Shown in pieces: positions 1 to 64,000 of a stretch of 64,000 nt of DNA (its first letter is position 1; every line of letters begins with the position of its first letter). The DNA lies in contig NZRO01000025.1 in the NCBI GenBank assembly GCA_002696275.1, forward strand, positions 108,670 through 172,669, read 5' to 3'. The DNA comes from Flavobacteriales bacterium (GTDB taxonomy: Bacteria; Bacteroidota; Bacteroidia; Flavobacteriales; BACL11). The notes under the pieces are model-generated. The model was not told the origin of the DNA. It saw only the letters and a program-made list of their open reading frames with translations, and did no database searches. The position numbers and the translations under genes were made by a program.

Positions 1-1
1 A

Positions 2-667
2 TTGTTAGATGTTTCTGAACAAGATTTATTAAGAGAAGTCTCTCTATTTCTTCAAGAAAAAAAGAAAGTTAAATTTATCCATTCTAAAACATCGCAACAA
101 AACAAAATAGCTGCAGAAATAGAAAAAAAACCTGTAAAAACTAATCTTTTAGAAGTATGTGAAAAAGAAATATTGAGATTACTCTTTAATTATGGTAATG
201 AAATATTAGAATTTGAAGATGAAAAAATAAATGTTAGTGAATACATAATGGGTGAACTGCATAATGACAATATTACTTTTTCAAATAGTTTTTACAAACA
301 AATTATGAATGAATACAAACAAAAGATATTGGAAAAAAAGATGTTTAATCTCAATCATTTTTTAAATCATGAAAACTCGGAAATTCAACAATTATCTATT
401 TCATTTGTAAGTAAAAAACATGAAATCAGTAAAAAATGGGAGGATATTCATCATATATTTACTGGAGATGAAACTAAAAACCTGGAACTTACCATTGAAA
501 AAGCTGTGTTAAGTTTAAAACAAGCTTTCATAAAAAATGAAATTGAACAAATAAACAAAAGAATAAGTGATGAAGAGGATCCGTCTATTATAATCATTAC
601 TAAACTTACAAAACTTAATAAAGCTTTAGTAATAATCAATAAATTATTAGGCAGAAACTTTAACTAG
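2..667 (+). CDS. C-terminal fragment of a larger protein, probably DNA primase DnaG (5' end lies outside the window)
   Basis: The frame is open to the window edge and stops at TAG 665-667. The helical K/E/N-rich tail carries an ...EKEILRLLFNYG... pattern that I associate with the C-terminal region of Bacteroidota DnaG. No catalytic motif lies inside the window, so the call is weak. Confidence 0.4.
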   Translation: MLDVSEQDLLREVSLFLQEKKKVKFIHSKTSQQNKIAAEIEKKPVKTNLLEVCEKEILRLLFNYGNEILEFEDEKINVSEYIMGELHNDNITFSNSFYKQIMNEYKQKILEKKMFNLNHFLNHENSEIQQLSISFVSKKHEISKKWEDIHHIFTGDETKNLELTIEKAVLSLKQAFIKNEIEQINKRISDEEDPSIIIITKLTKLNKALVIINKLLGRNFN

Positions 668-2347
668 TTACTTTATTCCTTTTAACCTTAGTTGTAAAGA
701 GGTCTTACCGTTCCAATTATTTTCATCAACAGAATAGCATATGTCAAATTCTTGATTATTTTCTGTTTTTTTTAATTCTTTCCCCATTCCAAACCCAATT
801 GAAGCAATAGGCTTTGTAGAAGTATTTAGTACCAGCCTGAGATGGGATTTGTCTTTCCCCACTCTTTTTCCTTTTCCTGAATCAGTTACATTTCTACTAA
901 CAAAATTTGGGGTTCTATTTTTTGGTCCAAATGGAGCAAACTGTTTAATAATCCTATATAATTTAGGGGTAATTTTATTAATATCTATTTCTAAATCTAC
1001 CTCTATTTCAGCTTTTTGTTGTTCCTCTGTAATAGAACAGGCAACGACTTTTTCAAATTCTGAGATAAAAGAGTCTAAATTTTGTTTTTTAACTGTTAGT
1101 CCTGCAGCATATTTATGACCACCGAATTTTTCCAATAAATGTTCACATTTTAATAACGCGTCATATAAATCAAAACCTTTTACTGATCTAGCTGAACCAG
1201 TTAATTCATCATCCTTCTCAGACAATACAATTGTCGGCTTATAATGTTTCTCGATAAGCCTTGAAGCAACTATCCCTACAACTCCTTTGTGCCAATTAGA
1301 ACTATACACAACAGTTGATTTTTTATCTTCATCAATCATCAATAAGGCTTCCTTAGTAATATTCTGATCTAATTCCTTTCTGTCATTATTGTGATTTTCA
1401 ATACCCTCTGCTAATATTTTTGCCTTTTCAATATCTTGTTCTATTAATATTTCTACAGCTCTCTTACCATGTTCTATTCTTCCTGCTGCATTTATTCTTG
1501 GGGCGATTCCAAATACTACATCTGAAATTGACAGCTCTCCAGTTTTTCCGCTTCTTTCAATTAATGCCTTTAGACCTGGTCTAGGGCACTGATTTATAAC
1601 TTTCATCCCATAAAAAGCCAATACCCTATTTTCTCCTGTTAATTCTACAATATCTGCTCCAATACTCAAAGCCAATAAATCTAGATATTCACCTATTTCA
1701 TTAAAGTCTATTTTTTGTTGTTTACTTATAGCTTGTATTAGTTTAAATCCAACTCCACATCCAGAAAGTTCTTTATAAGGATAGGTACAATCATTTTGTT
1801 TTGGATTTAACACAGATATAGCTCTAGGTATATTAACTCCAGGGTTATGGTGATCACATATAATAAAATCAATATCTTTATTAGAGGCATATTCTACTTG
1901 TTTTACTGCTCTAATGCCACAATCTAAAGCAATAATTAAAGAAAATTCTTCCTGTTGAGCATAATCAATCGCCTTAAACGAAATTCCATAACCCTCTTCA
2001 TATCTATCAGGAATATAATAGCATATGTTTTTAGTAAATCTATTCAGAAAATTATACATCATTGCTACAGAGGTAGTACCATCTACATCATAATCTCCGT
2101 ATATTAAAATTTTTTCTCCTTTTTTAAGAGCAAGTTGAATCCTCTCAACTGCCTTGTTCATGCCTTTTAATAAAAAGGGATCATGCAAATCTGAAATCTG
2201 AGGTCGGAAAAATTTCTTCGCATCATTGTATGTTGTAACTCCTCTTAATACCAATAGATGCGAAACAATCTCATTTACCCCTAATTCCTCAGAAAGCCTC
2301 TTCACTAAATTAGAATCTGATTTTTGTATGTTCCAACGCGCATCCAT
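668..2347 (-). CDS. recJ: single-stranded-DNA-specific exonuclease RecJ
   Basis: 559 aa. DHH-family motifs are present (IYGDYDVDGTTS, ICDHHNPG), as is the DHHA1 motif GGHKYAAG. Confidence 0.9.
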   Translation of the reverse strand: MDARWNIQKSDSNLVKRLSEELGVNEIVSHLLVLRGVTTYNDAKKFFRPQISDLHDPFLLKGMNKAVERIQLALKKGEKILIYGDYDVDGTTSVAMMYNFLNRFTKNICYYIPDRYEEGYGISFKAIDYAQQEEFSLIIALDCGIRAVKQVEYASNKDIDFIICDHHNPGVNIPRAISVLNPKQNDCTYPYKELSGCGVGFKLIQAISKQQKIDFNEIGEYLDLLALSIGADIVELTGENRVLAFYGMKVINQCPRPGLKALIERSGKTGELSISDVVFGIAPRINAAGRIEHGKRAVEILIEQDIEKAKILAEGIENHNNDRKELDQNITKEALLMIDEDKKSTVVYSSNWHKGVVGIVASRLIEKHYKPTIVLSEKDDELTGSARSVKGFDLYDALLKCEHLLEKFGGHKYAAGLTVKKQNLDSFISEFEKVVACSITEEQQKAEIEVDLEIDINKITPKLYRIIKQFAPFGPKNRTPNFVSRNVTDSGKGKRVGKDKSHLRLVLNTSTKPIASIGFGMGKELKKTENNQEFDICYSVDENNWNGKTSLQLRLKGIK

Positions 2348-2348
2348 A

Positions 2349-3404
2349 TTAATTCTTCATTATTTTTGTTTGTGTAATGATTGAATATTTATGAATCACT
2401 TCAAAGAGATCAGTAATCATTTTATCGTCAATACCTATTTCATTAGCTTGTTGTTTTCTTAATTTTAAAATATTATACCATCTTTCTAATTGAAAAATCG
2501 TTATGTTGTTTTTTAATTTAAAATCTGCAATATTCATTACTAAATCTGTTCTAGAGTGTAAAAGCTCAACTATTTGCTCGTCTAGTTCATCTATCCAACC
2601 TCGCATCTTATTTAATTCGTTATTTAGTTGATTATCTTCAAATCTTCTTTTTCTAAGAATTAAATTATTTAAAATCTCTTGTAATTCTTTTGGTTTTATT
2701 TGTTGACGAGAATCACTCAGGGCATCTTTAGGAGATTGATGTGTTTCAACCATTAATCCGTTCATGTCTAAGTCCATTGCAATTTGAGAGAGTTCAAAGA
2801 TAAATGAAGAATCTCCAGCTATATGACTTGGATCACATATTATTGGTAATTCAGGATAATTTCTTTTTAATTCAATTGGGATCTCCCATTTTGGCTCATT
2901 TCGAAACACAGAAGATTCGTAAGTAAAAAACCCTCTATGAATTGCTGCTAATTTTGTTATCCCCACATTATATAATCTTTCTAAGGCTCCAGCCCATAAA
3001 GCAATTTCAGGATGAATAGGGTTTTTTATAAATATAGGAATGTTGACTCCTCTTAACGCTTCTGCAATTTCTTGGACATAAAAGGGATTAACAGTTGTTC
3101 TAGCTCCTATCCAAAACATGTCAATTTCAGCCTTTAAACATAATTCTACATGTCTAGCGGTCGCCACTTCTGTCATAGTTTTTAAACCTGTTAAATGATG
3201 AACATTTTGAAGCCACTGTAATCCTTTTTCTCCTACACCTTCAAATGAGTTTGGATTTGTTCTAGGTTTCCAAATACCCGCTCTAAACACATCTGTTTTA
3301 TCTTTTATCTCTTCAGCTATTTGTAATAATTGAAACTCAGATTCTGCACTACAGGGTCCTGCAATTATAAATGGTTTTTTTTGGATAAATCTTTCTAAGT
3401 TCAT
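2349..3404 (-). CDS. bifunctional 3-deoxy-7-phosphoheptulonate (DAHP) synthase / chorismate mutase type II
   Basis: 351 aa. The N-terminal part is a type I-beta DAHP synthase/KDO8PS-like TIM core (FIIAGPCSAESE, ICDPSH). The C-terminal ~90 aa is a helical chorismate-mutase-II-like segment (MRGWIDELDEQIVELLHSRTDLV). Confidence 0.85.
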   Translation of the reverse strand: MNLERFIQKKPFIIAGPCSAESEFQLLQIAEEIKDKTDVFRAGIWKPRTNPNSFEGVGEKGLQWLQNVHHLTGLKTMTEVATARHVELCLKAEIDMFWIGARTTVNPFYVQEIAEALRGVNIPIFIKNPIHPEIALWAGALERLYNVGITKLAAIHRGFFTYESSVFRNEPKWEIPIELKRNYPELPIICDPSHIAGDSSFIFELSQIAMDLDMNGLMVETHQSPKDALSDSRQQIKPKELQEILNNLILRKRRFEDNQLNNELNKMRGWIDELDEQIVELLHSRTDLVMNIADFKLKNNITIFQLERWYNILKLRKQQANEIGIDDKMITDLFEVIHKYSIITQTKIMKN

Positions 3405-4072
3405 TTTTTTCCCTGTATAACAATTACGAATTCTCCTTTTGGTTTTTTGTGTTCAAAATATTGCTTCAACTCTTTTGTGGTGCCTCTAATATGTTCTTCA
3501 TATATTTTTGAAATTTCTCTTGAAACTGAAATCTGTCTATCTTCTCCAAAATGTTCGCAAATTTGAGTTAGCGTTTTTACAATTCTATGTGGGGATTCAT
3601 AAAAAATTATTGTTCTTTTTTCTTCTGATAAAAGTTTTATTCTTGTTTGTCTACCCTTCTTTATTGGTAAGAATCCTTCAAAAATAAATTTTTCTGAGGG
3701 AATTCCTGAATTAATTAACGCCGGAACAAATGCTGTTGCTCCTGGTAAGCATTCTACTTCAATTTCTTGCTCTATACACCCTCTAACTAATAAAAATCCA
3801 GGGTCTGAAATTCCTGGGGTTCCGGCATCAGATATTAACGCTATCTTTTCTCCTGATTTTATTCTATTTATGAATTTAGTTAAGACCTTGTGTTCATTAT
3901 ACATGTGAAATGAAAATAACGGAGTGTCTATTTCAAAATGAGAAAACAACTTTTTAGATGTTCTGGTGTCTTCTGCCAAAACTAAACTAACCTCTTTCAA
4001 ATAACGAATTGCTCTTAAAGTTATATCTTCTAGATTTCCTATTGGAGTTGGTATAATGTATAATTTTGACAT
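3401..4072 (-). CDS. rsmI: 16S rRNA (cytidine1402-2'-O)-methyltransferase RsmI
   Basis: 223 aa. The N-terminus reads LYIIPTPIGNLEDITLRA, and tetrapyrrole-methylase-fold motifs SDAGTPGISDPG are present. There is a 4-nt overlap with the downstream gene. Confidence 0.9.
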   Translation of the reverse strand: MSKLYIIPTPIGNLEDITLRAIRYLKEVSLVLAEDTRTSKKLFSHFEIDTPLFSFHMYNEHKVLTKFINRIKSGEKIALISDAGTPGISDPGFLLVRGCIEQEIEVECLPGATAFVPALINSGIPSEKFIFEGFLPIKKGRQTRIKLLSEEKRTIIFYESPHRIVKTLTQICEHFGEDRQISVSREISKIYEEHIRGTTKELKQYFEHKKPKGEFVIVIQGKK

Positions 4073-4076
4073 ACTA

Positions 4077-4084
4077 CAAAACTA
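4077..4084 (-). promoter_or_regulatory. Bacteroidota sigma-A type -7 box (TAGTTTTG on the minus strand) for rsmI
   Basis: CAAAACTA on the + strand is TAnnTTTG on the coding strand. It lies 4 nt upstream of the rsmI ATG (4072). Confidence 0.55.
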
Positions 4085-4120
4085 CATGAAAATTTGAGAA
4101 AGTAAGAAGGATAATTTTTA

Positions 4121-4128
4121 TATTTTTG
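4121..4128 (+). promoter_or_regulatory. -7 box TATTTTTG for tdk
   Basis: Perfect TAnnTTTG match 32 nt upstream of the tdk ATG. A TTTG at 4093-4096 is a possible -33 element, although the spacing is somewhat long. Confidence 0.55.
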
Positions 4129-4160
4129 TGATAGCAACTTAAATTAAATTCTTTGTAAAA

Positions 4161-4742
4161 ATGTTTTTAGAATCGCACTTAAACCACTCAATGAAAAGTG
4201 GAAGTATTGAAGTAATTTGCGGGTCTATGTTTTCTGGGAAAACAGAAGAGTTATTAAGGAGGTTGAAAAGAGCAAATTATGCAAAACTGAAAGTTGAGAT
4301 TTTTAAACCTATAATAGACACCCGATATGATAATTCAAAAGTAGTTTCTCATAATGATAATTTTATTAATTCTACTGTTGTAAGAGATTCATATGAAATT
4401 CTAGAAAAGGTTGACAACCCTGATGTTGTTGCAATTGATGAAGCTCAGTTTTTTACGGATGACATTAGTATAACTTGTAATAAATTAGCAAACACAGGAA
4501 TAAGAGTAATTGTATCGGCTTTAGATATGGATTTTCTAGGTCGTCCATTTGGATATATTCCTAAACTTCTTGCTATTTCTGAACATGTTACAAAAACACA
4601 TGCTATATGTATAGATTGTGGAAATATTGCAAATCATTCTTTTCGAATGTCTGATAACAAGGAGCTATTTTCTTTAGGTGAAAAGAATAATTACAAACCA
4701 TTATGTAGGCGATGTTATAATAAAAGCATAAAACATGCATAA
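4161..4742 (+). CDS. tdk: thymidine kinase
   Basis: 193 aa. P-loop GSMFSGKTEEL, IDEAQFF, and C-terminal zinc-binding cysteines (CIDCG...CRRC). Confidence 0.9.
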   Translation: MFLESHLNHSMKSGSIEVICGSMFSGKTEELLRRLKRANYAKLKVEIFKPIIDTRYDNSKVVSHNDNFINSTVVRDSYEILEKVDNPDVVAIDEAQFFTDDISITCNKLANTGIRVIVSALDMDFLGRPFGYIPKLLAISEHVTKTHAICIDCGNIANHSFRMSDNKELFSLGEKNNYKPLCRRCYNKSIKHA

Positions 4743-5817
4743 CTTTCATGAAACTATACTTGAAGTAGACTTAAGAAAATTAGAAAATAACTTTAATTTT
4801 CTGTCTTCAAAGCTAAAAGAGAATTGTAAAATAATTGCAGTCGTAAAAGCATTTGGATATGGACATGGAGATATAGAAATAGCTAAAAAACTGGAACAAT
4901 TAGGAGTGTATGCATTATGGGTTGCTGATTTTGATGAGGGAATAAGATTAAGACGAGCGGGATTAAGGTCAAGAATAATTGTTGCAAACCCGGGATGGAA
5001 AAGTTTCAGAGAGATTATTAAGTATAACCTTGAAGTTGTTATTCATAATTGTAGATTGTTAAATTTTTATATTTCAAAACAGGAATATTTAAATATTCAT
5101 TTAAAGTTTAATACCGGAATGAATCGTTATGGTTTTGATAAAAAAGACTTAAATTTTGTTATTGATAGATTAAAAAACAATTCAAATCTAAATATTACAT
5201 CTATCTGTTCTCATCTATCATCAGCTGACGATAAAACTAAAAAAGATATTAGTAAAAATCAGATTGACCTATTTAATACTTTATCAAAAACTTTAGAAGA
5301 CAACTTAAATAATAAAATAGATAAACACATTCTAAATTCAAATGGTTTTATGAATTTTCCAGAAAGTCAGATGGATATGGTGAGGCTAGGAATTTCTTTA
5401 TATGGCAGTTACAACAATACCAATCTTCAGCAAATTAGTAAATTGAAATCTGTAATAAGTCAAAACAGGAATATTGAAAAAGGGGAAGGTGTTGGATACT
5501 CTTCTGATTTTATTGCAAAAAAACCAATGAATATATCTGTAGTTCCTGTTGGCTATGCTGATGGGCTAAATAGAAAATTAGGAAATAGCATTGGAAATGT
5601 GATTATAAAAGGAAAAAGTTGTCCAATCATTGGGAATATTTGTATGGATAGTTTTATGGTGGATACAAGTAAAGTTGATTGTAAAGAAGGTGATGAAGTA
5701 GTGATCTTTGGCCCAAAAAACACAATTTTAACACTTTCTAAAAAAATTGGAACTATTCCGTATGAGGTATATTCAACTTTAAACAGGAGAATTAAGAGGG
5801 TTTATATTGATAATTAA
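4735..5817 (+). CDS. alr: alanine racemase
   Basis: 360 aa. The PLP-lysine motif AVVKAFGYGHG lies near the N-terminus, with VGYADG and PYEVYSTLxxRIxR at the C-terminus. There is an 8-nt overlap with the tdk stop. Confidence 0.9.
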   Translation: MHNFHETILEVDLRKLENNFNFLSSKLKENCKIIAVVKAFGYGHGDIEIAKKLEQLGVYALWVADFDEGIRLRRAGLRSRIIVANPGWKSFREIIKYNLEVVIHNCRLLNFYISKQEYLNIHLKFNTGMNRYGFDKKDLNFVIDRLKNNSNLNITSICSHLSSADDKTKKDISKNQIDLFNTLSKTLEDNLNNKIDKHILNSNGFMNFPESQMDMVRLGISLYGSYNNTNLQQISKLKSVISQNRNIEKGEGVGYSSDFIAKKPMNISVVPVGYADGLNRKLGNSIGNVIIKGKSCPIIGNICMDSFMVDTSKVDCKEGDEVVIFGPKNTILTLSKKIGTIPYEVYSTLNRRIKRVYIDN

Positions 5818-6958
5818 CAACTATTACAGACAAAAAAATATATAATATTAGTGTATTATGCATCCCAAATAGGTAACTATCTGTAAACATAATTGCTAAA
5901 TACATTATCGGCAGCAAAATTCTTACAAATCCATCTTTTAATTTTTTTAATTCTCTAATTTGAAAATAAAAAACAGAAAGAAAGATTATCAAGCCAGGTA
6001 TTCCCAGCTCTACCCACACATATAAATAGTTATTATGAGGTGTTTGATGATATTTCACTATCTTTTCTGTTTCGTTGTCAATTTTTCTAAAGACATCTGT
6101 GAAAGCACCAGCTCCATAGCCAATTATTGGTTTCTTCTTAATAAGTTCTATGGAGTGTGTAAATAAAAGAGAACGAGAACTAGATTGTTTATTTAAAAAT
6201 CTACTTATCTCTTGTTTGTATCTTTTTTGTAGCATTTCTGAAGAGTTGTACACAACAAACAAGCCTAAAAATAGTAACCCTATAGCTATAAGCAAATACT
6301 TTATATTTTTTCTCAAGTGTATAAATATAAAAATCAGCAACAATAAAACAAAGACTAGCTGACCCGATTTTCCAGCTTCTGTAAAAAGAGAAAATAAATA
6401 AAAGGGAAGAAATATGAGAAGTAAAATTTTAAATTTCGGTTGTAAATTTAACTTAAAATAAGAATAAATTAGAATTAGTATTGTTGAAGCCAGAAAAACA
6501 TTATGTTCTGTATATTTTAGATACGCAGCGATAGTCCAGTTTTCTTCATTTATGTTTAAAATACCATAATTTTCAGAGATAGCAATAACTGAAGAAACAA
6601 ACATAGAGATAAAAAAAGTAAATACTGATTTCTTTATAATTTTATTCGAAAAATTGGTGCTGTAAAAAACTGGCAATAACCATAATAAAGAAACTCTTTT
6701 TAAGAGCCAATAAGTGTCTGTAAATGTTACAAAACAAATCGAATATATATAATATAGCAACAAAAGAATGATGATAGATACCATCCATTTACTAGAAAGT
6801 ATTTTTTTAATTTTGTGATTAAAACCTCCTTCAAATATAACGGTGATTAGCAGTGTTAAAAGTATGATATTAGTAAGAAATACCGACAGGGAAATACTTA
6901 AGGCTAGTAGAACTAAAAGTAAACTCTTAATATTACATAGTAAAGATTTATTCATCAA
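5792..6958 (-). CDS. O-antigen ligase (Wzy_C) family polytopic membrane protein
   Basis: 388 aa and very hydrophobic, with about 10 or more TM segments. It has a large loop with ...IIGYGAGAF..., typical of the O-antigen ligase/WaaL-like family. Confidence 0.65.
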   Translation of the reverse strand: MMNKSLLCNIKSLLLVLLALSISLSVFLTNIILLTLLITVIFEGGFNHKIKKILSSKWMVSIIILLLLYYIYSICFVTFTDTYWLLKRVSLLWLLPVFYSTNFSNKIIKKSVFTFFISMFVSSVIAISENYGILNINEENWTIAAYLKYTEHNVFLASTILILIYSYFKLNLQPKFKILLLIFLPFYLFSLFTEAGKSGQLVFVLLLLIFIFIHLRKNIKYLLIAIGLLFLGLFVVYNSSEMLQKRYKQEISRFLNKQSSSRSLLFTHSIELIKKKPIIGYGAGAFTDVFRKIDNETEKIVKYHQTPHNNYLYVWVELGIPGLIIFLSVFYFQIRELKKLKDGFVRILLPIMYLAIMFTDSYLFGMHNTLILYIFLSVIVVNYQYKPS

Positions 6959-8609
6959 CCCTTAAGACAGAATTATATTCTTCTAGATTTTCAATTAACC
7001 TCAAAGCTTCTTGAACATCTTTGTCGTATTTTAATCTTTCTTTTATTCTGCCTTCTTGATAATAGTATCTACTAACAATCTCACCTGATAAGAATTTTTT
7101 TATCTCCTCCTTATTATTTATTAAATCATTTTTCTTGTTAGATCTTATCTTTTTTAATATTAAAGATAATTCTTCTTCTAGCAATTCAGAAGTTTTTTCT
7201 TCATCTGTGATTTCTTTAAATATCTCTAATGCATCTTCTGTTGCCGTTGTATACTCATAATCTTTATCAGACAAGAAGGAAATAAAATCATTATATATTT
7301 CATCTGTAATTTCAAAGTTTTCTACTATATCTATTGATTCATTTTTATATCTAAAATAAGTAGCAAAATCAAATATTAACCTTTTATTCATTAATGAAAT
7401 TGAAATGTCTGAAACATTTTCATTATTAATAACTATATCTGGATTTATACCCCCTCCATCTTTTACCTCCCTCCCGTTTCTAGTGGTAAAAGTTGATGTT
7501 AAGGAATCTGGAACTTTTCCTACACTTCCGTCTTCATTTCTATTTGAATAATCTAAAGCTTGAATACATCTTCCGCTAGGTATATAGTATTTTGCAACGG
7601 TTACTTTTAACTGTGAATTATATGGTAATTTTCTAGTTTGTTGAACCAACCCCTTACCAAAGGACCTACGTCCGATTATAATTCCCCTGTCTAAGTCCTG
7701 GATAGACCCAGAAACAATCTCTGAAGCGGAAGCGGAAGTGGAATTAATCAATATAATTAATGGAGTTTTCTCATCAATTGGTGATTTTTTTGACACATAT
7801 GTTTTTGTCCAATCTTTAATTTTGCCTTTTGTGGTTACTATTTCTTCATCTTTGGCTACAAATAGATTGACAATGTCTATTGATTCATTTAGAAGACCTC
7901 CAGGGTTCGACCTTAAATCTAATATAATACCCTTTAAGTCTTGTTGAGATTTTAAATCTATGATAGCACTTTTTACTTCATTTGCACAGTTTCTTGTAAA
8001 TGACCTTAATTTTATATATCCGACACAATTCTCTATTAATCCATAATAAGGTATGCTCTTAACTGTAATTTTTTCTCTATTAAATTTTTTGGTAATCCTT
8101 TTTCCATTTCTTTCTATTAATATAGACACCCCCGTATTGGGTTGACCTTTTAAAATTGAACTGATTTCTTCTGTAGTTTTATTCTCAGCCGATATTCCAT
8201 TTATTTCTAATAATTTATCTCCTGCCATTAAGCCCGCTTTTTGAGCTGGAAAACCTTCATAAGGCTCGCTTATATATACAAAATTCTTTCTTTTAGTTAT
8301 CATAGCTCCAATACCACCGTACTGACCAGTAGTCATAAATCTATAATCTTCAATATCTGATTCTGGGATGTAAGTTGTATAAGGATCAAGTGAACTTAAC
8401 ATTTCATCAATTGCAGTTTTCATTAAATCTCCAGGCTTTATATCATCCACATAAAAAACATCTAACTCTTTATATAAGTCTGTAAAAATTTCTAAATTTT
8501 TTGAAGTCTCAAAATAACTATCTGATTGTGATTTTACTTGAAAACACAAGAAAACTAGAATAACTATTACTGTTATCTTTTTACTAAAATTGAAAGTTTG
8601 TTTTGTCAT
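6948..8609 (-). CDS. S41 family carboxy-terminal processing peptidase
   Basis: 553 aa with a signal peptide and a PDZ-like segment (GLMAGDKLLEINGIS). S41 catalytic-region motifs are present: ILDLRSNPGG, NSTSASASEI, GKGLVQ. Confidence 0.85.
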   Translation of the reverse strand: MTKQTFNFSKKITVIVILVFLCFQVKSQSDSYFETSKNLEIFTDLYKELDVFYVDDIKPGDLMKTAIDEMLSSLDPYTTYIPESDIEDYRFMTTGQYGGIGAMITKRKNFVYISEPYEGFPAQKAGLMAGDKLLEINGISAENKTTEEISSILKGQPNTGVSILIERNGKRITKKFNREKITVKSIPYYGLIENCVGYIKLRSFTRNCANEVKSAIIDLKSQQDLKGIILDLRSNPGGLLNESIDIVNLFVAKDEEIVTTKGKIKDWTKTYVSKKSPIDEKTPLIILINSTSASASEIVSGSIQDLDRGIIIGRRSFGKGLVQQTRKLPYNSQLKVTVAKYYIPSGRCIQALDYSNRNEDGSVGKVPDSLTSTFTTRNGREVKDGGGINPDIVINNENVSDISISLMNKRLIFDFATYFRYKNESIDIVENFEITDEIYNDFISFLSDKDYEYTTATEDALEIFKEITDEEKTSELLEEELSLILKKIRSNKKNDLINNKEEIKKFLSGEIVSRYYYQEGRIKERLKYDKDVQEALRLIENLEEYNSVLRVDE

Positions 8610-8617
8610 AATTACAT

Positions 8618-8839
8618 TTATGGTACTAAATCTTCACCACTTCCTCCCCAGGGATGACATTTAGATATTCTTTTTATTGTTAAAAAACCTCCTTTAAAAG
8701 GGCCGTGTTTAATTATCGCTTGCTTTCCATATTCCGAACATGTGGGAATATACCTGCATGAAGATGGGAATATTGGAGATATTACTTTTTGATAAATCAA
8801 GATGATTAAAAGAAATAAAGATGAAAATAATTTTTTCAT
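8618..8839 (-). CDS. yidD: membrane protein insertion efficiency factor YidD
   Basis: 73 aa with CRYIPTCSEY and HPWGG signatures. There is a 4-nt overlap with rnpA. Confidence 0.9.
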   Translation of the reverse strand: MKKLFSSLFLLIILIYQKVISPIFPSSCRYIPTCSEYGKQAIIKHGPFKGGFLTIKRISKCHPWGGSGEDLVP

Positions 8840-9192
8840 AATCGATTATTTATACGTTGTAAAATTACTTTTATTTTTTCTTCTAACGAATTAAAATTTG
8901 GAATTTCTGGGGATAGGTATATGACTCCTAAATGAAGTTTATTTTTATTTTTTAATATCTTCTTATTTTTCCTAAAAGACTCTCTAGTTAATCTTTTTAT
9001 TTTATTTCTGTGTACGGCCTTTGGAATTATTTTCTTTGGAACAGCGAATAATACCTTAATACTATTCTCTTCTGAAAAAACTAAATTCCAATAAACCTTT
9101 ATGTTCTCATATATAAAATAATTATTTTCATCAAATAATCTTTCAATATCTGATTGAGAACATAACCTATGTTTTTTAGGAAATTTATACAT
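8836..9192 (-). CDS. rnpA: ribonuclease P protein component
   Basis: 118 aa and basic, with an RNR-like motif KAVHRNKIKRLTRE. It sits immediately upstream of yidD, as is usual. Confidence 0.8.
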   Translation of the reverse strand: MYKFPKKHRLCSQSDIERLFDENNYFIYENIKVYWNLVFSEENSIKVLFAVPKKIIPKAVHRNKIKRLTRESFRKNKKILKNKNKLHLGVIYLSPEIPNFNSLEEKIKVILQRINNRL

Positions 9193-9249
9193 TACAGAAA
9201 TAAAAAAACACTAAAATAAATAAAAGGGTTCGAAAATCTCTTTTGATTT

Positions 9250-10053
9250 TTACTTTTTCTTTCTCTTTCTTTTGTTTGCTTTTGTAATATAATCATCTAA
9301 TGCCATGGACATAGATGGAAACTTTTTATTTGGAACCTCAATATCTGTTATTAAGTCATTACTTTTAACCGCATTTATCGTAGTAGGCCCGAAGGCTGCT
9401 ATTCTAGTATCTTCCTGTACAAAATCTGGAAAATTCTCATATAACGAAGTAATTCCTGTAGGGGAGAAAAATACTAACACATCATATTTTACATCTGATA
9501 AATCTGACAAATCAGCCGCAACAACCTTATACATTACCGCTTTTGTATAATCTAAACCACTCTCTTCCATTGTTTTGTTAGTTTGATCTTTTAACAGGTC
9601 CGAACATGGCAACAAAAACTTACTTTCTTTATGCTTTTGCATTAAGGGCAGTAAACTTGCAAAAGTTCTTTCGCCAGTGAATACTTTTCTCTTTCTATAC
9701 ACAATGAAGTTTTGTAGATAATGAGCAATGGCTTCCGAAACACAAAAATATTTAGTGTGTTCAGGTATTCTTAACCTCAACTTTTCCATCATCCCGAAAT
9801 AATGATCCATTGAATTTTTAGAAGTAAATATAACCGCATCGTGGTTTAGTATCGAAATTCTTTGTTCTCTGAATTCCATTGTAGTTAATTCATCTACTTG
9901 AACAAATGGGCGATAATGAAGTTTTAATTTATGTTTTTCCGCTAATGCGTGATAAGGAGTCTTGTTTTCTGGTTCTGGTTGTGAAATTAGAATCGATTTT
10001 ACCTTTTTCTGTCTGTCTGTATCCATATTCTTTTTCTTTTTACGCAAAAACAA
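9250..10053 (-). CDS. uroporphyrinogen-III synthase (HemD/HEM4)-like protein
   Basis: 267 aa. The pattern KVKSILISQPEPE...PY...L..., the size and the pairing with an upstream DUF4271 membrane protein match the HemD-like family conserved in Bacteroidota. The start could instead be Met10 (10026). Confidence 0.55.
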   Translation of the reverse strand: MFLRKKKKNMDTDRQKKVKSILISQPEPENKTPYHALAEKHKLKLHYRPFVQVDELTTMEFREQRISILNHDAVIFTSKNSMDHYFGMMEKLRLRIPEHTKYFCVSEAIAHYLQNFIVYRKRKVFTGERTFASLLPLMQKHKESKFLLPCSDLLKDQTNKTMEESGLDYTKAVMYKVVAADLSDLSDVKYDVLVFFSPTGITSLYENFPDFVQEDTRIAAFGPTTINAVKSNDLITDIEVPNKKFPSMSMALDDYITKANKRKRKKK

Positions 10054-10690
10054 TCCCTCTGTAAACTAGTACGAGAGGAAAAAATTCAAGAATGCAAATA
10101 TATAGAAATAAATAAAACCTTGAAAGTCCGAAGGATTTTATTCCAATTTTTAGTTTCCAGTAAATTTTTAAAAAAAAGAATACTAGTAAAAAACTTAATA
10201 GCAACATTGAAGATATCTCTGTAATATCTGTAAAACAAAAATGAAACAATACTAACAAGGGATATGCAAATAAAGCAAAAACTTTATCAAATAAATTAGT
10301 AAAAAACAATGCTATATAGCTTATTTGTTTCATTTTTAATAAGATCCCTAAAAACCAAATGCAAGCAAACTTTAGAAAATAATACAAACTTGTATAAAAG
10401 ATCGTCATTAGGAGTGATGCTAAACTTACTTTTGATTGTAATAATACAGTGGAAACAAAAAAAGATATATTTAATATCATTAAAATTGTAAAAAGTATAT
10501 TTACCCTTTTTTTAAAAATATTATCATCCCTTAAATATTGATTAGCGTACCTCTGTCCAAAAGAACTTAGAATTAATTCTTTAGAATATTTATAATGAAA
10601 AGCATACAGTATGCCTATAATACAAAATGAAATTGTTAGTAGAATGAAACTTAAATTATTAGATTGATAACTTAGTTGAATAGCGTTCAT
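10040..10690 (-). CDS. DUF4271-like polytopic membrane protein
   Basis: 216 aa with about 6 TM segments. It sits upstream of and overlaps the HemD-like gene, a pairing I recognise from Flavobacteriia. Family assignment is by recollection only. Confidence 0.5.
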   Translation of the reverse strand: MNAIQLSYQSNNLSFILLTISFCIIGILYAFHYKYSKELILSSFGQRYANQYLRDDNIFKKRVNILFTILMILNISFFVSTVLLQSKVSLASLLMTIFYTSLYYFLKFACIWFLGILLKMKQISYIALFFTNLFDKVFALFAYPLLVLFHFCFTDITEISSMLLLSFLLVFFFLKIYWKLKIGIKSFGLSRFYLFLYICILEFFPLVLVYRGIVFA

Positions 10691-10707
10691 TATAAAAAAT
10701 TGAGTAA

Positions 10708-10715
10708 CAAAGATA
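10708..10715 (-). promoter_or_regulatory. -7 box (TATCTTTG on the minus strand) for the DUF4271/HemD-like pair
   Basis: CAAAGATA on the + strand, 17 nt upstream of the start at 10690. Confidence 0.5.
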
Positions 10716-10734
10716 CTGATAAGAGATTATTCAA

Positions 10735-10742
10735 TACTTTTG
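10735..10742 (+). promoter_or_regulatory. -7 box TACTTTTG for the acyl-CoA dehydrogenase gene
   Basis: Perfect TAnnTTTG match 27 nt upstream of the ATG at 10770. Confidence 0.55.
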
Positions 10743-10769
10743 CAGTGATAAAAATTTAAAAAAATAATT

Positions 10770-11948
10770 ATGTCACAAGATTTATATCAAGCTCCTGATT
10801 ATTTTTTGTTAGATGAATTACTAACAGAAGAACATAAGTTAATTCGGGATGCTGCAAGAGAATGGGTGAAAAGAGAGGTCTCTCCTATAATTGAAGAAGC
10901 TTGCCAGAAAGCTGAATTCCCAAAACAAATTATAAAGGGATTAGGTGAGATAGGTGGTTTCGGCCCGTATATTCCAATAGAATATGGGGGCGCTGGATTA
11001 GATCAAATTTCATACGGATTAATTATGCAAGAATTAGAAAGAGGAGATAGTGGCATTCGTTCCACCTCATCTGTACAATCTTCTTTGGTAATGTATCCAA
11101 TTTGGAAATATGGAAACGAAGAACAAAAAATGAAATTTTTACCCAAACTAGCGACAGGAGAATTTATCGGTTGTTTTGGATTAACAGAGCCTGATCACGG
11201 TTCAAATCCAGGAGCAATGGTAACAAATATCAAAGATATGGGCGATTATTATCTTTTAAATGGCGCTAAGATGTGGATTTCCAACGCTCCATTTGCAGAC
11301 ATTGCTGTTGTATGGGCAAAAAATGAAGAGGGAAGAATAAAAGGAGTGTTGGTGGAAAGAGGAATGGAAGGGTTTTCTACCCCTGAGACTCATGGTAAAT
11401 GGAGTTTAAGAGCTTCCTCTACTGGAGAGTTAGTATTTGACAATGTAAAAATTCCTAAAGACAATATTTTACCAAATAAAGATGGATTGGGAGCTCCTCT
11501 TGGTTGTTTAGATTCTGCAAGATATGGGATTGCTTGGGGAACTATAGGCACTGCAATGGACTGTTACGACACCGCATTAAGATATTCAAAAGAAAGGATT
11601 CAGTTTGGAAAACCAATTGCATCCTTTCAACTACAACAAAAAAAATTAGCAGAAATGATTACTGAAATTACAAAGGCCCAGTTCTTAACATGGAGATTGG
11701 GAGTCTTAAGGGATGAGGGAAGAGCAACTTCTGCGCAAATATCTATGTGTAAACGAAACAATGTAGAAATGGCTCTAAATATAGCAAGGGAAGCAAGACA
11801 AGTCTTAGGGGGTATGGGAATTACAGGAGAGTATTCTATCATGAGACATATGATGAACTTAGAGTCTGTGATTACATATGAAGGCACTCATGATATACAC
11901 CTATTAATTACTGGACTAGATATTACAGGAGAGAACGCGTTCAAATAA
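10770..11948 (+). CDS. acyl-CoA dehydrogenase, glutaryl-CoA dehydrogenase subgroup
   Basis: 392 aa. It has the acyl-CoA dehydrogenase N/M/C architecture with GLTEPDHGSNPG and C-terminal VITYEGTHDIHLLI. The N-terminus (APDYFLLDELLTEEH) is typical of the GcdH-like subgroup. Confidence 0.8.
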   Translation: MSQDLYQAPDYFLLDELLTEEHKLIRDAAREWVKREVSPIIEEACQKAEFPKQIIKGLGEIGGFGPYIPIEYGGAGLDQISYGLIMQELERGDSGIRSTSSVQSSLVMYPIWKYGNEEQKMKFLPKLATGEFIGCFGLTEPDHGSNPGAMVTNIKDMGDYYLLNGAKMWISNAPFADIAVVWAKNEEGRIKGVLVERGMEGFSTPETHGKWSLRASSTGELVFDNVKIPKDNILPNKDGLGAPLGCLDSARYGIAWGTIGTAMDCYDTALRYSKERIQFGKPIASFQLQQKKLAEMITEITKAQFLTWRLGVLRDEGRATSAQISMCKRNNVEMALNIAREARQVLGGMGITGEYSIMRHMMNLESVITYEGTHDIHLLITGLDITGENAFK

Positions 11949-12301
11949 TGAACAAAACTTTTAAAATTGTTGCATTTTTAGAGGGAGTATCATACATACT
12001 CCTTCTTTTTATAGCTGTTCCAATTAAATATTGGGCAGACGAGCCTAAATGGGTGGGTATTTTAGGAATGCCACACGGAATACTTTTTATATTATATATT
12101 TTATTATCTCTAATCCTAAAATATCCTAAAACATGGAACATGTTGGGACAACATATAAATCTAAAGATAAATATAGATAAGGCGCCTAAATGGGATTTCA
12201 AAGACCTTAGTATTATATTGTTCGCTTCAATACTTCCTTTTGGAACTTTTTATGTAGATCGAAAATATATGAAAGATAGTCTTATTTCTTCAAAAGCTTA
12301 G
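11948..12301 (+). CDS. DUF3817-like small membrane protein
   Basis: 117 aa. FLEGVSYILLLFIAVPIKY...GMPHG resembles DUF3817. Its start ATG (11948-11950) shares one base with the upstream TAA stop (TAATG). Confidence 0.55.
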   Translation: MNKTFKIVAFLEGVSYILLLFIAVPIKYWADEPKWVGILGMPHGILFILYILLSLILKYPKTWNMLGQHINLKINIDKAPKWDFKDLSIILFASILPFGTFYVDRKYMKDSLISSKA

Positions 12302-12848
12302 CGGCCTCAAGTAATTCTTTATACCAATCTTCTCCATACTTACGAATAAGTGGTTCTTTTAAAAAAATATATAGGGGAACCTCTAGCGCACTTCCACATT
12401 CACAGGCTGCTTGACATATTTTTATTTTCTCATAATTTACCGCGTCAAAATCTCGATATTCGTTTATACGAATTGGAAATAAATGACATGAAATAGGTTT
12501 TTTAAAATCGATCACTCCATCATTAAAAGCTTTTTCTATAGAACATTTAGCAATGCCATTTTCTAATGTCACAAAGGAACATTCTTTATTATTTACTAAA
12601 GTTGTTGTTAAATCATCTTCTGAATCATATACCGCCACCCCCTCATTCTCAACTACATCAATTCCTTCTTTTCTCATATAAGGCTTCACTTTTTCATAAA
12701 TCTCTTCTAAAATTCGCTTTTCTTCAGGAAGTAAAGGAGCTCCCGAATCTCCCTCTATACAGCAAGCTCCTTTACAAGCGTTTAAGTCGCATACAAAGTA
12801 TTTTTCAAATATATCTAAAGAAATTATTTTGTCTTCTACTTGAATCAT
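12282..12848 (-). CDS. DUF3109 family cysteine-rich protein
   Basis: 188 aa. The N-terminus IQVEDKIISLDIFEKYFVCDLNACKGACCIEGDSGAPL is characteristic of DUF3109, and there are additional C-terminal Cys clusters. Confidence 0.65.
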   Translation of the reverse strand: MIQVEDKIISLDIFEKYFVCDLNACKGACCIEGDSGAPLLPEEKRILEEIYEKVKPYMRKEGIDVVENEGVAVYDSEDDLTTTLVNNKECSFVTLENGIAKCSIEKAFNDGVIDFKKPISCHLFPIRINEYRDFDAVNYEKIKICQAACECGSALEVPLYIFLKEPLIRKYGEDWYKELLEAAKLLKK

Positions 12849-12852
12849 ATAG

Positions 12853-12860
12853 CAAATCTA
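12853..12860 (-). promoter_or_regulatory. -7 box (TAGATTTG on the minus strand) for the DUF3109 gene
   Basis: CAAATCTA on the + strand, only 4 nt upstream of the start codon at 12848. Confidence 0.55.
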
Positions 12861-12882
12861 CATAAATAATATTTTGATTTAC

Positions 12883-12890
12883 TATTTTTG
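12883..12890 (+). promoter_or_regulatory. -7 box TATTTTTG for glyQS
   Basis: Perfect TAnnTTTG match 4 nt upstream of the ATG at 12895. It lies inside the over-extended track ORF that starts at 12874. Confidence 0.55.
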
Positions 12891-12894
12891 CTCT

Positions 12895-14430
12895 ATGGCA
12901 AACTATGAAGACATCTTTAAAAAAGTAGTATCCCACGCTAAAGAGTATGGTTATGTATTTCAATCCTCCGAAATTTATGATGGATTAGCAGCAGCTTACG
13001 ATTATGGTCCGTTTGGGGTAGAGTTAAAAAACAACATTAAAAACTATTGGTGGAAATCCATGGTGAATATGCATGAAAATATTGTAGGATTAGATTCTGC
13101 AATTTTTATGCACCCAACTACTTGGAGAGCCTCTGGTCATTTGGACGCATTTAACGATCCTTTAATTGACAATAAAGATTCTAAAAAAAGATATAGAGCA
13201 GATGTTCTGATTGAAAATCATATTTCAAAAATTGAAGCTAAGATTGAAAAAGATTGTGTAAAAGCCGCTAAGCGCTTTGGAGACGACTTTAATAGAGAAG
13301 AGTTTGTTTCTACCAATGGAAGAGTTTTGGAAAGGCAGAAAAAAATTGATGAAATCAACGAAAAGATGAACTCTTCTCTTTCTTCTGGAAATTTAGAAGC
13401 TGTAAAATCTTTAGTTGAAGAGTTAGATATAAAATGTCCTGTTTCTGGGACAAATAACTGGACAGATGTTCGTCAGTTTAATTTAATGTTTAAAACACAA
13501 ATGGGATCTACTGCGGATGCGTCTTCTGATTTGTATTTAAGACCGGAAACAGCACAAGGAATTTTTGTAAACTTCTTGAATGTGCAAAAAACTGCAAGAA
13601 TGAAAATCCCTTTTGGGATTGCTCAAATCGGTAAAGCCTTCAGGAATGAAATTGTCGCTCGTCAGTTTATTTTTAGAATGAGAGAATTCGAACAAATGGA
13701 AATGCAATTTTTTGTTCGGCCTGGTGAAGAAATGAAATGGTACGAATACTGGAAGGAATTCAGAATGAAATGGCACCAATCCTTAGGAATAGGAGAAGAT
13801 AATTATCGTTTTCACGATCATGAAGCCCTGGCACATTATGCAAATGCTGCTACTGATATTGAATTTAAATTTCCTTTTGGGTTTAAAGAGTTAGAAGGTA
13901 TTCACTCTAGAACTGATTTTGATTTAAAAGCACACCAAGAATTTTCTGGAAAGAAAATACAGTATTTTGATGCTGAAATAAATGAAAGCTATGTACCTTA
14001 TGTTGTAGAAACTTCTATTGGGCTTGACAGGATGTTCCTTACTATTTTGAGTAATTCTTTCAGAGAGGAGGAGTTAGAAAATGGGGACAGTAGAGCCATG
14101 CTTAAAATTCCTGCTGTTTTGGCTCCATTAAAAGCTGCCATCCTACCGCTTACCAAAAAAGATGGAATGCCAGAAAAAGCAAGAGAAATCATGAAGTCTC
14201 TTCAAACAGACTTTAATTGTCAGTATGAAGAAAAAGATTCTATCGGAAAAAGATATAGAAGACAAGATGCTATTGGAACACCATTCTGTATTACGGTTGA
14301 TCATCAAACTTTAGAAGATAATACAGTAACTTTACGGGACAGGGATTCTATGAATCAAGAAAGATGTTCAGTAGAAAAATTACATTCCATCATTTCTGAA
14401 AAGGTAAATATTGCTAAATATTTATTTTAG
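12895..14430 (+). CDS. glyQS: glycine--tRNA ligase (homodimeric class II type)
   Basis: The N-terminus reads MANYEDIFKKVVSHAKEYGYVFQSSEIYDGL. Class II motifs are present (YLRPETAQGIF, FRNEI, SIGLDR), followed by an anticodon-binding C-terminal domain. I moved the start to the first ATG (12895) because the -7 box lies within the 12874 extension. Confidence 0.9.
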   Translation: MANYEDIFKKVVSHAKEYGYVFQSSEIYDGLAAAYDYGPFGVELKNNIKNYWWKSMVNMHENIVGLDSAIFMHPTTWRASGHLDAFNDPLIDNKDSKKRYRADVLIENHISKIEAKIEKDCVKAAKRFGDDFNREEFVSTNGRVLERQKKIDEINEKMNSSLSSGNLEAVKSLVEELDIKCPVSGTNNWTDVRQFNLMFKTQMGSTADASSDLYLRPETAQGIFVNFLNVQKTARMKIPFGIAQIGKAFRNEIVARQFIFRMREFEQMEMQFFVRPGEEMKWYEYWKEFRMKWHQSLGIGEDNYRFHDHEALAHYANAATDIEFKFPFGFKELEGIHSRTDFDLKAHQEFSGKKIQYFDAEINESYVPYVVETSIGLDRMFLTILSNSFREEELENGDSRAMLKIPAVLAPLKAAILPLTKKDGMPEKAREIMKSLQTDFNCQYEEKDSIGKRYRRQDAIGTPFCITVDHQTLEDNTVTLRDRDSMNQERCSVEKLHSIISEKVNIAKYLF

Positions 14431-14780
14431 TTCTCTCCTTTAGAAGTAACGGAGATTTTATCAAATGTTGCGTCAATTGGTGGTTGAATTTTTTCTAACT
14501 CCACTTCAACTTTTTGCACCTTATTTAAAGTTAAGATTTTATCAACAATTCTTTTTGCTGGAACCTCAATCATGTCTGCTCTTATTGACATTTGCTCCTT
14601 TACAATTTCAATGATTTTTACATAATCAACTGTGTCGTTTAAATCATCTGATGTTTCTACTTCAGATGTATCTGCAGTAACCCAAACATTCACAATAAAA
14701 TGACCTCCTAGAATTGCTTCCTCAGGCAAATGTCCATGAAATGCAAAAACTCTAATTCCTTCTACAGTAATTAATCCCAT
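14427..14780 (-). CDS. folB: dihydroneopterin aldolase
   Basis: 117 aa. GIRVFAFHGHLPEEAILGGHFIVNV and DDLNDTVDY match FolB-family motifs. Confidence 0.85.
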   Translation of the reverse strand: MGLITVEGIRVFAFHGHLPEEAILGGHFIVNVWVTADTSEVETSDDLNDTVDYVKIIEIVKEQMSIRADMIEVPAKRIVDKILTLNKVQKVEVELEKIQPPIDATFDKISVTSKGEN

Positions 14781-16303
14781 TAGTTTATTTTTTCTAAAGC
14801 GGTTTCCATTCTTTTAATTGTTTCTTCTTTTCCCAAGAGTGATGAAATATCAAACAGAGAAGGCCCCATACCAAGTCCTGTTAAAGAGACCCTAAATGCG
14901 GGTAATAATTTACCCATTCCTAACTTATTTTCCTCTAAGAACGATTTAAATTCTTTTTCAATATTTTCAGATGAAAAATCTGAAATTGCTTCTATTCTAT
15001 TTTTAAATTCTGACAATAAATTTGATGTGTCTTCTTTCCATTTTTTACGGATTGTTTTTTCATCATAAGATGTGGGAGCTACAAAATAGTACTTCCCTTC
15101 TTCCCACATATCCCTCACAAAAGTTGCTCTTTCTTTTAATTGCTCACAAACTTTTCCTACATAATCATCATTTGCAACTACCCCATTTTGTTTTAAGATC
15201 TCTTGTAAATCTTTTGCTAAATCTTCTTTTGATTTTGCTCGTAAATATTGCTGATTAAACCATCTTGTTTTGTCAAAATCAAATTTTGCCGCGGATTTAC
15301 CTACCCGTTCTAAAGAAAAAGATTCGCATAATTCATTCATAGAAAACAATTCCTTTGAAGTTCCGGGGTTCCATCCTAAAAAAGCCAACATATTAATGAA
15401 TGCTTCTGGCAAATATCCACTTTCTCTATATCCTGAACTGACGTCTCCAGTTTCTGGATTTGTCCACTCAGTAGGGAATACCGGAAACCCTAATCTATCT
15501 CCATCTCTTTTACTTAACTTACCGTTTCCATCCGGCTTTAAGATTAAAGGTAAATGAGCAAATTCTGGTATTTTTTCTTCCCAACCTAAATATCTATACA
15601 ACAACACATGTAAAGGGGCGGAAGGCAGCCACTCCTCTCCTCTTATTACATGAGAAATTTTCATAGTATAATCATCTACTACATTAGCTAAATGATAGGT
15701 TGGCATTCCATCTGATTTAAAAATGACCTTGTCATCCATGTTATTAGTGTTTACTACAACCCATCCTCTAATGATGTCATTAAGTTTTACTTCTTCATTT
15801 CTGGGCATTTTTATTCTAATGACATAAGAATCTCCCCCTTCTATTCTTTTTTTTACTTCACTTTCAGAAAGTGACAAGGAGTTTTGCATTGTTGTTCTGG
15901 TAATTGCATTATATTGAGGAGAAGGAACTCCTGCTGCTTTCATTCTTTCTCTCATTTTGGTTAGTTCCTCTGAGGTGTCAAAAGCATAATACGCAAAACC
16001 ATTTCTTACCAACTGCTCAGCATAAGGCAAGTATATTTCTTTTCTTTCCGATTGTCTGTATGGTCCAAACTGACCCCCGTCAACTACGGATTCATCTAAT
16101 TTAATACCACACCATCTAAGTGCGTCTATTAAATATTCTTCCGCCCCAGCTACAAATCTAGTCTGATCAGTATCTTCTACGCGTAAAATCATCTTTCCTC
16201 CTGTTTTTTTTGCAAAAAGATAATTGTATAATGCGGTTCTAACTCCTCCAATATGTAATGGTCCTGTAGGACTTGGGGCAAATCTTACTCTTACTTCTGA
16301 CAT
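14780..16303 (-). CDS. gltX: glutamate--tRNA ligase
   Basis: The HIGH motif (PSPTGPLHIGG) and a KMSKS-type motif (KLSKR) are present. I moved the start to Met17 of the track ORF (MSEVRVRFAPSP...), because a -7 box sits at 16339-16346 inside the longer version. Confidence 0.9.
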   Translation of the reverse strand: MSEVRVRFAPSPTGPLHIGGVRTALYNYLFAKKTGGKMILRVEDTDQTRFVAGAEEYLIDALRWCGIKLDESVVDGGQFGPYRQSERKEIYLPYAEQLVRNGFAYYAFDTSEELTKMRERMKAAGVPSPQYNAITRTTMQNSLSLSESEVKKRIEGGDSYVIRIKMPRNEEVKLNDIIRGWVVVNTNNMDDKVIFKSDGMPTYHLANVVDDYTMKISHVIRGEEWLPSAPLHVLLYRYLGWEEKIPEFAHLPLILKPDGNGKLSKRDGDRLGFPVFPTEWTNPETGDVSSGYRESGYLPEAFINMLAFLGWNPGTSKELFSMNELCESFSLERVGKSAAKFDFDKTRWFNQQYLRAKSKEDLAKDLQEILKQNGVVANDDYVGKVCEQLKERATFVRDMWEEGKYYFVAPTSYDEKTIRKKWKEDTSNLLSEFKNRIEAISDFSSENIEKEFKSFLEENKLGMGKLLPAFRVSLTGLGMGPSLFDISSLLGKEETIKRMETALEKIN

Positions 16304-16338
16304 CTTTGTTCTCAATTTAGGCGGTAAAGATAATGCTT

Positions 16339-16346
16339 CAAAATTA
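16339..16346 (-). promoter_or_regulatory. -7 box (TAATTTTG on the minus strand) for gltX
   Basis: CAAAATTA on the + strand, 35 nt upstream of the proposed gltX start at 16303. Confidence 0.5.
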
Positions 16347-16375
16347 TTCATTTGTCTTTAACAGATATAAAATTG

Positions 16376-16383
16376 TATTTTTG
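16376..16383 (+). promoter_or_regulatory. -7 box TATTTTTG, with -33 TTTG at 16351-16354, for the DUF4175-like gene
   Basis: TTTG-N21-TATTTTTG. The box ends 7 nt before the ATG at 16391. Confidence 0.6.
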
Positions 16384-16390
16384 CATTCTG

Positions 16391-19300
16391 ATGAAAGAAA
16401 GTGAAAACAATTTATTATTTGATAAATTAAATAGATTTATCAATAAGTATTATAAAAATAAAATCCTCAAAGGGCTTATATTTTTACTTTCATCCTTATT
16501 AATTTTTCTATTGTTTTTCTCTTTTATAGAATATTTTTCAAGATTAAGTTCTTTTGGAAGAGGTGTTCTTTTTTGGATTTACTGCTCGTTAAATCTAATT
16601 ATATTAATTAAATTTATTGTTGTTCCCTTAACACAGCTGTTGCGAATTGGTAAAACCATTTCGTTTTCTGACGCTGCCAAAATTATTGGCAGGCATTTCC
16701 CAGAGATTGATGACAAAATACTTAATATTTTACAGCTAAATGAATTATCGGATTCCGATAATCTATTAATTCAAGCAAGTATCACGCAAAAAACCGAAAG
16801 TATTCAATCCTTTTCTTTCAGTAATAGTATAAATTTTAAGGAAAATAAAAAGCATCTAAAATGGATCGCTGTGCCTTCTCTATTGATTTTTCTATTTTTT
16901 ATTACTGGAAACAAACACATTATTACAGCGAGTTCTGCAAGAATAGTTGATCATAACACAGAGTATGATCTAGAAGCTCCTTTTAAATTTATTATAAACA
17001 ATAAAAAATTAGAAATTATTCAACAAGAAGATTTTGAGCTGGATATTGATGTGGAAGGATCGAAAATTCCTAATAATATCTATATTGAAATCGAAAATAA
17101 CAGATTCAGTTTAAAAAAGAATGATTTTACAAATTTTCGATTTTTATTTAAAAATGTTGTTTCCGATATTAATTTTAAATTATATGCTGATGGTTTTTAT
17201 TCAGAATCCTTCTGTTTAAAAACTATACAAAAACCTAATATATTAGAGTTTAATACAATTTTACACTACCCTGCTTACACGAAGAAAAAAAATGAGATCT
17301 TATCAAATATTGGAGATTTAATAATTCCTGAGGGAACCATAGTTAGCTGGGGTTTTGAATTTAAAAATACGGACTCACTATACTTTCTTTATAAAAATAA
17401 ATTAGAAAAACACAAGGTTATAAACGACTCTATATCTATACAGAAAACCCTATTAGAAGATGAGACATATTTTGTATCTGTTTCTAATGAAAATATAAAA
17501 TCAACTTACACACAATATGATATACAGGTTCTAATAGATGAGTTTCCAAATATAAACCTTGAGGCAAATTTGGACAGCGCTAATAATATATTATATTTTG
17601 AAGGAATTGTTTCCGATGATTATGCGATATCAAAACTAGAATTCAATTATGAGATCATTAGAAATGATACTAGCCTGAAAATTAATGAAAATTTGATCGT
17701 TAACCATACATCGAGCGAGAATTATTATCATTTTTTAGATATACAAAATCTCAATCTCGCACCATCTGATGAGATAAATTATTATTTTGAAGTTTGGGAC
17801 AACGACAAAGTTAATGGTCATAAGTCGAAAAAAAGTTTTATTGGTAAACATAAAGAACTTTCAGAAGATAAATTAAAGGAACAAAGAGATGAGGAAAGCA
17901 AAAAAGTAAAAAACGGAATGGACAAGTCTATTGAATTAGCCAAAGCGATAGAAAAAGACATTGAAGAATTGAAAAAAAGTTTAATTGAAAAAAAATCATT
18001 AGGTTGGGAAGAAAGAAAGAAGGCTGAAAATATTATTAAAAAACATAAGAATCTCGAAAATCAAATCCAAAAAAACAACATAAAAAACTATAAAAAAAAT
18101 TTAACAAACGAAAAACTAAACACTTCAATTCTAAAAAAACAAAAACAATTAGAGGATTTAATGGATAAGGTTTTAGATGACGAAAGTAAAAAGTTAATGC
18201 AGGAACTTCAAGATCTCCTTGAGGAAATGAATAAAAAAGAAATGAAGGATGTGTTAGATAGGATAGATCAAGAAAACACAGATTTAGAAAAAGAGTTAGA
18301 TAGAAATCTGGAACTCTATAAAGAATTAGAGTTTGAACAAAAGTTAGAAGAAACTATTGAGAAAATTGAGAATATAAAGGAAAGGCAAATAGAACTAAAA
18401 AAAGAAACAGAGGATAAAAATTCAAATACAGAAGATCTTTCTAAAATACAAGATAAATTACAAAAGGATTTTCAAAAACTGGAGGAAGAAATAAAAAATC
18501 TAGAAAAGAAAAATTCTGATTTAGAAGACAAAAAAAACCTGCCAAAAACTGAGGAGGAACAAAAACAGGCTTCTAAATCTATGGAGGAAAGCAAAAGTTC
18601 TTTAGATAAAAAACAAAAAAATAAATCCTCGAAAAAACAAGAAAAAGTAATTGAAAAATTAGAAGAAATATCAGAAAAGATGGCGGGACTTCAAAGTTCT
18701 TGTTCGAACGATAAACCAATGGAAAACATGGAGACTCTTCGTCAGATTTTAGAAAACCTTATAACACTTTCTTTTAATCAAGAAGAGTTGATACATAATA
18801 TCTCTTCTATACCAAAAAACAGTACCAACATTGTTAAATATATTAAGGAACAGAAAAAGTTATCAGAAAACTCTAAAATCATTGAAGACTCCTTATTTGC
18901 TTTAAGTAAAAGAGTGATACAGATTGAATCATTAATAAACAAAGAGATAAGCGCGATTAATTACAATATCGACAAATCCATTTCGCTACTTGAAGAAAGA
19001 AAAGTAAATCAAGGACTTTCTAAACAACAATTTACAATGACATCTGTAAACAACCTGGCTTTATTACTTTCCGAAACCCTAAAGCAAATGCAGATGGACA
19101 TGGCAAATAAAACACCTGGTAGTAAACAGTGTAATAAACCAGGTAGTTCATCAAAACCATCACTTAAAGAACTAAAAAAGATGCAAGAAAGCCTTAAAAA
19201 TGAAATGAAAGGAAAAAGTGGAAATGAGGGAGAAAAAGGAAAGAAAAAAGGAGAAAATAAATCAGAGGAGGGGGAGAGTAGACGATTAATGCAGATGGCT

Positions 19301-19696
19301 CAAAAACAACAACAAATAAGACAAAGACTTCAAGAAATTAGAGATGAGATAGGCGAAAGTGGAGAAAAAGGTAATATTGATAGAATTTTAGAGAAGATGG
19401 AAGAAAATGAGATAGATATTTTAAATAACAAAATTAGTAATGAATCCTTATTAAGGCAGGAAGAAATTCTTACTAGATTATTGGAAGCTGAAGAGTCTCA
19501 AAAAGAAAGGGGGGAGGAAGAAAAAAGAGAGTCTATAGAGTGGAATTATGAAATAAAAAACAATAATTCAGAATATTTGGAATATATACAAAAAAAGAAA
19601 GAACAAGAAGAATTGCTTAAGACTACTCCTTTACAATTAAACCCATTTTATAAAGAAAAGGTCAATAGATATTTTAATACTATTTCAGAAAAATAA
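16391..19696 (+). CDS. DUF4175-like giant membrane-anchored coiled-coil protein
   Basis: About 1100 aa with N-terminal TM helices, a beta-rich middle and a ~600-aa K/E-rich coiled coil. Its position between gltX and ybeY matches what I recall for DUF4175 proteins in Flavobacteriia. The start is set at the first ATG after the promoter, because the track start at 16352 is a TTG. Confidence 0.6.
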   Translation: MKESENNLLFDKLNRFINKYYKNKILKGLIFLLSSLLIFLLFFSFIEYFSRLSSFGRGVLFWIYCSLNLIILIKFIVVPLTQLLRIGKTISFSDAAKIIGRHFPEIDDKILNILQLNELSDSDNLLIQASITQKTESIQSFSFSNSINFKENKKHLKWIAVPSLLIFLFFITGNKHIITASSARIVDHNTEYDLEAPFKFIINNKKLEIIQQEDFELDIDVEGSKIPNNIYIEIENNRFSLKKNDFTNFRFLFKNVVSDINFKLYADGFYSESFCLKTIQKPNILEFNTILHYPAYTKKKNEILSNIGDLIIPEGTIVSWGFEFKNTDSLYFLYKNKLEKHKVINDSISIQKTLLEDETYFVSVSNENIKSTYTQYDIQVLIDEFPNINLEANLDSANNILYFEGIVSDDYAISKLEFNYEIIRNDTSLKINENLIVNHTSSENYYHFLDIQNLNLAPSDEINYYFEVWDNDKVNGHKSKKSFIGKHKELSEDKLKEQRDEESKKVKNGMDKSIELAKAIEKDIEELKKSLIEKKSLGWEERKKAENIIKKHKNLENQIQKNNIKNYKKNLTNEKLNTSILKKQKQLEDLMDKVLDDESKKLMQELQDLLEEMNKKEMKDVLDRIDQENTDLEKELDRNLELYKELEFEQKLEETIEKIENIKERQIELKKETEDKNSNTEDLSKIQDKLQKDFQKLEEEIKNLEKKNSDLEDKKNLPKTEEEQKQASKSMEESKSSLDKKQKNKSSKKQEKVIEKLEEISEKMAGLQSSCSNDKPMENMETLRQILENLITLSFNQEELIHNISSIPKNSTNIVKYIKEQKKLSENSKIIEDSLFALSKRVIQIESLINKEISAINYNIDKSISLLEERKVNQGLSKQQFTMTSVNNLALLLSETLKQMQMDMANKTPGSKQCNKPGSSSKPSLKELKKMQESLKNEMKGKSGNEGEKGKKKGENKSEEGESRRLMQMAQKQQQIRQRLQEIRDEIGESGEKGNIDRILEKMEENEIDILNNKISNESLLRQEEILTRLLEAEESQKERGEEEKRESIEWNYEIKNNNSEYLEYIQKKKEQEELLKTTPLQLNPFYKEKVNRYFNTISEK

Positions 19697-20109
19697 TGAT
19701 AGAATTTCATTGGAAAATTAAGTTTAAATTAAAAAATCAGAAGGAATTACAAAAATGGATTGAACTGGTAATAATTTCTGAAAACAAAACTCTAGGCGAT
19801 TTAAATTATATTTTTTGTTCTGACGAATATTTGTTGGAAAGAAACATAAAATACCTAAAACAGAACACTCTTACAGATATAATTACCTTTAATTATTGTG
19901 AAGGAAGGATCATTAACTCAGATATTATGATAAGTATTGATAGGATTAAAGAAAATTCGATTATTTTTGAAAATTCTTTTTCAGATGAGTTACACAGAGT
20001 TATGATTCATGGGGTACTACACCTAATTGGTTATGACGACCAAACCACAGAGGAAAAGAAAATAATGAGAGAAAAAGAGAATTTTTATTTAAAAAAATTA
20101 TGTATTTGA
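19696..20109 (+). CDS. ybeY: rRNA maturation RNase YbeY
   Basis: 137 aa with the zinc motif HGVLHLIGYDD (H..H.....[HD]). Its ATG overlaps the upstream TAA (TAATG). Confidence 0.9.
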   Translation: MIEFHWKIKFKLKNQKELQKWIELVIISENKTLGDLNYIFCSDEYLLERNIKYLKQNTLTDIITFNYCEGRIINSDIMISIDRIKENSIIFENSFSDELHRVMIHGVLHLIGYDDQTTEEKKIMREKENFYLKKLCI

Positions 20110-20153
20110 TTGATTGTTAATTATTTATGTAATTTGTTTCATGTGGAACAATT

Positions 20154-22025
20154 ATGATTTTAGAGGAAAAATATGATTTAATAGTAGTAGGTGGTGGTCA
20201 CGCCGGCTGTGAAGCCGCTAACGCCGCGGCAACCTTGGGTTCAAAAACATTATTGGTTACTCAAAGCCTAGAAACTATCGCTAGAATGTCTTGTAATCCG
20301 GCAATGGGAGGCATAGCTAAGGGTCAAATTATACGAGAAATTGATGCTTTAGGAGGTTATTCCGGAATAGTTACCGATGAATCTTCTATTCAATTCAGAA
20401 TGCTGAACAGGTCTAAAGGTCCGGCAATGTGGAGCCCAAGAGCTCAATGCGACAGGAAGGTGTTTGAACAAAAATGGAGGGAAAAACTGGAGTCTAATCC
20501 AAATATAGATTTTTGGCAAGACATGGTATACGAACTACTGATTGAAGGCAATAAGACTGTTGGAATTATTACTAAAATGGGGGTTAAAATACATTCAAAA
20601 TCAGTGGTATTATGCAGCGGAACGTTTATGAATGGTCTTATTCATTTAGGGGAAAAGAATTATGCTGGGGGGAGGTCAGGAGAACCAAACTCTAGAGGCA
20701 TAACTAAGCAACTGATGGAGTTAGGTTTTACACACGGAAGAATGAAAACAGGGACCCCTCCCAGACTAGACGGAAGAACCATAGACTACTCAAAAACTGA
20801 AGAGCAGTCCGGAGACATAAATCCGGAAAAGTTTTCATATACAGAAACAAGTTCTTTAAGTTCAGATCATAGTTGTTATATCACATACACATCAGAGGAG
20901 GTTCACGAAATACTTAAAGAAGGTTTTGAAAAGTCACCAATGTTTACAGGTAGAATAAAAGGGTTGGGGCCAAGATACTGCCCTTCTATTGAAGATAAAA
21001 TAGAAAGATTTTCTGATAAAAACAGGCATCAACTATTTATTGAGCCAGAGGGTGTTAATACTGTAGAAATATATTTAAATGGGTTTTCTACCTCACTACC
21101 TGAAGATGTACAACTTAAAGCGTTAAGAAAAATAAAAGGATTGGAAAATGTAAAAATGTTTAGAGCGGGATACGCAATAGAGTACGACTACTTTCCTCCA
21201 ACGCAATTAAAACACACTCTAGAGACAAAACTTATAGAAAACCTATATTTTTCAGGGCAAATAAACGGAACAACTGGATATGAAGAGGCAGCGTGTCAGG
21301 GCTTAATTGCCGGAATCAATGCGCATCAGAAAAACTATAATAAAGAAGAATTCATCTTGAGTAGATCTGAGGCGTATATTGGCGTGTTAATTGATGATCT
21401 TATAACTAAAGGTACAGAAGAGCCGTATAGAATGTTTACCTCTAGAGCGGAGTATAGATTATTGTTGAGACAAGATAATGCAGACATACGATTAACTGAG
21501 AAGGGTTATGAATTAGGGCTAGCAAATAAAAAAAGGTTGAAAAATTTAAAAACAAAAATAGAGAAAAGTATTTTACTTACTTCTTTTCTAGAAAAACAGA
21601 GTGTTAGTCCAGTGGAGGCTAACAAAATTCTAGAGGAAAAGGGAAGCTCTTTGTTGAAACAAAAGGTTAAATTAAAAAGTATTTTAGCTAGACCTCATAT
21701 TTGGATGGAGGATTTGCTTATGTTAGTAAGCCTGAAGTCGTTTATAGAAAAAAACAACATAAAAGAGGACTCAATAACTCAAACAGAAATAGAAATAAAA
21801 TATAGCGGGTACATAAATAGGGAAAGGGACAATGCTGAGAAACTTACTAAACTAGAAAAAATAACTATTCCTGAAAATTTTGATTATACTAAACTACATT
21901 CGGTTTCTGCAGAGGGAAGGGAAAAATTAAATGAAATAAAACCAAAAACAATAGGGCAAGCCTCTAGAATTAGCGGCGTTTCTCCATCAGACATAAATGT
22001 ATTGTTAATATATATAGGTAGGTGA
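20154..22025 (+). CDS. mnmG: tRNA uridine 5-carboxymethylaminomethyl modification enzyme MnmG
   Basis: 623 aa. FAD motif VVGGGHAGCEAA, SCNPAMGG, GPRYCPSIEDK, and the C-terminal GQASRISGVSPSDI. Confidence 0.95.
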   Translation: MILEEKYDLIVVGGGHAGCEAANAAATLGSKTLLVTQSLETIARMSCNPAMGGIAKGQIIREIDALGGYSGIVTDESSIQFRMLNRSKGPAMWSPRAQCDRKVFEQKWREKLESNPNIDFWQDMVYELLIEGNKTVGIITKMGVKIHSKSVVLCSGTFMNGLIHLGEKNYAGGRSGEPNSRGITKQLMELGFTHGRMKTGTPPRLDGRTIDYSKTEEQSGDINPEKFSYTETSSLSSDHSCYITYTSEEVHEILKEGFEKSPMFTGRIKGLGPRYCPSIEDKIERFSDKNRHQLFIEPEGVNTVEIYLNGFSTSLPEDVQLKALRKIKGLENVKMFRAGYAIEYDYFPPTQLKHTLETKLIENLYFSGQINGTTGYEEAACQGLIAGINAHQKNYNKEEFILSRSEAYIGVLIDDLITKGTEEPYRMFTSRAEYRLLLRQDNADIRLTEKGYELGLANKKRLKNLKTKIEKSILLTSFLEKQSVSPVEANKILEEKGSSLLKQKVKLKSILARPHIWMEDLLMLVSLKSFIEKNNIKEDSITQTEIEIKYSGYINRERDNAEKLTKLEKITIPENFDYTKLHSVSAEGREKLNEIKPKTIGQASRISGVSPSDINVLLIYIGR

Positions 22026-22909
22026 TGGAAGTCGTTAAATATTGTCATATCTGTGGTTCAAGTTCGTTTGAAACTCATATAGTAAGTAAAGACTTTTCAG
22101 TTAGTAAAGAGGACTTTACAATTGTCAAATGTAAAGGTTGTAACTTTCACTTCACCAACCCAAGACCTAGCGTTAAAGAACTTGCGAAGTATTATATTTC
22201 AGATCATTATATATCTCATAACAACACCAGTAAAAATCTTTTTGAAAAAACATATCAACTAGTAAGAAAAATTACAATTAGAACAAAATATAATCTAGTT
22301 TCTGATTTTTTTAAGAGTGGAAGAATTCTAGATATTGGATGCGGAACAGGAGACTTCTTACATAAGTGTAATAAGAAAAACTGGAAAACGAAGGGAATTG
22401 AGCCGAGTGCAGTTGCAAGGAAACAAGCAGTTGAAAATCATAATTTAGATGTAGAAGAATCTACGGATTTAAGAAAATTAAATGGCGAGTTTGATATAAT
22501 TACAATGTGGCATGTACTAGAACACGTAACTGAATTAAACAATACGGTTTCAGAAATAAGAAAATTACTATCTGCAGATGGAAAAGCAATAATTGCCGTT
22601 CCAAACCTAGAAAGTTTTGACTCCTATTATTATAAAAAATTCTGGGCTGCATATGACCTGCCTATTCATTTGTATCATTTTTCTAAAACAAGTATCACTA
22701 AACTTTTTGAAAAGCATGGATTTAGTTTGAAAAAAACAAAAGGTATGAAATTTGATTCGTTTTATGTATCAATGTTGAGCGAAGAGCACAAGACAGGAAA
22801 TAAAAACTTTTTAAAATCCATAATTATAGGGTCTATTTCTAATTTTTTTGGAATTTTTACAAAAAGAGGTTTTTCGAGCACCATTTATGTCTTTGAAAAG
22901 ACAAAATAA
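22025..22909 (+). CDS. class I SAM-dependent methyltransferase with an N-terminal zinc ribbon
   Basis: CHICG...CKGC (CxxC-x23-CxxC) is followed by motif I ILDIGCGTGDF and post-I/II motifs. Its ATG overlaps the mnmG TGA (TGATG). Confidence 0.8.
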   Translation: MEVVKYCHICGSSSFETHIVSKDFSVSKEDFTIVKCKGCNFHFTNPRPSVKELAKYYISDHYISHNNTSKNLFEKTYQLVRKITIRTKYNLVSDFFKSGRILDIGCGTGDFLHKCNKKNWKTKGIEPSAVARKQAVENHNLDVEESTDLRKLNGEFDIITMWHVLEHVTELNNTVSEIRKLLSADGKAIIAVPNLESFDSYYYKKFWAAYDLPIHLYHFSKTSITKLFEKHGFSLKKTKGMKFDSFYVSMLSEEHKTGNKNFLKSIIIGSISNFFGIFTKRGFSSTIYVFEKTK

Positions 22910-23049
22910 TCCATCAGAAAGCTTCTAAACGATTATTTTCACATTCTGGACACTAAGTCTCTATTTTTTGAGTTCTTTAAAATAATGGGTTTTTTTATTT
23001 GTCTGGTTTTCAGAGCTTTAAGCGCAATTAGTTAAAATAACATTTTTTG

Positions 23050-23057
23050 TAGTTTTG
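23050..23057 (+). promoter_or_regulatory. -7 box TAGTTTTG for the secreted-protein pair 23075-24640
   Basis: Perfect TAnnTTTG match 17 nt upstream of the ATG at 23075. Confidence 0.55.
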
Positions 23058-23074
23058 TATATAATTGCATTTCT

Positions 23075-24088
23075 ATGAAAAAATTTGCGGTTTTAATTTT
23101 ATGTTCTCTGATTAGTTCTCTGCTAAAGTCCCAATGTTTAAACGCAGACAGCTTGATCGCGACAAACATTACACATATAAACGCTCAGGCAAATTGGGCC
23201 CCAGCTCCTAATGCTCACCATTATCTAATTCATTATAGGGAAGTAGGAACATCAAATTGGAGTAATTTGGGAAATATTGACTCTACTATGACAAGTAGAA
23301 ATATTCCTCAGTTGCAACAGTTAACAACCTACGAATGGCAAATTAAAACATTTTGTGACTCAACAAATCAACCGAATTCAGGGTGGTCATACTCAGACAC
23401 ATTCACAACATCAGCCTTTATCCCATCACAATTTAACCCAAGCATATTACCTATTATTGCTAATTCTACATGTGGTCAGAATACTGCTTTTTCAATTATA
23501 GCACAACAACTACAGAACGAACCCGATATATCAACCTCGGTATTTTATTCTAACAAGGGTCAGTTTGAAATGAACAAAATTAGTAATGGAGACACGCTGG
23601 GAAACGCTTCTTACAGTAGTCCAGCAATAAGTTTCAGCTCATTATTAGTATTAGATTTTAAACTCGGTCCTAACTACGCGAAAATAGATATGATTGATTC
23701 TTTAGGAGATGTTGTTGGTTTTTTTGTAATAGAAAATCTGTCAAGTGGGATAAAAGTTACAACTATAGGTCCAAACGATGGAAATAATTATACAAATGGG
23801 TATGTTAGTCAAATAAACTTTACAGATTTATTTGTAAACCCAAGTGAAGAAGGCCCAATCATATTTACCGCTGATATAAACTCCGAGACGGGAGACACTT
23901 TACAGAAAATTGATTCCTCAATTGTAATTAGCTGTCCTCAAACAGGTATAAAAAAACCTGATAAAGAAACTAAACTTATAACGATCTTAGATCTTTTAGG
24001 AAAAGAAGCCAAAAAAAGTTCAAATAAAATACTCTTGTACATTTATAGTGACGGTACTATAGAGAAAAGGTTATATATAAAAAATTAA
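23075..24088 (+). CDS. secreted protein with an N-terminal fibronectin-III-like domain and a short shared C-terminal tail
   Basis: 337 aa. It has a signal peptide (MKKFAVLILCSLISSLLKSQ) and an FN3-like pattern (ANWAPAPNAHHYLIHYREVGTSNW...TTYEWQIKTFC...WSYSDTFTT). The last 37 aa are LITILDLLGKEAKKSSNKILLYIYSDGTIEKRLYIKN. Confidence 0.5.
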   Translation: MKKFAVLILCSLISSLLKSQCLNADSLIATNITHINAQANWAPAPNAHHYLIHYREVGTSNWSNLGNIDSTMTSRNIPQLQQLTTYEWQIKTFCDSTNQPNSGWSYSDTFTTSAFIPSQFNPSILPIIANSTCGQNTAFSIIAQQLQNEPDISTSVFYSNKGQFEMNKISNGDTLGNASYSSPAISFSSLLVLDFKLGPNYAKIDMIDSLGDVVGFFVIENLSSGIKVTTIGPNDGNNYTNGYVSQINFTDLFVNPSEEGPIIFTADINSETGDTLQKIDSSIVISCPQTGIKKPDKETKLITILDLLGKEAKKSSNKILLYIYSDGTIEKRLYIKN

Positions 24089-24094
24089 ATTGAC

Positions 24095-24640
24095 ATGAAA
24101 AAAACATTACTAATTTTAATGTTACCAAGCTATTTGTTCTCTCAAACACACTCTGTTGATAACAATGTATTATTTATGAGTGGAAATGATGTTAATTCTG
24201 ACATAGCAATTAACACATTTTATAATTCAATAGACACGTGTGACATTAGCTGGAACATTATATACGATTCATTGCCGACAAATTGGGAGTTCTCAATATG
24301 TTTTCCAGATTGTAACAACATTGGAATTGTTAGTGGATCAGGCCTCTTTTTTCCTAATGAGAAATCATATCTAAATTGTCATATGTATCCAAATGGCGCT
24401 TTCGGAGAAGGTGTGGTACAAATGGAGATTGTTACAAATAACATGTATCGAGACACTATTACATGGTATGGTCAGGTTAAACTTGCTTCAAACACAGAAG
24501 GCCTAAACCCCGCAAGTGCTTATCATAAATTAATAAAAATTACTGATGTTTATGGGAGGGATGTTACTGATTACAATAACAAATTATTGCTTTACATATA
24601 TAGTAATGGTAAAGTTGAAAAGAAAATTAATTTGAGGTAA
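24095..24640 (+). CDS. small secreted protein with the same short C-terminal tail
   Basis: 181 aa. It has a signal peptide (MKKTLLILMLPSYLFSQ) and a Cys-containing beta-rich body. The last 36 aa are LIKITDVYGRDVTDYNNKLLLYIYSNGKVEKKINLR. The gap to the upstream gene is 6 nt. Confidence 0.45.
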   Translation: MKKTLLILMLPSYLFSQTHSVDNNVLFMSGNDVNSDIAINTFYNSIDTCDISWNIIYDSLPTNWEFSICFPDCNNIGIVSGSGLFFPNEKSYLNCHMYPNGAFGEGVVQMEIVTNNMYRDTITWYGQVKLASNTEGLNPASAYHKLIKITDVYGRDVTDYNNKLLLYIYSNGKVEKKINLR

Positions 24641-24775
24641 ATGTTAACACACCATTATAGTGAGGACACGGTTGAGAGAAAATAATTATTGAAAGTAAAA
24701 ACAAAATCTGATAGGTGATTTTATTTATAACTAGGTCCTTAGGCACTAATTAGAACTTTTTAGAAAATTACTAGA

Positions 24776-24783
24776 TACTTTTG
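24776..24783 (+). promoter_or_regulatory. -7 box TACTTTTG for the 24788-27157 gene pair
   Basis: Perfect TAnnTTTG match ending 4 nt before the ATG at 24788. Confidence 0.55.
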
Positions 24784-24787
24784 CATC

Positions 24788-26164
24788 ATGAAAAATTCCT
24801 TAATTTATTTATTATTTTTATTGATCCCTTACACTACATTTTGTCAATTAGTTCCAAACAATACTAATTACAATCAAGATATTGTATGGAAAAATGTTTT
24901 TACTAATGGCCCCGCAGGCAAAGTAAATAGAGGTTTAGTTGATCTAGATGGTAATTGCGCAGTTATTTTTATGCCACCAAATATGTCTAGAATACATAAA
25001 ATAAATGGTGCTGACGGGCAATTAATATGGACAAAAGCGATAAGCAATACTGTTGGTTTTGGGATTACAGAAATTTATGATTCTGGAAGAGTAGATTATA
25101 TTGTTTCAGGAGGAGCGGGGCCTTCACAAGAACGATGGATAGCAAGGCTAAATGGAGATGACGGTTCGGTTATTTGGGATAAAACATATAATTATTCTGG
25201 AAGCACTAATGAATTTGATGGTGTTCGAATGACAATAATTGGTTCAGATGGATATATCTATGCCTCGGGCTTTATTGGGGGCGATGAGTCGGGTACTATA
25301 TTTATTGTGTACGCGGGACAGTCGGTTGTCATGAAAATTGATCCATCAGATGGAAGTGAGATATGGACTAATATAAATCCAAATTCTGAATATTCAATAG
25401 CTTTAGTTGAGTCGTCAGATAATTATATCTATTCTGCGGGTACTAGATGGGATGAGGATTTGAGTGTGACTAAAATAGATAAATTTGGGAATAGACTATG
25501 GACGGAAGATATTGCTAACACATCAGATATTATTCCTGCGGATTTATGTATTTCAAATGATGATATTATTTATTATGGAGGACACAAAGGAAGATCTGGG
25601 GCTGGTGATCCTTTTGATTATTCTTGTCTTAGTGTTGACACAAACATGAATGTAAATTGGATAAAACATTATGCTAATCCAAGGGGGTATAGCTTAAACC
25701 ATATAAGAAATGAGTTATATGGAATCAAGGCTGGAACAGATGGTATATATATGTTTGGAGGAACTGGAGATGAAGGAAGTTATAGCGCGACAAATTCTCC
25801 TTTTCTTTCATCTGATATATGGAATGGATGGGTGCTTTCAGTTGATCAAAATGGTGATATTTTAAAAAGTGATATATACTGTCATGATCAAGTAAATACC
25901 GCAACTGAATATGGAGCGCTTATAGACAACGGATATGTAATATTTAATGATACCGATGCTCAAGGAGATGAAGAGGTTGGTGTTATGAAAATTATTAATG
26001 GTAGTAATAGTCCAACTTCATTGAAAGATAACCTGTGTGAAATCCGAAACCCTCTGATTAAAATTGTTGATTTATTAGGTCGCGAAACAAAAGAGACAGG
26101 GAATCAACCCTTATTTTATATCTATGATGACGGAACTGTAGAGAAGAAAATTATCATTGAATAA
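24788..26164 (+). CDS. secreted beta-propeller-like repeat protein with the same short C-terminal tail
   Basis: 458 aa with a signal peptide. It has repeated xDGxxIW-type blades (INGADGQLIWTK, LNGDDGSVIWDK, IDPSDGSEIWTN, IDKFGNRLWTE), as in PQQ/BamB-like propellers. The last 36 aa are LIKIVDLLGRETKETGNQPLFYIYDDGTVEKKIIIE. Confidence 0.5.
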   Translation: MKNSLIYLLFLLIPYTTFCQLVPNNTNYNQDIVWKNVFTNGPAGKVNRGLVDLDGNCAVIFMPPNMSRIHKINGADGQLIWTKAISNTVGFGITEIYDSGRVDYIVSGGAGPSQERWIARLNGDDGSVIWDKTYNYSGSTNEFDGVRMTIIGSDGYIYASGFIGGDESGTIFIVYAGQSVVMKIDPSDGSEIWTNINPNSEYSIALVESSDNYIYSAGTRWDEDLSVTKIDKFGNRLWTEDIANTSDIIPADLCISNDDIIYYGGHKGRSGAGDPFDYSCLSVDTNMNVNWIKHYANPRGYSLNHIRNELYGIKAGTDGIYMFGGTGDEGSYSATNSPFLSSDIWNGWVLSVDQNGDILKSDIYCHDQVNTATEYGALIDNGYVIFNDTDAQGDEEVGVMKIINGSNSPTSLKDNLCEIRNPLIKIVDLLGRETKETGNQPLFYIYDDGTVEKKIIIE

Positions 26165-27157
26165 ATGAAAAAAATACTAATACTACTATTGTTCCCCATA
26201 TTAGTTGTTTCTCAAACTAATAAAGAAAGTGTTCAAGATGAAAATATATTTACTATGTTTTATAATGTGGAAAATCTGTTTGACACTATTAATAATGCCA
26301 CTACAAAAGATGATGAATTTCTTCCAACCGGTAAAAAAAAATGGAACACATACAGATATAATCATAAAATAAATCAATTATCAAAAGTGTTTTCTAGTAT
26401 AATTCAAGATGAAAATGACAATAAAATGCCGGATATTATTGGTTTATGTGAAGTTGAAAATAAACAAGTAATCGATGACCTTTTAAAAACTCCAATTTTT
26501 AGTAATTATAATTTCACGATTATTCATCAAGATAGTCCTGATAGTCGAGGGATAGATTGCGCCCTATTGTTTAATAATCAATTTCAGTTATTAAAATATG
26601 ATTTTATTTTAATTGATAATCCAGAGATAAAGAAACCGACTAGAGATATTGTATATGTTAAGTTAAAAATAAAGAATAAGGTTATAAATTTTTTTGTGAA
26701 TCATTGGCCATCAAGATGGGGGGGACAAGAGGAAACAAATTATAAAAGAGTATTTGTTGCAAAAGTTCTTAGAAAATATATTGACATAAATGTTTCTGAG
26801 GATGAATATACTATAATAATGGGAGATTTTAACGATTATCCAACTAATGAAAGTTTATCAGAAGTTTTAGTTGGAGATAATTTAATTAATTTAATGACTA
26901 CAGATTTTATTTTACAGAAGGGGTCTTATAATTATAAAGGATCGTGGAATTGGTTAGATCAGATTATTATTTCTAAGAATTTTCTTGATTCTGATGTGAA
27001 AATATTTTCTGCTGGGGCGTTCCAGAAAGATTTTATGCTTTACACAAACAAAAAAGAGGAAGTGTACCCTAGTAGAACATTTGGTGGGAACAACTGGTAT
27101 GGTGGTTTCTCTGATCATCTTCCCGTTTATTATCGGTTTAGTCTCACATCTGATTGA
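26165..27157 (+). CDS. secreted endonuclease/exonuclease/phosphatase (EEP) family protein
   Basis: 330 aa with a signal peptide (MKKILILLLFPILVVSQ). EEP motifs are present: YNVENLFD, GLCEVEN, GDFND, SDHLPV. The ATG directly follows the upstream TAA with a 0-nt gap. Confidence 0.8.
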   Translation: MKKILILLLFPILVVSQTNKESVQDENIFTMFYNVENLFDTINNATTKDDEFLPTGKKKWNTYRYNHKINQLSKVFSSIIQDENDNKMPDIIGLCEVENKQVIDDLLKTPIFSNYNFTIIHQDSPDSRGIDCALLFNNQFQLLKYDFILIDNPEIKKPTRDIVYVKLKIKNKVINFFVNHWPSRWGGQEETNYKRVFVAKVLRKYIDINVSEDEYTIIMGDFNDYPTNESLSEVLVGDNLINLMTTDFILQKGSYNYKGSWNWLDQIIISKNFLDSDVKIFSAGAFQKDFMLYTNKKEEVYPSRTFGGNNWYGGFSDHLPVYYRFSLTSD

Positions 27158-27244
27158 TTATAAATGTCGCTTTTAGAAAATAAATAATTACTCGGGCAAT
27201 CTTAAATATTTATATTCTTGAAAACCAAAAAGAACGCTTTTATA

Positions 27245-27670
27245 CTAATAAAAACTGTTTGAAGAACTATAACGCAAATGCCATCGCGTGGTAGACCCGC
27301 CACTTGTAACGGTAATGGAATAAGGCGGCTCGGTAAAAATATAATTAATGTTTTTATTTGTAGCATAAGTAGAATTACTTTTAATGATATACTCATCGGG
27401 AGTGTAAGATGTCGTCGAATAAGTTGAGTAACTTACTGATTCCAAAGTAAGGCTCTTATAACTGTTATTTATGATAAAAGTATTTCCTTGTTCCCAAATG
27501 TGCTTAACTCTTGGGTCATCATCAGTTACTTCTTCAATATTATAACTGTCGTCAGAAACAATAATTATTTTTTTCTTTTCAGGTTGAAAATTAAAATATA
27601 ATATTACAGAAACTATGAGAATAATTGCCCAATTCCTTATTAAAAAAGTTAGTATCGAGTTTAGGTTCAT
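27245..27670 (-). CDS. hypothetical N-terminally membrane-anchored S/T/Y-rich protein (orphan)
   Basis: 141 aa with one N-terminal TM helix (WAIILIVSVILYF), then an acidic linker and an S/T/Y-rich body. It has its own -7 box 5 nt upstream. I recognise no family. Confidence 0.4.
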   Translation of the reverse strand: MNLNSILTFLIRNWAIILIVSVILYFNFQPEKKKIIIVSDDSYNIEEVTDDDPRVKHIWEQGNTFIINNSYKSLTLESVSYSTYSTTSYTPDEYIIKSNSTYATNKNINYIFTEPPYSITVTSGGSTTRWHLRYSSSNSFY

Positions 27671-27675
27671 AAAAA

Positions 27676-27683
27676 CAAAGGTA
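27676..27683 (-). promoter_or_regulatory. -7 box (TACCTTTG on the minus strand) for the 141-aa orphan
   Basis: CAAAGGTA on the + strand, 5 nt upstream of the start at 27670. Confidence 0.5.
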
Positions 27684-27874
27684 TAAAAATTACATTAAAA
27701 TTAATAAACCGACATACATCAAAAAGATTGCGGGGAAAACAATAACTAATAAAACAAATTTAAAAATTATTTGATAATTTTTTCAAGTTTATATCTATAA
27801 TAATTTAGATATGAGGTCCATTTAGAGACACGAACAGTTGGAAACCTTTTGGATGAAGGTTTTTGTCTTATAAA

Positions 27875-28111
27875 CTATTTAATCTGCCAATCAAAACATA
27901 ACATTGAAGGACTAGATTCTAAAGGCTTAGAACAAGAGCTCAACCCATAGTGATGACAGTTGGCGCAAGAAGAATGTTTGCTTATTGATTCCTTGTATAA
28001 ATGACTATCACAAAAATTATGGATTCCAACCTCTTCATTATGTTTTTTACATATAAAATTTTGAAGTAAGTTTTCACAGTTTATACAGGTGTTAGTTGTT
28101 TTGAGATTCAT
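27875..28111 (-). CDS. hypothetical small cysteine-rich protein (two CxxC-x7/8-C-x11/12-C half-sites)
   Basis: 78 aa with 8 Cys at positions 9, 12, 21, 34 and 49, 52, 60, 72, plus 7 His. It has no signal peptide, and I recognise no family. Confidence 0.4.
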   Translation of the reverse strand: MNLKTTNTCINCENLLQNFICKKHNEEVGIHNFCDSHLYKESISKHSSCANCHHYGLSSCSKPLESSPSMLCFDWQIK

Positions 28112-28373
28112 AATTTTAATTTTTTATTAATACAACGACAATATTAATGAAATTGTTACATACAAATGTCTCTAATTTATTGATTGTGAGAAATTTATAT
28201 TTAGAATAAATAAAAATAAGACATAGTTACATCTATAAAGATATTACTATTATATATTTAACTTTTATATCGAGAAGCTGTTTTCTTGTATTAACTAAAA
28301 TTAAATATTATGGCACAAAACATAACAAGAAATTATAGTTATCAGAGTAAAAAAATAAAGTTTATAGAGAAAA

Positions 28374-28450
28374 TGGTGACCTAGGGAGGATTCGAACCCC
28401 CAACCCCCAGAGCCGAAATCTGGTATTCTATCCAATTGAACTACTAGGCC
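28374..28450 (-). tRNA. tRNA-Arg (anticodon UCG), CCA-encoded
   Basis: My own fold of the reverse complement is GGCCTAG-TA-GTTC-AATTGGATA-GAAT-A-CCAGA-TTTCGGC-TCTGG-GGGTT-GGGGG-TTCGAAT-CCTCC-CTAGGTC-A-CCA. It forms a 7/4/5/5 cloverleaf with U33, anticodon TCG, G37, a GG D-loop with an A in the A20 position, and a TTCGAAT T-loop. There are G:U pairs at 2:71, 10:25 and in the T-stem. Confidence 0.9.
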
Positions 28451-28458
28451 ATATTTAG

Positions 28459-28466
28459 CAAATCTA
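28459..28466 (-). promoter_or_regulatory. -7 box (TAGATTTG on the minus strand) for tRNA-Arg
   Basis: CAAATCTA on the + strand, 8 nt upstream of the mature tRNA 5' end (28450). Confidence 0.5.
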
Positions 28467-28541
28467 CAAAAGAAGTTTATACCCACAATTTTTAGTTTTA
28501 TTTAATGTTATCTAGTCAATATGTTATAATATTGTAACTTG

Positions 28542-30692
28542 ATGAAAAAAACTATATTTTACCTTCTATTTATATGCTTGTCCTATGCGTTAAAAGGACA
28601 AAACACACCTGTATATTACTGGCAAGAACATCTTTCCCACTCAAATGCAAAATATATTCTAGAGGTAGAAAATAATATGTACTGCGCTACGGAAAATGGA
28701 CTATTCTTCTATAATAAAGAAGATTATACCATAAATGTATTAAATAAAATAACTGGACTGTCTGATGTTGGAATTTCTGCTATGAATTACGACTCAAAAA
28801 ATAATATTATTATAATCTCTTACCATAACACTAATGTAGACCTGATAAAAGAAGGGGAAATTATAAATATCACAGATATAAAAGATAAACTTATAATAGG
28901 AGAGAAAAAAATAAACAATATTGATGTTGAAGATGGCGTCGCCTATCTGTCCACTAGTTTTGGATTAATCCTAATAGACCTTTTAAACGAGGAGATAATT
29001 GACACTTATAAAATAGGTGCTAATGGAAGTTTTGAAGGAATAAACGATTGTTATATTGACGACACCTGTATTTTTGTTGGCACTACTGGGGGAGTTTATT
29101 ACGCCGATAAAAATTCAAATACTTTATTTGATTTTAACAGCTGGATCAAACATCCTTCTCATTCTAGCGAGGTTTCAGAAATCATTTTAGGTTTTGGGGA
29201 GATTTTATTTAATAATCAATATCCTAATATAAGAATGAGAAATAGTAACGGCCATTATTTAGAGGTTGGAAATGATTTTATTAATGTTTATCAAGATGAC
29301 AATCTTATTTCAGAACTAATTGGAGGTTCACAATTTAGTAAAATTCAAGATGCTTGGGTGGATAAAAATAATATTCTTTGGATTGCGGATAGTTCTAATT
29401 CCTTATTAAAATACGAAAATTTTGAGTTTGCAGAAATTATAAAACCAAATGGGCCAGCTTCCAACACGATAGAAAATATCAAGATTCAAGATGGCTTTTT
29501 GTTTATCGTTCACAACAATACTTCGAATACCGTCTCCAGAACAGAAGATCTAATAGACTGGACATATTGGGATCAGTTTAATGATATTGTTTGCTCAGAA
29601 AAAATTGGCAAAAAAATTTATTTCGGAAGTTCCACATCTGGACTGTGGAAAAAAGATGGGGGCAGTTTTATAAGGTATACAAATGGAAACACTCAAAATA
29701 TATTAGACACCAACTATTATATCTCTAATCTAACATCTGACAAGGAAGGAAACTTGTGGGGAACGATTTCTAATTCAGGAAAAGTTCTTTTTGTAAGAAC
29801 TTATGACAATTATTGGGACTACTTTTTCATGCCTCAGTTACCAAACGATAGGGATATCCGAAACTTAATTATTGATAACCATGGTCAAAAATGGGGTTCT
29901 GTTCGAGCAAAGGGTTTATTTGTATATAACGATAACGGAACAATTGAAGATAAGTCTGATGATCAGTATAAGGTAATTACCACGAGTTTAGGAAGTGGGA
30001 ACTTACCAAGTCAGGAGGTGTATGCATTAGCTAACGATTTAGATGGAAACATTTGGGTAGGGACCAATGAGGGAGTTTGTGTTTTTTACTCACCTTCATC
30101 GGTCTTTAGCGGTTATAATTTTGATGCCCAACAAATAATTGTCGAGGAAAATGGGTTTGGACAATATTTATTGAATTCTGAAATTGTATATACCATTGTT
30201 ATAGATGGGGGTAATAGAAAGTGGATAGGAACACTAGGCTCAGGATTGTATCTTCTTTCAGAAGATGGAACAGAAGAAATATATCATTTTACTAGCAAAA
30301 ATAGCCCCTTAATCTCAGATAATGTTTTGGACTTAGAGATTAATAATAGTACGGGGGAAATTTTTATCTCTACAGACAAAGGCCTTATGAGTTTCAGAAA
30401 TGACGCTACTGCAGGAAATACTAATATCAATTCAATAAAAGTGTTTCCAAATCCTGTTAGAGAAAACTATTATGGCGCCATTAGTATAGAAGGGTTGTCT
30501 TTCGGGTCGAATGTAAAGATTACTGATGTGAACGGAAACCTAGTTTTTGAAACAAATTCTAATGGAGGAACTGCCGTCTGGAATGGAAAAGACGCAAACA
30601 ACAAAAGAGTTGGGACGGGAGTATATCTAGTGTTTAGTTCTGACAAATATGGCGATGAGAAAGCTGTGGGAAAGATTTTATTTATACACTAA
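28542..30692 (+). CDS. PorZ-like T9SS protein (double beta-propeller plus C-terminal sorting domain)
   Basis: About 716 aa with a signal peptide and two-component-regulator-propeller-like repeats. It ends in a canonical CTD (VFPNPVRENYYGAISIEGL...VKITDVNGNLVFE...GTGVYLVFSS...GKILFIH). Size, architecture and adjacency to recO match what I recall for flavobacterial PorZ. This has not been verified by search. Confidence 0.55.
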   Translation: MKKTIFYLLFICLSYALKGQNTPVYYWQEHLSHSNAKYILEVENNMYCATENGLFFYNKEDYTINVLNKITGLSDVGISAMNYDSKNNIIIISYHNTNVDLIKEGEIINITDIKDKLIIGEKKINNIDVEDGVAYLSTSFGLILIDLLNEEIIDTYKIGANGSFEGINDCYIDDTCIFVGTTGGVYYADKNSNTLFDFNSWIKHPSHSSEVSEIILGFGEILFNNQYPNIRMRNSNGHYLEVGNDFINVYQDDNLISELIGGSQFSKIQDAWVDKNNILWIADSSNSLLKYENFEFAEIIKPNGPASNTIENIKIQDGFLFIVHNNTSNTVSRTEDLIDWTYWDQFNDIVCSEKIGKKIYFGSSTSGLWKKDGGSFIRYTNGNTQNILDTNYYISNLTSDKEGNLWGTISNSGKVLFVRTYDNYWDYFFMPQLPNDRDIRNLIIDNHGQKWGSVRAKGLFVYNDNGTIEDKSDDQYKVITTSLGSGNLPSQEVYALANDLDGNIWVGTNEGVCVFYSPSSVFSGYNFDAQQIIVEENGFGQYLLNSEIVYTIVIDGGNRKWIGTLGSGLYLLSEDGTEEIYHFTSKNSPLISDNVLDLEINNSTGEIFISTDKGLMSFRNDATAGNTNINSIKVFPNPVRENYYGAISIEGLSFGSNVKITDVNGNLVFETNSNGGTAVWNGKDANNKRVGTGVYLVFSSDKYGDEKAVGKILFIH

Positions 30693-31393
30693 TGACTGAA
30701 TCTACTTCTGGAATTTGTTTACATTATTATAAATACTCAGAGAGCTCTGTTGTTGCAAAAATATTTACAGAAAAGTTTGGTTTAAGATCCTTTGTTTTAA
30801 AAGGGGTTAGAAGTAAAAAATCCAAAAACAAACTTAATCTTTTACAATCTTTAAACATTGTACAATTAGAAGTAACAAACAACAATAAAAGACAACTTCA
30901 GTATGTAAAAGAAATTAGTAAATTAGACAAATTTCCATCTAACATTTTAGATATGAATAAGCGTTTTATTGCTTTATTTATTTCTGAAGTTTTACTTAAG
31001 GTTCTGGTAGATTCTGAAAAATCAGATTCTATATACACCTTTATTTTAGATTCTGTTTTTATGATAAATGAAAAAGAGGAGATATCCAAGAATTTTTCAG
31101 TTTTGTTCTTAATGAAACTAAGTGCGTACCTTGGTTTTTATCCAAACTCTGAAAATTATGAGAGAAAGTACTTCAATCTTGAAACAGGGGAGTTCAGCAA
31201 TCAGTTATCTTATTATTGTTTATCTGAAGAAAATAAAAAATATTTTGCCTTGCTTTTAAATAATATCGAAATAGATATTCCTTACAAAAACAGAAAAGAA
31301 CTCTTAAAATCTCTACAGAAATATTATAGTTTACATAATTATAATATTGATAACTTAAAATCATATGATGTTATAGAATCACTAAGAACATGA
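30692..31393 (+). CDS. recO: DNA repair protein RecO
   Basis: 233 aa. The N-terminal OB-fold pattern GICLHYYKYSESSVVAKIFTEKFGLRSFVLKGVRSKKSK is typical of Bacteroidota RecO. Its ATG overlaps the upstream TAA. Confidence 0.85.
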   Translation: MTESTSGICLHYYKYSESSVVAKIFTEKFGLRSFVLKGVRSKKSKNKLNLLQSLNIVQLEVTNNNKRQLQYVKEISKLDKFPSNILDMNKRFIALFISEVLLKVLVDSEKSDSIYTFILDSVFMINEKEEISKNFSVLFLMKLSAYLGFYPNSENYERKYFNLETGEFSNQLSYYCLSEENKKYFALLLNNIEIDIPYKNRKELLKSLQKYYSLHNYNIDNLKSYDVIESLRT

Positions 31394-33699
31394 AAAAAAT
31401 ACTTACACTAATTCTTATTGGATATTCTTTCATTTCTTTCTCTCAAACTTTTAAAGTAATAGACGAAAACGGCAAAAAAATAGGGGGTGTGTTGTTTTAT
31501 TCTAACAACAAAAATATGACTTCCAACAAAAGTGGTAGAGTTGATCTGTCTAAATTTCAGAACGTGGAATGGATAGATGTTTATCATATTTCTTATAAAA
31601 GAGAGCGAATTAAAAAGGAGAATATTACTAATAATCTTATTGTGCTTCAATCAAACAATATAGAATTAGAAGAGGTGAGCATACATAGCTCCTTAAATGT
31701 AGAAGAAAATAAAACGCAAGTAATAAAAATGAACCAACTTGAAATACAGGGTTCTTTATCAAAAAATCCAGCAGAAATTCTTGAGAAGAGCGGTGGTCTT
31801 ATAATTCAAAAAAGTCAGAATGGTGGAGGATCACCAAATATTCGTGGATTTGAAGCAAATAGAATATTACTGGTAGTAGATGGGGTAAAACTAAATAACA
31901 CTATTTATAGAAGTGGACACCTCCAAAACATCCTAAGTGTTGACCCTTACGTTTTAGAAAGCGTTAGTGTGTTACATGGCCCTTCTTCGGTGTTTTATGG
32001 TAGCGGAGCTTTAGGGGGGGCTATAATTCTAAACACTATAAACATTGAAAAATTAGAAGAAAATAAATCTTCATTCACACAACAATTTGAAAGCTCTTCT
32101 TCTTCAATCACCACTAATTTTCATAGTAAATATCGAATCAACAAAAATTCTTTTTTAAGCTCTATTAGTTTTAAGAAATATGGAAATCTACATATGGGCA
32201 AAAATCGTTTGCACGGATATGAAAACTGGGGAGTAGAAGAATATGCAACTGATAGAAATGAACAGTTATATGGAGAATATTATCAATATGATGCTATTCA
32301 AAAAATGTATTTTCCTATTAATTCAAAATCTTCAATAAGTTTAAACTCTCAATTTTCAACTACCTCAAACATCAATCGATTTGACAAGTTAAATGATGTT
32401 TCCAATGGAAATCCTAAATATAAATTTTGGTACTATGGGCCACAAGAAAGAATTCTTCAGTCTATTCTATACAATAGAGATGATAAGAGTCTTTTTTATG
32501 ACAATATCAAATTAAAAATTTCGTATCAAGCCGTAAAAGAAAGTAGAAACACACAAAAATTTACAGAAGAGTTTTTAAGAAACAGATCAGAAATTATAAA
32601 TATTTATGAATCTAAATTAGATTTTGATAAACAGATAGACAAACTTCTTTTACGATTTGGTATAAGTAATCGTTATGAAAATTTAAGATCAACTTCTTTT
32701 AAAGAAAACAACCTTGGAGATGTTGAGTTTAGTACAACTAGATATCCAGACAATGGAGGTTCAGACAACAATTTTGCGTCTTACATACACACGGAGCTTA
32801 AACTTCATAAAAGATTAAAATGGTTTAACGCCGTTCGATATGACTATAATGAAATTAATATGAATTTTTCTGAGAATAACCCCTTTAATATTGAAGGTAT
32901 TTTGAAAAACAATAATGAGAATTATTCTGCCAGCACAAATTTCTTTATAAACGCTAACGAAAACAATTTTATAAGCTTTTCATTATTCAATTCTTTTAGA
33001 AATCCAAATATAGACGATTTAGGGAAGGTGTTTTCTAAAACTGATGGAATAGTGACTGTTCCTAATTTAAACTTAAAATCAGAAAAAATTCTTTCTTCTG
33101 AGTTCATCTGGAAATTTATAAATGACAAAACGTCTTTTGATCTTGTTTTATTTTATAGTGACTTGAAAGACGCTATAGAAAAGCGTCCATTTAAATTTAA
33201 TGGTCAAGATTCAATAATTTATGATGGGGAGATGATGCGGTGTATAGCGAACACAAATATTAATTCTGCTAAAATGAAGGGAATTAATTTTAGATTCAAA
33301 ATAAATATTATTAAATCTCTACTCTTTAGCGGAAACGCTTCCTACGTAAGTTCTATTACATCTGACTCTATTCCCATGGCTCATATTCCTCCTTTTTCAT
33401 CAAGAGGAGAAATTATACACAATATTAACAAAAAATCAAAAATTAAAATTTATTCTAATTTTAACGGATGGAAATATGCTTCTAATTTTGATCAAAATGG
33501 GATAGATAATTTAGATGAAGCTACTATTGATGGAACTCCATCATGGTGGACACTTAATTTAATTTATTCAAAAAAAATAAATAATTTAAAAATTTCTTTT
33601 GCTTGTGAAAACATCCTAGATGCGCATTATAAAACATTTGCCTCTGGAATTAGCGCTAGTGGTAGAAATTTTATCTTAAATTTACAAGCAGATTTTTAA
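31390..33699 (+). CDS. TonB-dependent outer-membrane receptor
   Basis: 769 aa with a signal peptide and a CarboxypepD_reg-like N-terminal domain. Plug motifs are present (NIRGFEANRILLVVDGVKLNN, HGPSSVFYGSGALGGAI), followed by a beta-barrel ending in an aromatic residue (...LQADF). Confidence 0.85.
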   Translation: MKKILTLILIGYSFISFSQTFKVIDENGKKIGGVLFYSNNKNMTSNKSGRVDLSKFQNVEWIDVYHISYKRERIKKENITNNLIVLQSNNIELEEVSIHSSLNVEENKTQVIKMNQLEIQGSLSKNPAEILEKSGGLIIQKSQNGGGSPNIRGFEANRILLVVDGVKLNNTIYRSGHLQNILSVDPYVLESVSVLHGPSSVFYGSGALGGAIILNTINIEKLEENKSSFTQQFESSSSSITTNFHSKYRINKNSFLSSISFKKYGNLHMGKNRLHGYENWGVEEYATDRNEQLYGEYYQYDAIQKMYFPINSKSSISLNSQFSTTSNINRFDKLNDVSNGNPKYKFWYYGPQERILQSILYNRDDKSLFYDNIKLKISYQAVKESRNTQKFTEEFLRNRSEIINIYESKLDFDKQIDKLLLRFGISNRYENLRSTSFKENNLGDVEFSTTRYPDNGGSDNNFASYIHTELKLHKRLKWFNAVRYDYNEINMNFSENNPFNIEGILKNNNENYSASTNFFINANENNFISFSLFNSFRNPNIDDLGKVFSKTDGIVTVPNLNLKSEKILSSEFIWKFINDKTSFDLVLFYSDLKDAIEKRPFKFNGQDSIIYDGEMMRCIANTNINSAKMKGINFRFKINIIKSLLFSGNASYVSSITSDSIPMAHIPPFSSRGEIIHNINKKSKIKIYSNFNGWKYASNFDQNGIDNLDEATIDGTPSWWTLNLIYSKKINNLKISFACENILDAHYKTFASGISASGRNFILNLQADF

Positions 33700-33713
33700 A
33701 ATAGATATTCCTT

Positions 33714-36230
33714 ATGAAAAACAACATACTTACCTTTTTAATACTTGCTATTAGTCTTGTTTCTTTTTCTCAAACTTGGGAAGAAAACGCATACGAAGAA
33801 AATAAAAATGCTACCTTTTTTGATTTAAAAAAATCATTTGATGATTATAGAAAAGCTATACCATACACCAAGGGAAATGGCTATAAACCATATGCTAGAA
33901 ATATGAATTTTTTAGAATCAAGAGTTGATGAGAATGGATTTTTTCCTTCAAACGCTTTATGGGATGAATGGTTAAAAATAAAAAATAAAAAATCTTCAAC
34001 AGCAAACTGGACTCCTTTGGGGCCATTTGATGTTCCTATCATTATTTCAAATAACAAGAAGAGAGGAAACGGTAGAATAAACTGTATTGAGTTTGACCCA
34101 AACAATGAAGATGTTTTTTGGGTGGGCGCTCCTGGCGGTGGTTTGTGGAAAACAACTGATGGGGGATTAAGTTGGTCAACAAATACTGATAACCTTCCAG
34201 TTTTAGGAGTTTCTGATATTTTAATTGACCCAACGAATACTGACATAATGTATATTGCGACCGGCGATGCTCATGGTAGTGATACTTATTCAATTGGAGT
34301 ACTAAAAAGTTGGGATGGGGGTGTAACATGGGACACAACTGGATTAAGCTACAATGTGAGTCAATCTAATGAAATAAGCAAGCTAGAGATGAACCCTAAT
34401 TATCCAGATAGTATCTTTGCTGCTACCGGAGATAATATTATGCTTACAATTGACGGTGGATCTAACTGGCTTCCTGTTGGGCCAAGTGGTAGGTGGAGAG
34501 ATATTCATTATAAACCTGGAAACACAAATATTTTATACGCTATGAAACAAACTAGTGGCACCTCTAATGTTTATAGGTCTGTTGATGCTGGCGCAAGCTG
34601 GCAGGTTTGTGATAATGGAGTTTCAAGTATAAATAAAAGAAGGCCTTTGATTGCTGTAACACCTTCAAACCCTGAAGTTATTTATGCTTTATTTTCAGAT
34701 AACGGATGGGGCTTTCATGGTTTGTATAAATCTTCTGATGGTGGTGATAATTGGTTGTTACAGTCTGACACTCCGAATATACTAGGAAGAGACACAGACG
34801 GAAGCTCAACAGGAGGGCAGTCGTGGTATGATATGAGTTTAGCTGTTTCTAACGAGGACGAAAATCATATTATTGTTGGGGGAATTAATTTATGGGAGTC
34901 GTTTGATGGAGGAATTTCTTGGAACATTTCTGGAAGTAGTGGCAATAGCTCTGATTACTCATATATGCATGTAGACCAACATGCTGCAGAGTTTAATCCA
35001 CTAAACAATGTTGCTTATGTAGGAAATGATGGTGGTGTCTATAAATATTTTAACACACTAAATACGTGGATTGATATTAGTGATGGCTTAGAAATTTCTC
35101 AATTTTACAAGTTGGGATTGTCATCTATTAGCGACTATACACTTGTTGTGGGAGCTCAGGATAATGGGACAGAAAGATTAACAGGGACAACTTGGGAGGC
35201 TATTAGAGGAGCAGATGGTATGGAGTGTATTATTGATCCGTATAATGACGATATTATTTATTCCTCATCTCAATATGGTGGAATAAAAGTATCTTATAAT
35301 GGGGGTGTAGATTGGAATAATATTAAGCCTGTAAGTTACGAAGGCGCTTGGGTTACTCCTTATAAAATGCATCCCTTAAATAATAATGTTTTAGTTGCGG
35401 GTTACAATGTCGTGTATAAAAGTAATACCGCCGCCGCTTCTTGGGACTCAATATCCCCTACATATGGGCAATTGAAAACAATCGCTTTAGCTCCTTCTGA
35501 TTTAGATTATATTTATGCTGCTACTTACTCGGGTTTATGGGTAACAAAAGACAATGGTGTAAATTGGAACTATATTAAAACCGGGCTTCCTGCAGGCAGC
35601 ATCTCAGATGTTACCGTTTCTAATACTAATCCAGATAGGGTGTTTGTTACTTTGTCCTCTTTTAATGAAAATGATAAGGTCTTTGAAAGTAATGACGCTG
35701 GAGATACATGGGTAAATATTTCGGGAACACAGTTACCAAATTTACCTGTCAACTGTATTGTTTTCCAATCTTACGCGAAGGACGACTTGTATATTGGCAC
35801 AGATATTGGGGTATATCACAAAGATAGCACAATGACAGAATGGCAATTGTTTAATAATGGACTGCCTCATGTAAGTATAAGAGAGTTAGAAATTCAATAT
35901 ACAGCTGGAAAAATAAGGGCGGCTACTTTTGGAAGGGGGGTCTGGGAAAGCGATTTAAATATATTTCCGGTTTCGGTAAACTCTGTAGACCCTCTATTAA
36001 TTAAGGTATATCCTAACCCTGTTGATGAGAAACTAACAATCAATACACCGTATAAACTTAGTAAGAGTTATATTCAGATTTTTACTATAACAGGTGAGTT
36101 AGTTATAAATGAAGATTTAGTTTCAGATAACACGAATATATCTTTTAAAGATTTTGAAAAAGGAGTATATGTATATAAGATATTTAACGGGTCGGAAATT
36201 TTAAAAACAGATAAGATTCTTGTTTACTAA
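33714..36230 (+). CDS. BNR/sortilin(VPS10)-type repeat protein with a T9SS type-A C-terminal sorting domain
   Basis: 838 aa with a signal peptide. I counted 9 S/T-x-D-x-G-x-x-W BNR motifs (TTDGGLSWS, SWDGGVTWD, SVDAGASWQ, SSDGGDNWL, SNDAGDTWV and others). The CTD reads IKVYPNPVDEKLTINT...GVYVYKI...KILVY. Confidence 0.75.
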   Translation: MKNNILTFLILAISLVSFSQTWEENAYEENKNATFFDLKKSFDDYRKAIPYTKGNGYKPYARNMNFLESRVDENGFFPSNALWDEWLKIKNKKSSTANWTPLGPFDVPIIISNNKKRGNGRINCIEFDPNNEDVFWVGAPGGGLWKTTDGGLSWSTNTDNLPVLGVSDILIDPTNTDIMYIATGDAHGSDTYSIGVLKSWDGGVTWDTTGLSYNVSQSNEISKLEMNPNYPDSIFAATGDNIMLTIDGGSNWLPVGPSGRWRDIHYKPGNTNILYAMKQTSGTSNVYRSVDAGASWQVCDNGVSSINKRRPLIAVTPSNPEVIYALFSDNGWGFHGLYKSSDGGDNWLLQSDTPNILGRDTDGSSTGGQSWYDMSLAVSNEDENHIIVGGINLWESFDGGISWNISGSSGNSSDYSYMHVDQHAAEFNPLNNVAYVGNDGGVYKYFNTLNTWIDISDGLEISQFYKLGLSSISDYTLVVGAQDNGTERLTGTTWEAIRGADGMECIIDPYNDDIIYSSSQYGGIKVSYNGGVDWNNIKPVSYEGAWVTPYKMHPLNNNVLVAGYNVVYKSNTAAASWDSISPTYGQLKTIALAPSDLDYIYAATYSGLWVTKDNGVNWNYIKTGLPAGSISDVTVSNTNPDRVFVTLSSFNENDKVFESNDAGDTWVNISGTQLPNLPVNCIVFQSYAKDDLYIGTDIGVYHKDSTMTEWQLFNNGLPHVSIRELEIQYTAGKIRAATFGRGVWESDLNIFPVSVNSVDPLLIKVYPNPVDEKLTINTPYKLSKSYIQIFTITGELVINEDLVSDNTNISFKDFEKGVYVYKIFNGSEILKTDKILVY

Positions 36231-37147
36231 AGAATGGCCTCAAAGGTTCTTACATAATCTCTTTTCTTTTCATTTGGGTAGAAAACCAACCCTAAAGATA
36301 CGATAATTCTATCACCAATATATCTAGATTTCATAATAAATGGACCCGCCATAAACCCATTTTTTAAAGTCCACATTCCCTTATATGTGCCGTCTATTTC
36401 AGATAAAGGCATCCTTCTATCTAATTGAACAAAAGTTCCATCAATAGATCCTTTAATATTATCTTTCAAAATAGAGTCTGTAAAATTTATTATTTGGGTC
36501 TGGATGCTGTCTATTTCATTTGGGGAGAATTCATAAACCAAAATATACTTTAATAAATCTTGTTTTTCATTAAATGAATGAAAGTCTGCGACAAACAGCC
36601 CCTCCTGTTTTAATGAAACGGAATATTCGGTAGGTAAAAACAAATCTATTCCAAAACTTTCTTTGAGGTGTTTTCTTGCTTCTGTATTATGAGCTCTCTT
36701 ATAAGAGTGCTTAATATTTTCTAGTTCTTTTCTGTTAAGAAAATTGAAAGATTTAGTACAAGACTTTTTAAACTCCCGCTCGTTAGAATTAGAATTTAAG
36801 TACATGACAATTTGTGATTTCGCCCATTTGTTTTTAGTATATGAGTCTTTATAATCACTACCAACAAACATAATATTTTTATGGGTTCTGAAAAAACGAC
36901 TAAATTCAGAAGTGTTAATCTGAACAAGATTAAAAATCTGCTCTGGTTGAGGAAGTCCATCAATCTCAAATTCAAATATTTCTCTTAAAATAACTCCGGC
37001 AAAACCCTCCCAATCTGAATCATCTATAACTAAAATTACTTCATTTTGTTTGCCTGTATTTTCAGATAATATCTTCTTTTTAGGGGTTTCACTATTGCAA
37101 GAAAACATTAAAAGAATTGTGGCGGTAACAATATATTTAAATTTCAT
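36227..37147 (-). CDS. DUF4837-like lipoprotein
   Basis: 306 aa with a lipoprotein signal (LLMFSCNSE). Family assignment rests on my recollection of the conserved position upstream of the LysM transglycosylase/gatA region in Flavobacteriia. Confidence 0.45.
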   Translation of the reverse strand: MKFKYIVTATILLMFSCNSETPKKKILSENTGKQNEVILVIDDSDWEGFAGVILREIFEFEIDGLPQPEQIFNLVQINTSEFSRFFRTHKNIMFVGSDYKDSYTKNKWAKSQIVMYLNSNSNEREFKKSCTKSFNFLNRKELENIKHSYKRAHNTEARKHLKESFGIDLFLPTEYSVSLKQEGLFVADFHSFNEKQDLLKYILVYEFSPNEIDSIQTQIINFTDSILKDNIKGSIDGTFVQLDRRMPLSEIDGTYKGMWTLKNGFMAGPFIMKSRYIGDRIIVSLGLVFYPNEKKRDYVRTFEAIL

Positions 37148-38387
37148 CTGGTATATATAAAATTAATTTATCTCCAATAGAAAGATTATCTGAGTGCATT
37201 TTATTCCAATCCTTTATATTGGAAACTGTTAAACCGTACTGTTTAGCAATCTTACCTAAATAATCTCCTTTTTGCACCACATATACCAATCGAATTTCGT
37301 CAACAAGAATTTCTTTATTGTCTACTTTTTCTAAATACTCATAAAAATAATCTTCATTTCTTACTACGTCCATGATAATTTCTTTAGGAAAACATATAGT
37401 TTCTCCTGCGGGTAATAACTCTTTTTTAAAGGATGGGTTTAAGTAGTTTAATGTTTCTATTGATACACAAAACATATCTGAAATTAAATTATACGATACC
37501 TGTTTCTTAAAGGAAAATGTATCAATTTCTTGTATGTTTAGGTTGGATTTGTGGATCTCTATATTAAGCTCTTTATAATAAGTCATAGCATAGGTCATAG
37601 CAATAAATTTAGGGACATAGCCCTGAGTTTCTTTTCTTAAATATGGGAGCAGATCCCAAAAATTATTTATCTCTTTCTTCGCAATTAATCTTTTTAAGTA
37701 TCCAGGGCCCCCATTGTAAGCCGCTAAAACTAAATTCCAGTCGCCAAATATTTCATATAAAACTACAAAGTATTCACACGCGGCAATTGTAGATTTTAGA
37801 GGGTCTTGCCTTTCGTCAATATAAGAAGTGACCTCTAATCCATACTCTTTTCCTGTTAGGTACATAAATTGCCAAAGTCCAGTTGCTCCAGATTTACTTC
37901 TTGCCTTAGGGTTTAAGGCAGATTCAACAATGGCTAAATATTTTAATTCTAATGGTAATTGAAATTTATCTAAATGTTGTTCTATCATTGGAAAATAATA
38001 TGATGAAACACCTAACATTCTACTCACTAGTTTTACATCTTTTCCTAAATACCTATCAATATAAAATTGAGTATGTTTATTATATGGAAAATCCATAGGT
38101 GAGGATTCGTCAAGTTTTCTTAATCTTTCATAGATTAATTGTTCCTTTGGAGAAAGTAAATAACACTCGTCGATTTTTGTTTTAGTGTCTTTATATGCAA
38201 ATGATCCGGAGTCTAAAACACTTAATTTAGTGTCTACTTTAGAAGAAATTTCTAAATCGAGTAAGTCTAATTCATTAATTTCTTCAATTAAGATAGTATC
38301 TGTTTGAGCAAGTGAAACATTTAGATTTATTAATGTTAATAGAATGACCAATAAGATATTTCTATTTTCCATCTTTAGTGTATTCAT
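37137..38387 (-). CDS. lytic transglycosylase (SLT domain) with a C-terminal LysM domain
   Basis: 416 aa with a signal peptide. It carries the SLT catalytic motif (AIVESALNPKARSKSGATGLWQFM...AYNGGPG) and LysM (YVVQKGDYLGKIAKQYGLTVSNIKDWN). Confidence 0.8.
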   Translation of the reverse strand: MNTLKMENRNILLVILLTLINLNVSLAQTDTILIEEINELDLLDLEISSKVDTKLSVLDSGSFAYKDTKTKIDECYLLSPKEQLIYERLRKLDESSPMDFPYNKHTQFYIDRYLGKDVKLVSRMLGVSSYYFPMIEQHLDKFQLPLELKYLAIVESALNPKARSKSGATGLWQFMYLTGKEYGLEVTSYIDERQDPLKSTIAACEYFVVLYEIFGDWNLVLAAYNGGPGYLKRLIAKKEINNFWDLLPYLRKETQGYVPKFIAMTYAMTYYKELNIEIHKSNLNIQEIDTFSFKKQVSYNLISDMFCVSIETLNYLNPSFKKELLPAGETICFPKEIIMDVVRNEDYFYEYLEKVDNKEILVDEIRLVYVVQKGDYLGKIAKQYGLTVSNIKDWNKMHSDNLSIGDKLILYIPDEI

Positions 38388-39801
38388 GCATTAATTCTAA
38401 TGAGAATGACAACAATTCTCTCTCTGAAAACTTTTTAGATAATAATTGTAAGCCAAAAGGCATTCCATTAGTATGTTTGTACATAGGAAGAGAAATTGCG
38501 GGATTTCCGGTAATATTTGCATGTACAGTAAAAATGTCTTCAAGATACATTACGGTAGGGTCCGTTTGCTTCTTCCCAATATCAAACGCGGTGTGGGGGG
38601 TGGTCGGGCTTAGGATAAAATCGAAATCTTTTAAAATCTCATTTGTTTTATCTTGAACAATTCTTCTTACTTGTTGAGACTTCTTATAATAATCGTCTTT
38701 ATAACCCGCGCTCAAAACAAATGTTCCTAACATAATCCTTCTTTTTACCTCCTCACCAAAAGCTTCTGTTCTAGTGTTAATATATGTGTCCTCTAAATTT
38801 TTTGGGTGCTCTGTCCTGTACCCATAATGAACACCGTCGAATCTAGCTAAATTAGACGACGCCTCAGCCGTTGTTAAAACATAATAAGTTGGAACTAAAA
38901 CATCTAGATAGGGAAAAGAAAGATATTCCACCTCATGCCCTTCTTGTTTTAGTTCTTCTATGGTTTTATCAATACTATTCTTGATTTCACTATCTAAACC
39001 ATCTAGTTCTAAACAGTCTAACAAAACAGCTATCTTTCTTTTTTCTTTAGTATTAACACAGGTGTAATTACCAACCTTTCTTGAAGATGAAGTGCTATCA
39101 TTTTTGTCTATTCCAGCTATAACTTCTAAAACCAAAGCTGTGTCTTCTACATTATTAGCTAGTGGTCCAATCTGATCAAAAGATGAAGCGTAAGCAATTA
39201 AGCCATATCTAGAAACTCGTGAATATGTTGGCTTGAGACCAACAACACCACAAAAAGATGCAGGCTGTCTAATAGATCCCCCTGTATCAGATCCCAATGC
39301 TACCAAACACATTTTTGCCGCAACTGCAGATGAAGACCCACCAGAAGAGCCTCCCGGTACCTTGTTTCTATTTAAAGGGTTTCTTACTGGTCCGTATATC
39401 GAGTTTTCACTTGCGCTACCCATAGCAAATTCATCACAATTTAATGAACCAATAATTATTGCATCCTCTTTAATTAACCTCTCAACAACGGTAGCGTTAT
39501 ATAAAGACTCAAATCCTTTCAATATTTTGGAAGAGGCTGTAACATTATGGTTTTTAATACAAATATTATCTTTAATTCCAATAACCATTCCGGCCAATTT
39601 CCCGGCTCTTCCCTCTAATATTTTTTGATCTATTTCTTTTGCTCTTTGTAACGATTCTTCGGAGAAAACCTGAACAAACGCATTGATTTCAGGGTTTTTT
39701 TCTGAAATGGTTTTTAGATAATCTTGCACAATAGTATAGCAAGAAGATTTCCCGCTATTAATTGCTTTTATTGTGTCTTTATAAGAAGTGTAATGTTTCA
39801 A
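38362..39801 (-). CDS. gatA: Asp-tRNA(Asn)/Glu-tRNA(Gln) amidotransferase subunit A
   Basis: 479 aa with the amidase signature GGSSGGSSSAVAA...GSDTGGSIRQPA and the N-terminal GatA pattern. Confidence 0.92.
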   Translation of the reverse strand: MKHYTSYKDTIKAINSGKSSCYTIVQDYLKTISEKNPEINAFVQVFSEESLQRAKEIDQKILEGRAGKLAGMVIGIKDNICIKNHNVTASSKILKGFESLYNATVVERLIKEDAIIIGSLNCDEFAMGSASENSIYGPVRNPLNRNKVPGGSSGGSSSAVAAKMCLVALGSDTGGSIRQPASFCGVVGLKPTYSRVSRYGLIAYASSFDQIGPLANNVEDTALVLEVIAGIDKNDSTSSSRKVGNYTCVNTKEKRKIAVLLDCLELDGLDSEIKNSIDKTIEELKQEGHEVEYLSFPYLDVLVPTYYVLTTAEASSNLARFDGVHYGYRTEHPKNLEDTYINTRTEAFGEEVKRRIMLGTFVLSAGYKDDYYKKSQQVRRIVQDKTNEILKDFDFILSPTTPHTAFDIGKKQTDPTVMYLEDIFTVHANITGNPAISLPMYKHTNGMPFGLQLLSKKFSERELLSFSLELMHEYTKDGK

Positions 39802-39818
39802 TTCAAAATGTATGAAGA

Positions 39819-40004
39819 CTATTTTTCGTCTTTATCTTCAATTTCTTTGTCAACCTCTTTCTTGGCTTTTTTAAACTCCTTTAATCCTTGGCCTAGCCCC
39901 TTCATTAACTCTGGAATTTTTTTTCCTCCGAACATTAATAAAAGTGCCAAAACAATTAAAATAATCTGCCATGGTCCTATCGCGACCAAAAATGTTGAGT
40001 TCAT
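39819..40004 (-). CDS. tatA: twin-arginine translocase TatA/TatE family subunit
   Basis: 61 aa. A TM helix plus amphipathic helix reads [38 protein letters not shown]. Confidence 0.85.
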
Positions 40005-40020
40005 AATTTTAATTTTTATG

Positions 40021-40028
40021 CAAATTTA
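40021..40028 (-). promoter_or_regulatory. -7 box (TAAATTTG on the minus strand) for tatA
   Basis: CAAATTTA on the + strand, 16 nt upstream of the start at 40004. Confidence 0.5.
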
Positions 40029-40039
40029 TACAATTTTTA

Positions 40040-41293
40040 TTATTTAGCCTTGTAAAGCCATTTAACTGGGTTTTGTGGGGTTTTTCCTTTCCAAATTTCA
40101 AAATGAAGTTCTGTTGCCCCATTAGATTCGGAAGTAACAACTGATCCAATTTTCTGTTTAGAAATCACTTTTTCTCCTGTTTTTACAACAAGATCCTTAA
40201 GTCCCGAATAAACAGTAAAATATCCACCATGGCTTACTAATATAGCTTTTCCTTTTCCTTTTATATAAAATATTCGTGAAACTGTTCCGTCAAAAACAAC
40301 TCTAACCAACTGCCCTTCATCTGTTTCAAAGTCTATGCCATTATTTTTTGTTTCAACACCAATTATGTGTTTATTTTTGTGTACACCGTACCTTTCTGTA
40401 ATTTTTGCCTTAGTTAAAGGCCATGGCAATTTACCTTTATTTAACTCAAATTTGGAGGAAAGCTCTAAAGCTTCTGGAGTTAGGGGTGATCCTGAGTTGT
40501 TTTTTTCAGCCTCTTCTCTAGCCTTTCTTATTTCATCTTCAATTATTGTCTTTATTTGATCCTCGATTTCTTGAGCTTGTAACTTTTGCTGATTAAGTTG
40601 ATTTCTATAAAAAAGTTCATTTTTCTTAATTTTAGAAACAATTTGTTCTTTTTGTTGTTTCTCTGTTTCTAATATTATAGTTTGATTTGTTTGTTCAATA
40701 AACAGCTGTTCTTTATTTTGTTTTTCGGTAATTAAATCATTTTTCTTTTGAGATAATTCTTCATTTTTCTCAATCAACTCTCTTTTTATTCTTTCAATTT
40801 TCTTTATCTGATTTGATCTATGTATAGTAAGCTGTTTTAGATATTGTTTGCGTTTGTATAGTTGATTTAAATCTGAGGCCGATATTAAGAAATAACTTTC
40901 GTTATAGGTGTTTTTCCAAATGTGTGTCTGATAAATTAATTTTGAATAGGCTTCTTTAGAAAAGATAATCTCTTTCTCCTTTTGTGTAATTTCAGACTCT
41001 GTCTGTTCAATGCTTTTCTCAATACGTTTTATGATTGTGTTTTTAGAGTTTATTGTGTTTTCTAAATTTAATAATAGTTTTTTGTGTTGTTTAATTTTTC
41101 TGTTTGATAATTTTAATTGTGATAATGCTGAGTTTTTCTTTTTCTTTTCTTTGTTAAGTTTATTGTTTGTTTGTTTAATATCGTTCTCTAATTTCTCTTT
41201 TTCTTTTTGTAACTGTGTTTTACTCTGAGAAAATAAAGAGACAGAACTAATTATAAAGAAAAAAAACAAAAAACATCTAATCTGATTTGACAT
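40040..41293 (-). CDS. M23 (LytM) domain protein with a long coiled coil, EnvC-like murein hydrolase activator
   Basis: 417 aa with a signal peptide, about 250 aa of K/E/Q coiled coil and a C-terminal LytM domain (GIDFET...HFEIWKG). Confidence 0.75.
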   Translation of the reverse strand: MSNQIRCFLFFFFIISSVSLFSQSKTQLQKEKEKLENDIKQTNNKLNKEKKKKNSALSQLKLSNRKIKQHKKLLLNLENTINSKNTIIKRIEKSIEQTESEITQKEKEIIFSKEAYSKLIYQTHIWKNTYNESYFLISASDLNQLYKRKQYLKQLTIHRSNQIKKIERIKRELIEKNEELSQKKNDLITEKQNKEQLFIEQTNQTIILETEKQQKEQIVSKIKKNELFYRNQLNQQKLQAQEIEDQIKTIIEDEIRKAREEAEKNNSGSPLTPEALELSSKFELNKGKLPWPLTKAKITERYGVHKNKHIIGVETKNNGIDFETDEGQLVRVVFDGTVSRIFYIKGKGKAILVSHGGYFTVYSGLKDLVVKTGEKVISKQKIGSVVTSESNGATELHFEIWKGKTPQNPVKWLYKAK

Positions 41294-42020
41294 AAGAGTC
41301 TGGTATTTTAAAACTTAGGGATGATTTTTTGTTAAATATGATTTTTGAAAAATCTATAGAAGCTGCAAAGTTTTCACTAGATATTACTTCTATGTTTAGG
41401 TTTTGGGGGTAATAGGAATTTACCTCTTCAAAATAAGCATGGTTATTAAAATTAATTTTAAGTTGATGCCCGTCTTGGGTTGAAACATTCATTTTGTCAA
41501 TTCTAAAAATTTGACTAATAGTATAAGATGTGGTTTCAGAACTTAAAATATATTTTCCTTCTTTATTAAAAGAAAGTTTTAATTCCCGGTTTGAAATATC
41601 AGGCGAAGAAAACAAAATCTGCTGAAATTGAAAGAAATTTATACTTGTTTTCACCACCTCTTTTATATGAGAAATGGGTTTGATAAAATACGTTTTATCC
41701 ATTCTGCTCATGAAATAAATAGAGTCAGGTGTTATCAGGGTCCTTAAAACTTCAATTCCTAATGGAGCTTTTAAAGAGACCCAAATAACACTATCTTTTT
41801 TAACTCGAATATTAGCATTAACAATCGTGTTTTGTCCTTCTTTCTCTATTTTAATTTTTGAGTTTATTGAAAGCCAATTAGGTGAGATGTTTAGCTCTTT
41901 AACTCTGGTTTTAATATTGTTTTTATTAGTAATTTTTTCAATTTCTATAGTGTTGTTTTTTAACAAACTACAAGAAGAAGCTCCTAAGCTAATAAAGATT
42001 ATAAGGATATATTTATTCAT
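41277..42020 (-). CDS. DUF4292-like outer-membrane lipoprotein (LolB-like size and signal)
   Basis: 247 aa with a lipobox (LGASSCS) and a beta-rich body. It sits between a TPR protein and an M23 protein, the conserved arrangement I recall for DUF4292. Confidence 0.5.
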   Translation of the reverse strand: MNKYILIIFISLGASSCSLLKNNTIEIEKITNKNNIKTRVKELNISPNWLSINSKIKIEKEGQNTIVNANIRVKKDSVIWVSLKAPLGIEVLRTLITPDSIYFMSRMDKTYFIKPISHIKEVVKTSINFFQFQQILFSSPDISNRELKLSFNKEGKYILSSETTSYTISQIFRIDKMNVSTQDGHQLKINFNNHAYFEEVNSYYPQNLNIEVISSENFAASIDFSKIIFNKKSSLSFKIPDSYVKSD

Positions 42021-43707
42021 CTTCTAACTCTTGAGCTTTTAGTTTATATTTTTCAGCCTCTTCAAACTCTCCTAACTCTATAAGAATATCTGACATATGA
42101 TTATAAAATGTTTTACTTTCTGCTATTTCAATTGCTTGAAGCATAAATGTTTTAGCAGAGGCATAATCTTTCATCTTATATAATATCCAAGCATAAGTGT
42201 CTAGGTAGTTTGCTTCTCTAGGAAATAATTCAATAGTCTTTTTTGACATTTTTTTTGCTTTCTCTAAATTCTCTCCCCTAAGAGAAAGATAGTATGCGTA
42301 GTTGTTTAAAACCATAACATTTTCTGGTAAAAATTCCAGCGATTTTTCATATGATAAATCAGATTTTTCATATTCTTTTATCTCGTTATAAGAATTACCC
42401 AAAATAGAGTACATTTCTGAAGACAGGGTGGGGTTTTCAAAAACAAAATGAACCCCATTATTTATAGATTCAATAGCTTTTTGATACTCTTTAATAGTGT
42501 AGTAAGAAAGGGCGTTTAGATAATAAAATGTAGGATTTGTAGGAAAAAGTTCTATTACTGTTTCTGAGTCTATAATCAAATCATCTATCCTGTTTTCTTG
42601 TAACTCTAAAAAAAGTAGGTCTATCCAAGCGTCTTGTTGGTTTGGATTTATTTTAACGACTTTTTTATAATGAATTATCGATTTTTCTAAATTATTAGTT
42701 GACCTGAGTAAATCCGCGTAGATATAATTGCTCATCTCATCTTCAGGGTGAGTTGCTACTAATATTTCACAAAGCTCCACAACAAAAAATAGATTTGAAG
42801 AATCGTTCTCAAAGACCTGTGTCAACAGGGGCACTATCTTTCTAATTTTTGTTTGTGCATCTAACTTTTTCGACAGAAAAGCTAATTTTAATTCTTTTTG
42901 ATATTCCTCTATGTTTCCTTTTTGAAGATAAAAATCTGACAAGGTTAAATGCACTCCCGCTGAACCAGGGTTTAGTTTAGATAGTTTTTTTAAAACTTCA
43001 AATGCTTTTTCTAGGTTATTATCTAAAATATAACAATCAGATAACATTTCATAAACTTGAATATCATATGGATCTTCCTTTAAAAATAACTCTAATTCTC
43101 TTGCTGCATTTTTTAGGTCTTCTAATTCAAGGTATATCTTATATTTCTGAGTACTTGTATAATGATTAATTCCTTTTAAATTCTCTAAAGAATTATAGGT
43201 TTTTATAGCTGATTTTAAATCTTTATTATAAATATAACAAAGAGCTAATTCAATGTAGTAACTTTCATTATTAACTTCTTGTTTTATTAAGTTTTTATAG
43301 ACCTTTGTTGCCTCATAAAATTTTTTATTTGAGAATAAATTTTCCGCGTAAAAAAGGGAATACCATTTATTTTTAGGTTCTAAATCATATGCTGTCTTTG
43401 CATATTTTAAGCTTTCTAATAGCTTTTCTTGAGAATAATAAATTTGAGATACCTCATAGTATGCTGCCGCTTGTTTTTTGTCTAATTCAATGCATTGTTC
43501 GAAAAAATTAATTGCCTGACTATAGTTTTCTAATGATTTTTGTTTTAGTGCGGAATAGAAATAATTCTTATACCGATACTCCAGTTTGTCTTGGTCCTCC
43601 TTGGGATGTTGATTGTTTATTCTTTTGTCGCTAAAAAAATTATTCTGAGCACTTAAAAAAGAAATGCTGAGATTAAAAACTATAAATATGACTGATTTTT
43701 TTCCCAC
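42013..43707 (-). CDS. tetratricopeptide-repeat protein
   Basis: 564 aa with a signal peptide and many 34-aa A/Y/L TPR units (for example YSQAINFFEQCIELDKKQAAAYYEVSQIY). Confidence 0.8.
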   Translation of the reverse strand: MGKKSVIFIVFNLSISFLSAQNNFFSDKRINNQHPKEDQDKLEYRYKNYFYSALKQKSLENYSQAINFFEQCIELDKKQAAAYYEVSQIYYSQEKLLESLKYAKTAYDLEPKNKWYSLFYAENLFSNKKFYEATKVYKNLIKQEVNNESYYIELALCYIYNKDLKSAIKTYNSLENLKGINHYTSTQKYKIYLELEDLKNAARELELFLKEDPYDIQVYEMLSDCYILDNNLEKAFEVLKKLSKLNPGSAGVHLTLSDFYLQKGNIEEYQKELKLAFLSKKLDAQTKIRKIVPLLTQVFENDSSNLFFVVELCEILVATHPEDEMSNYIYADLLRSTNNLEKSIIHYKKVVKINPNQQDAWIDLLFLELQENRIDDLIIDSETVIELFPTNPTFYYLNALSYYTIKEYQKAIESINNGVHFVFENPTLSSEMYSILGNSYNEIKEYEKSDLSYEKSLEFLPENVMVLNNYAYYLSLRGENLEKAKKMSKKTIELFPREANYLDTYAWILYKMKDYASAKTFMLQAIEIAESKTFYNHMSDILIELGEFEEAEKYKLKAQELEDE

Positions 43708-43711
43708 TTTA

Positions 43712-44146
43712 TTATTTTATTCCCGTACTTCCGAATCCTCCAGATCCCCTAAGTGTTTCTTCTAATACTTCAACTTCTACCCATTCCGCTCGCTCGTGCT
43801 TTGCAACAATCATTTGAGCGATTCTTTCTCCATTTTCAACTACGAATTCTTTTGAAGATAAATTTATAAGGATTACACCTATTTCTCCCCTATAATCCGC
43901 GTCTATAGTGCCTGGAGAATTTAAAACTGTTATGCCTTTTTTAAACGCCAAGCCGCTTCTTGGTCTAATCTGAGCTTCATAACCAGTAGGGAGTTGTATA
44001 TAAATCCCTGTTTTTACAATTGCTCTTTCAAGTGGTTTTAGGATTATCGACGCTTCAAGGTTTGCTCTTAAATCCATTCCTGCAGACGCATCGGTGGAAT
44101 ATTGAGGTAATTTATGTTTTGATTTATTTACTACTTTAATGTTCAT
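43712..44146 (-). CDS. dut: dUTP diphosphatase
   Basis: 144 aa with the motifs [21 protein letters not shown] and a C-terminal [10 protein letters not shown]. Confidence 0.92.
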
Positions 44147-44152
44147 TTTATC

Positions 44153-45634
44153 TTAATCAAATAATTTAGGGTTTGAAATTACTGCTTTTTTAGGTTTTTC
44201 TAATATAAATGCTATAGATATAAACAGCAGTATGAATAAGATTTTAATAACAACACCTAAATTAAACAATATACTTGCAAAAAATAATACAGAAACTAAA
44301 CTTAAATACATTAGTATTCTATTGATTGGGTAGGGAATTCTATAATGTTTTCTGCCCAAATAGAAAGAAACTATTGACATACATAAATAACAAACCAAAG
44401 TAGCCCAAGCGGACCCCACAAAACCTAAAATAGGTATCAGTAAAAAGTTTAGTGATAGAGTAATTAGCGCTCCAAAAATAGACATGTAGGCCCCGTATTT
44501 GGTTTTTTCTGATAATTTATACCAAACAGACAAATTGTAATAAATTCCTAAAAATAGATTAGCTGCTAACAGAATTGATACGGTAAGAAAACCTCTCTCA
44601 TCATGATATCCACTTCCTAAAAAGAGGATTATAAAATCATATAACATGGTAACTACTAAAAAAATAAAAGAAGTAATTATAACAAAATACTTCATTACTT
44701 CCGCGTATACCTTTCTTGAGTTTTTCTCTTTTTCTTGAGCAAAGAAAAATGGTTCTGCCGCAAAACGAAATGTTTGTATAAAAAGTACTATTAAGATAGA
44801 TAGTTTATAAAAAGCCCCATACAAACCTATTTCTGCTGAAACATTTAAATTTTGGGGCAATAAATGTTTTAAAAGTATCCTATCAATAGTTTCGTTAGTC
44901 ATTCCCGCTAATCCTGCTATTAATAAAGGAAAAGCGTAGATCATCATTTTTCTCCACAATGATTTATCAAAGATCCATACAGATTTTATCATTTCTGGAA
45001 GCAACATGAGGAAAGTAATGATACTTGCTATTAAATTAGCAATAAAAATATATCCTATACCATATCCTTCTTGGTAAATAGAGTTTACAAAATCTGTTGA
45101 TGGTAATCCTTTTTCAAGTGCATATGGACAATAAATAATAAAAAACAGATTTAAACCAATATTTATAAAGATGTTTAACAACCTTACCAAAGCAAATCTT
45201 GTTGCATTATTCTGTTCTCTCAATTTTGCAAATGAAATAGCAGATACAGCGTCTAGACCTATTATTAGTGCAAAAAACTTAATATAGTCTGTATTGTTTG
45301 GATATTGAAGCCAGTTTGATATTGGCTGAGCTGAACAAAAAATTATAAATATAAAAACACTAGATGTAACTAACAACGAAATTAAAGAGGTGCTATATAC
45401 AGTTCTTTTGTTTGGTACTTTTTGAGAGTATCTAAAAAAAGCTGTTTCAATTCCATAAGTAAGTATAACTACTAAGAACGCCACATATGCGTATAGTTCT
45501 GTTACTATTCCATATTCTTCTGGTAAAAAATAACGGGTATAAAGTGGTACGAGCAGATAGTTAAGCAGTCTTCCGACAACACTACTTAAACCATAAATTA
45601 CAGTTTGTCCCGCTAATTTTTTTAATGGATTCAA
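44153..45634 (-). CDS. polysaccharide biosynthesis / oligosaccharide flippase (MOP superfamily) protein
   Basis: 493 aa with about 14 TM segments and a Wzx/MurJ-like N-terminus (GQTVIYGLSSVVGRLLNYLLVPLYTR). Confidence 0.7.
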   Translation of the reverse strand: MNPLKKLAGQTVIYGLSSVVGRLLNYLLVPLYTRYFLPEEYGIVTELYAYVAFLVVILTYGIETAFFRYSQKVPNKRTVYSTSLISLLVTSSVFIFIIFCSAQPISNWLQYPNNTDYIKFFALIIGLDAVSAISFAKLREQNNATRFALVRLLNIFINIGLNLFFIIYCPYALEKGLPSTDFVNSIYQEGYGIGYIFIANLIASIITFLMLLPEMIKSVWIFDKSLWRKMMIYAFPLLIAGLAGMTNETIDRILLKHLLPQNLNVSAEIGLYGAFYKLSILIVLFIQTFRFAAEPFFFAQEKEKNSRKVYAEVMKYFVIITSFIFLVVTMLYDFIILFLGSGYHDERGFLTVSILLAANLFLGIYYNLSVWYKLSEKTKYGAYMSIFGALITLSLNFLLIPILGFVGSAWATLVCYLCMSIVSFYLGRKHYRIPYPINRILMYLSLVSVLFFASILFNLGVVIKILFILLFISIAFILEKPKKAVISNPKLFD

Positions 45635-46407
45635 TTAAAATTTGCTTTTCTTTTCTCTAAAAATGCTGTTGTTCCTTCTATAAATTCATCGGTTCCGAAA
45701 CATTTTCCAAATTCTTTTTTCTCAACCTCATAACCATCAACACCGTCAATAAAACCAGCATTTACTGATTTTATTGCAGAAGAAATTGCTTTTGCTGAAT
45801 TTCTACATATTTTGAAAGCAATTTTTTCACAAAACGAAATCAATTCTTCTTGTTCGCATGTATTGTTTACGAGCCCCCATTTTAATGCTTCATCAGCGGA
45901 TATCATTCCAGCGGTTGATATTAGTTCCAAAGCTTTTCCTTTTCCTATTAGATTTGCAAGTCTTTGAGTGCCTCCGTAACCAGGTATAACGCCTAAAGAA
46001 ACCTCCGGTAATCCCATTTTAGCGTTTGTTGACGCAACTCTAATATGACAAGACATCGCTAGTTCTAACCCCCCACCAAGAGCAAATCCGTTAATAGCTG
46101 CAATAGTTGGTTTGGTACAATTATCTAACAAATCAAACAACATTTCTTGTCCTTCTCTCGCTAAATTTTCTCCTTGTTTAGTATTAAAACCTGCAAATTC
46201 TTTAATATCCGCACCAGCCACAAAAGCCTTTTCTCCAGCTCCTGTTAATATAATACATCTTACTTCATCGCTCTTTTCAGAATAGTTGATTGCTATATTT
46301 AACTCTGTAATTGTCTTTGAATTTAGAGCGTTTAATTGATTTGGTCTGTTTACTGTTATGTAGGAAATATTATTGGATATTTCTACTAAAATATTTTTAA
46401 ATTCCAT
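45631..46407 (-). CDS. enoyl-CoA hydratase/isomerase (crotonase) family protein
   Basis: 258 aa with NRPNQLNAL, FVAGADI and the oxyanion-hole segments GFALGGGLELAM. Confidence 0.85.
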   Translation of the reverse strand: MEFKNILVEISNNISYITVNRPNQLNALNSKTITELNIAINYSEKSDEVRCIILTGAGEKAFVAGADIKEFAGFNTKQGENLAREGQEMLFDLLDNCTKPTIAAINGFALGGGLELAMSCHIRVASTNAKMGLPEVSLGVIPGYGGTQRLANLIGKGKALELISTAGMISADEALKWGLVNNTCEQEELISFCEKIAFKICRNSAKAISSAIKSVNAGFIDGVDGYEVEKKEFGKCFGTDEFIEGTTAFLEKRKANFN

Positions 46408-46421
46408 ATAGTTTGTTTTTA

Positions 46422-46429
46422 CAAATATA
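46422..46429 (-). promoter_or_regulatory. -7 box (TATATTTG on the minus strand) for the crotonase gene
   Basis: CAAATATA on the + strand, 14 nt upstream of the start at 46407 and downstream of the atp terminator. Confidence 0.5.
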
Positions 46430-46452
46430 ATATTTAGGATATATGTTGAATT

Positions 46453-46482
46453 AAAAAAACCCCTATATTATAGGGGTTTTTT
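46453..46482 (-). terminator. rho-independent terminator closing the atp operon (symmetric, potentially bidirectional)
   Basis: AAAAAAA-CCCCTAT-att-ATAGGGG-TTTTTT. It has a 7-bp stem with 4 G:C pairs and a 3-nt loop, flanked by an A7 run on one side and a T6 run on the other. It lies 22 nt after the atpG stop. Confidence 0.75.
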
Positions 46483-46504
46483 AACAATTTAATTTTAGGT
46501 ATTC

Positions 46505-47368
46505 TTAACCGTTTAACGCCTCTGCTCCTCCTACAATTTCTAGGATTTCTCCTGTAATTGCCGCTTGACGGGCTTTGTTGTAAGATAATGTCAACTCCTT
46601 TTTAAGTTCACCAGCATTGTCTGTAGCTTTATGCATTGCGGTCATTCTTGCCCCGTGTTCAGAGGCGTGTGAGTCTAAAACCGCTTTAAAAAGTTGTGTT
46701 TTTAAAGATTTTGGAATTAGACTCTCAACAATATCTTTTTGATTTGGCTCAAAAATATAATCCCCAATAGACTCGTTCGATTCTTCTGGAGATTCAACGG
46801 GTAAAAACTGTTCATTCATTACAATCTGTGTTGCCGCGTTTTTAAATTGGTTGTACAACAACACTACTTTATCATACTCTTCATTTGAATAGAGATCCAT
46901 TATAGATTGAGCAATTTCTGAAGTATTACTAAAAGTTAAATTAGAGTATAAATCATCATGAGTTGAAAGTATATTATAATTATTTTTAGTAAAATGCTCT
47001 GAAGATTTTTTTCCGATAGAAAGTAAATCAACCTCCACATGTTTATATTCATCCTCTATTAAAGATTTTGCTTTTTTAATTATGTTTGCATTGAATCCCC
47101 CGCACAACCCCCTATTAGAAGTTATGGTGACGAATAAAACTTTTTTTAACTCTCTTTTTTTAGAATAAACACCACCTTCAGAACTATCTAATGTTGAGCT
47201 TAAATTTACTAATAACTCTGTAAGTTTATTTGCATAAGGTCTCATTTGGGTAATAGCGTCTTGAGCTCTTTTTAATTTAGCGGCAGATACCATTTTCATT
47301 GCAGATGTTATCTGCATTGTGGACCCTACAGAGGTGATTCTAGAACGTATTTCTTTTAAGTTCGCCAT
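46505..47368 (-). CDS. atpG: F0F1 ATP synthase subunit gamma
   Basis: 287 aa. The N-terminus reads MANLKEIRSRITSVGSTMQITSAMKMVSAAKL and the C-terminus reads ARQAAITGEILEIVGGAEAL. Confidence 0.92.
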   Translation of the reverse strand: MANLKEIRSRITSVGSTMQITSAMKMVSAAKLKRAQDAITQMRPYANKLTELLVNLSSTLDSSEGGVYSKKRELKKVLFVTITSNRGLCGGFNANIIKKAKSLIEDEYKHVEVDLLSIGKKSSEHFTKNNYNILSTHDDLYSNLTFSNTSEIAQSIMDLYSNEEYDKVVLLYNQFKNAATQIVMNEQFLPVESPEESNESIGDYIFEPNQKDIVESLIPKSLKTQLFKAVLDSHASEHGARMTAMHKATDNAGELKKELTLSYNKARQAAITGEILEIVGGAEALNG

Positions 47369-47370
47369 AA

Positions 47371-48951
47371 TTATTTAGCGTATTTTAGAGAAAGATCGGC
47401 CGCTACCTTCTCAATTGTAGATTTAATTTCATCTGTTAATTTACCAGCAGCTAAAGCGTCTAATGTATCTTGATGCTTTTCATGCATGAAAGAAATGAAC
47501 TCTATTTCAAACTCTTTAATTTTTTCAACAGGAACATTCATTAGCAATCCGTTTGTTCCACAATAAATTATAGCGGCCTGTTCTTCTACTCTTAATGGAG
47601 AATACTGTCCTTGTTTTAAGATTTCAACATTTCTTTTACCTTTTTCAATTACAGCTGTTGTAGCGGCATCAAGATCGGAACCAAACTTGGCAAAAGCCTC
47701 TAACTCTCTATATTGAGCTTGGTCTAGTTTTAATGTTCCTGAAATCTTTTTCATAGATTTAATTTGAGCTGAACCGCCTACCCTAGATACAGAAATACCT
47801 ACATTAATTGCAGGACGAACACCGGATAAGAAAAGGTTAGACTCTAAGAAAATCTGACCATCAGTAATAGAAATTACATTTGTTGGAATATATGCAGATA
47901 CATCTCCCGCTTGAGTTTCAATAATAGGAAGCGCTGTTAAAGATCCTCCACCCTTTACTTTTCCTTTTAAGGATTCTGGTAAGTCATTCATTTGAGAAGC
48001 AATGGTATCGTCATTAATTACTTTTGCGGCTCTTTCTAACAGTCTAGAGTGTAAGTAAAACACATCTCCAGGGTACGCCTCTCTTCCTGGAGGCCTTCTA
48101 AGTAATAAAGACACCTCTCTATAAGCAACAGCCTGTTTTGATAAATCGTCAAACACAATTAAAGCTGGTCTTCCTGTATCTCTAAAATACTCACCAATTG
48201 CAGCCCCTGAAAGTGGCGCGTAAAATTGCATAGGAGCTGGATCAGATGCGTTTGCAGAAACAATAACTGTATACGCCAAAGCTCCCGCGTCTTCTAAAGT
48301 TTTTGCGAGAGCTGCAACTGTAGATGCTTTTTGACCTACTGCAACATAAATACAAAATACCGGATCACCCTTGTCATAAAACTCCTTCTGATTAATAATT
48401 GTGTCAATAGCCACGGCTGTTTTACCTGTTTGTCTATCTCCAATAATCAGCTCTCTCTGACCTCTACCAACTGGAATCATAGCGTCTACCGCCTTTAATC
48501 CCGTTTGTAGCGGTTCATTTACAGGTTGTCTGTAAATTACACCGGGGGCCTTTCTTTCAATTGGCATCTCATATGTTTCTCCTGCTATAGGCCCTTTTCC
48601 ATCAATAGGATTACCCATTGTGTCTACAACTCTACCTAGCATTCCCTCACCCACATTGATAGATGCAATTTGATTGGTCCTTTTTACAGTGTCTCCCTCT
48701 TTAATTCCTTTAGAAGGCCCTAAAAGTACCGCTCCAACATTATCTTCTTCAAGATTTAGTACGATAGCTCTTAATCCGTTTTCAAACTCAATTAATTCTC
48801 CTGATTGAACATTAGTAAGCCCATAAATACGAGCAATACCATCTCCTACCTGTAATACTGTTCCAACTTCCTCTAATTGAGATTCTGATTTGAAACCTGA
48901 AAGTTGTTGTCTTAAAATTGCTGATACTTCAGCTGGTTTTACTTCTGCCAT
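47371..48951 (-). CDS. atpA: F0F1 ATP synthase subunit alpha
   Basis: 526 aa with Walker A GDRQTGKT plus the conserved [26 protein letters not shown]. Confidence 0.97.
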
Positions 48952-48968
48952 TGTTTTAGTTTTTATTT

Positions 48969-49526
48969 TTAGAAGTTCTTTATGTAAAGGTTTTTGTTAA
49001 ATATTTTCTTTAATTCTTTTATATCTCTGATTACACTTGCGTCTAATTGTTTGTCTCCCATTTTCACAATTATCCCACCTAATATGTCCTCATCAATAAT
49101 TTCTGTTAACTCAACATCTGATTTTCCGTTTTTCTTAATGTAAGATAAAATTTCTGATTTTGTGCTTCCATCAATTGGAGCGGCGGTTGTTAATGTTACT
49201 GTTTCTATGTTATTGTGTACTTTGTATAGGGAAATAAAACTTTCCGCTATACCCTCTAAATACATTTCTCTTTTTTTAGATGTAATAATGTGAATAAAAG
49301 ACATTGTTACATCTGAAACTGATTTTGAAAATATTTCAGATAAAATAGATATCTTTTTGTCTGTTTTTACAATTGGGCTTTTTAACAATAAAGACAAATC
49401 TTTGTTTTCCGAACACACACTTATAATGTGCTTCATATCAGAAAGAGTATCTTCTGTTTTGTTCTGCTCTACCACTAAACTAAGTAGTGATTTTGCGTAT
49501 CTTGAAGAGAGTCTGGTCGCTTTCAT
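48969..49526 (-). CDS. atpH: F0F1 ATP synthase subunit delta (OSCP)
   Basis: 185 aa. The N-terminus reads [10 protein letters not shown] and the C-terminus reads [16 protein letters not shown]. It sits between atpF and atpA. Confidence 0.8.
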
Positions 49527-49533
49527 TTTTTTA

Positions 49534-50034
49534 TTAGTTAAGTTCTGCTTCCTTTAAAGCTTCTGAAACTAATTCTTTTTGCTTGTTGGCATCTTTTAGT
49601 TCTGATTTTAAAACCATGGTAGCCATATCAATTGAAAGATCTGCTACTGAATTTTTTAACTCAGTAACCGCCTTCATCTTCTCGTTGTTAATTTGCTCTT
49701 TGGCAGAGGTTAAAATCTTATCCGCTTCAGTATTTGCTAGATCTTTTGCCTCGTTAATAATGTTGTTTTTTATTTCTCTAGCTTCCCTTAACAGATTATC
49801 TCTTTCTAACCTAGCTTCTGCTAAAATTCTTTCATTATCTGCATTAAGATTTTCCATTTCTTCCTTAGCTTTTTCTGCTGAATCTAAAGCGTTTTTAATA
49901 CCCTCTTCTCTTTCTTCGACCGCATTTAAAATTGGTTTCCAAGCATACTTTCTTAAAAAGAACACTAATATTACAAACAGCAGTGTTTGCCAAAAAAACA
50001 ATCCAATTGAGAAGTCGTTAAGTAATTTTTCCAT
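49534..50034 (-). CDS. atpF: F0F1 ATP synthase subunit b
   Basis: 166 aa with a single N-terminal TM helix, then a long charged helix. It sits between atpE and atpH. Confidence 0.85.
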   Translation of the reverse strand: MEKLLNDFSIGLFFWQTLLFVILVFFLRKYAWKPILNAVEEREEGIKNALDSAEKAKEEMENLNADNERILAEARLERDNLLREAREIKNNIINEAKDLANTEADKILTSAKEQINNEKMKAVTELKNSVADLSIDMATMVLKSELKDANKQKELVSEALKEAELN

Positions 50035-50070
50035 TTTGTTTTTTAGTTTTCTAATTTGTTAATTTAAATA

Positions 50071-50105
50071 AATCAAAACTACAAGCAACCCTTGTAGTTT
50101 TGATT
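50071..50105 (-). promoter_or_regulatory. intercistronic stem-loop between atpE and atpF (candidate partial terminator or mRNA stabiliser)
   Basis: A perfect 15-bp inverted repeat: aatcaaaactacaag (50071-50085), loop caacc, then cttgtagttttgatt (50091-50105). On the mRNA it lies 10 nt after the atpE stop and is followed by UAUUUAAAUU. Confidence 0.6.
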
Positions 50106-50115
50106 GTTGGTTTTG

Positions 50116-50319
<204 letters not shown>

Positions 50320-50346
50320 TTAAATTAAACATTCTAGTTAATATTT

Positions 50347-51423
50347 TTAATGCTCATCATGATGTTCTTCAACTGCAGAACCAAAATAAAGAGCAGATAA
50401 CATTGTAAATATATAAGCCTGTAGAGCGCACACCAACAGTTCTAATAAAGATAAAGCGAACGCCAACCCAAATGAAAGTGTTCCTCCAAGCAGATTTTTA
50501 AATATAAATATCAGTCCTAATATACTCATTAACACTACGTGACCAGCGGTAATGTTCGCGTACAAACGTATCATTAATGAAAACGGTTTAATAATTGTTC
50601 CCAATAATTCAATTGGTGCTAGTAATATTTTCATTGGAACAGGAACCCCTGGCATCCAAAAAATATGACCCCAATAACTTTTGTTTGCTGTAAATGTTGT
50701 AATTAAATAAGTAAGAATTGCTAATGAAGCGGTTACAGCAATATTATTCGTGACATTAGACCCTATTGGAGTAAGTCCAAAAAGGTTTACAATCCAAATA
50801 AAGAAAAATACTGTAAGTAAAAAACTCATGTATCTTTTATAGTGTTTTTCTCCAATATTTGGTCTAGCGATGTCGTCTCTTATGTAAAGTACGATTGGCT
50901 CCAACAACCTCCCAATTCCAGTTGGTATGGGATTGTTTTTATAGGATTTAGCCATTCTACCAAAAATTACCAGCATTAATACCAGGCAGATTAAAATAAG
51001 AACAACGTTCTTTGTGATGGAAAAATCCAGAGGCATTTCATTTAATACCTTATCGTTTTCATCATAATTTATTGTACCTAATTTATCTGTTTTGTAAATC
51101 TTGTTGTGATATAGTTTGTAGAAGCTACCATTATGTTCTACTACTTTTTTTCCAAAATAAAACCTTGAGGACAAAAATGTCTGAACGCCGTTATCCCATA
51201 AAATTATCGGAAGTGGAAAAGAAACGTATTTGGTCTTTTCGTCTGTTTCATATTTAAATAATTTGAACGAGTGGTTGTCTAGTAGATGATGATTTTTAAA
51301 CTCGCCATATTCTACCCTAACATCTCTCTCTACCGTAGAATTTACTGGGGACTCTCCAGCAAATGAATATAAACTTAAAAATGTGGAAAATACAAGCGTT
51401 AAAATTGTAGTTTTTATTTTCAT
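50347..51423 (-). CDS. atpB: F0F1 ATP synthase subunit a (Bacteroidota long-N-terminus form)
   Basis: 358 aa. The C-terminal half carries the conserved SLMIRLYANITAGH (essential Arg) and the TM pattern. It has a signal-like N-terminal extension of about 130 aa. Confidence 0.9.
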   Translation of the reverse strand: MKIKTTILTLVFSTFLSLYSFAGESPVNSTVERDVRVEYGEFKNHHLLDNHSFKLFKYETDEKTKYVSFPLPIILWDNGVQTFLSSRFYFGKKVVEHNGSFYKLYHNKIYKTDKLGTINYDENDKVLNEMPLDFSITKNVVLILICLVLMLVIFGRMAKSYKNNPIPTGIGRLLEPIVLYIRDDIARPNIGEKHYKRYMSFLLTVFFFIWIVNLFGLTPIGSNVTNNIAVTASLAILTYLITTFTANKSYWGHIFWMPGVPVPMKILLAPIELLGTIIKPFSLMIRLYANITAGHVVLMSILGLIFIFKNLLGGTLSFGLAFALSLLELLVCALQAYIFTMLSALYFGSAVEEHHDEH

Positions 51424-51458
51424 TTTAATAGACTTAATTTATATTTTTAAGTTCGGCC

Positions 51459-51466
51459 CAAAAATA
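51459..51466 (-). promoter_or_regulatory. -7 box (TATTTTTG on the minus strand) for atpBEFHAG
   Basis: CAAAAATA on the + strand, 35 nt upstream of the atpB start at 51423. Confidence 0.5.
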
Positions 51467-51529
51467 GATATTTCTATTAATATGAGTGTGTGTTTTTTTG
51501 AATAATTTAAGAAAAGAAAAAAAGAAAAA

Positions 51530-51895
51530 CTAATCGTCTGAATTTAACAGAGAAATTAAACACTTCGTTTCGACAAACAAGGATATGACATAGGGGGTAA
51601 AAAAGGAAAAAAACTCTGTTTTTGTAACAACCTCATCCTCTTTAAAAACCGGTAATATTATAAAGAAAAAAACCAAGAACTTTATAAGTGTTCCTGCTAA
51701 AAAATAATATCCCAGGGATTCTTTTTGTTTGTTTCTTAAAATAAAAACCAGCCAATAAACAAAAATTGCAATAGAAAAATTTAAACTGTATAAAAATAAC
51801 AGATGGGAAGGGTCAACAATAAAATTATGTATTACAAACGACAGTGTTAGTGTAAAAACCAGCCAACCATGGAAGTTTAAAACATTATTTTTCAT
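51530..51895 (-). CDS. small 4-TM membrane protein upstream of the atp operon (DUF6168-like)
   Basis: 121 aa with four hydrophobic helices. Position between the AtpZ-like gene and atpB is the main evidence, and the family name is from recollection only. Confidence 0.4.
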   Translation of the reverse strand: MKNNVLNFHGWLVFTLTLSFVIHNFIVDPSHLLFLYSLNFSIAIFVYWLVFILRNKQKESLGYYFLAGTLIKFLVFFFIILPVFKEDEVVTKTEFFSFFTPYVISLFVETKCLISLLNSDD

Positions 51896-52118
51896 TGTTT
51901 ATTTTTTTTAGTTGTTTTAATATGTTATAAATGGAAAAAAATAAAGCTATTAGGATAAGGGAAATTGTGCTCCATTTTTTTTCAAACATATATTTCTCAT
52001 CTAAATAAGACCCTAAATATGCGGCCAGATAAAACGCAACACCCATTTGGAATGAAACAGAGGTAAGTGTAAGATATTTATTAAGCGGACCTTTCTTTTT
52101 TCTCTTGTTTTTCCGCAT
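51885..52118 (-). CDS. AtpZ/AtpI family protein
   Basis: 77 aa with a basic N-terminus, then two TM helices (VSFQMGVAFYLAAYLGSYLD...). It has the usual position in front of the atp operon. Confidence 0.6.
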   Translation of the reverse strand: MRKNKRKKKGPLNKYLTLTSVSFQMGVAFYLAAYLGSYLDEKYMFEKKWSTISLILIALFFSIYNILKQLKKINNEK

Positions 52119-52494
52119 GTTTTATGTCTTTAATAACCGCGCCCATGCTACAAGAGCCCGAGAAGGTAGCCCCCGGCTCAATTGAAAGTTTGTTTGTTAC
52201 AATGTCTCCGTTTAATTTTGATGTTGATTTAAGTGATAAAAGTTGAGACACGGTGATTTTCGCTTTTATTTCTCCAGAAATATCAGCATTAGAACAAACC
52301 ACATCACCCTCTACGACCCCTGAAGAACCTACAACCAGTTTTCCTTCGGTTTTAACAGACCCCTTTAGTGTTCCGTCAATTCTAATGTCACTTTTAGATT
52401 GAATATCTCCATTAATTACGGTGCCATTTCCAACTGTGTTAACTACAGATGAGTTGTTTGTTGAATTTTTCATATTGTTGTTGTTTGAAAACAT
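52081..52494 (-). CDS. bactofilin (polymer-forming cytoskeletal protein)
   Basis: 137 aa with a beta-helical repeat pattern (GTVINGDIQSKSDIRIDGTLKGSVKTEGKLVVGSSGVVEGDVVCSNADISGEIKAKI) and disordered N- and C-terminal tails. Confidence 0.8.
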   Translation of the reverse strand: MFSNNNNMKNSTNNSSVVNTVGNGTVINGDIQSKSDIRIDGTLKGSVKTEGKLVVGSSGVVEGDVVCSNADISGEIKAKITVSQLLSLKSTSKLNGDIVTNKLSIEPGATFSGSCSMGAVIKDIKHAEKQEKKERSA

Positions 52495-52539
52495 ATTTGT
52501 AGTTCATTTGATAGTGCTAAAATAACATATTTTTTGTGT

Positions 52540-55143
52540 TTATCTAACTTCTAAATAATTATTATCAAAGAACCTTGAATAGCCATCAACATCTTTGTTT
52601 TTATAAAATTCTATAAAGTTTTGTTGAGAAATAATAATTTTTTTAAATGTTGTTTTGTTTATTTCTTTTAACAAATCTGGATTGGAAAACAATGTTTTTC
52701 CATAAGCTGAAACATCTAAAGAGTTTTGGAAAGTTTTAACCATTAAAATATGTTGATCTATCCCCATTAACATTGTGTTTATTTCTAAATTTGCAACACT
52801 ATAATTTTTGGTGTTAAAATCAGAAACTATTGTTTTGATATAATTTATATCAGTGCCCTCTTTTGGACACATTATTAATAGATAGTGATTAGTGTTGTCT
52901 TTATACCTGTAGGGTGTTTTTAGAATTGCTGTAGTGTTTCTCTCTTCTAAACCCCGGATATTATTGAGTGTTGAAAGCAGCTCCACGCATCTCTCTGATG
53001 CACTAGTGTTAGGATATTTTAACTCTCCGAGTTCTAATTTTTTAATAAACGCAAGTGTGTCTTTATTTAACTTAAAATCTGATAATGCATTAATTAGGAA
53101 ATATTTTGGGCGGTATTTCAAGTTTTCTTCAGTTAAAGGTTCTTGTAGTTTTATTGAGGATTGAGAGGAAGACAATTCAAAGCTATCTTTCAAATAATAG
53201 TTGTGTATATTATAATACTCTAATTCTAATTTTATTTTATGATCTAGAACCGACTGTATATAGTTACTGTCCAAAAGTGATTTTGCATAGTTACTCTCTG
53301 GAAACTTATCAATTAAAGTTTGTTTTGTGTTTTTCGATTTTGACAGGCTGTTGTTCTCTGTTTGTAGTTTGTACATTAAATAATATGAAAGTGGTGTTAT
53401 TTCTTTATGACTCGGGAACCTTCTAACTAAATTTTCCAACATGTTTTCAGACTTTATCAATTCTTCTAACTCATCTTTATAAATGATTGAAGATTGGTAG
53501 TAGGCGTTAATGATTTTTGCGTTAGATTCTGCAATTGCTTTTTGGGTTAAGGGGATTTGATCTAAGTAATATTGTTCTGATTTTAAATCTTGATCTTTTT
53601 GACCGCTGCCCACATCTGATATTGTGGAGTCTCCATCAAATGTGTTTAGAGTCTTTTTATTAGACCTTCTCCAATCATCTTCTAGTTTACGTTTTCCCCA
53701 TTTTTTTCTGAATTCTGACAGTCCAAAACTTAGGGTTGCGGGGTTATAGAAATACCACTTTCCCCCCGAGGTATTTCTTCCAAAGTTGTCGTCCCTCATC
53801 CCCCTGTCTAACATTCCTCTATACCCTCTATTTTGTTTTTCTCTTAATTCATCCTGTTCTTTTTTAACTATTTCTGCAATAACAGACTGAATAATCTTTC
53901 TTCTTTCTGATTCGGGAAGACTCGACAGCATTTGTAAACTATCTTCTAATGAAATGGTTGATAGGTGGTTTACTAGTTTTTCTAATATTTTTTGTGTGTT
54001 TTTGGTTTCTTCAAATTGAGAATGTTCTTCAGGCATAAATGTGTACGCGCTATCATAAAAAGTTTTTGAAGAAATATAATCAGATCTGTTATAGTATATT
54101 TTTCCCAATTGTAAAAAAGAAAGTGATTTTTGAATATCGTTATCTATACTGTATTTTGTTGAAAGCTCGTAGTTTTCAATTGCTAATGCCGTGTCTTTAT
54201 CAACAATGTCCATTTCAGCCAGTGTGAAATATATTTGGTCTAAGTAATCTTTGTTTTTTTCATCTTTAATCATTTTCGTCAAATTGCTTCTCATTTGATA
54301 TAGATCTTTTTTGCTCCTAAGGGTTCTTGCTAAACTCATCTTGGCGTTAAACACCATTTCATACTCTGGGTTTGAACCTAATACCAGTTCAAAATATTTT
54401 TTTGATTGCTTTATATTTCCCGCGTCTTGGTAAACCTGGGCTATTATATAATAAAATCTAGCTCTCTTATTTTTTCTTTTAATTAATTTACACGCTGACT
54501 TTAATTCATCAGCTGCTTCAGAAAATAAATTTTGATTTAAATATAAATCCGCAAGTGTTAAATAAAGGTCTCTATATAGCCTTTCGGGAAACTTTTTTTT
54601 TGATTGTAGTTCTTCTAGTATCGTTTCTGACGAGTAATAGTCCCCTAAAGCAATATAACATTTTGCTATCCACAACTCTGATTCAAATGATAATTCTGTT
54701 TTTTTCCATTTATTTTTAATAAACTCGAATGTCTTTTTCGCTTCTAAAAATTGTCCCTTATAATAATATGATTTTGCCACTAAAAAATAACTGTCATCAA
54801 TCCACTTACAATATTCTTTATTTCTAATGTTTATGGAGTGATTTTGTATGACTCGAGACCCCTTTTTTATGGATTTGTCCATATATGAGTGATGAGCCGT
54901 AGAGCTTGTAATATTATTATATTTAAAAACAGGAAGTATTTTGGAGTAATCGTCATTATGTGACTTTTCTAATTTTAATATCCCGTATTTCAAGCTTTCT
55001 TTACCATTAAAATATCCATTGTACCTCGCTGTAATGTCGTGATATTTTCTATGTACAAAGGTCTTTTTCTTTGTGGAACAAGAGCTTATTATTAGAAATA
55101 ATAATAGCGCTGATATGTGGATTTTAATGTTCAAAATTTTCAT
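52540..55143 (-). CDS. SprE/PorW-like T9SS periplasmic TPR lipoprotein
   Basis: 867 aa with a lipobox (LIISSCSTKKKTF) and an N-terminal ...RKYHDITARYNGYFNG... pattern. It has multiple TPR-like units, and its size (about 870 aa) and position beside the bactofilin/atp block match my recollection of Flavobacterium sprE. Not verified by search. Confidence 0.55.
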   Translation of the reverse strand: MKILNIKIHISALLLFLIISSCSTKKKTFVHRKYHDITARYNGYFNGKESLKYGILKLEKSHNDDYSKILPVFKYNNITSSTAHHSYMDKSIKKGSRVIQNHSINIRNKEYCKWIDDSYFLVAKSYYYKGQFLEAKKTFEFIKNKWKKTELSFESELWIAKCYIALGDYYSSETILEELQSKKKFPERLYRDLYLTLADLYLNQNLFSEAADELKSACKLIKRKNKRARFYYIIAQVYQDAGNIKQSKKYFELVLGSNPEYEMVFNAKMSLARTLRSKKDLYQMRSNLTKMIKDEKNKDYLDQIYFTLAEMDIVDKDTALAIENYELSTKYSIDNDIQKSLSFLQLGKIYYNRSDYISSKTFYDSAYTFMPEEHSQFEETKNTQKILEKLVNHLSTISLEDSLQMLSSLPESERRKIIQSVIAEIVKKEQDELREKQNRGYRGMLDRGMRDDNFGRNTSGGKWYFYNPATLSFGLSEFRKKWGKRKLEDDWRRSNKKTLNTFDGDSTISDVGSGQKDQDLKSEQYYLDQIPLTQKAIAESNAKIINAYYQSSIIYKDELEELIKSENMLENLVRRFPSHKEITPLSYYLMYKLQTENNSLSKSKNTKQTLIDKFPESNYAKSLLDSNYIQSVLDHKIKLELEYYNIHNYYLKDSFELSSSQSSIKLQEPLTEENLKYRPKYFLINALSDFKLNKDTLAFIKKLELGELKYPNTSASERCVELLSTLNNIRGLEERNTTAILKTPYRYKDNTNHYLLIMCPKEGTDINYIKTIVSDFNTKNYSVANLEINTMLMGIDQHILMVKTFQNSLDVSAYGKTLFSNPDLLKEINKTTFKKIIISQQNFIEFYKNKDVDGYSRFFDNNYLEVR

Positions 55144-55242
55144 ACCTTTTGGTAAACAAACTAAAATTAATTTAATTTATTTTATTTCGATTGAATTTAT
55201 ACAGCAAATATGAGTATATTTTTATGATATTTGCAAGGTTTT

Positions 55243-56088
55243 ATGACAGATAATACAAAATATCGTTTTTTTAGAAAATTAAAAAACAAATATCGTTTAG
55301 TAATACTAAATGACGGAACCTATGAAGAAAGAATTGGAATAAAAATTACTCCTTTATTGGTTTTGTCTGTATTATTCGTGGTTAGTTTAATTTTAGTTTT
55401 TACAACCTTTATTTTGTTTTCTTTTACACCACTAAAAGAATATGTACCAGGAAAAACTAAAATAGAAACACATAAAGAACTCGTGAAAATAGCAACGAAA
55501 GTAGATTCTCTAGTTCTGTTGTTAGATGGAAGGGATGTGTATGTGGATAATTTAATAACAATACTTAATGGGGGCGAGGTAATGGAAAATGAAAGAATCC
55601 CGTTAAAAAACGAGGTGGGGAACATGATGAGTTTAGATGTTTCAAAAGAAGACTCTTTATTTAGATTAAGGGTTGAAGAAAAATCTAGTGGTGACTATAT
55701 TTCTGTTTCCCCTAGAGTTAATAATTATTTTTTAAGCCCTTTAAAGGGAATGGTAATTGATAAATATAATAAACAAAACAAACACTTTGGTGTAGACATA
55801 ATAAGTGGGGACGGATCAATTATTAATTCCGTGTCTGAAGGGGTTGTTGTTACAAGTAATTGGACAAAAGAAACTGGTTTTGTAATAGCTGTTCAACATT
55901 CGGGGGGGTTTTTGTCTTTTTACAAGCACAATTCTGTTTTGTTAAAAGAGGTTGGGGATTATGTTAAGAGAGGGGATCCCATTGCGGTGATTGGAAATAG
56001 TGGAGAACTAACTTCGGGGCCACATTTACACTTTGAATTGTGGAAGAGTGGAGAAAGTGTTGACCCTGAAAATTATATTTCTTTTTAA
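55243..56088 (+). CDS. M23 family metallopeptidase (membrane-anchored)
   Basis: It has one TM helix near the N-terminus and LytM motifs HFGVDI and GPHLHFELW. The start is set at the first ATG (MTDNTKY), because the track start at 55231 is a TTG. Confidence 0.8.
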   Translation: MTDNTKYRFFRKLKNKYRLVILNDGTYEERIGIKITPLLVLSVLFVVSLILVFTTFILFSFTPLKEYVPGKTKIETHKELVKIATKVDSLVLLLDGRDVYVDNLITILNGGEVMENERIPLKNEVGNMMSLDVSKEDSLFRLRVEEKSSGDYISVSPRVNNYFLSPLKGMVIDKYNKQNKHFGVDIISGDGSIINSVSEGVVVTSNWTKETGFVIAVQHSGGFLSFYKHNSVLLKEVGDYVKRGDPIAVIGNSGELTSGPHLHFELWKSGESVDPENYISF

Positions 56089-56089
56089 A

Positions 56090-57583
56090 ATGAGTATTAA
56101 GTCATTTTTAAGTCTTCCGTTTGCTAATTACATTGTTTTTAAAAACAAAAAATGGAAACACAACGCGATAAGGTATCAGTCTAAGGTGTTTAATGATTTA
56201 ATCTGTCGTGGAAAAAACACGGTTTTTGGAAAAGAACATGATTTTTCTTCGATTAAAACTTATTCTGACTTTAAGAAAAGAGTGCCGGTTAGAGGGTACG
56301 AAGAGCTATCTAAATATATTAAGAGGGTAATAGACGGAGAAAAAAATGTGTTGTGGCCCAAAAAACCAATATATTTTTGTAAAACCTCTGGAACTACTTC
56401 TGGCACAAAGTACATTCCTATTAGCAAAGAAAGTATGCCAAACCACATAACCGCTGCTAGGGACGCTATTCTATCTTATATTTCAGAAACAAGAAACACC
56501 TCGATTGTAAAAGGCAAAATGATATTTTTACAAGGTAGTCCTGTTTTAGAGAAAACCGGGGGTATTTTAACTGGAAGGCTATCAGGAATTGTAGCTCATC
56601 ACGTGCCTTCTTACTTAATAAAAAATAGACTCCCTTCTTTTGAAACTAACTGTATTGAAGACTGGGAATTAAAGGTAGAGGAAATTGTGAATGAGACTGT
56701 TGATGAAAGAATGAGTTTAATATCTGGTATCCCCCCTTGGGTACAAATGTACTTTGAAAAACTTAAAAAGAAATCCGGAAAAAACATCAAAGATATTTTT
56801 CCTCATTTTGAGTTGTTTATATATGGGGGTGTAAGTTTTGATCCTTATAAGAGAGTTTTTGAGAATTTGATTGGGAAAAAGGTTGACGGAGTGGAGTTAT
56901 ACCCCGCTTCTGAGGGTTTTATTGCGTATCAAGACTCTCAAAAAGAGCCTGGTATGTTGTTGTGTGTAAATCACGGAATATTTTATGAGTTTATAACTTC
57001 TGATGAGTTTTTTAACAAAAACCCTAATAGAATTTCTTTAAGCGAGGTTGAGGTGGGGGTGAATTATGTTATAATCCTAAATACAAACGCTGGTTTGTGG
57101 GGATATAATATTGGAGACACAATAAAGTTTGTAAGTGTTGATCCTTATAGGGTTATTGTTACAGGAAGAATTAAGCATTTTACCTCCGCGTTTGGTGAGC
57201 ATGTTATTGCAGAAGAGGTGGAAAAAAGTTTAAAAATCACTCTAGAAAGTTTCCCGCTTAGAATAAATGAACTACATTTAGCTCCTCAGGTTAACCCTGT
57301 CAATGGTTTGCCTTATCATGAGTGGTTTATTGAGTTTGAGGGCGATGTAGGCGATTTAGACCTGTTCTCTAATGAACTAGACAGAAATTTACAAAAGTTA
57401 AACACATATTACAAAGATTTAATAAAAGGAGGGGTGTTACAACCATTAAAAATTACTGTTCTAAAAAAGAATTCTTTCAGGTCCTATATGAGGTCTATTG
57501 GTAAATTGGGGGGTCAAAACAAGGTTCCAAGACTTGCAAACGACAGAAAAATTGCAGATGAACTATCAAAATATATATTATAA
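56090..57583 (+). CDS. GH3 (auxin-responsive promoter) family adenylating enzyme homologue
   Basis: About 497 aa starting at MSIKSFLSLPFANY. It has the GH3/ANL-type motifs CKTSGTTSGTKYIP, YPASEG and GLWGYNIGD. The start is 1 nt after the upstream stop. Confidence 0.8.
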   Translation: MSIKSFLSLPFANYIVFKNKKWKHNAIRYQSKVFNDLICRGKNTVFGKEHDFSSIKTYSDFKKRVPVRGYEELSKYIKRVIDGEKNVLWPKKPIYFCKTSGTTSGTKYIPISKESMPNHITAARDAILSYISETRNTSIVKGKMIFLQGSPVLEKTGGILTGRLSGIVAHHVPSYLIKNRLPSFETNCIEDWELKVEEIVNETVDERMSLISGIPPWVQMYFEKLKKKSGKNIKDIFPHFELFIYGGVSFDPYKRVFENLIGKKVDGVELYPASEGFIAYQDSQKEPGMLLCVNHGIFYEFITSDEFFNKNPNRISLSEVEVGVNYVIILNTNAGLWGYNIGDTIKFVSVDPYRVIVTGRIKHFTSAFGEHVIAEEVEKSLKITLESFPLRINELHLAPQVNPVNGLPYHEWFIEFEGDVGDLDLFSNELDRNLQKLNTYYKDLIKGGVLQPLKITVLKKNSFRSYMRSIGKLGGQNKVPRLANDRKIADELSKYIL

Positions 57584-58740
57584 TGGAGATTAAGAAAAAA
57601 CACATTGCTATTTTGGGTTCTACGGGTTCAATAGGGACACAAGCGCTTGAAGTAATTGACGAGCACCCGGAAAGGTTTGTTGTTGAGGTTTTAACCGCAA
57701 ACAATAATTCAAGTTTGTTAATTGCTCAATCAATAAAGTACAGACCTAGCGTCGTTGTTATAACAAATGGAGAGAGGTACCATGAGGTAAATGATGTTTT
57801 ATCTGATTTAGGAATAAAGGTTTTCTCTGGGGAACAGTCATTAGAACAGGTGGTGGAAAATGATAATATCGACATTGTTCTTACCGCATTGGTTGGATAT
57901 TCTGGCTTAAAACCAACTCTTAGGGCTATAAAGTCCGGAAAAAATATTGCTTTAGCAAATAAAGAAACATTGGTGGTAGCTGGAGATTTAATCACTCGTT
58001 TGTGTCATCAACATGGAGCTCGTATTTTTCCTGTAGACTCTGAACACTCTGCAATATTTCAATGTCTCGTTGGAGAAGATTACAATCCTGTTGAAAAAAT
58101 TTATTTAACCGCCTCTGGGGGGCCTTTTAGGGGGAAAAAAAGAGAAGACCTTTTAAGGGTCACAAAAAAAGAGGCCCTAGACCACCCAAATTGGGTCATG
58201 GGCGCGAAAATTACAATTGATTCTGCTTCTTTGATGAACAAGGGTTTAGAGGTAATTGAAGCGAAGTGGCTATTTGATTTACAGCCCGATCAAATTGAAG
58301 TGGTAGTACATCGCCAGTCTATTATTCATTCTGCTGTACAATTTACAGATGGATCAATAATTGCTCAATTGGGCCTGCCCGACATGAAGCTGCCTATACA
58401 ATACGCTCTGACTTTTCCAGAAAGGGTGAAAAATAACTTTAAACGATTTAGTTTTTTTGACTACCCAACTCTTACATTTGAAAAGGCTGACACAAAAACT
58501 TTTAGAAATCTGAATTTGGCTTATCGTTCTTTAGAAAAGGGGGGGAATATGCCTTGTGTATTAAACGCGGCTAATGAAGTTGTGGTGGAGGCTTTTTTAA
58601 ACGATAAAATAGGGTTTTTATCTATGTCAGATGTTATTGAAAATTGTATGGAAAAGATTACTTTTGTAAAAAATCCTTCGTTGGAGGATTATATAAAAAC
58701 CGATATTGAAACAAGAATTTTAGCTAGGGAATTATTATAA
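57583..58740 (+). CDS. dxr: 1-deoxy-D-xylulose-5-phosphate reductoisomerase
   Basis: 385 aa with NADPH motif ILGSTGSIGTQAL, LANKE, and DSEHSAIFQC...LTASGGPF...HPNW.MG.KITIDSA. Confidence 0.95.
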   Translation: MEIKKKHIAILGSTGSIGTQALEVIDEHPERFVVEVLTANNNSSLLIAQSIKYRPSVVVITNGERYHEVNDVLSDLGIKVFSGEQSLEQVVENDNIDIVLTALVGYSGLKPTLRAIKSGKNIALANKETLVVAGDLITRLCHQHGARIFPVDSEHSAIFQCLVGEDYNPVEKIYLTASGGPFRGKKREDLLRVTKKEALDHPNWVMGAKITIDSASLMNKGLEVIEAKWLFDLQPDQIEVVVHRQSIIHSAVQFTDGSIIAQLGLPDMKLPIQYALTFPERVKNNFKRFSFFDYPTLTFEKADTKTFRNLNLAYRSLEKGGNMPCVLNAANEVVVEAFLNDKIGFLSMSDVIENCMEKITFVKNPSLEDYIKTDIETRILARELL

Positions 58741-60054
58741 ATGGAAATACTTTCAAAAACACTTCAACTTATTTTTAGTCTATCAATTTTAGTTGTTCTA
58801 CATGAGTTAGGGCATTTTATACCGGCTCGGATTTTTAAGACTCGAGTAGAAAAATTTTATTTGTTTTTTGACCCGTGGTTTTCTTTAGTAAAGAAAAAGG
58901 TTGGAAACACAGAATATGGTATTGGATGGCTTCCTTTGGGTGGTTATGTCAAAATTTCTGGAATGATTGACGAAAGCATGGATAAGGATCAGATGAAAAA
59001 AGATCCCGAGCCGTGGGAGTTTAGAGCTAAGCCCGCTTGGCAACGATTGATTATAATGTTGGGGGGGGTTACTGTTAATCTGTTGTTAGGTATTTTTATT
59101 TATTCAATGATACTGTTTGTTTGGAATGACACATATCTTAAAAATGAAGATGTGGTAAATGGTGTAATTTGTAGTGACTTTGCCAAAGAAATTGGTTTTG
59201 AAAACGGAGACAAGATAATTGCTATTGACGGGTTGGGTATTGATCGTTTTTCTGACATCAACAAAGACATGGTTTTGCGAGACAAATCTTTTGTCGTTGA
59301 TGTTGTAAGAAACGAGTCTCTTGAAAGGGTGGAGATCGGAAATAATTTTATTAAACACTGGAAAAACAGTGGAAAGGAAAAATTATTTGTTCCAAGATCT
59401 GTTGTTAAGGTTGCTGAAGTAAGTGAAAATTCATTTTCGGAAAAAGCTGGAATAATATCTGGAGACATTATAGTGTCTGTTAATGGGATTCCAACCAAAT
59501 ATTTTGATGAGTTTAAAAGAGAGCTGTTGGAAAACAAATCTAAAATCGTGTCCGTTGGTTTAGATCGGGGGGGGGATTATAGTTTGACGCAAGTTGAGGT
59601 TTCAGAAGATGGAAAAATTGGATTCTCTTTAGACAATAATTTCAATTTGTCCGTTGAAGAATTTAGTTTTCTAGAGTCTTTTCCTGCTGGATACAGATTA
59701 GCTATGACAAGACTAGGCGAGTATATTAGTCAGTTTGCTTTGATTTTTAACGCTGATAATGACCTAGCAAGTGAAATGGGTGGGTTTGGAGCTATTGGAA
59801 GCATGTTCCCCTCATCTTGGGATTGGTACACTTTTTGGGAACTTACAGCGTTTCTGTCATTGATGTTGGCTTTTATGAACTTGTTGCCTATACCCGCTTT
59901 AGACGGAGGCCATGTTATGTTTTTATTATATGAAATCGTAATGAGAAAGCCCGCTCCAGAAAAGGTTATAGAATACGCTCAGATTGGGGGCATGATTATC
60001 TTATTTTCTTTATTAATTTTTGCAAATGGAAACGATATAATGAGGCTTTTTTGA
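58741..60054 (+). CDS. rseP: RIP (site-2) metalloprotease RseP
   Basis: 437 aa with HELGHF in TM1, PDZ domains and an NLLPIPALDGGH motif. It sits immediately after dxr with a 0-nt gap. Confidence 0.9.
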   Translation: MEILSKTLQLIFSLSILVVLHELGHFIPARIFKTRVEKFYLFFDPWFSLVKKKVGNTEYGIGWLPLGGYVKISGMIDESMDKDQMKKDPEPWEFRAKPAWQRLIIMLGGVTVNLLLGIFIYSMILFVWNDTYLKNEDVVNGVICSDFAKEIGFENGDKIIAIDGLGIDRFSDINKDMVLRDKSFVVDVVRNESLERVEIGNNFIKHWKNSGKEKLFVPRSVVKVAEVSENSFSEKAGIISGDIIVSVNGIPTKYFDEFKRELLENKSKIVSVGLDRGGDYSLTQVEVSEDGKIGFSLDNNFNLSVEEFSFLESFPAGYRLAMTRLGEYISQFALIFNADNDLASEMGGFGAIGSMFPSSWDWYTFWELTAFLSLMLAFMNLLPIPALDGGHVMFLLYEIVMRKPAPEKVIEYAQIGGMIILFSLLIFANGNDIMRLF

Positions 60055-61334
60055 TGTTGGACGTGTTATCAACATATCATTATATTATAATTTTTGCCTC
60101 CATAATTATTATTTCCTATTTTTTTAACTCCTTTTCAAAGAGTTCTGGAATTCCATCGGTATTAATGCTTATTGCTTTAGGAATGATTATTGGGATTTAT
60201 GTCCCTTGGCAAAACAAGTTTTCGTTTATTTTAGAGGTGTTGGGAACAGTTGGGTTAATTTTAATAGTTTTAGACGGGGCTCTCGGGTTAAAACTCTTAA
60301 AGAATAAAGTTTTTATTATATTTAAATCTTTTTTGGTCAGCATTGTTACTTTGGGGGGGACCTCTTATTTAGCGGCGTTATTTTTAAATCATTTTTTTAA
60401 AATAGACCTATATGTTTCTTTGCTTTTAACGGTCCCTCTGTCAATTTTAAGCTCAGCAATTTTATTGCCCTCTATAAGCTCTGTTGAAGAAAATAAAAGA
60501 GAGTTTTTAATTTATGAGAGTACGTTTTCTGATATTGTTGGAATTATAGTTTTTTATACTGTCTTAGGGTTCTTAAACCCGGTGAGCGAAAAAGCGGGGG
60601 CTTATGGTTTTATTATTGGGGATTTGATTGGAACAACCGCTTTTTCAATAGTAATTTCTTATTTTCTAATTTATGTTTTTCAAAAGTTAAAGGGTCAAGC
60701 AAAGCTGTTTTTATTAATTTCTGTCTTAATGATACTTTATGCTTTTGGAGAGATGTTAAACCTATCATCTCTAATAATTATATTAATGTTTGGGCTTATC
60801 TTAAATAATTATAAATTGTTTTTTAGAGGAGCTTTGTATAATTTAATTGATGATGAAGAAAAAACTCTGGGTATTATTGAAGACTTTAAAACGGTAACAT
60901 TGGAGTCTGCGTTTGTCATCAGAACCTTCTTCTTTATACTGTTTGGTTGGTCTATAAAGATGGATGACCTGTTTAATCTAAATTCGTTTTTGATTGGGGC
61001 CTCAATTGTTTTTATAATCTTTTTTGTGAGGTCTATAACACTGTTTTTGTTTTCAAGAACGATTAAAATTAAAGAGATTACACCCGAGTTGTTTTTGGCT
61101 CCTAGGGGATTGCTTACTATTTTGTTGTTTTATGCAATCCCTAAAGATTTGTTAGGGTCTGAGATCAATTTTGAGGGAGTGTTTTTATATGTTATAATAA
61201 TTTGCAGCTTAATTATGGCTTGGACATTGGTTAAAGAGAAAAAAAAGTTGGAGGTTCAAGAACAGGAGGATTTTGAACATTTAGATTCAGAAGATGAAGC
61301 GTGTAACAATAACCCAAAAAGTCAAGAACAATGA
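60054..61334 (+). CDS. cation:proton antiporter family membrane protein
   Basis: About 426 aa with 11-12 TM helices in a Na+/H+-exchanger-like pattern and an acidic cytoplasmic tail. Its ATG overlaps the rseP TGA (TGATG). Confidence 0.55.
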   Translation: MLDVLSTYHYIIIFASIIIISYFFNSFSKSSGIPSVLMLIALGMIIGIYVPWQNKFSFILEVLGTVGLILIVLDGALGLKLLKNKVFIIFKSFLVSIVTLGGTSYLAALFLNHFFKIDLYVSLLLTVPLSILSSAILLPSISSVEENKREFLIYESTFSDIVGIIVFYTVLGFLNPVSEKAGAYGFIIGDLIGTTAFSIVISYFLIYVFQKLKGQAKLFLLISVLMILYAFGEMLNLSSLIIILMFGLILNNYKLFFRGALYNLIDDEEKTLGIIEDFKTVTLESAFVIRTFFFILFGWSIKMDDLFNLNSFLIGASIVFIIFFVRSITLFLFSRTIKIKEITPELFLAPRGLLTILLFYAIPKDLLGSEINFEGVFLYVIIICSLIMAWTLVKEKKKLEVQEQEDFEHLDSEDEACNNNPKSQEQ

Positions 61335-62080
61335 GGGTTGCTTTAATCACGGGGGCTAGTTCAGGTATTGGCCTTGCTACCGCAAAGAAACTTTCCAATT
61401 TAGGTTTTAATTTAATTTTATGTGGAAGAAATGAAAAAATTCTGATTGATTTAAAAAACTCACTTTCTAAAATTACAGATGTAGTTTGTTTAGTTTTTGA
61501 CGTAAGAAACAAAAATGATGTCTTTAAAAAAATTGGTTCTTTAGATAAAAAGTGGAGAGATATTGATGTTTTGATTAACAATGCTGGCAACGCGCACGGA
61601 AAAGATCCGCTTGTTGATGATGATGTTGAAAATTGGGAGGTAATGATTGATGGAAATGTAAAAGGGTTACTATATGTGTCTAAAGCGGTAATTCCAAGGA
61701 TGGTTGAAAGAAAGGGTGGCCATATAATAAACATTAGTTCTATTGCTGGTAAAGAGACTTATGAGGGGGGGGTGGTGTATTGCGCTTCTAAAAAATCTGT
61801 AGAATCTATTAGTGAAGGAATGAGAATAGAGTTAACAAAACACAACATAAAGGTTAGTAACATAGCTCCTGGCGCGGTTGAAACAAATTTTTCAAAAACT
61901 AGGTTTAAAGGAGATATTAAAAAATATTCCGATGTATACCTTGGCTATGAGGCTCTTGTCGCGGATGATATTGCTGATCTTATCTCTTATATTATAAATT
62001 GTCCTGATAGGGTAAACATTGCAGATGTAACTATTTTTCCAAAAGCTCAATCTTCGGCTACGGTTATTCATAAAAGCTAA
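61331..62080 (+). CDS. SDR family NAD(P)-dependent oxidoreductase
   Basis: 249 aa with TGASSGIG, NNAG and the catalytic YCASK. There is a 4-nt ATGA overlap with the upstream gene. Confidence 0.88.
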   Translation: MRVALITGASSGIGLATAKKLSNLGFNLILCGRNEKILIDLKNSLSKITDVVCLVFDVRNKNDVFKKIGSLDKKWRDIDVLINNAGNAHGKDPLVDDDVENWEVMIDGNVKGLLYVSKAVIPRMVERKGGHIINISSIAGKETYEGGVVYCASKKSVESISEGMRIELTKHNIKVSNIAPGAVETNFSKTRFKGDIKKYSDVYLGYEALVADDIADLISYIINCPDRVNIADVTIFPKAQSSATVIHKS

Positions 62081-62098
62081 TTCGCTTTAGTTTTTTTT

Positions 62099-62106
62099 TA
62101 TTTTTG
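62099..62106 (+). promoter_or_regulatory. -7 box TATTTTTG for the aldehyde dehydrogenase gene
   Basis: Perfect TAnnTTTG match 24 nt upstream of the ATG at 62131. Confidence 0.55.
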
Positions 62107-62130
62107 TAACTTAATTCTAACAAAAAACAA

Positions 62131-63663
62131 ATGATCGATATTAAAAACTCTTTAGATATTTTAGGTATTAAAGAAACAAATCACGGAACTTCAACCGGAC
62201 AACAGTCTTTTGGGGGGGGGAAAGAAATTTCTTCATATTCTCCTGTAGACGGACGTTTAATTGGAAAGGTGACCACAACTACACAGGAAGAATACGAAAA
62301 AGTAATTCAATCTGCGACGACAGCGTTTAAAGAGTGGAGGCTAAGGCCGGCTCCTCAAAGGGGTGAAATTGTACGACAGTATGGTGAAAAACTAAGAGAG
62401 TATAAACAAGCGTTGGGAGAATTGGTTTCTTATGAAATGGGAAAGTCCTTACAAGAAGGGCTAGGTGAGGTTCAAGAGATGATTGATATCTGTGACTTTG
62501 CTGTTGGGTTATCTCGTCAGCTTTATGGATTAAGCATGCATTCTGAACGGCCCGGCCATAGAATGTATGAACAATATCACCCACTTGGCGTGGTTGGAAT
62601 AATTTCCGCTTTTAATTTCCCAGTTGCTGTTTGGAATTGGAACACAGCTTTAGCCTGGATTTGTGGAGACACCTGTGTTTGGAAAGCTTCTGAAAAAACC
62701 CCTCTTTGTGCGGTTGCTTGTCAAAACATCTGGAATGAAGTTGCAAAAGAGAATAGTTTACCAGATGGAATCTCTTGTATTATAACAGGTGATTATGTAG
62801 TTGGGGAGATGATGACTTCTGATGATAGACTGCCATTAATATCTGCAACGGGTTCCACAAAGATGGGTAGAACCGTGGGGTCTAAAGTTGCTGAAAGGTT
62901 TGGGAAAACATTATTAGAGCTTGGGGGAAACAACGCAATAATAATTACCCCAGAAGCTGACCTAGACGTTACTGTTGTTGGAGCGTTGTTTGGCGCTGTT
63001 GGCACATGTGGGCAAAGATGCACCTCTACTAGAAGATTAATAATACATGATTCTGTTTATGATGAGGTAAAAAATAAACTTGCCGCCGCTTACAAACAAC
63101 TAAACATAGGAAGCCCTTTAGACGAAAGAAACCATGTTGGTCCTTTAATTGATAAAGACGCGGTAAACATGTATTTAAGCGCTATTAAAAAAGCAAAAGA
63201 TGAGGGGGGGAGCATTTTAGTTGACGGTGGGGTGTTAGATGGAGAGGGGTTTGAGAGTGGCTGTTATGTAAACCCTGTTATTATTGAGGCGGAAAATCAT
63301 TTTGAAATTGTACAAGACGAAACTTTCGCTCCTATTTTATATATTATGAAGTATTCTAAACTTGAGGAAGCTATTGAAATGCAAAATGGTGTAAAACAGG
63401 GATTGTCCTCGTCAATAATGACCACTAATTTACGTGAAGCCGAAAAATTCCTTTCTGCTGCTGGAAGTGACTGTGGAATTGCTAATGTAAATATTGGCAC
63501 AAGCGGAGCTGAAATAGGTGGTGCTTTTGGTGGGGAAAAGGAAACTGGCGGGGGAAGAGAAAGCGGGTCTGACGCTTGGAAAATTTACATGAGAAGACAA
63601 ACTAACACTATAAACTATACTAAAGAACTGCCCTTAGCTCAGGGAATAAAATTTGATTTTTAG
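62131..63663 (+). CDS. aldehyde dehydrogenase, ALDH7 / piperideine-6-carboxylate (alpha-aminoadipic semialdehyde) dehydrogenase type
   Basis: 510 aa with ELGGNNA (an ALDH7-type Glu motif), the catalytic Cys region GTCGQRCT and EETFAPIL-like QDETFAPIL. The size equals that of the flavobacterial P6C dehydrogenase I recall. Confidence 0.8.
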   Translation: MIDIKNSLDILGIKETNHGTSTGQQSFGGGKEISSYSPVDGRLIGKVTTTTQEEYEKVIQSATTAFKEWRLRPAPQRGEIVRQYGEKLREYKQALGELVSYEMGKSLQEGLGEVQEMIDICDFAVGLSRQLYGLSMHSERPGHRMYEQYHPLGVVGIISAFNFPVAVWNWNTALAWICGDTCVWKASEKTPLCAVACQNIWNEVAKENSLPDGISCIITGDYVVGEMMTSDDRLPLISATGSTKMGRTVGSKVAERFGKTLLELGGNNAIIITPEADLDVTVVGALFGAVGTCGQRCTSTRRLIIHDSVYDEVKNKLAAAYKQLNIGSPLDERNHVGPLIDKDAVNMYLSAIKKAKDEGGSILVDGGVLDGEGFESGCYVNPVIIEAENHFEIVQDETFAPILYIMKYSKLEEAIEMQNGVKQGLSSSIMTTNLREAEKFLSAAGSDCGIANVNIGTSGAEIGGAFGGEKETGGGRESGSDAWKIYMRRQTNTINYTKELPLAQGIKFDF

Positions 63664-63731
63664 TTGTTGTTACCTTTTGAGATTTGTAGTTTTTTGTGAA
63701 AAGTTTATACTCTTTAGGTTCTAATCTATTT

Positions 63732-64000
63732 TTATTCTGATTTATCAACTACAATTCTTTCTTCTCTATTGACAATTTCCCAGGCGGTCAAAAATATAAG
63801 TTTTGTTATTTTCTGAATTTTGTCAAAATTTATTTTTTCTATTGTGTCTGTAGGTTTATGATAATCCTCGTGTATTCCATTAAAATAAAATATAACCGGA
63901 ATATTATTTTTTGCAAAATTGTAATGGTCTGAACGATAATAATACCTGTTTGGGTCGTTTTCCGAATTAAAAGTGTAGTCTAATTCAAGTTTAGTGTGTT
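63732..64000 (-). CDS. M28 family peptidase, C-terminal fragment (start lies outside the window)
   Basis: This is not in the supplied track. My own minus-strand translation is ...YYYRSDHYNFAKNNIPVIFYFNGIHEDYHKPTDTIEKINFDKIQKITKLIFLTAWEIVNREERIVVDKSE*, with the stop at 63732-63734. RSDHxxF and HxDYHxPxDT are C-terminal M28 aminopeptidase signatures. Confidence 0.7.
   Translation of the reverse strand, partial: HTKLELDYTFNSENDPNRYYYRSDHYNFAKNNIPVIFYFNGIHEDYHKPTDTIEKINFDKIQKITKLIFLTAWEIVNREERIVVDKSE

What the first reader, a model, noticed from the sequence alone, without database searches (positions are those of the whole stretch)
23075..27157. Secreted-protein cassette: three unrelated bodies share a ~36-aa C-terminal tail resembling a collapsed T9SS sorting domain, co-transcribed with an EEP nuclease
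Four consecutive + strand genes all begin with Sec signal peptides ending in ..SQ or ..CQ. The first three have unrelated bodies: FN3-like, a small Cys-containing beta protein, and a PQQ/BamB-like propeller.

All three end in the same short tail:
- A (23975-24085): LITILDLLGKEAKKSSNKILLYIYSDGTIEKRLYIKN
- B (24530-24637): LIKITDVYGRDVTDYNNKLLLYIYSNGKVEKKINLR
- C (26054-26161): LIKIVDLLGRETKETGNQPLFYIYDDGTVEKKIIIE

Thirteen positions are invariant: L1, I2, I4, D6, G9, N17, L20, Y22, I23, Y24, G27, E30 and K31. The three tails are well diverged at the DNA level, so the similarity is maintained by selection and is not a recent duplication.

The same window has two full-length canonical type-A CTDs, in the genes ending at 30692 and 36230 (xxPNPVxxxL...D..G..V...GVY...K). 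The short tail lacks the PNP strand and the middle of that domain. It could align only to the D..G+..- strand and the final Y.Y....G....K.i.i strands.

It may therefore be a minimal or novel sorting tag. The fourth gene, an EEP nuclease, starts 0 nt after gene C and lacks the tail. Two TAnnTTTG boxes (23050, 24776) split the cassette into two 2-gene units. The cassette lies on the 3' side of a tRNA-Arg, beside a PorZ-like gene.
Basis: partly seen in the sequence, partly recalled or inferred. Interest (0 to 1): 0.6.

Follow-up and report, generated by a model that had tools for sequence, protein, structure and literature searches.

The report
Miniature type IX secretion tail
Three neighbouring secreted proteins of a marine flavobacterium end in the same ~45-residue tail, which is most likely a cut-down, three-strand type IX secretion signal that standard annotation models miss, although thousands of ocean proteins carry it.

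Summary
Genes A (23075-24088), B (24095-24640) and C (24788-26164) have unrelated bodies and Sec signal peptides. They share a C-terminal tail with 13 invariant residues. Gene D (26165-27157) is an EEP nuclease without the tail.

No Pfam or NCBIfam T9SS sorting-domain model matches the tail, even at E<=10. Even so, the evidence points to a short form of the type A T9SS C-terminal domain (CTD):
- A tail profile finds 4079 cluster representatives. In 149 of the best 150 the match ends at, or one residue before, the last residue.
- In uncultured marine Flavobacteriales genomes, 111 of 124 complete tail ORFs have signal peptides.
- Orthologues of propeller C carry either this tail or a canonical PF18962 CTD at the same position.
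- hhalign aligns the tail colinearly with canonical CTDs, and no shuffled control reaches that score.
- AlphaFold2 predicts a three-stranded sheet after a flexible linker.
- A conserved [ST]|[SAG]-I motif sits where the T9SS sortase PorU would cut.
- The window encodes PorZ and PorW/SprE.

Three-strand short CTDs of 43-55 aa were shown experimentally in Prevotella intermedia (PMC11969387), reported there as the only such species. So this is a new, unmodelled marine variant of a known kind. Secretion itself is untested. The promoter boxes and the conserved-cassette idea are not supported.

The parts
23075..24088 (+). Gene A: signal peptide, weak FN3-like region, unknown beta-rich body, short tail.
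   Evidence: ORF. fn3 E=4e-4, below threshold. All 120 listed homologues lack PF18962; nearly all complete ones end in a short tail.
23945..24085 (+). Short CTD of A (47 aa, GIKKPDKETK-LITILDLLGKEAKKSSNKILLYIYSDGTIEKRLYIKN). Putative PorU site is PQT|GI.
   Evidence: Tail alignment. Tail HMM hit E=1.8e-16. Upstream motif statistics. The cleavage site is inferred.
24095..24640 (+). Gene B: signal peptide, small Cys-containing body of unknown family, short tail.
   Evidence: ORF. No Pfam or NCBIfam family. P0043 and P0381 look like related bodies with the tail (by eye).
24500..24637 (+). Short CTD of B (46 aa, GLNPASAYHK-LIKITDVYGRDVTDYNNKLLLYIYSNGKVEKKINLR). Putative site is NTE|GL.
   Evidence: (E=2.2e-16).
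24788..26164 (+). Gene C: signal peptide, PQQ/BamB-like beta-propeller, short tail.
   Evidence: PF13360 at 35.6 bits. AF2 mean pLDDT 86; propeller strands end near residue 403. Orthologues carry interchangeable C-terminal modules.
26018..26161 (+). Short CTD of C (48 aa, SLKDNLCEIRNP-LIKIVDLLGRETKETGNQPLFYIYDDGTVEKKIIIE). Putative site is SPT|SL.
   Evidence: In the AF2 model the linker 411-419 has pLDDT<50 and the tail has pLDDT ~87, with strands 423-427, 441-446 and 451-455. The tail-only model has pLDDT>90 over its last 30 residues.
26165..27157 (+). Gene D: EEP-family (ExeM/NucH-like) nuclease or phosphatase with a signal peptide and no tail. Adjacent, but not shown to belong functionally.
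   Evidence: PF19580 E=2e-92; NF033681 E=1.6e-13. Adjacency to C is kept only in L001. A different protein with EEP-like catalytic motifs (read by eye), P0351, does carry the tail.
28539..30692 (+). PorZ, a T9SS attachment-complex component with a canonical long CTD.
   Evidence: NF052228 E=3.9e-160; PF21544 E=2e-36.
33714..36230 (+). Sortilin/BNR-like secreted protein with a canonical long type A CTD. It serves as the within-window positive control.
   Evidence: PF18962 E=9e-11; TIGR04183 E=3e-9.
52540..55143 (-). PorW/SprE, a T9SS periplasmic lipoprotein.
   Evidence: NF052312 E=8.5e-180.

Best explanation
The shared tail is a miniaturised type A T9SS C-terminal sorting domain, a 'short CTD' of about 45-48 residues.

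Proposed pathway, all inferred: the Sec system exports the pre-protein to the periplasm through the N-terminal signal peptide. The tail folds into a single three-stranded antiparallel sheet. Strand 1 ends in the D-x-x-G-R/K loop (motif B), strand 2 is xFYIY (motif D without its Gly), and strand 3 is V-E-K-K-I-I-I (motif E with the conserved Lys). These correspond to strands 3, 6 and 7 of the seven-strand long CTD. The T9SS translocon and the PorV shuttle would recognise this unit. After transport across the outer membrane, the sortase PorU would cut in the flexible linker, at PQT|GI in A, NTE|GL in B and SPT|SL in C. The passenger would then be released or attached to the cell surface.

Shown here: strict C-terminal position, pairing with signal peptides, exchange with canonical CTDs among orthologues, colinear profile similarity to CTDs, the predicted three-strand fold, a conserved cleavage-like motif, and T9SS genes in the same window.

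Not shown: T9SS dependence, PorV binding and cleavage.
For: 1. C-terminal location. The tail profile finds 4079 representatives at E<=1e-3 and 1773 at E<=1e-10. In 149 of the top 150 the match ends at, or one residue before, the last residue.

2. Signal peptides. Across 82 sources (80 fetched loci, 79 of them from species-representative genomes, plus L001 and the window) there are 132 tail ORFs, all with the tail within 5 residues of the stop. Of 124 complete ORFs, 111 have a signal-peptide-like start. The bodies fall into at least 42 families.

3. Module exchange. Orthologues of propeller C (55-88% identical) continue after '...GDEEVGVMKI' with either this tail or a PF18962 CTD. NCBI names some of the latter 'T9SS type A sorting domain-containing protein'.

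4. Profile similarity. hhalign of the tails against those CTDs gives P=7.9e-4 with a colinear alignment, B loop to B loop, FYIY to GiY.v, EKKIIIE to the last strand. The score is 20.0 against a column-shuffle null of 8.6 +/- 1.9 with a maximum of 17.0; 0 of 150 shuffles reach it, and the reversed alignment scores 10.3.

5. Structure. AF2 predicts a three-stranded sheet with pLDDT 87-95 after a linker with pLDDT<50. The Foldseek matches are not significant, but rank 2 of 350,542 chains is the RemZ type A CTD 8gl8_D and rank 21 is the RemA CTD.

6. Cleavage-like motif. A conserved [ST][ST]|[SAG]-I-[QE]-E lies 12-17 residues before the motif B Asp, with Ile at 52%. This matches the PT/GI cleavage consensus with conserved Ile at +2 reported for P. 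intermedia, and PorU's T/E/D/N|G/A/S preference (PMC11969387; PMC10202324).

7. Precedent. P. intermedia has 48 short CTDs of 43-55 aa with one three-stranded sheet equivalent to strands 3, 6 and 7. They are cleaved and glycosylated experimentally (PMC11969387). The last 22 residues of the HBP35 CTD (motifs D and E) suffice for GFP secretion (PMC10202324).

8. Machinery. The window encodes PorZ and PorW/SprE. Long type A and type B CTD proteins occur in the same genomes.

9. Selection acts on the peptide. Identical residues are encoded by different codons in 34% of pairwise comparisons.
Against: No curated T9SS CTD model (PF18962, TIGR04183, TIGR04131, type C) matches the tail or the last 60-97 residues, even at E<=10. 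NCBI annotates tail proteins as hypothetical or PQQ-like.

The hhalign probability is only 25%, and Foldseek finds nothing at E<=0.001.

The Gly of motif D, absolutely conserved in P. intermedia, is absent here (PLFY instead of xGxY). The loop between motifs B and D is about 10-12 residues, against 1-6 in P. intermedia.

Long CTDs are recognised by size and shape in a SprA/PorV pocket, not by sequence (PMC10994853). This fits poorly with a tail far more conserved in sequence than long CTDs, and may indicate a sequence-specific partner.

There are no experimental data for this lineage, and no sequences of validated short CTDs were available for direct comparison.
Confidence: 0.75

Rival explanations
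1. The tail descends from a CTD but has become a specialised signal. A dedicated partner, such as a PorV paralogue, a PorP/SprF-like anchor or a distinct sortase, reads it by sequence and routes these cargos to a different fate from long-CTD cargos, for example surface tethering instead of release.
For: The sequence conservation is extreme (Y, G and K invariant; D, G, R, N, P, L, I, Y, D, D, T, V and E each at >=90%), unlike the shape-based, poorly conserved recognition of long CTDs (PMC10994853). Long type A, type B and short tails coexist in the same genomes. Specialised shuttle proteins for different CTD classes are known in F. johnsoniae (PMC12618676, abstract). Tail genes cluster: 36 of 82 sources (81 loci plus the window) hold more than one, and in 35 of those all are on the same strand.
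Against: No recurrent partner gene was identified next to tail genes in the loci; I did not do a formal neighbourhood enrichment. In P. intermedia, short and long CTDs are modelled to bind the same PorV sites and both are cleaved and glycosylated (PMC11969387).
Confidence: 0.15
2. The tail is not a secretion signal. It is a small C-terminal binding or oligomerisation module, for example beta-strand augmentation onto an outer-membrane or cell-wall component, carried by periplasmic or otherwise exported proteins. Its resemblance to CTD motifs is convergent.
For: No T9SS CTD HMM hits it. Foldseek matches are not significant. A three-stranded sheet is a generic fold. Orthologues of C also carry other C-terminal modules (a dockerin-like repeat, or nothing), so that junction accepts modules of several functions.
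Against: The tail is strictly terminal, with its last strand ending at the C-terminus. Binding modules are not normally constrained to the last residue. The colinear match of three motifs beats all shuffles. A cleavage-like motif sits in a disordered linker. The distribution is limited almost entirely to T9SS-bearing Flavobacteriales.
Confidence: 0.07
3. The tail is an ordinary full-length type A CTD whose N-terminal half has diverged beyond recognition, so the whole domain is still a seven-strand sandwich.
For: Type A CTDs are poorly conserved outside their motifs. hhalign extends weakly into the residues upstream of the tail.
Against: Only 12-17 residues separate the end of the passenger domain from the first tail strand. 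AF2 predicts them as a low-confidence linker with no additional strands. The last 90-97 residues do not hit CTD models. Orthologues with true long CTDs are 25-50 residues longer.
Confidence: 0.03

Closest known systems
Short T9SS CTDs of Prevotella intermedia (Veith et al. 2013; Ye et al. 2025, Open Biol 15:240335, PMC11969387)
   Same: Length is 43-55 aa from the cleavage site to the C-terminus; here 46-48 aa in the window and ~45 aa in the family consensus. Both have a single three-stranded sheet preceded by a flexible linker, and motifs B, D and E in the same order. The cleavage-site consensus is a small residue followed by Ile (PT/GI), compared with [ST]|[SAG]-I here. Both coexist with long CTDs in the same organism. 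Cargo types overlap: LRR proteins and FN3 adhesins.
   Different: The class is different (Flavobacteriia, free-living marine, against Bacteroidia, oral). Motif D lacks the Gly that is absolutely conserved in P. intermedia. The loop between B and D is longer (~10-12 aa against 1-6). Sequence conservation is much tighter (…PLFYIYDDGTVEKKIIIE). Generic CTD HMMs do not detect it, whereas most P. intermedia short CTDs were found with P. gingivalis/T. forsythia-based HMMs. No experimental validation exists. I could not test shared ancestry against independent shortening because no P. intermedia sequences were available.
Canonical (long) type A T9SS CTD, PF18962 / TIGR04183
   Same: C-terminal position on Sec-exported proteins of Bacteroidota. 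It shares the D..G+ loop, an aromatic strand and a terminal Lys-containing strand. It occupies the same junction in orthologues of protein C. T9SS genes are present.
   Different: It has three strands instead of a seven-strand sandwich and no PNP strand. It is about half the length. No HMM match at any threshold tried.
C-terminal 22 residues of P. gingivalis HBP35 CTD (motifs D and E), reported sufficient for GFP secretion (as summarised in PMC10202324)
   Same: It shows that the last two strands of a type A CTD can carry the export information. These are the part most conserved in the marine tail.
   Different: That is an engineered truncation in another species. The natural marine tail also keeps the motif B loop.
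Type B (PF13585/TIGR04131) and type C (ChiA-like) T9SS CTDs
   Same: They are alternative C-terminal T9SS signals that coexist with type A. Type B proteins occur in the same marine genomes.
   Different: There is no sequence match. Those domains are ~100 residues or more and are not known to be cleaved (type B).

Membership tests
T9SS type A CTD (PF18962 / TIGR04183) | Match to the curated HMM at or above its cut-off | tested here: not met
   No hit for A, B or C, whole or as the last 60-97 aa, at E<=1 or E<=10. The positive controls in the window do hit.
T9SS type A CTD (PF18962 / TIGR04183) | Seven-stranded Ig-like beta-sandwich of ~70-90 aa | tested here: not met
   AF2 gives three strands in ~36 aa after a disordered linker.
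T9SS type A CTD (PF18962 / TIGR04183) | Extreme C-terminal position on a protein with an N-terminal Sec signal peptide | tested here: met
   In 149 of the top 150 representatives the match ends at, or one residue before, the last residue. All 132 tail ORFs have the tail within 5 residues of the stop; 111 of 124 complete ORFs have signal-peptide-like starts (crude heuristic).
T9SS type A CTD (PF18962 / TIGR04183) | Conserved Lys in the last strand (motif E) | tested here: met
   The Lys of the E-K pair is invariant in 106 sequences and present in 96% of 114 genome-derived tails.
T9SS type A CTD (PF18962 / TIGR04183) | T9SS core or attachment genes in the same genome | tested here: met
   PorZ (NF052228, E=4e-160) and PorW/SprE (NF052312, E=8.5e-180) are in the window. 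PorP/SprF and SprB are in relative L002. The rest of the genome could not be examined.
Short T9SS CTD (P. intermedia type, PMC11969387) | 40-55 aa from the sortase site to the C-terminus | tested here: met
   47, 46 and 48 aa for A, B and C; ~45 aa for the family consensus, measured from the inferred [ST]|[SAG]-[IL] site. The site itself is inferred.
Short T9SS CTD (P. intermedia type, PMC11969387) | [quoted passage not shown] | tested here: met
   Strands 15-20, 32-38 and 43-48 plus one bridge at residue 25 in the tail-only model, with pLDDT>90. The same strands appear in full-length C.
Short T9SS CTD (P. intermedia type, PMC11969387) | Motifs B (x-G-basic loop), D (GxY-I) and E (basic residue) in order, with short spacing | tested here: inconclusive
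   B is met (D97, G99, R92%). E is met. D keeps Tyr-Ile but lacks the Gly. The B-D spacing is ~10-12 aa against the 1-6 reported. The colinear hhalign match to long CTDs is significant against shuffles.
Short T9SS CTD (P. intermedia type, PMC11969387) | Cleavage-site motif (PT/GI, Ile at +2) in a flexible linker | tested here: met
   The family shows [ST][ST]|[SAG]-I, with Ile at 52%. A has PQT|GI, B has NTE|GL and C has SPT|SL. The linker has pLDDT<50. This tests the sequence motif only.
Short T9SS CTD (P. intermedia type, PMC11969387) | T9SS-dependent export, PorU cleavage and C-terminal glycan attachment | not testable with these tools
   This needs reporter fusions in T9SS mutants or proteomics.
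Short T9SS CTD (P. intermedia type, PMC11969387) | Sequence homology to validated P. intermedia short CTDs | not tested
   No P. intermedia CTD sequences were retrievable. No supplements are held, and the tables list only long-CTD peptides.
T9SS type B (TIGR04131 / PF13585) and type C CTDs | HMM match | tested here: not met
   No NCBIfam or Pfam hit at E<=10.

The most novel reading that the evidence does not exclude
The marine tail is not just a shortened CTD handled like any other. It is a distinct, sequence-read T9SS signal class with its own shuttle, anchor or processing partner. This would give streamlined ocean Flavobacteriales a second cargo-routing channel. Its near-invariant PLFYIYDDGTVEKK core, paired with an equally stereotyped MKKLLLILLCLPMIGFGQ signal peptide, would mark a rapidly diversifying surface-protein repertoire.
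Probability: 0.15. Interest if true: 0.7.

Novelty: new variant of a known kind. Interest (0 to 1): 0.5.

Why it matters
T9SS cargo is currently predicted with type A, B and C HMMs; T9GPred (PMC10515386) and NCBI's PGAP both work this way. Those models miss this tail completely. Yet it marks at least 4079 protein clusters (50% identity level). It also marks at least 12 proteins within about 48 kb sampled from one genome assembly of about 1.9 Mb. All are from abundant, uncultured marine Flavobacteriales.

If the tail is a T9SS signal, the secreted and surface proteomes of these bacteria (LRR adhesins, esterase-like enzymes, propellers, FN3 proteins) are being substantially under-called.

It would also extend the three-strand short CTD from one oral Prevotella species to a second class of Bacteroidota. 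That would provide a natural minimal signal for working out what the translocon, PorV and PorU actually recognise. A dedicated HMM could be built directly from the alignments made here.

Tried and rejected
- Pfam and NCBIfam scans of whole proteins and of the last 60-97 aa found no CTD model and only noise hits (HTH_30, DUF695, LEF-10).
- A PDB sequence search with the tail profile found only chance hits to ribosomal proteins at E>1.
- A literal text search for the tail sequence in papers gave 0 hits.
- The first tail-profile word search returned only fragments of 76 aa or less, which at first looked like mini-proteins. They are C-terminal pieces of longer genes on short or indel-rich contigs. 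For example, P0001 is the end of a C-like gene on L001, a nanopore contig 93% identical to the window with 213 gap openings.
- Promoter and terminator scans do not define the operon structure, and TAnnTTTG is not enriched.
- The idea of a conserved A-B-C-D cassette is rejected. Only L001 keeps the order.
- The idea that the tail is integral to the propeller fold is rejected. Orthologues end cleanly without it, and AF2 separates it by a disordered linker.
- I tried to obtain P. intermedia short-CTD sequences from the paper and failed.

Full report
**1. The observation**

All four start with signal-peptide-like sequences ending in SQ or CQ.

Pfam gives:
- a sub-threshold fn3 match for A,
- nothing for B,
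- PQQ_2/BamB-like for C,
- Exo_endo_phos_3 (E=2e-92) for D.

The last ~36 residues of A, B and C align with 13 invariant positions. The underlying DNA has diverged. A six-frame scan finds the motif nowhere else in the 64 kb, and each copy ends 5-6 residues before a stop codon.

The two canonical long CTD genes (PorZ at 28539-30692 and the sortilin-like gene at 33714-36230) and the tRNA-Arg at 28374-28450 (minus strand) are confirmed. TAnnTTTG boxes exist at 23050 and 24776, but the motif is no more frequent than in shuffled sequence: 94 against 107 +/- 12.

**2. Known models do not recognise the tail**

Neither the whole proteins nor their last 60-97 residues hit PF18962, TIGR04183, TIGR04131 or any other Pfam or NCBIfam model at E<=10. 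The window's long CTDs are detected. NCBI names tail-bearing proteins 'hypothetical' or 'PQQ-binding-like beta-propeller repeat protein'.

**3. The tail is a large family, always terminal, on secreted proteins**

A profile of the three tails retrieved 193 marine-metagenome sequences ending in …NKELLKVTDLLGRETKxxxNQPLFYIYDDGTVEKKIIIE. These were short because they come from short or indel-ridden contigs. L001, for instance, is a nanopore contig 93% identical to the window with 213 gap openings.

An exhaustive HMMER search of 1.84 billion cluster representatives found 4079 proteins at E<=1e-3 and 1773 at E<=1e-10. In 149 of the best 150 the match ends at, or one residue before, the last residue. 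Many begin with a stereotyped signal peptide, MKKLLLILLCLPMIGFGQ.

A scan of 185,579 species-representative genomes for [FL]YIYDDGT gave 309 matches, 287 of them confirmed. Almost all are in uncultured marine Flavobacteriales or 'Cryomorphaceae' MAGs and SAGs, with several per genome.

In the 82 sources analysed (79 loci from that scan, L001, L002 and the window), covering 650 kb:
- there are 132 tail ORFs, all with the tail within 5 residues of the stop;
- 111 of the 124 complete ORFs have a signal-peptide-like start by a crude heuristic;
- the bodies fall into at least 42 families;
- 36 of the 82 sources hold two or more tail genes, and in 35 of those all are on one strand;
- one ~1.9 Mb assembly has at least 12 tail genes in the small part sampled.

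Identical residues are encoded by different codons in 34% of pairwise comparisons. So the peptide is under selection, and the similarity is not a recent DNA copy.

**4. Link to type IX secretion**

(a) Module exchange. Orthologues of propeller C (55-88% identical) all reach '…GDEEVGVMKI'. They then continue with one of several modules: this tail (455-468 aa), a canonical PF18962 CTD (483-505 aa), Flg_new plus CTD (578-592 aa), a dockerin-like repeat, or nothing. NCBI names some of the CTD forms 'T9SS type A sorting domain-containing protein'. The tail therefore occupies the same slot as the known secretion signal.

(b) Profile-profile comparison. Comparing 169 tails with 61 such CTDs gives P=7.9e-4. 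The score of 20.0 exceeds all 150 column-shuffled controls (8.6 +/- 1.9, maximum 17.0) and the reversed control (10.3).

(c) Structure. In the AlphaFold2 model of full-length C (mean pLDDT 86), the propeller strands end near residue 403 and a linker at 411-419 has pLDDT<50. The tail has pLDDT ~87, with strands 423-427, 441-446 and 451-455. The tail alone folds the same way, with pLDDT>90 over its last 30 residues. Foldseek finds nothing significant for so small a unit, but the RemZ and RemA type A CTDs from the translocon cryo-EM structures rank 2nd and 21st of 350,542 chains.

(d) Cleavage-like motif. Twelve to seventeen residues before the motif B Asp the family shows [ST][ST]|[SAG]-I-[QE]-E, with Ile at 52%. 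A has PQT|GI, B has NTE|GL and C has SPT|SL.

(e) Machinery. The window encodes PorZ and PorW/SprE. Related loci encode long type A and type B CTD proteins and PorP/SprF. No ORF carries both a tail and a long CTD.

**5. Comparison with what is known**

Type A CTDs are seven-strand sandwiches held in a plastic SprA/PorV pocket. Only the near-terminal Lys is both conserved and in contact with the translocon (PMC10994853). The last 22 residues of HBP35 (motifs D and E) suffice for GFP secretion, and PorU cuts at T/E/D/N|G/A/S (PMC10202324).

Ye et al. 2025 (PMC11969387) is the key precedent. It describes 48 short CTDs of 43-55 aa in Prevotella intermedia. These are predicted to form one three-stranded sheet equivalent to strands 3, 6 and 7 of long CTDs. 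They retain motifs B, D and E, they are preceded by a PT/GI cleavage motif with a conserved Ile at +2, and they are experimentally cleaved and glycosylated. [quoted passage not shown]

The marine tail matches this description in length (45-48 aa from the inferred site), fold, motif order, linker, cleavage-like motif and coexistence with long CTDs. It differs in four ways:
- it lacks the motif D Gly;
- its B-D loop is longer;
- it is far more conserved in sequence;
- generic CTD HMMs do not see it.

I could not obtain P. intermedia short-CTD sequences to test direct homology.

**6. Mechanism and confidence**

My best explanation (0.75) is a short type A-like T9SS signal: Sec export, folding of the three-strand unit, recognition at the translocon and PorV, then PorU cleavage in the linker.

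What is shown: position, signal-peptide pairing, exchange with CTDs, profile similarity, predicted fold, the cleavage-like motif and the presence of T9SS genes. What is inferred: export route, binding partner and cleavage.

The rivals are:
- a CTD-derived but specialised, sequence-read route with its own partner (0.15), suggested by the extreme conservation;
- a non-secretory binding module (0.07);
- a cryptic full-length CTD (0.03).

**7. Peripheral claims**

The EEP gene D abuts C, but that adjacency, and the A-B-C-D order, are found only in the near-identical relative L001. Orthologues of C in L002 and L003 have other neighbours. A different protein with EEP-like catalytic motifs (read by eye), P0351, does carry the tail. 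Co-transcription and the two-unit promoter model remain unsupported.

**8. Verdict**

It is a new, widespread and so far unmodelled marine variant of a recently characterised kind, the short T9SS CTD. It is not a categorically new system. Interest is moderate (0.5). It matters for annotating the secretomes of abundant ocean Flavobacteriales, and as a natural minimal T9SS signal.

Noticed in passing
Metagenome proteins P0243, P0245, P0247 and others; loci L003-L081: Many tail-bearing proteins also share an almost invariant signal peptide, MKKLLLILLCLPMIGFGQ. Both ends of the protein are stereotyped while the bodies differ. This suggests frequent shuffling of passenger domains between fixed export signals.
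   Followed up: partly
Orthologues of window gene C: P0176, P0187-P0205, P0224-P0228: Some orthologues of the propeller replace the tail or CTD with a Cys-bracketed dockerin/EF-hand-like repeat (CPEDVDNDLSVGVGDILEVLGEFGC…DVDGDGAVSVTDVLAVISAFGNACL). Others end right after the propeller. The same body is therefore deployed with several alternative C-terminal modules.
   Followed up: no
window 52540-55143 (-): PorW/SprE, the T9SS periplasmic lipoprotein (NF052312, E=8.5e-180). With PorZ at 28539-30692, this makes two T9SS components within the 64 kb.
   Followed up: yes
window 16352-19696 (+): A 1114-aa ORF with a TTG start has no NCBIfam match at E<=1e-5. It is the largest unassigned gene in the window.
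   Followed up: no
window 6948-8609 (-): An S41 C-terminal processing peptidase (TIGR00225, E=2e-78). There is no evidence linking it to tail processing, but it is a C-terminus-directed protease in the same window.
   Followed up: no
L001 (ENA ERZ28548065, chicken_3 contig_17654), whole locus: This is the closest public relative of the window, 93% identical with 213 gap openings over 12.5 kb. Its genes are shattered into 30-150 aa calls. It looks like an indel-rich nanopore assembly, and it explains the 59-aa 'proteins' that consist only of the tail.
   Followed up: yes
window 26165-27157 (+) versus P0351: The window's EEP nuclease has a signal peptide but no tail or CTD. A different protein with EEP-like catalytic motifs from metagenomes (GDFNA…DHFPL, read by eye) ends in the consensus tail. 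Where gene D's product ends up is open.
   Followed up: partly
Homologues of window gene A: P0470-P0530: More distant homologues of A keep recognisably related but diverged short tails, for example …EIYDLLGRPTSWKANTILIYKYINGKTKKIITIK and …ISDFIGRKNRSRANTIQLIKLSDGTIEKRIILKK. The short-tail family is therefore broader than the FYIYDDG consensus, and the counts given here are lower bounds.
   Followed up: partly
window 27875-28111 (-): A small 78-aa ORF rich in Cys and His (CINCENLL…CKKH…CDSH…CANCHH…C), possibly a zinc-ribbon-like protein, lies between the cassette and the tRNA-Arg. Not analysed.
   Followed up: no
L040 (MAG labelled Thalassomonas sp.) and L068 (MAG labelled Pelagibacterales): Two tail-bearing contigs sit in MAGs assigned to non-Bacteroidota taxa. 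Given the flavobacterial-type signal peptides on them, these are most likely mis-binned contigs and not genuine occurrences outside Bacteroidota. Not verified.
   Followed up: no
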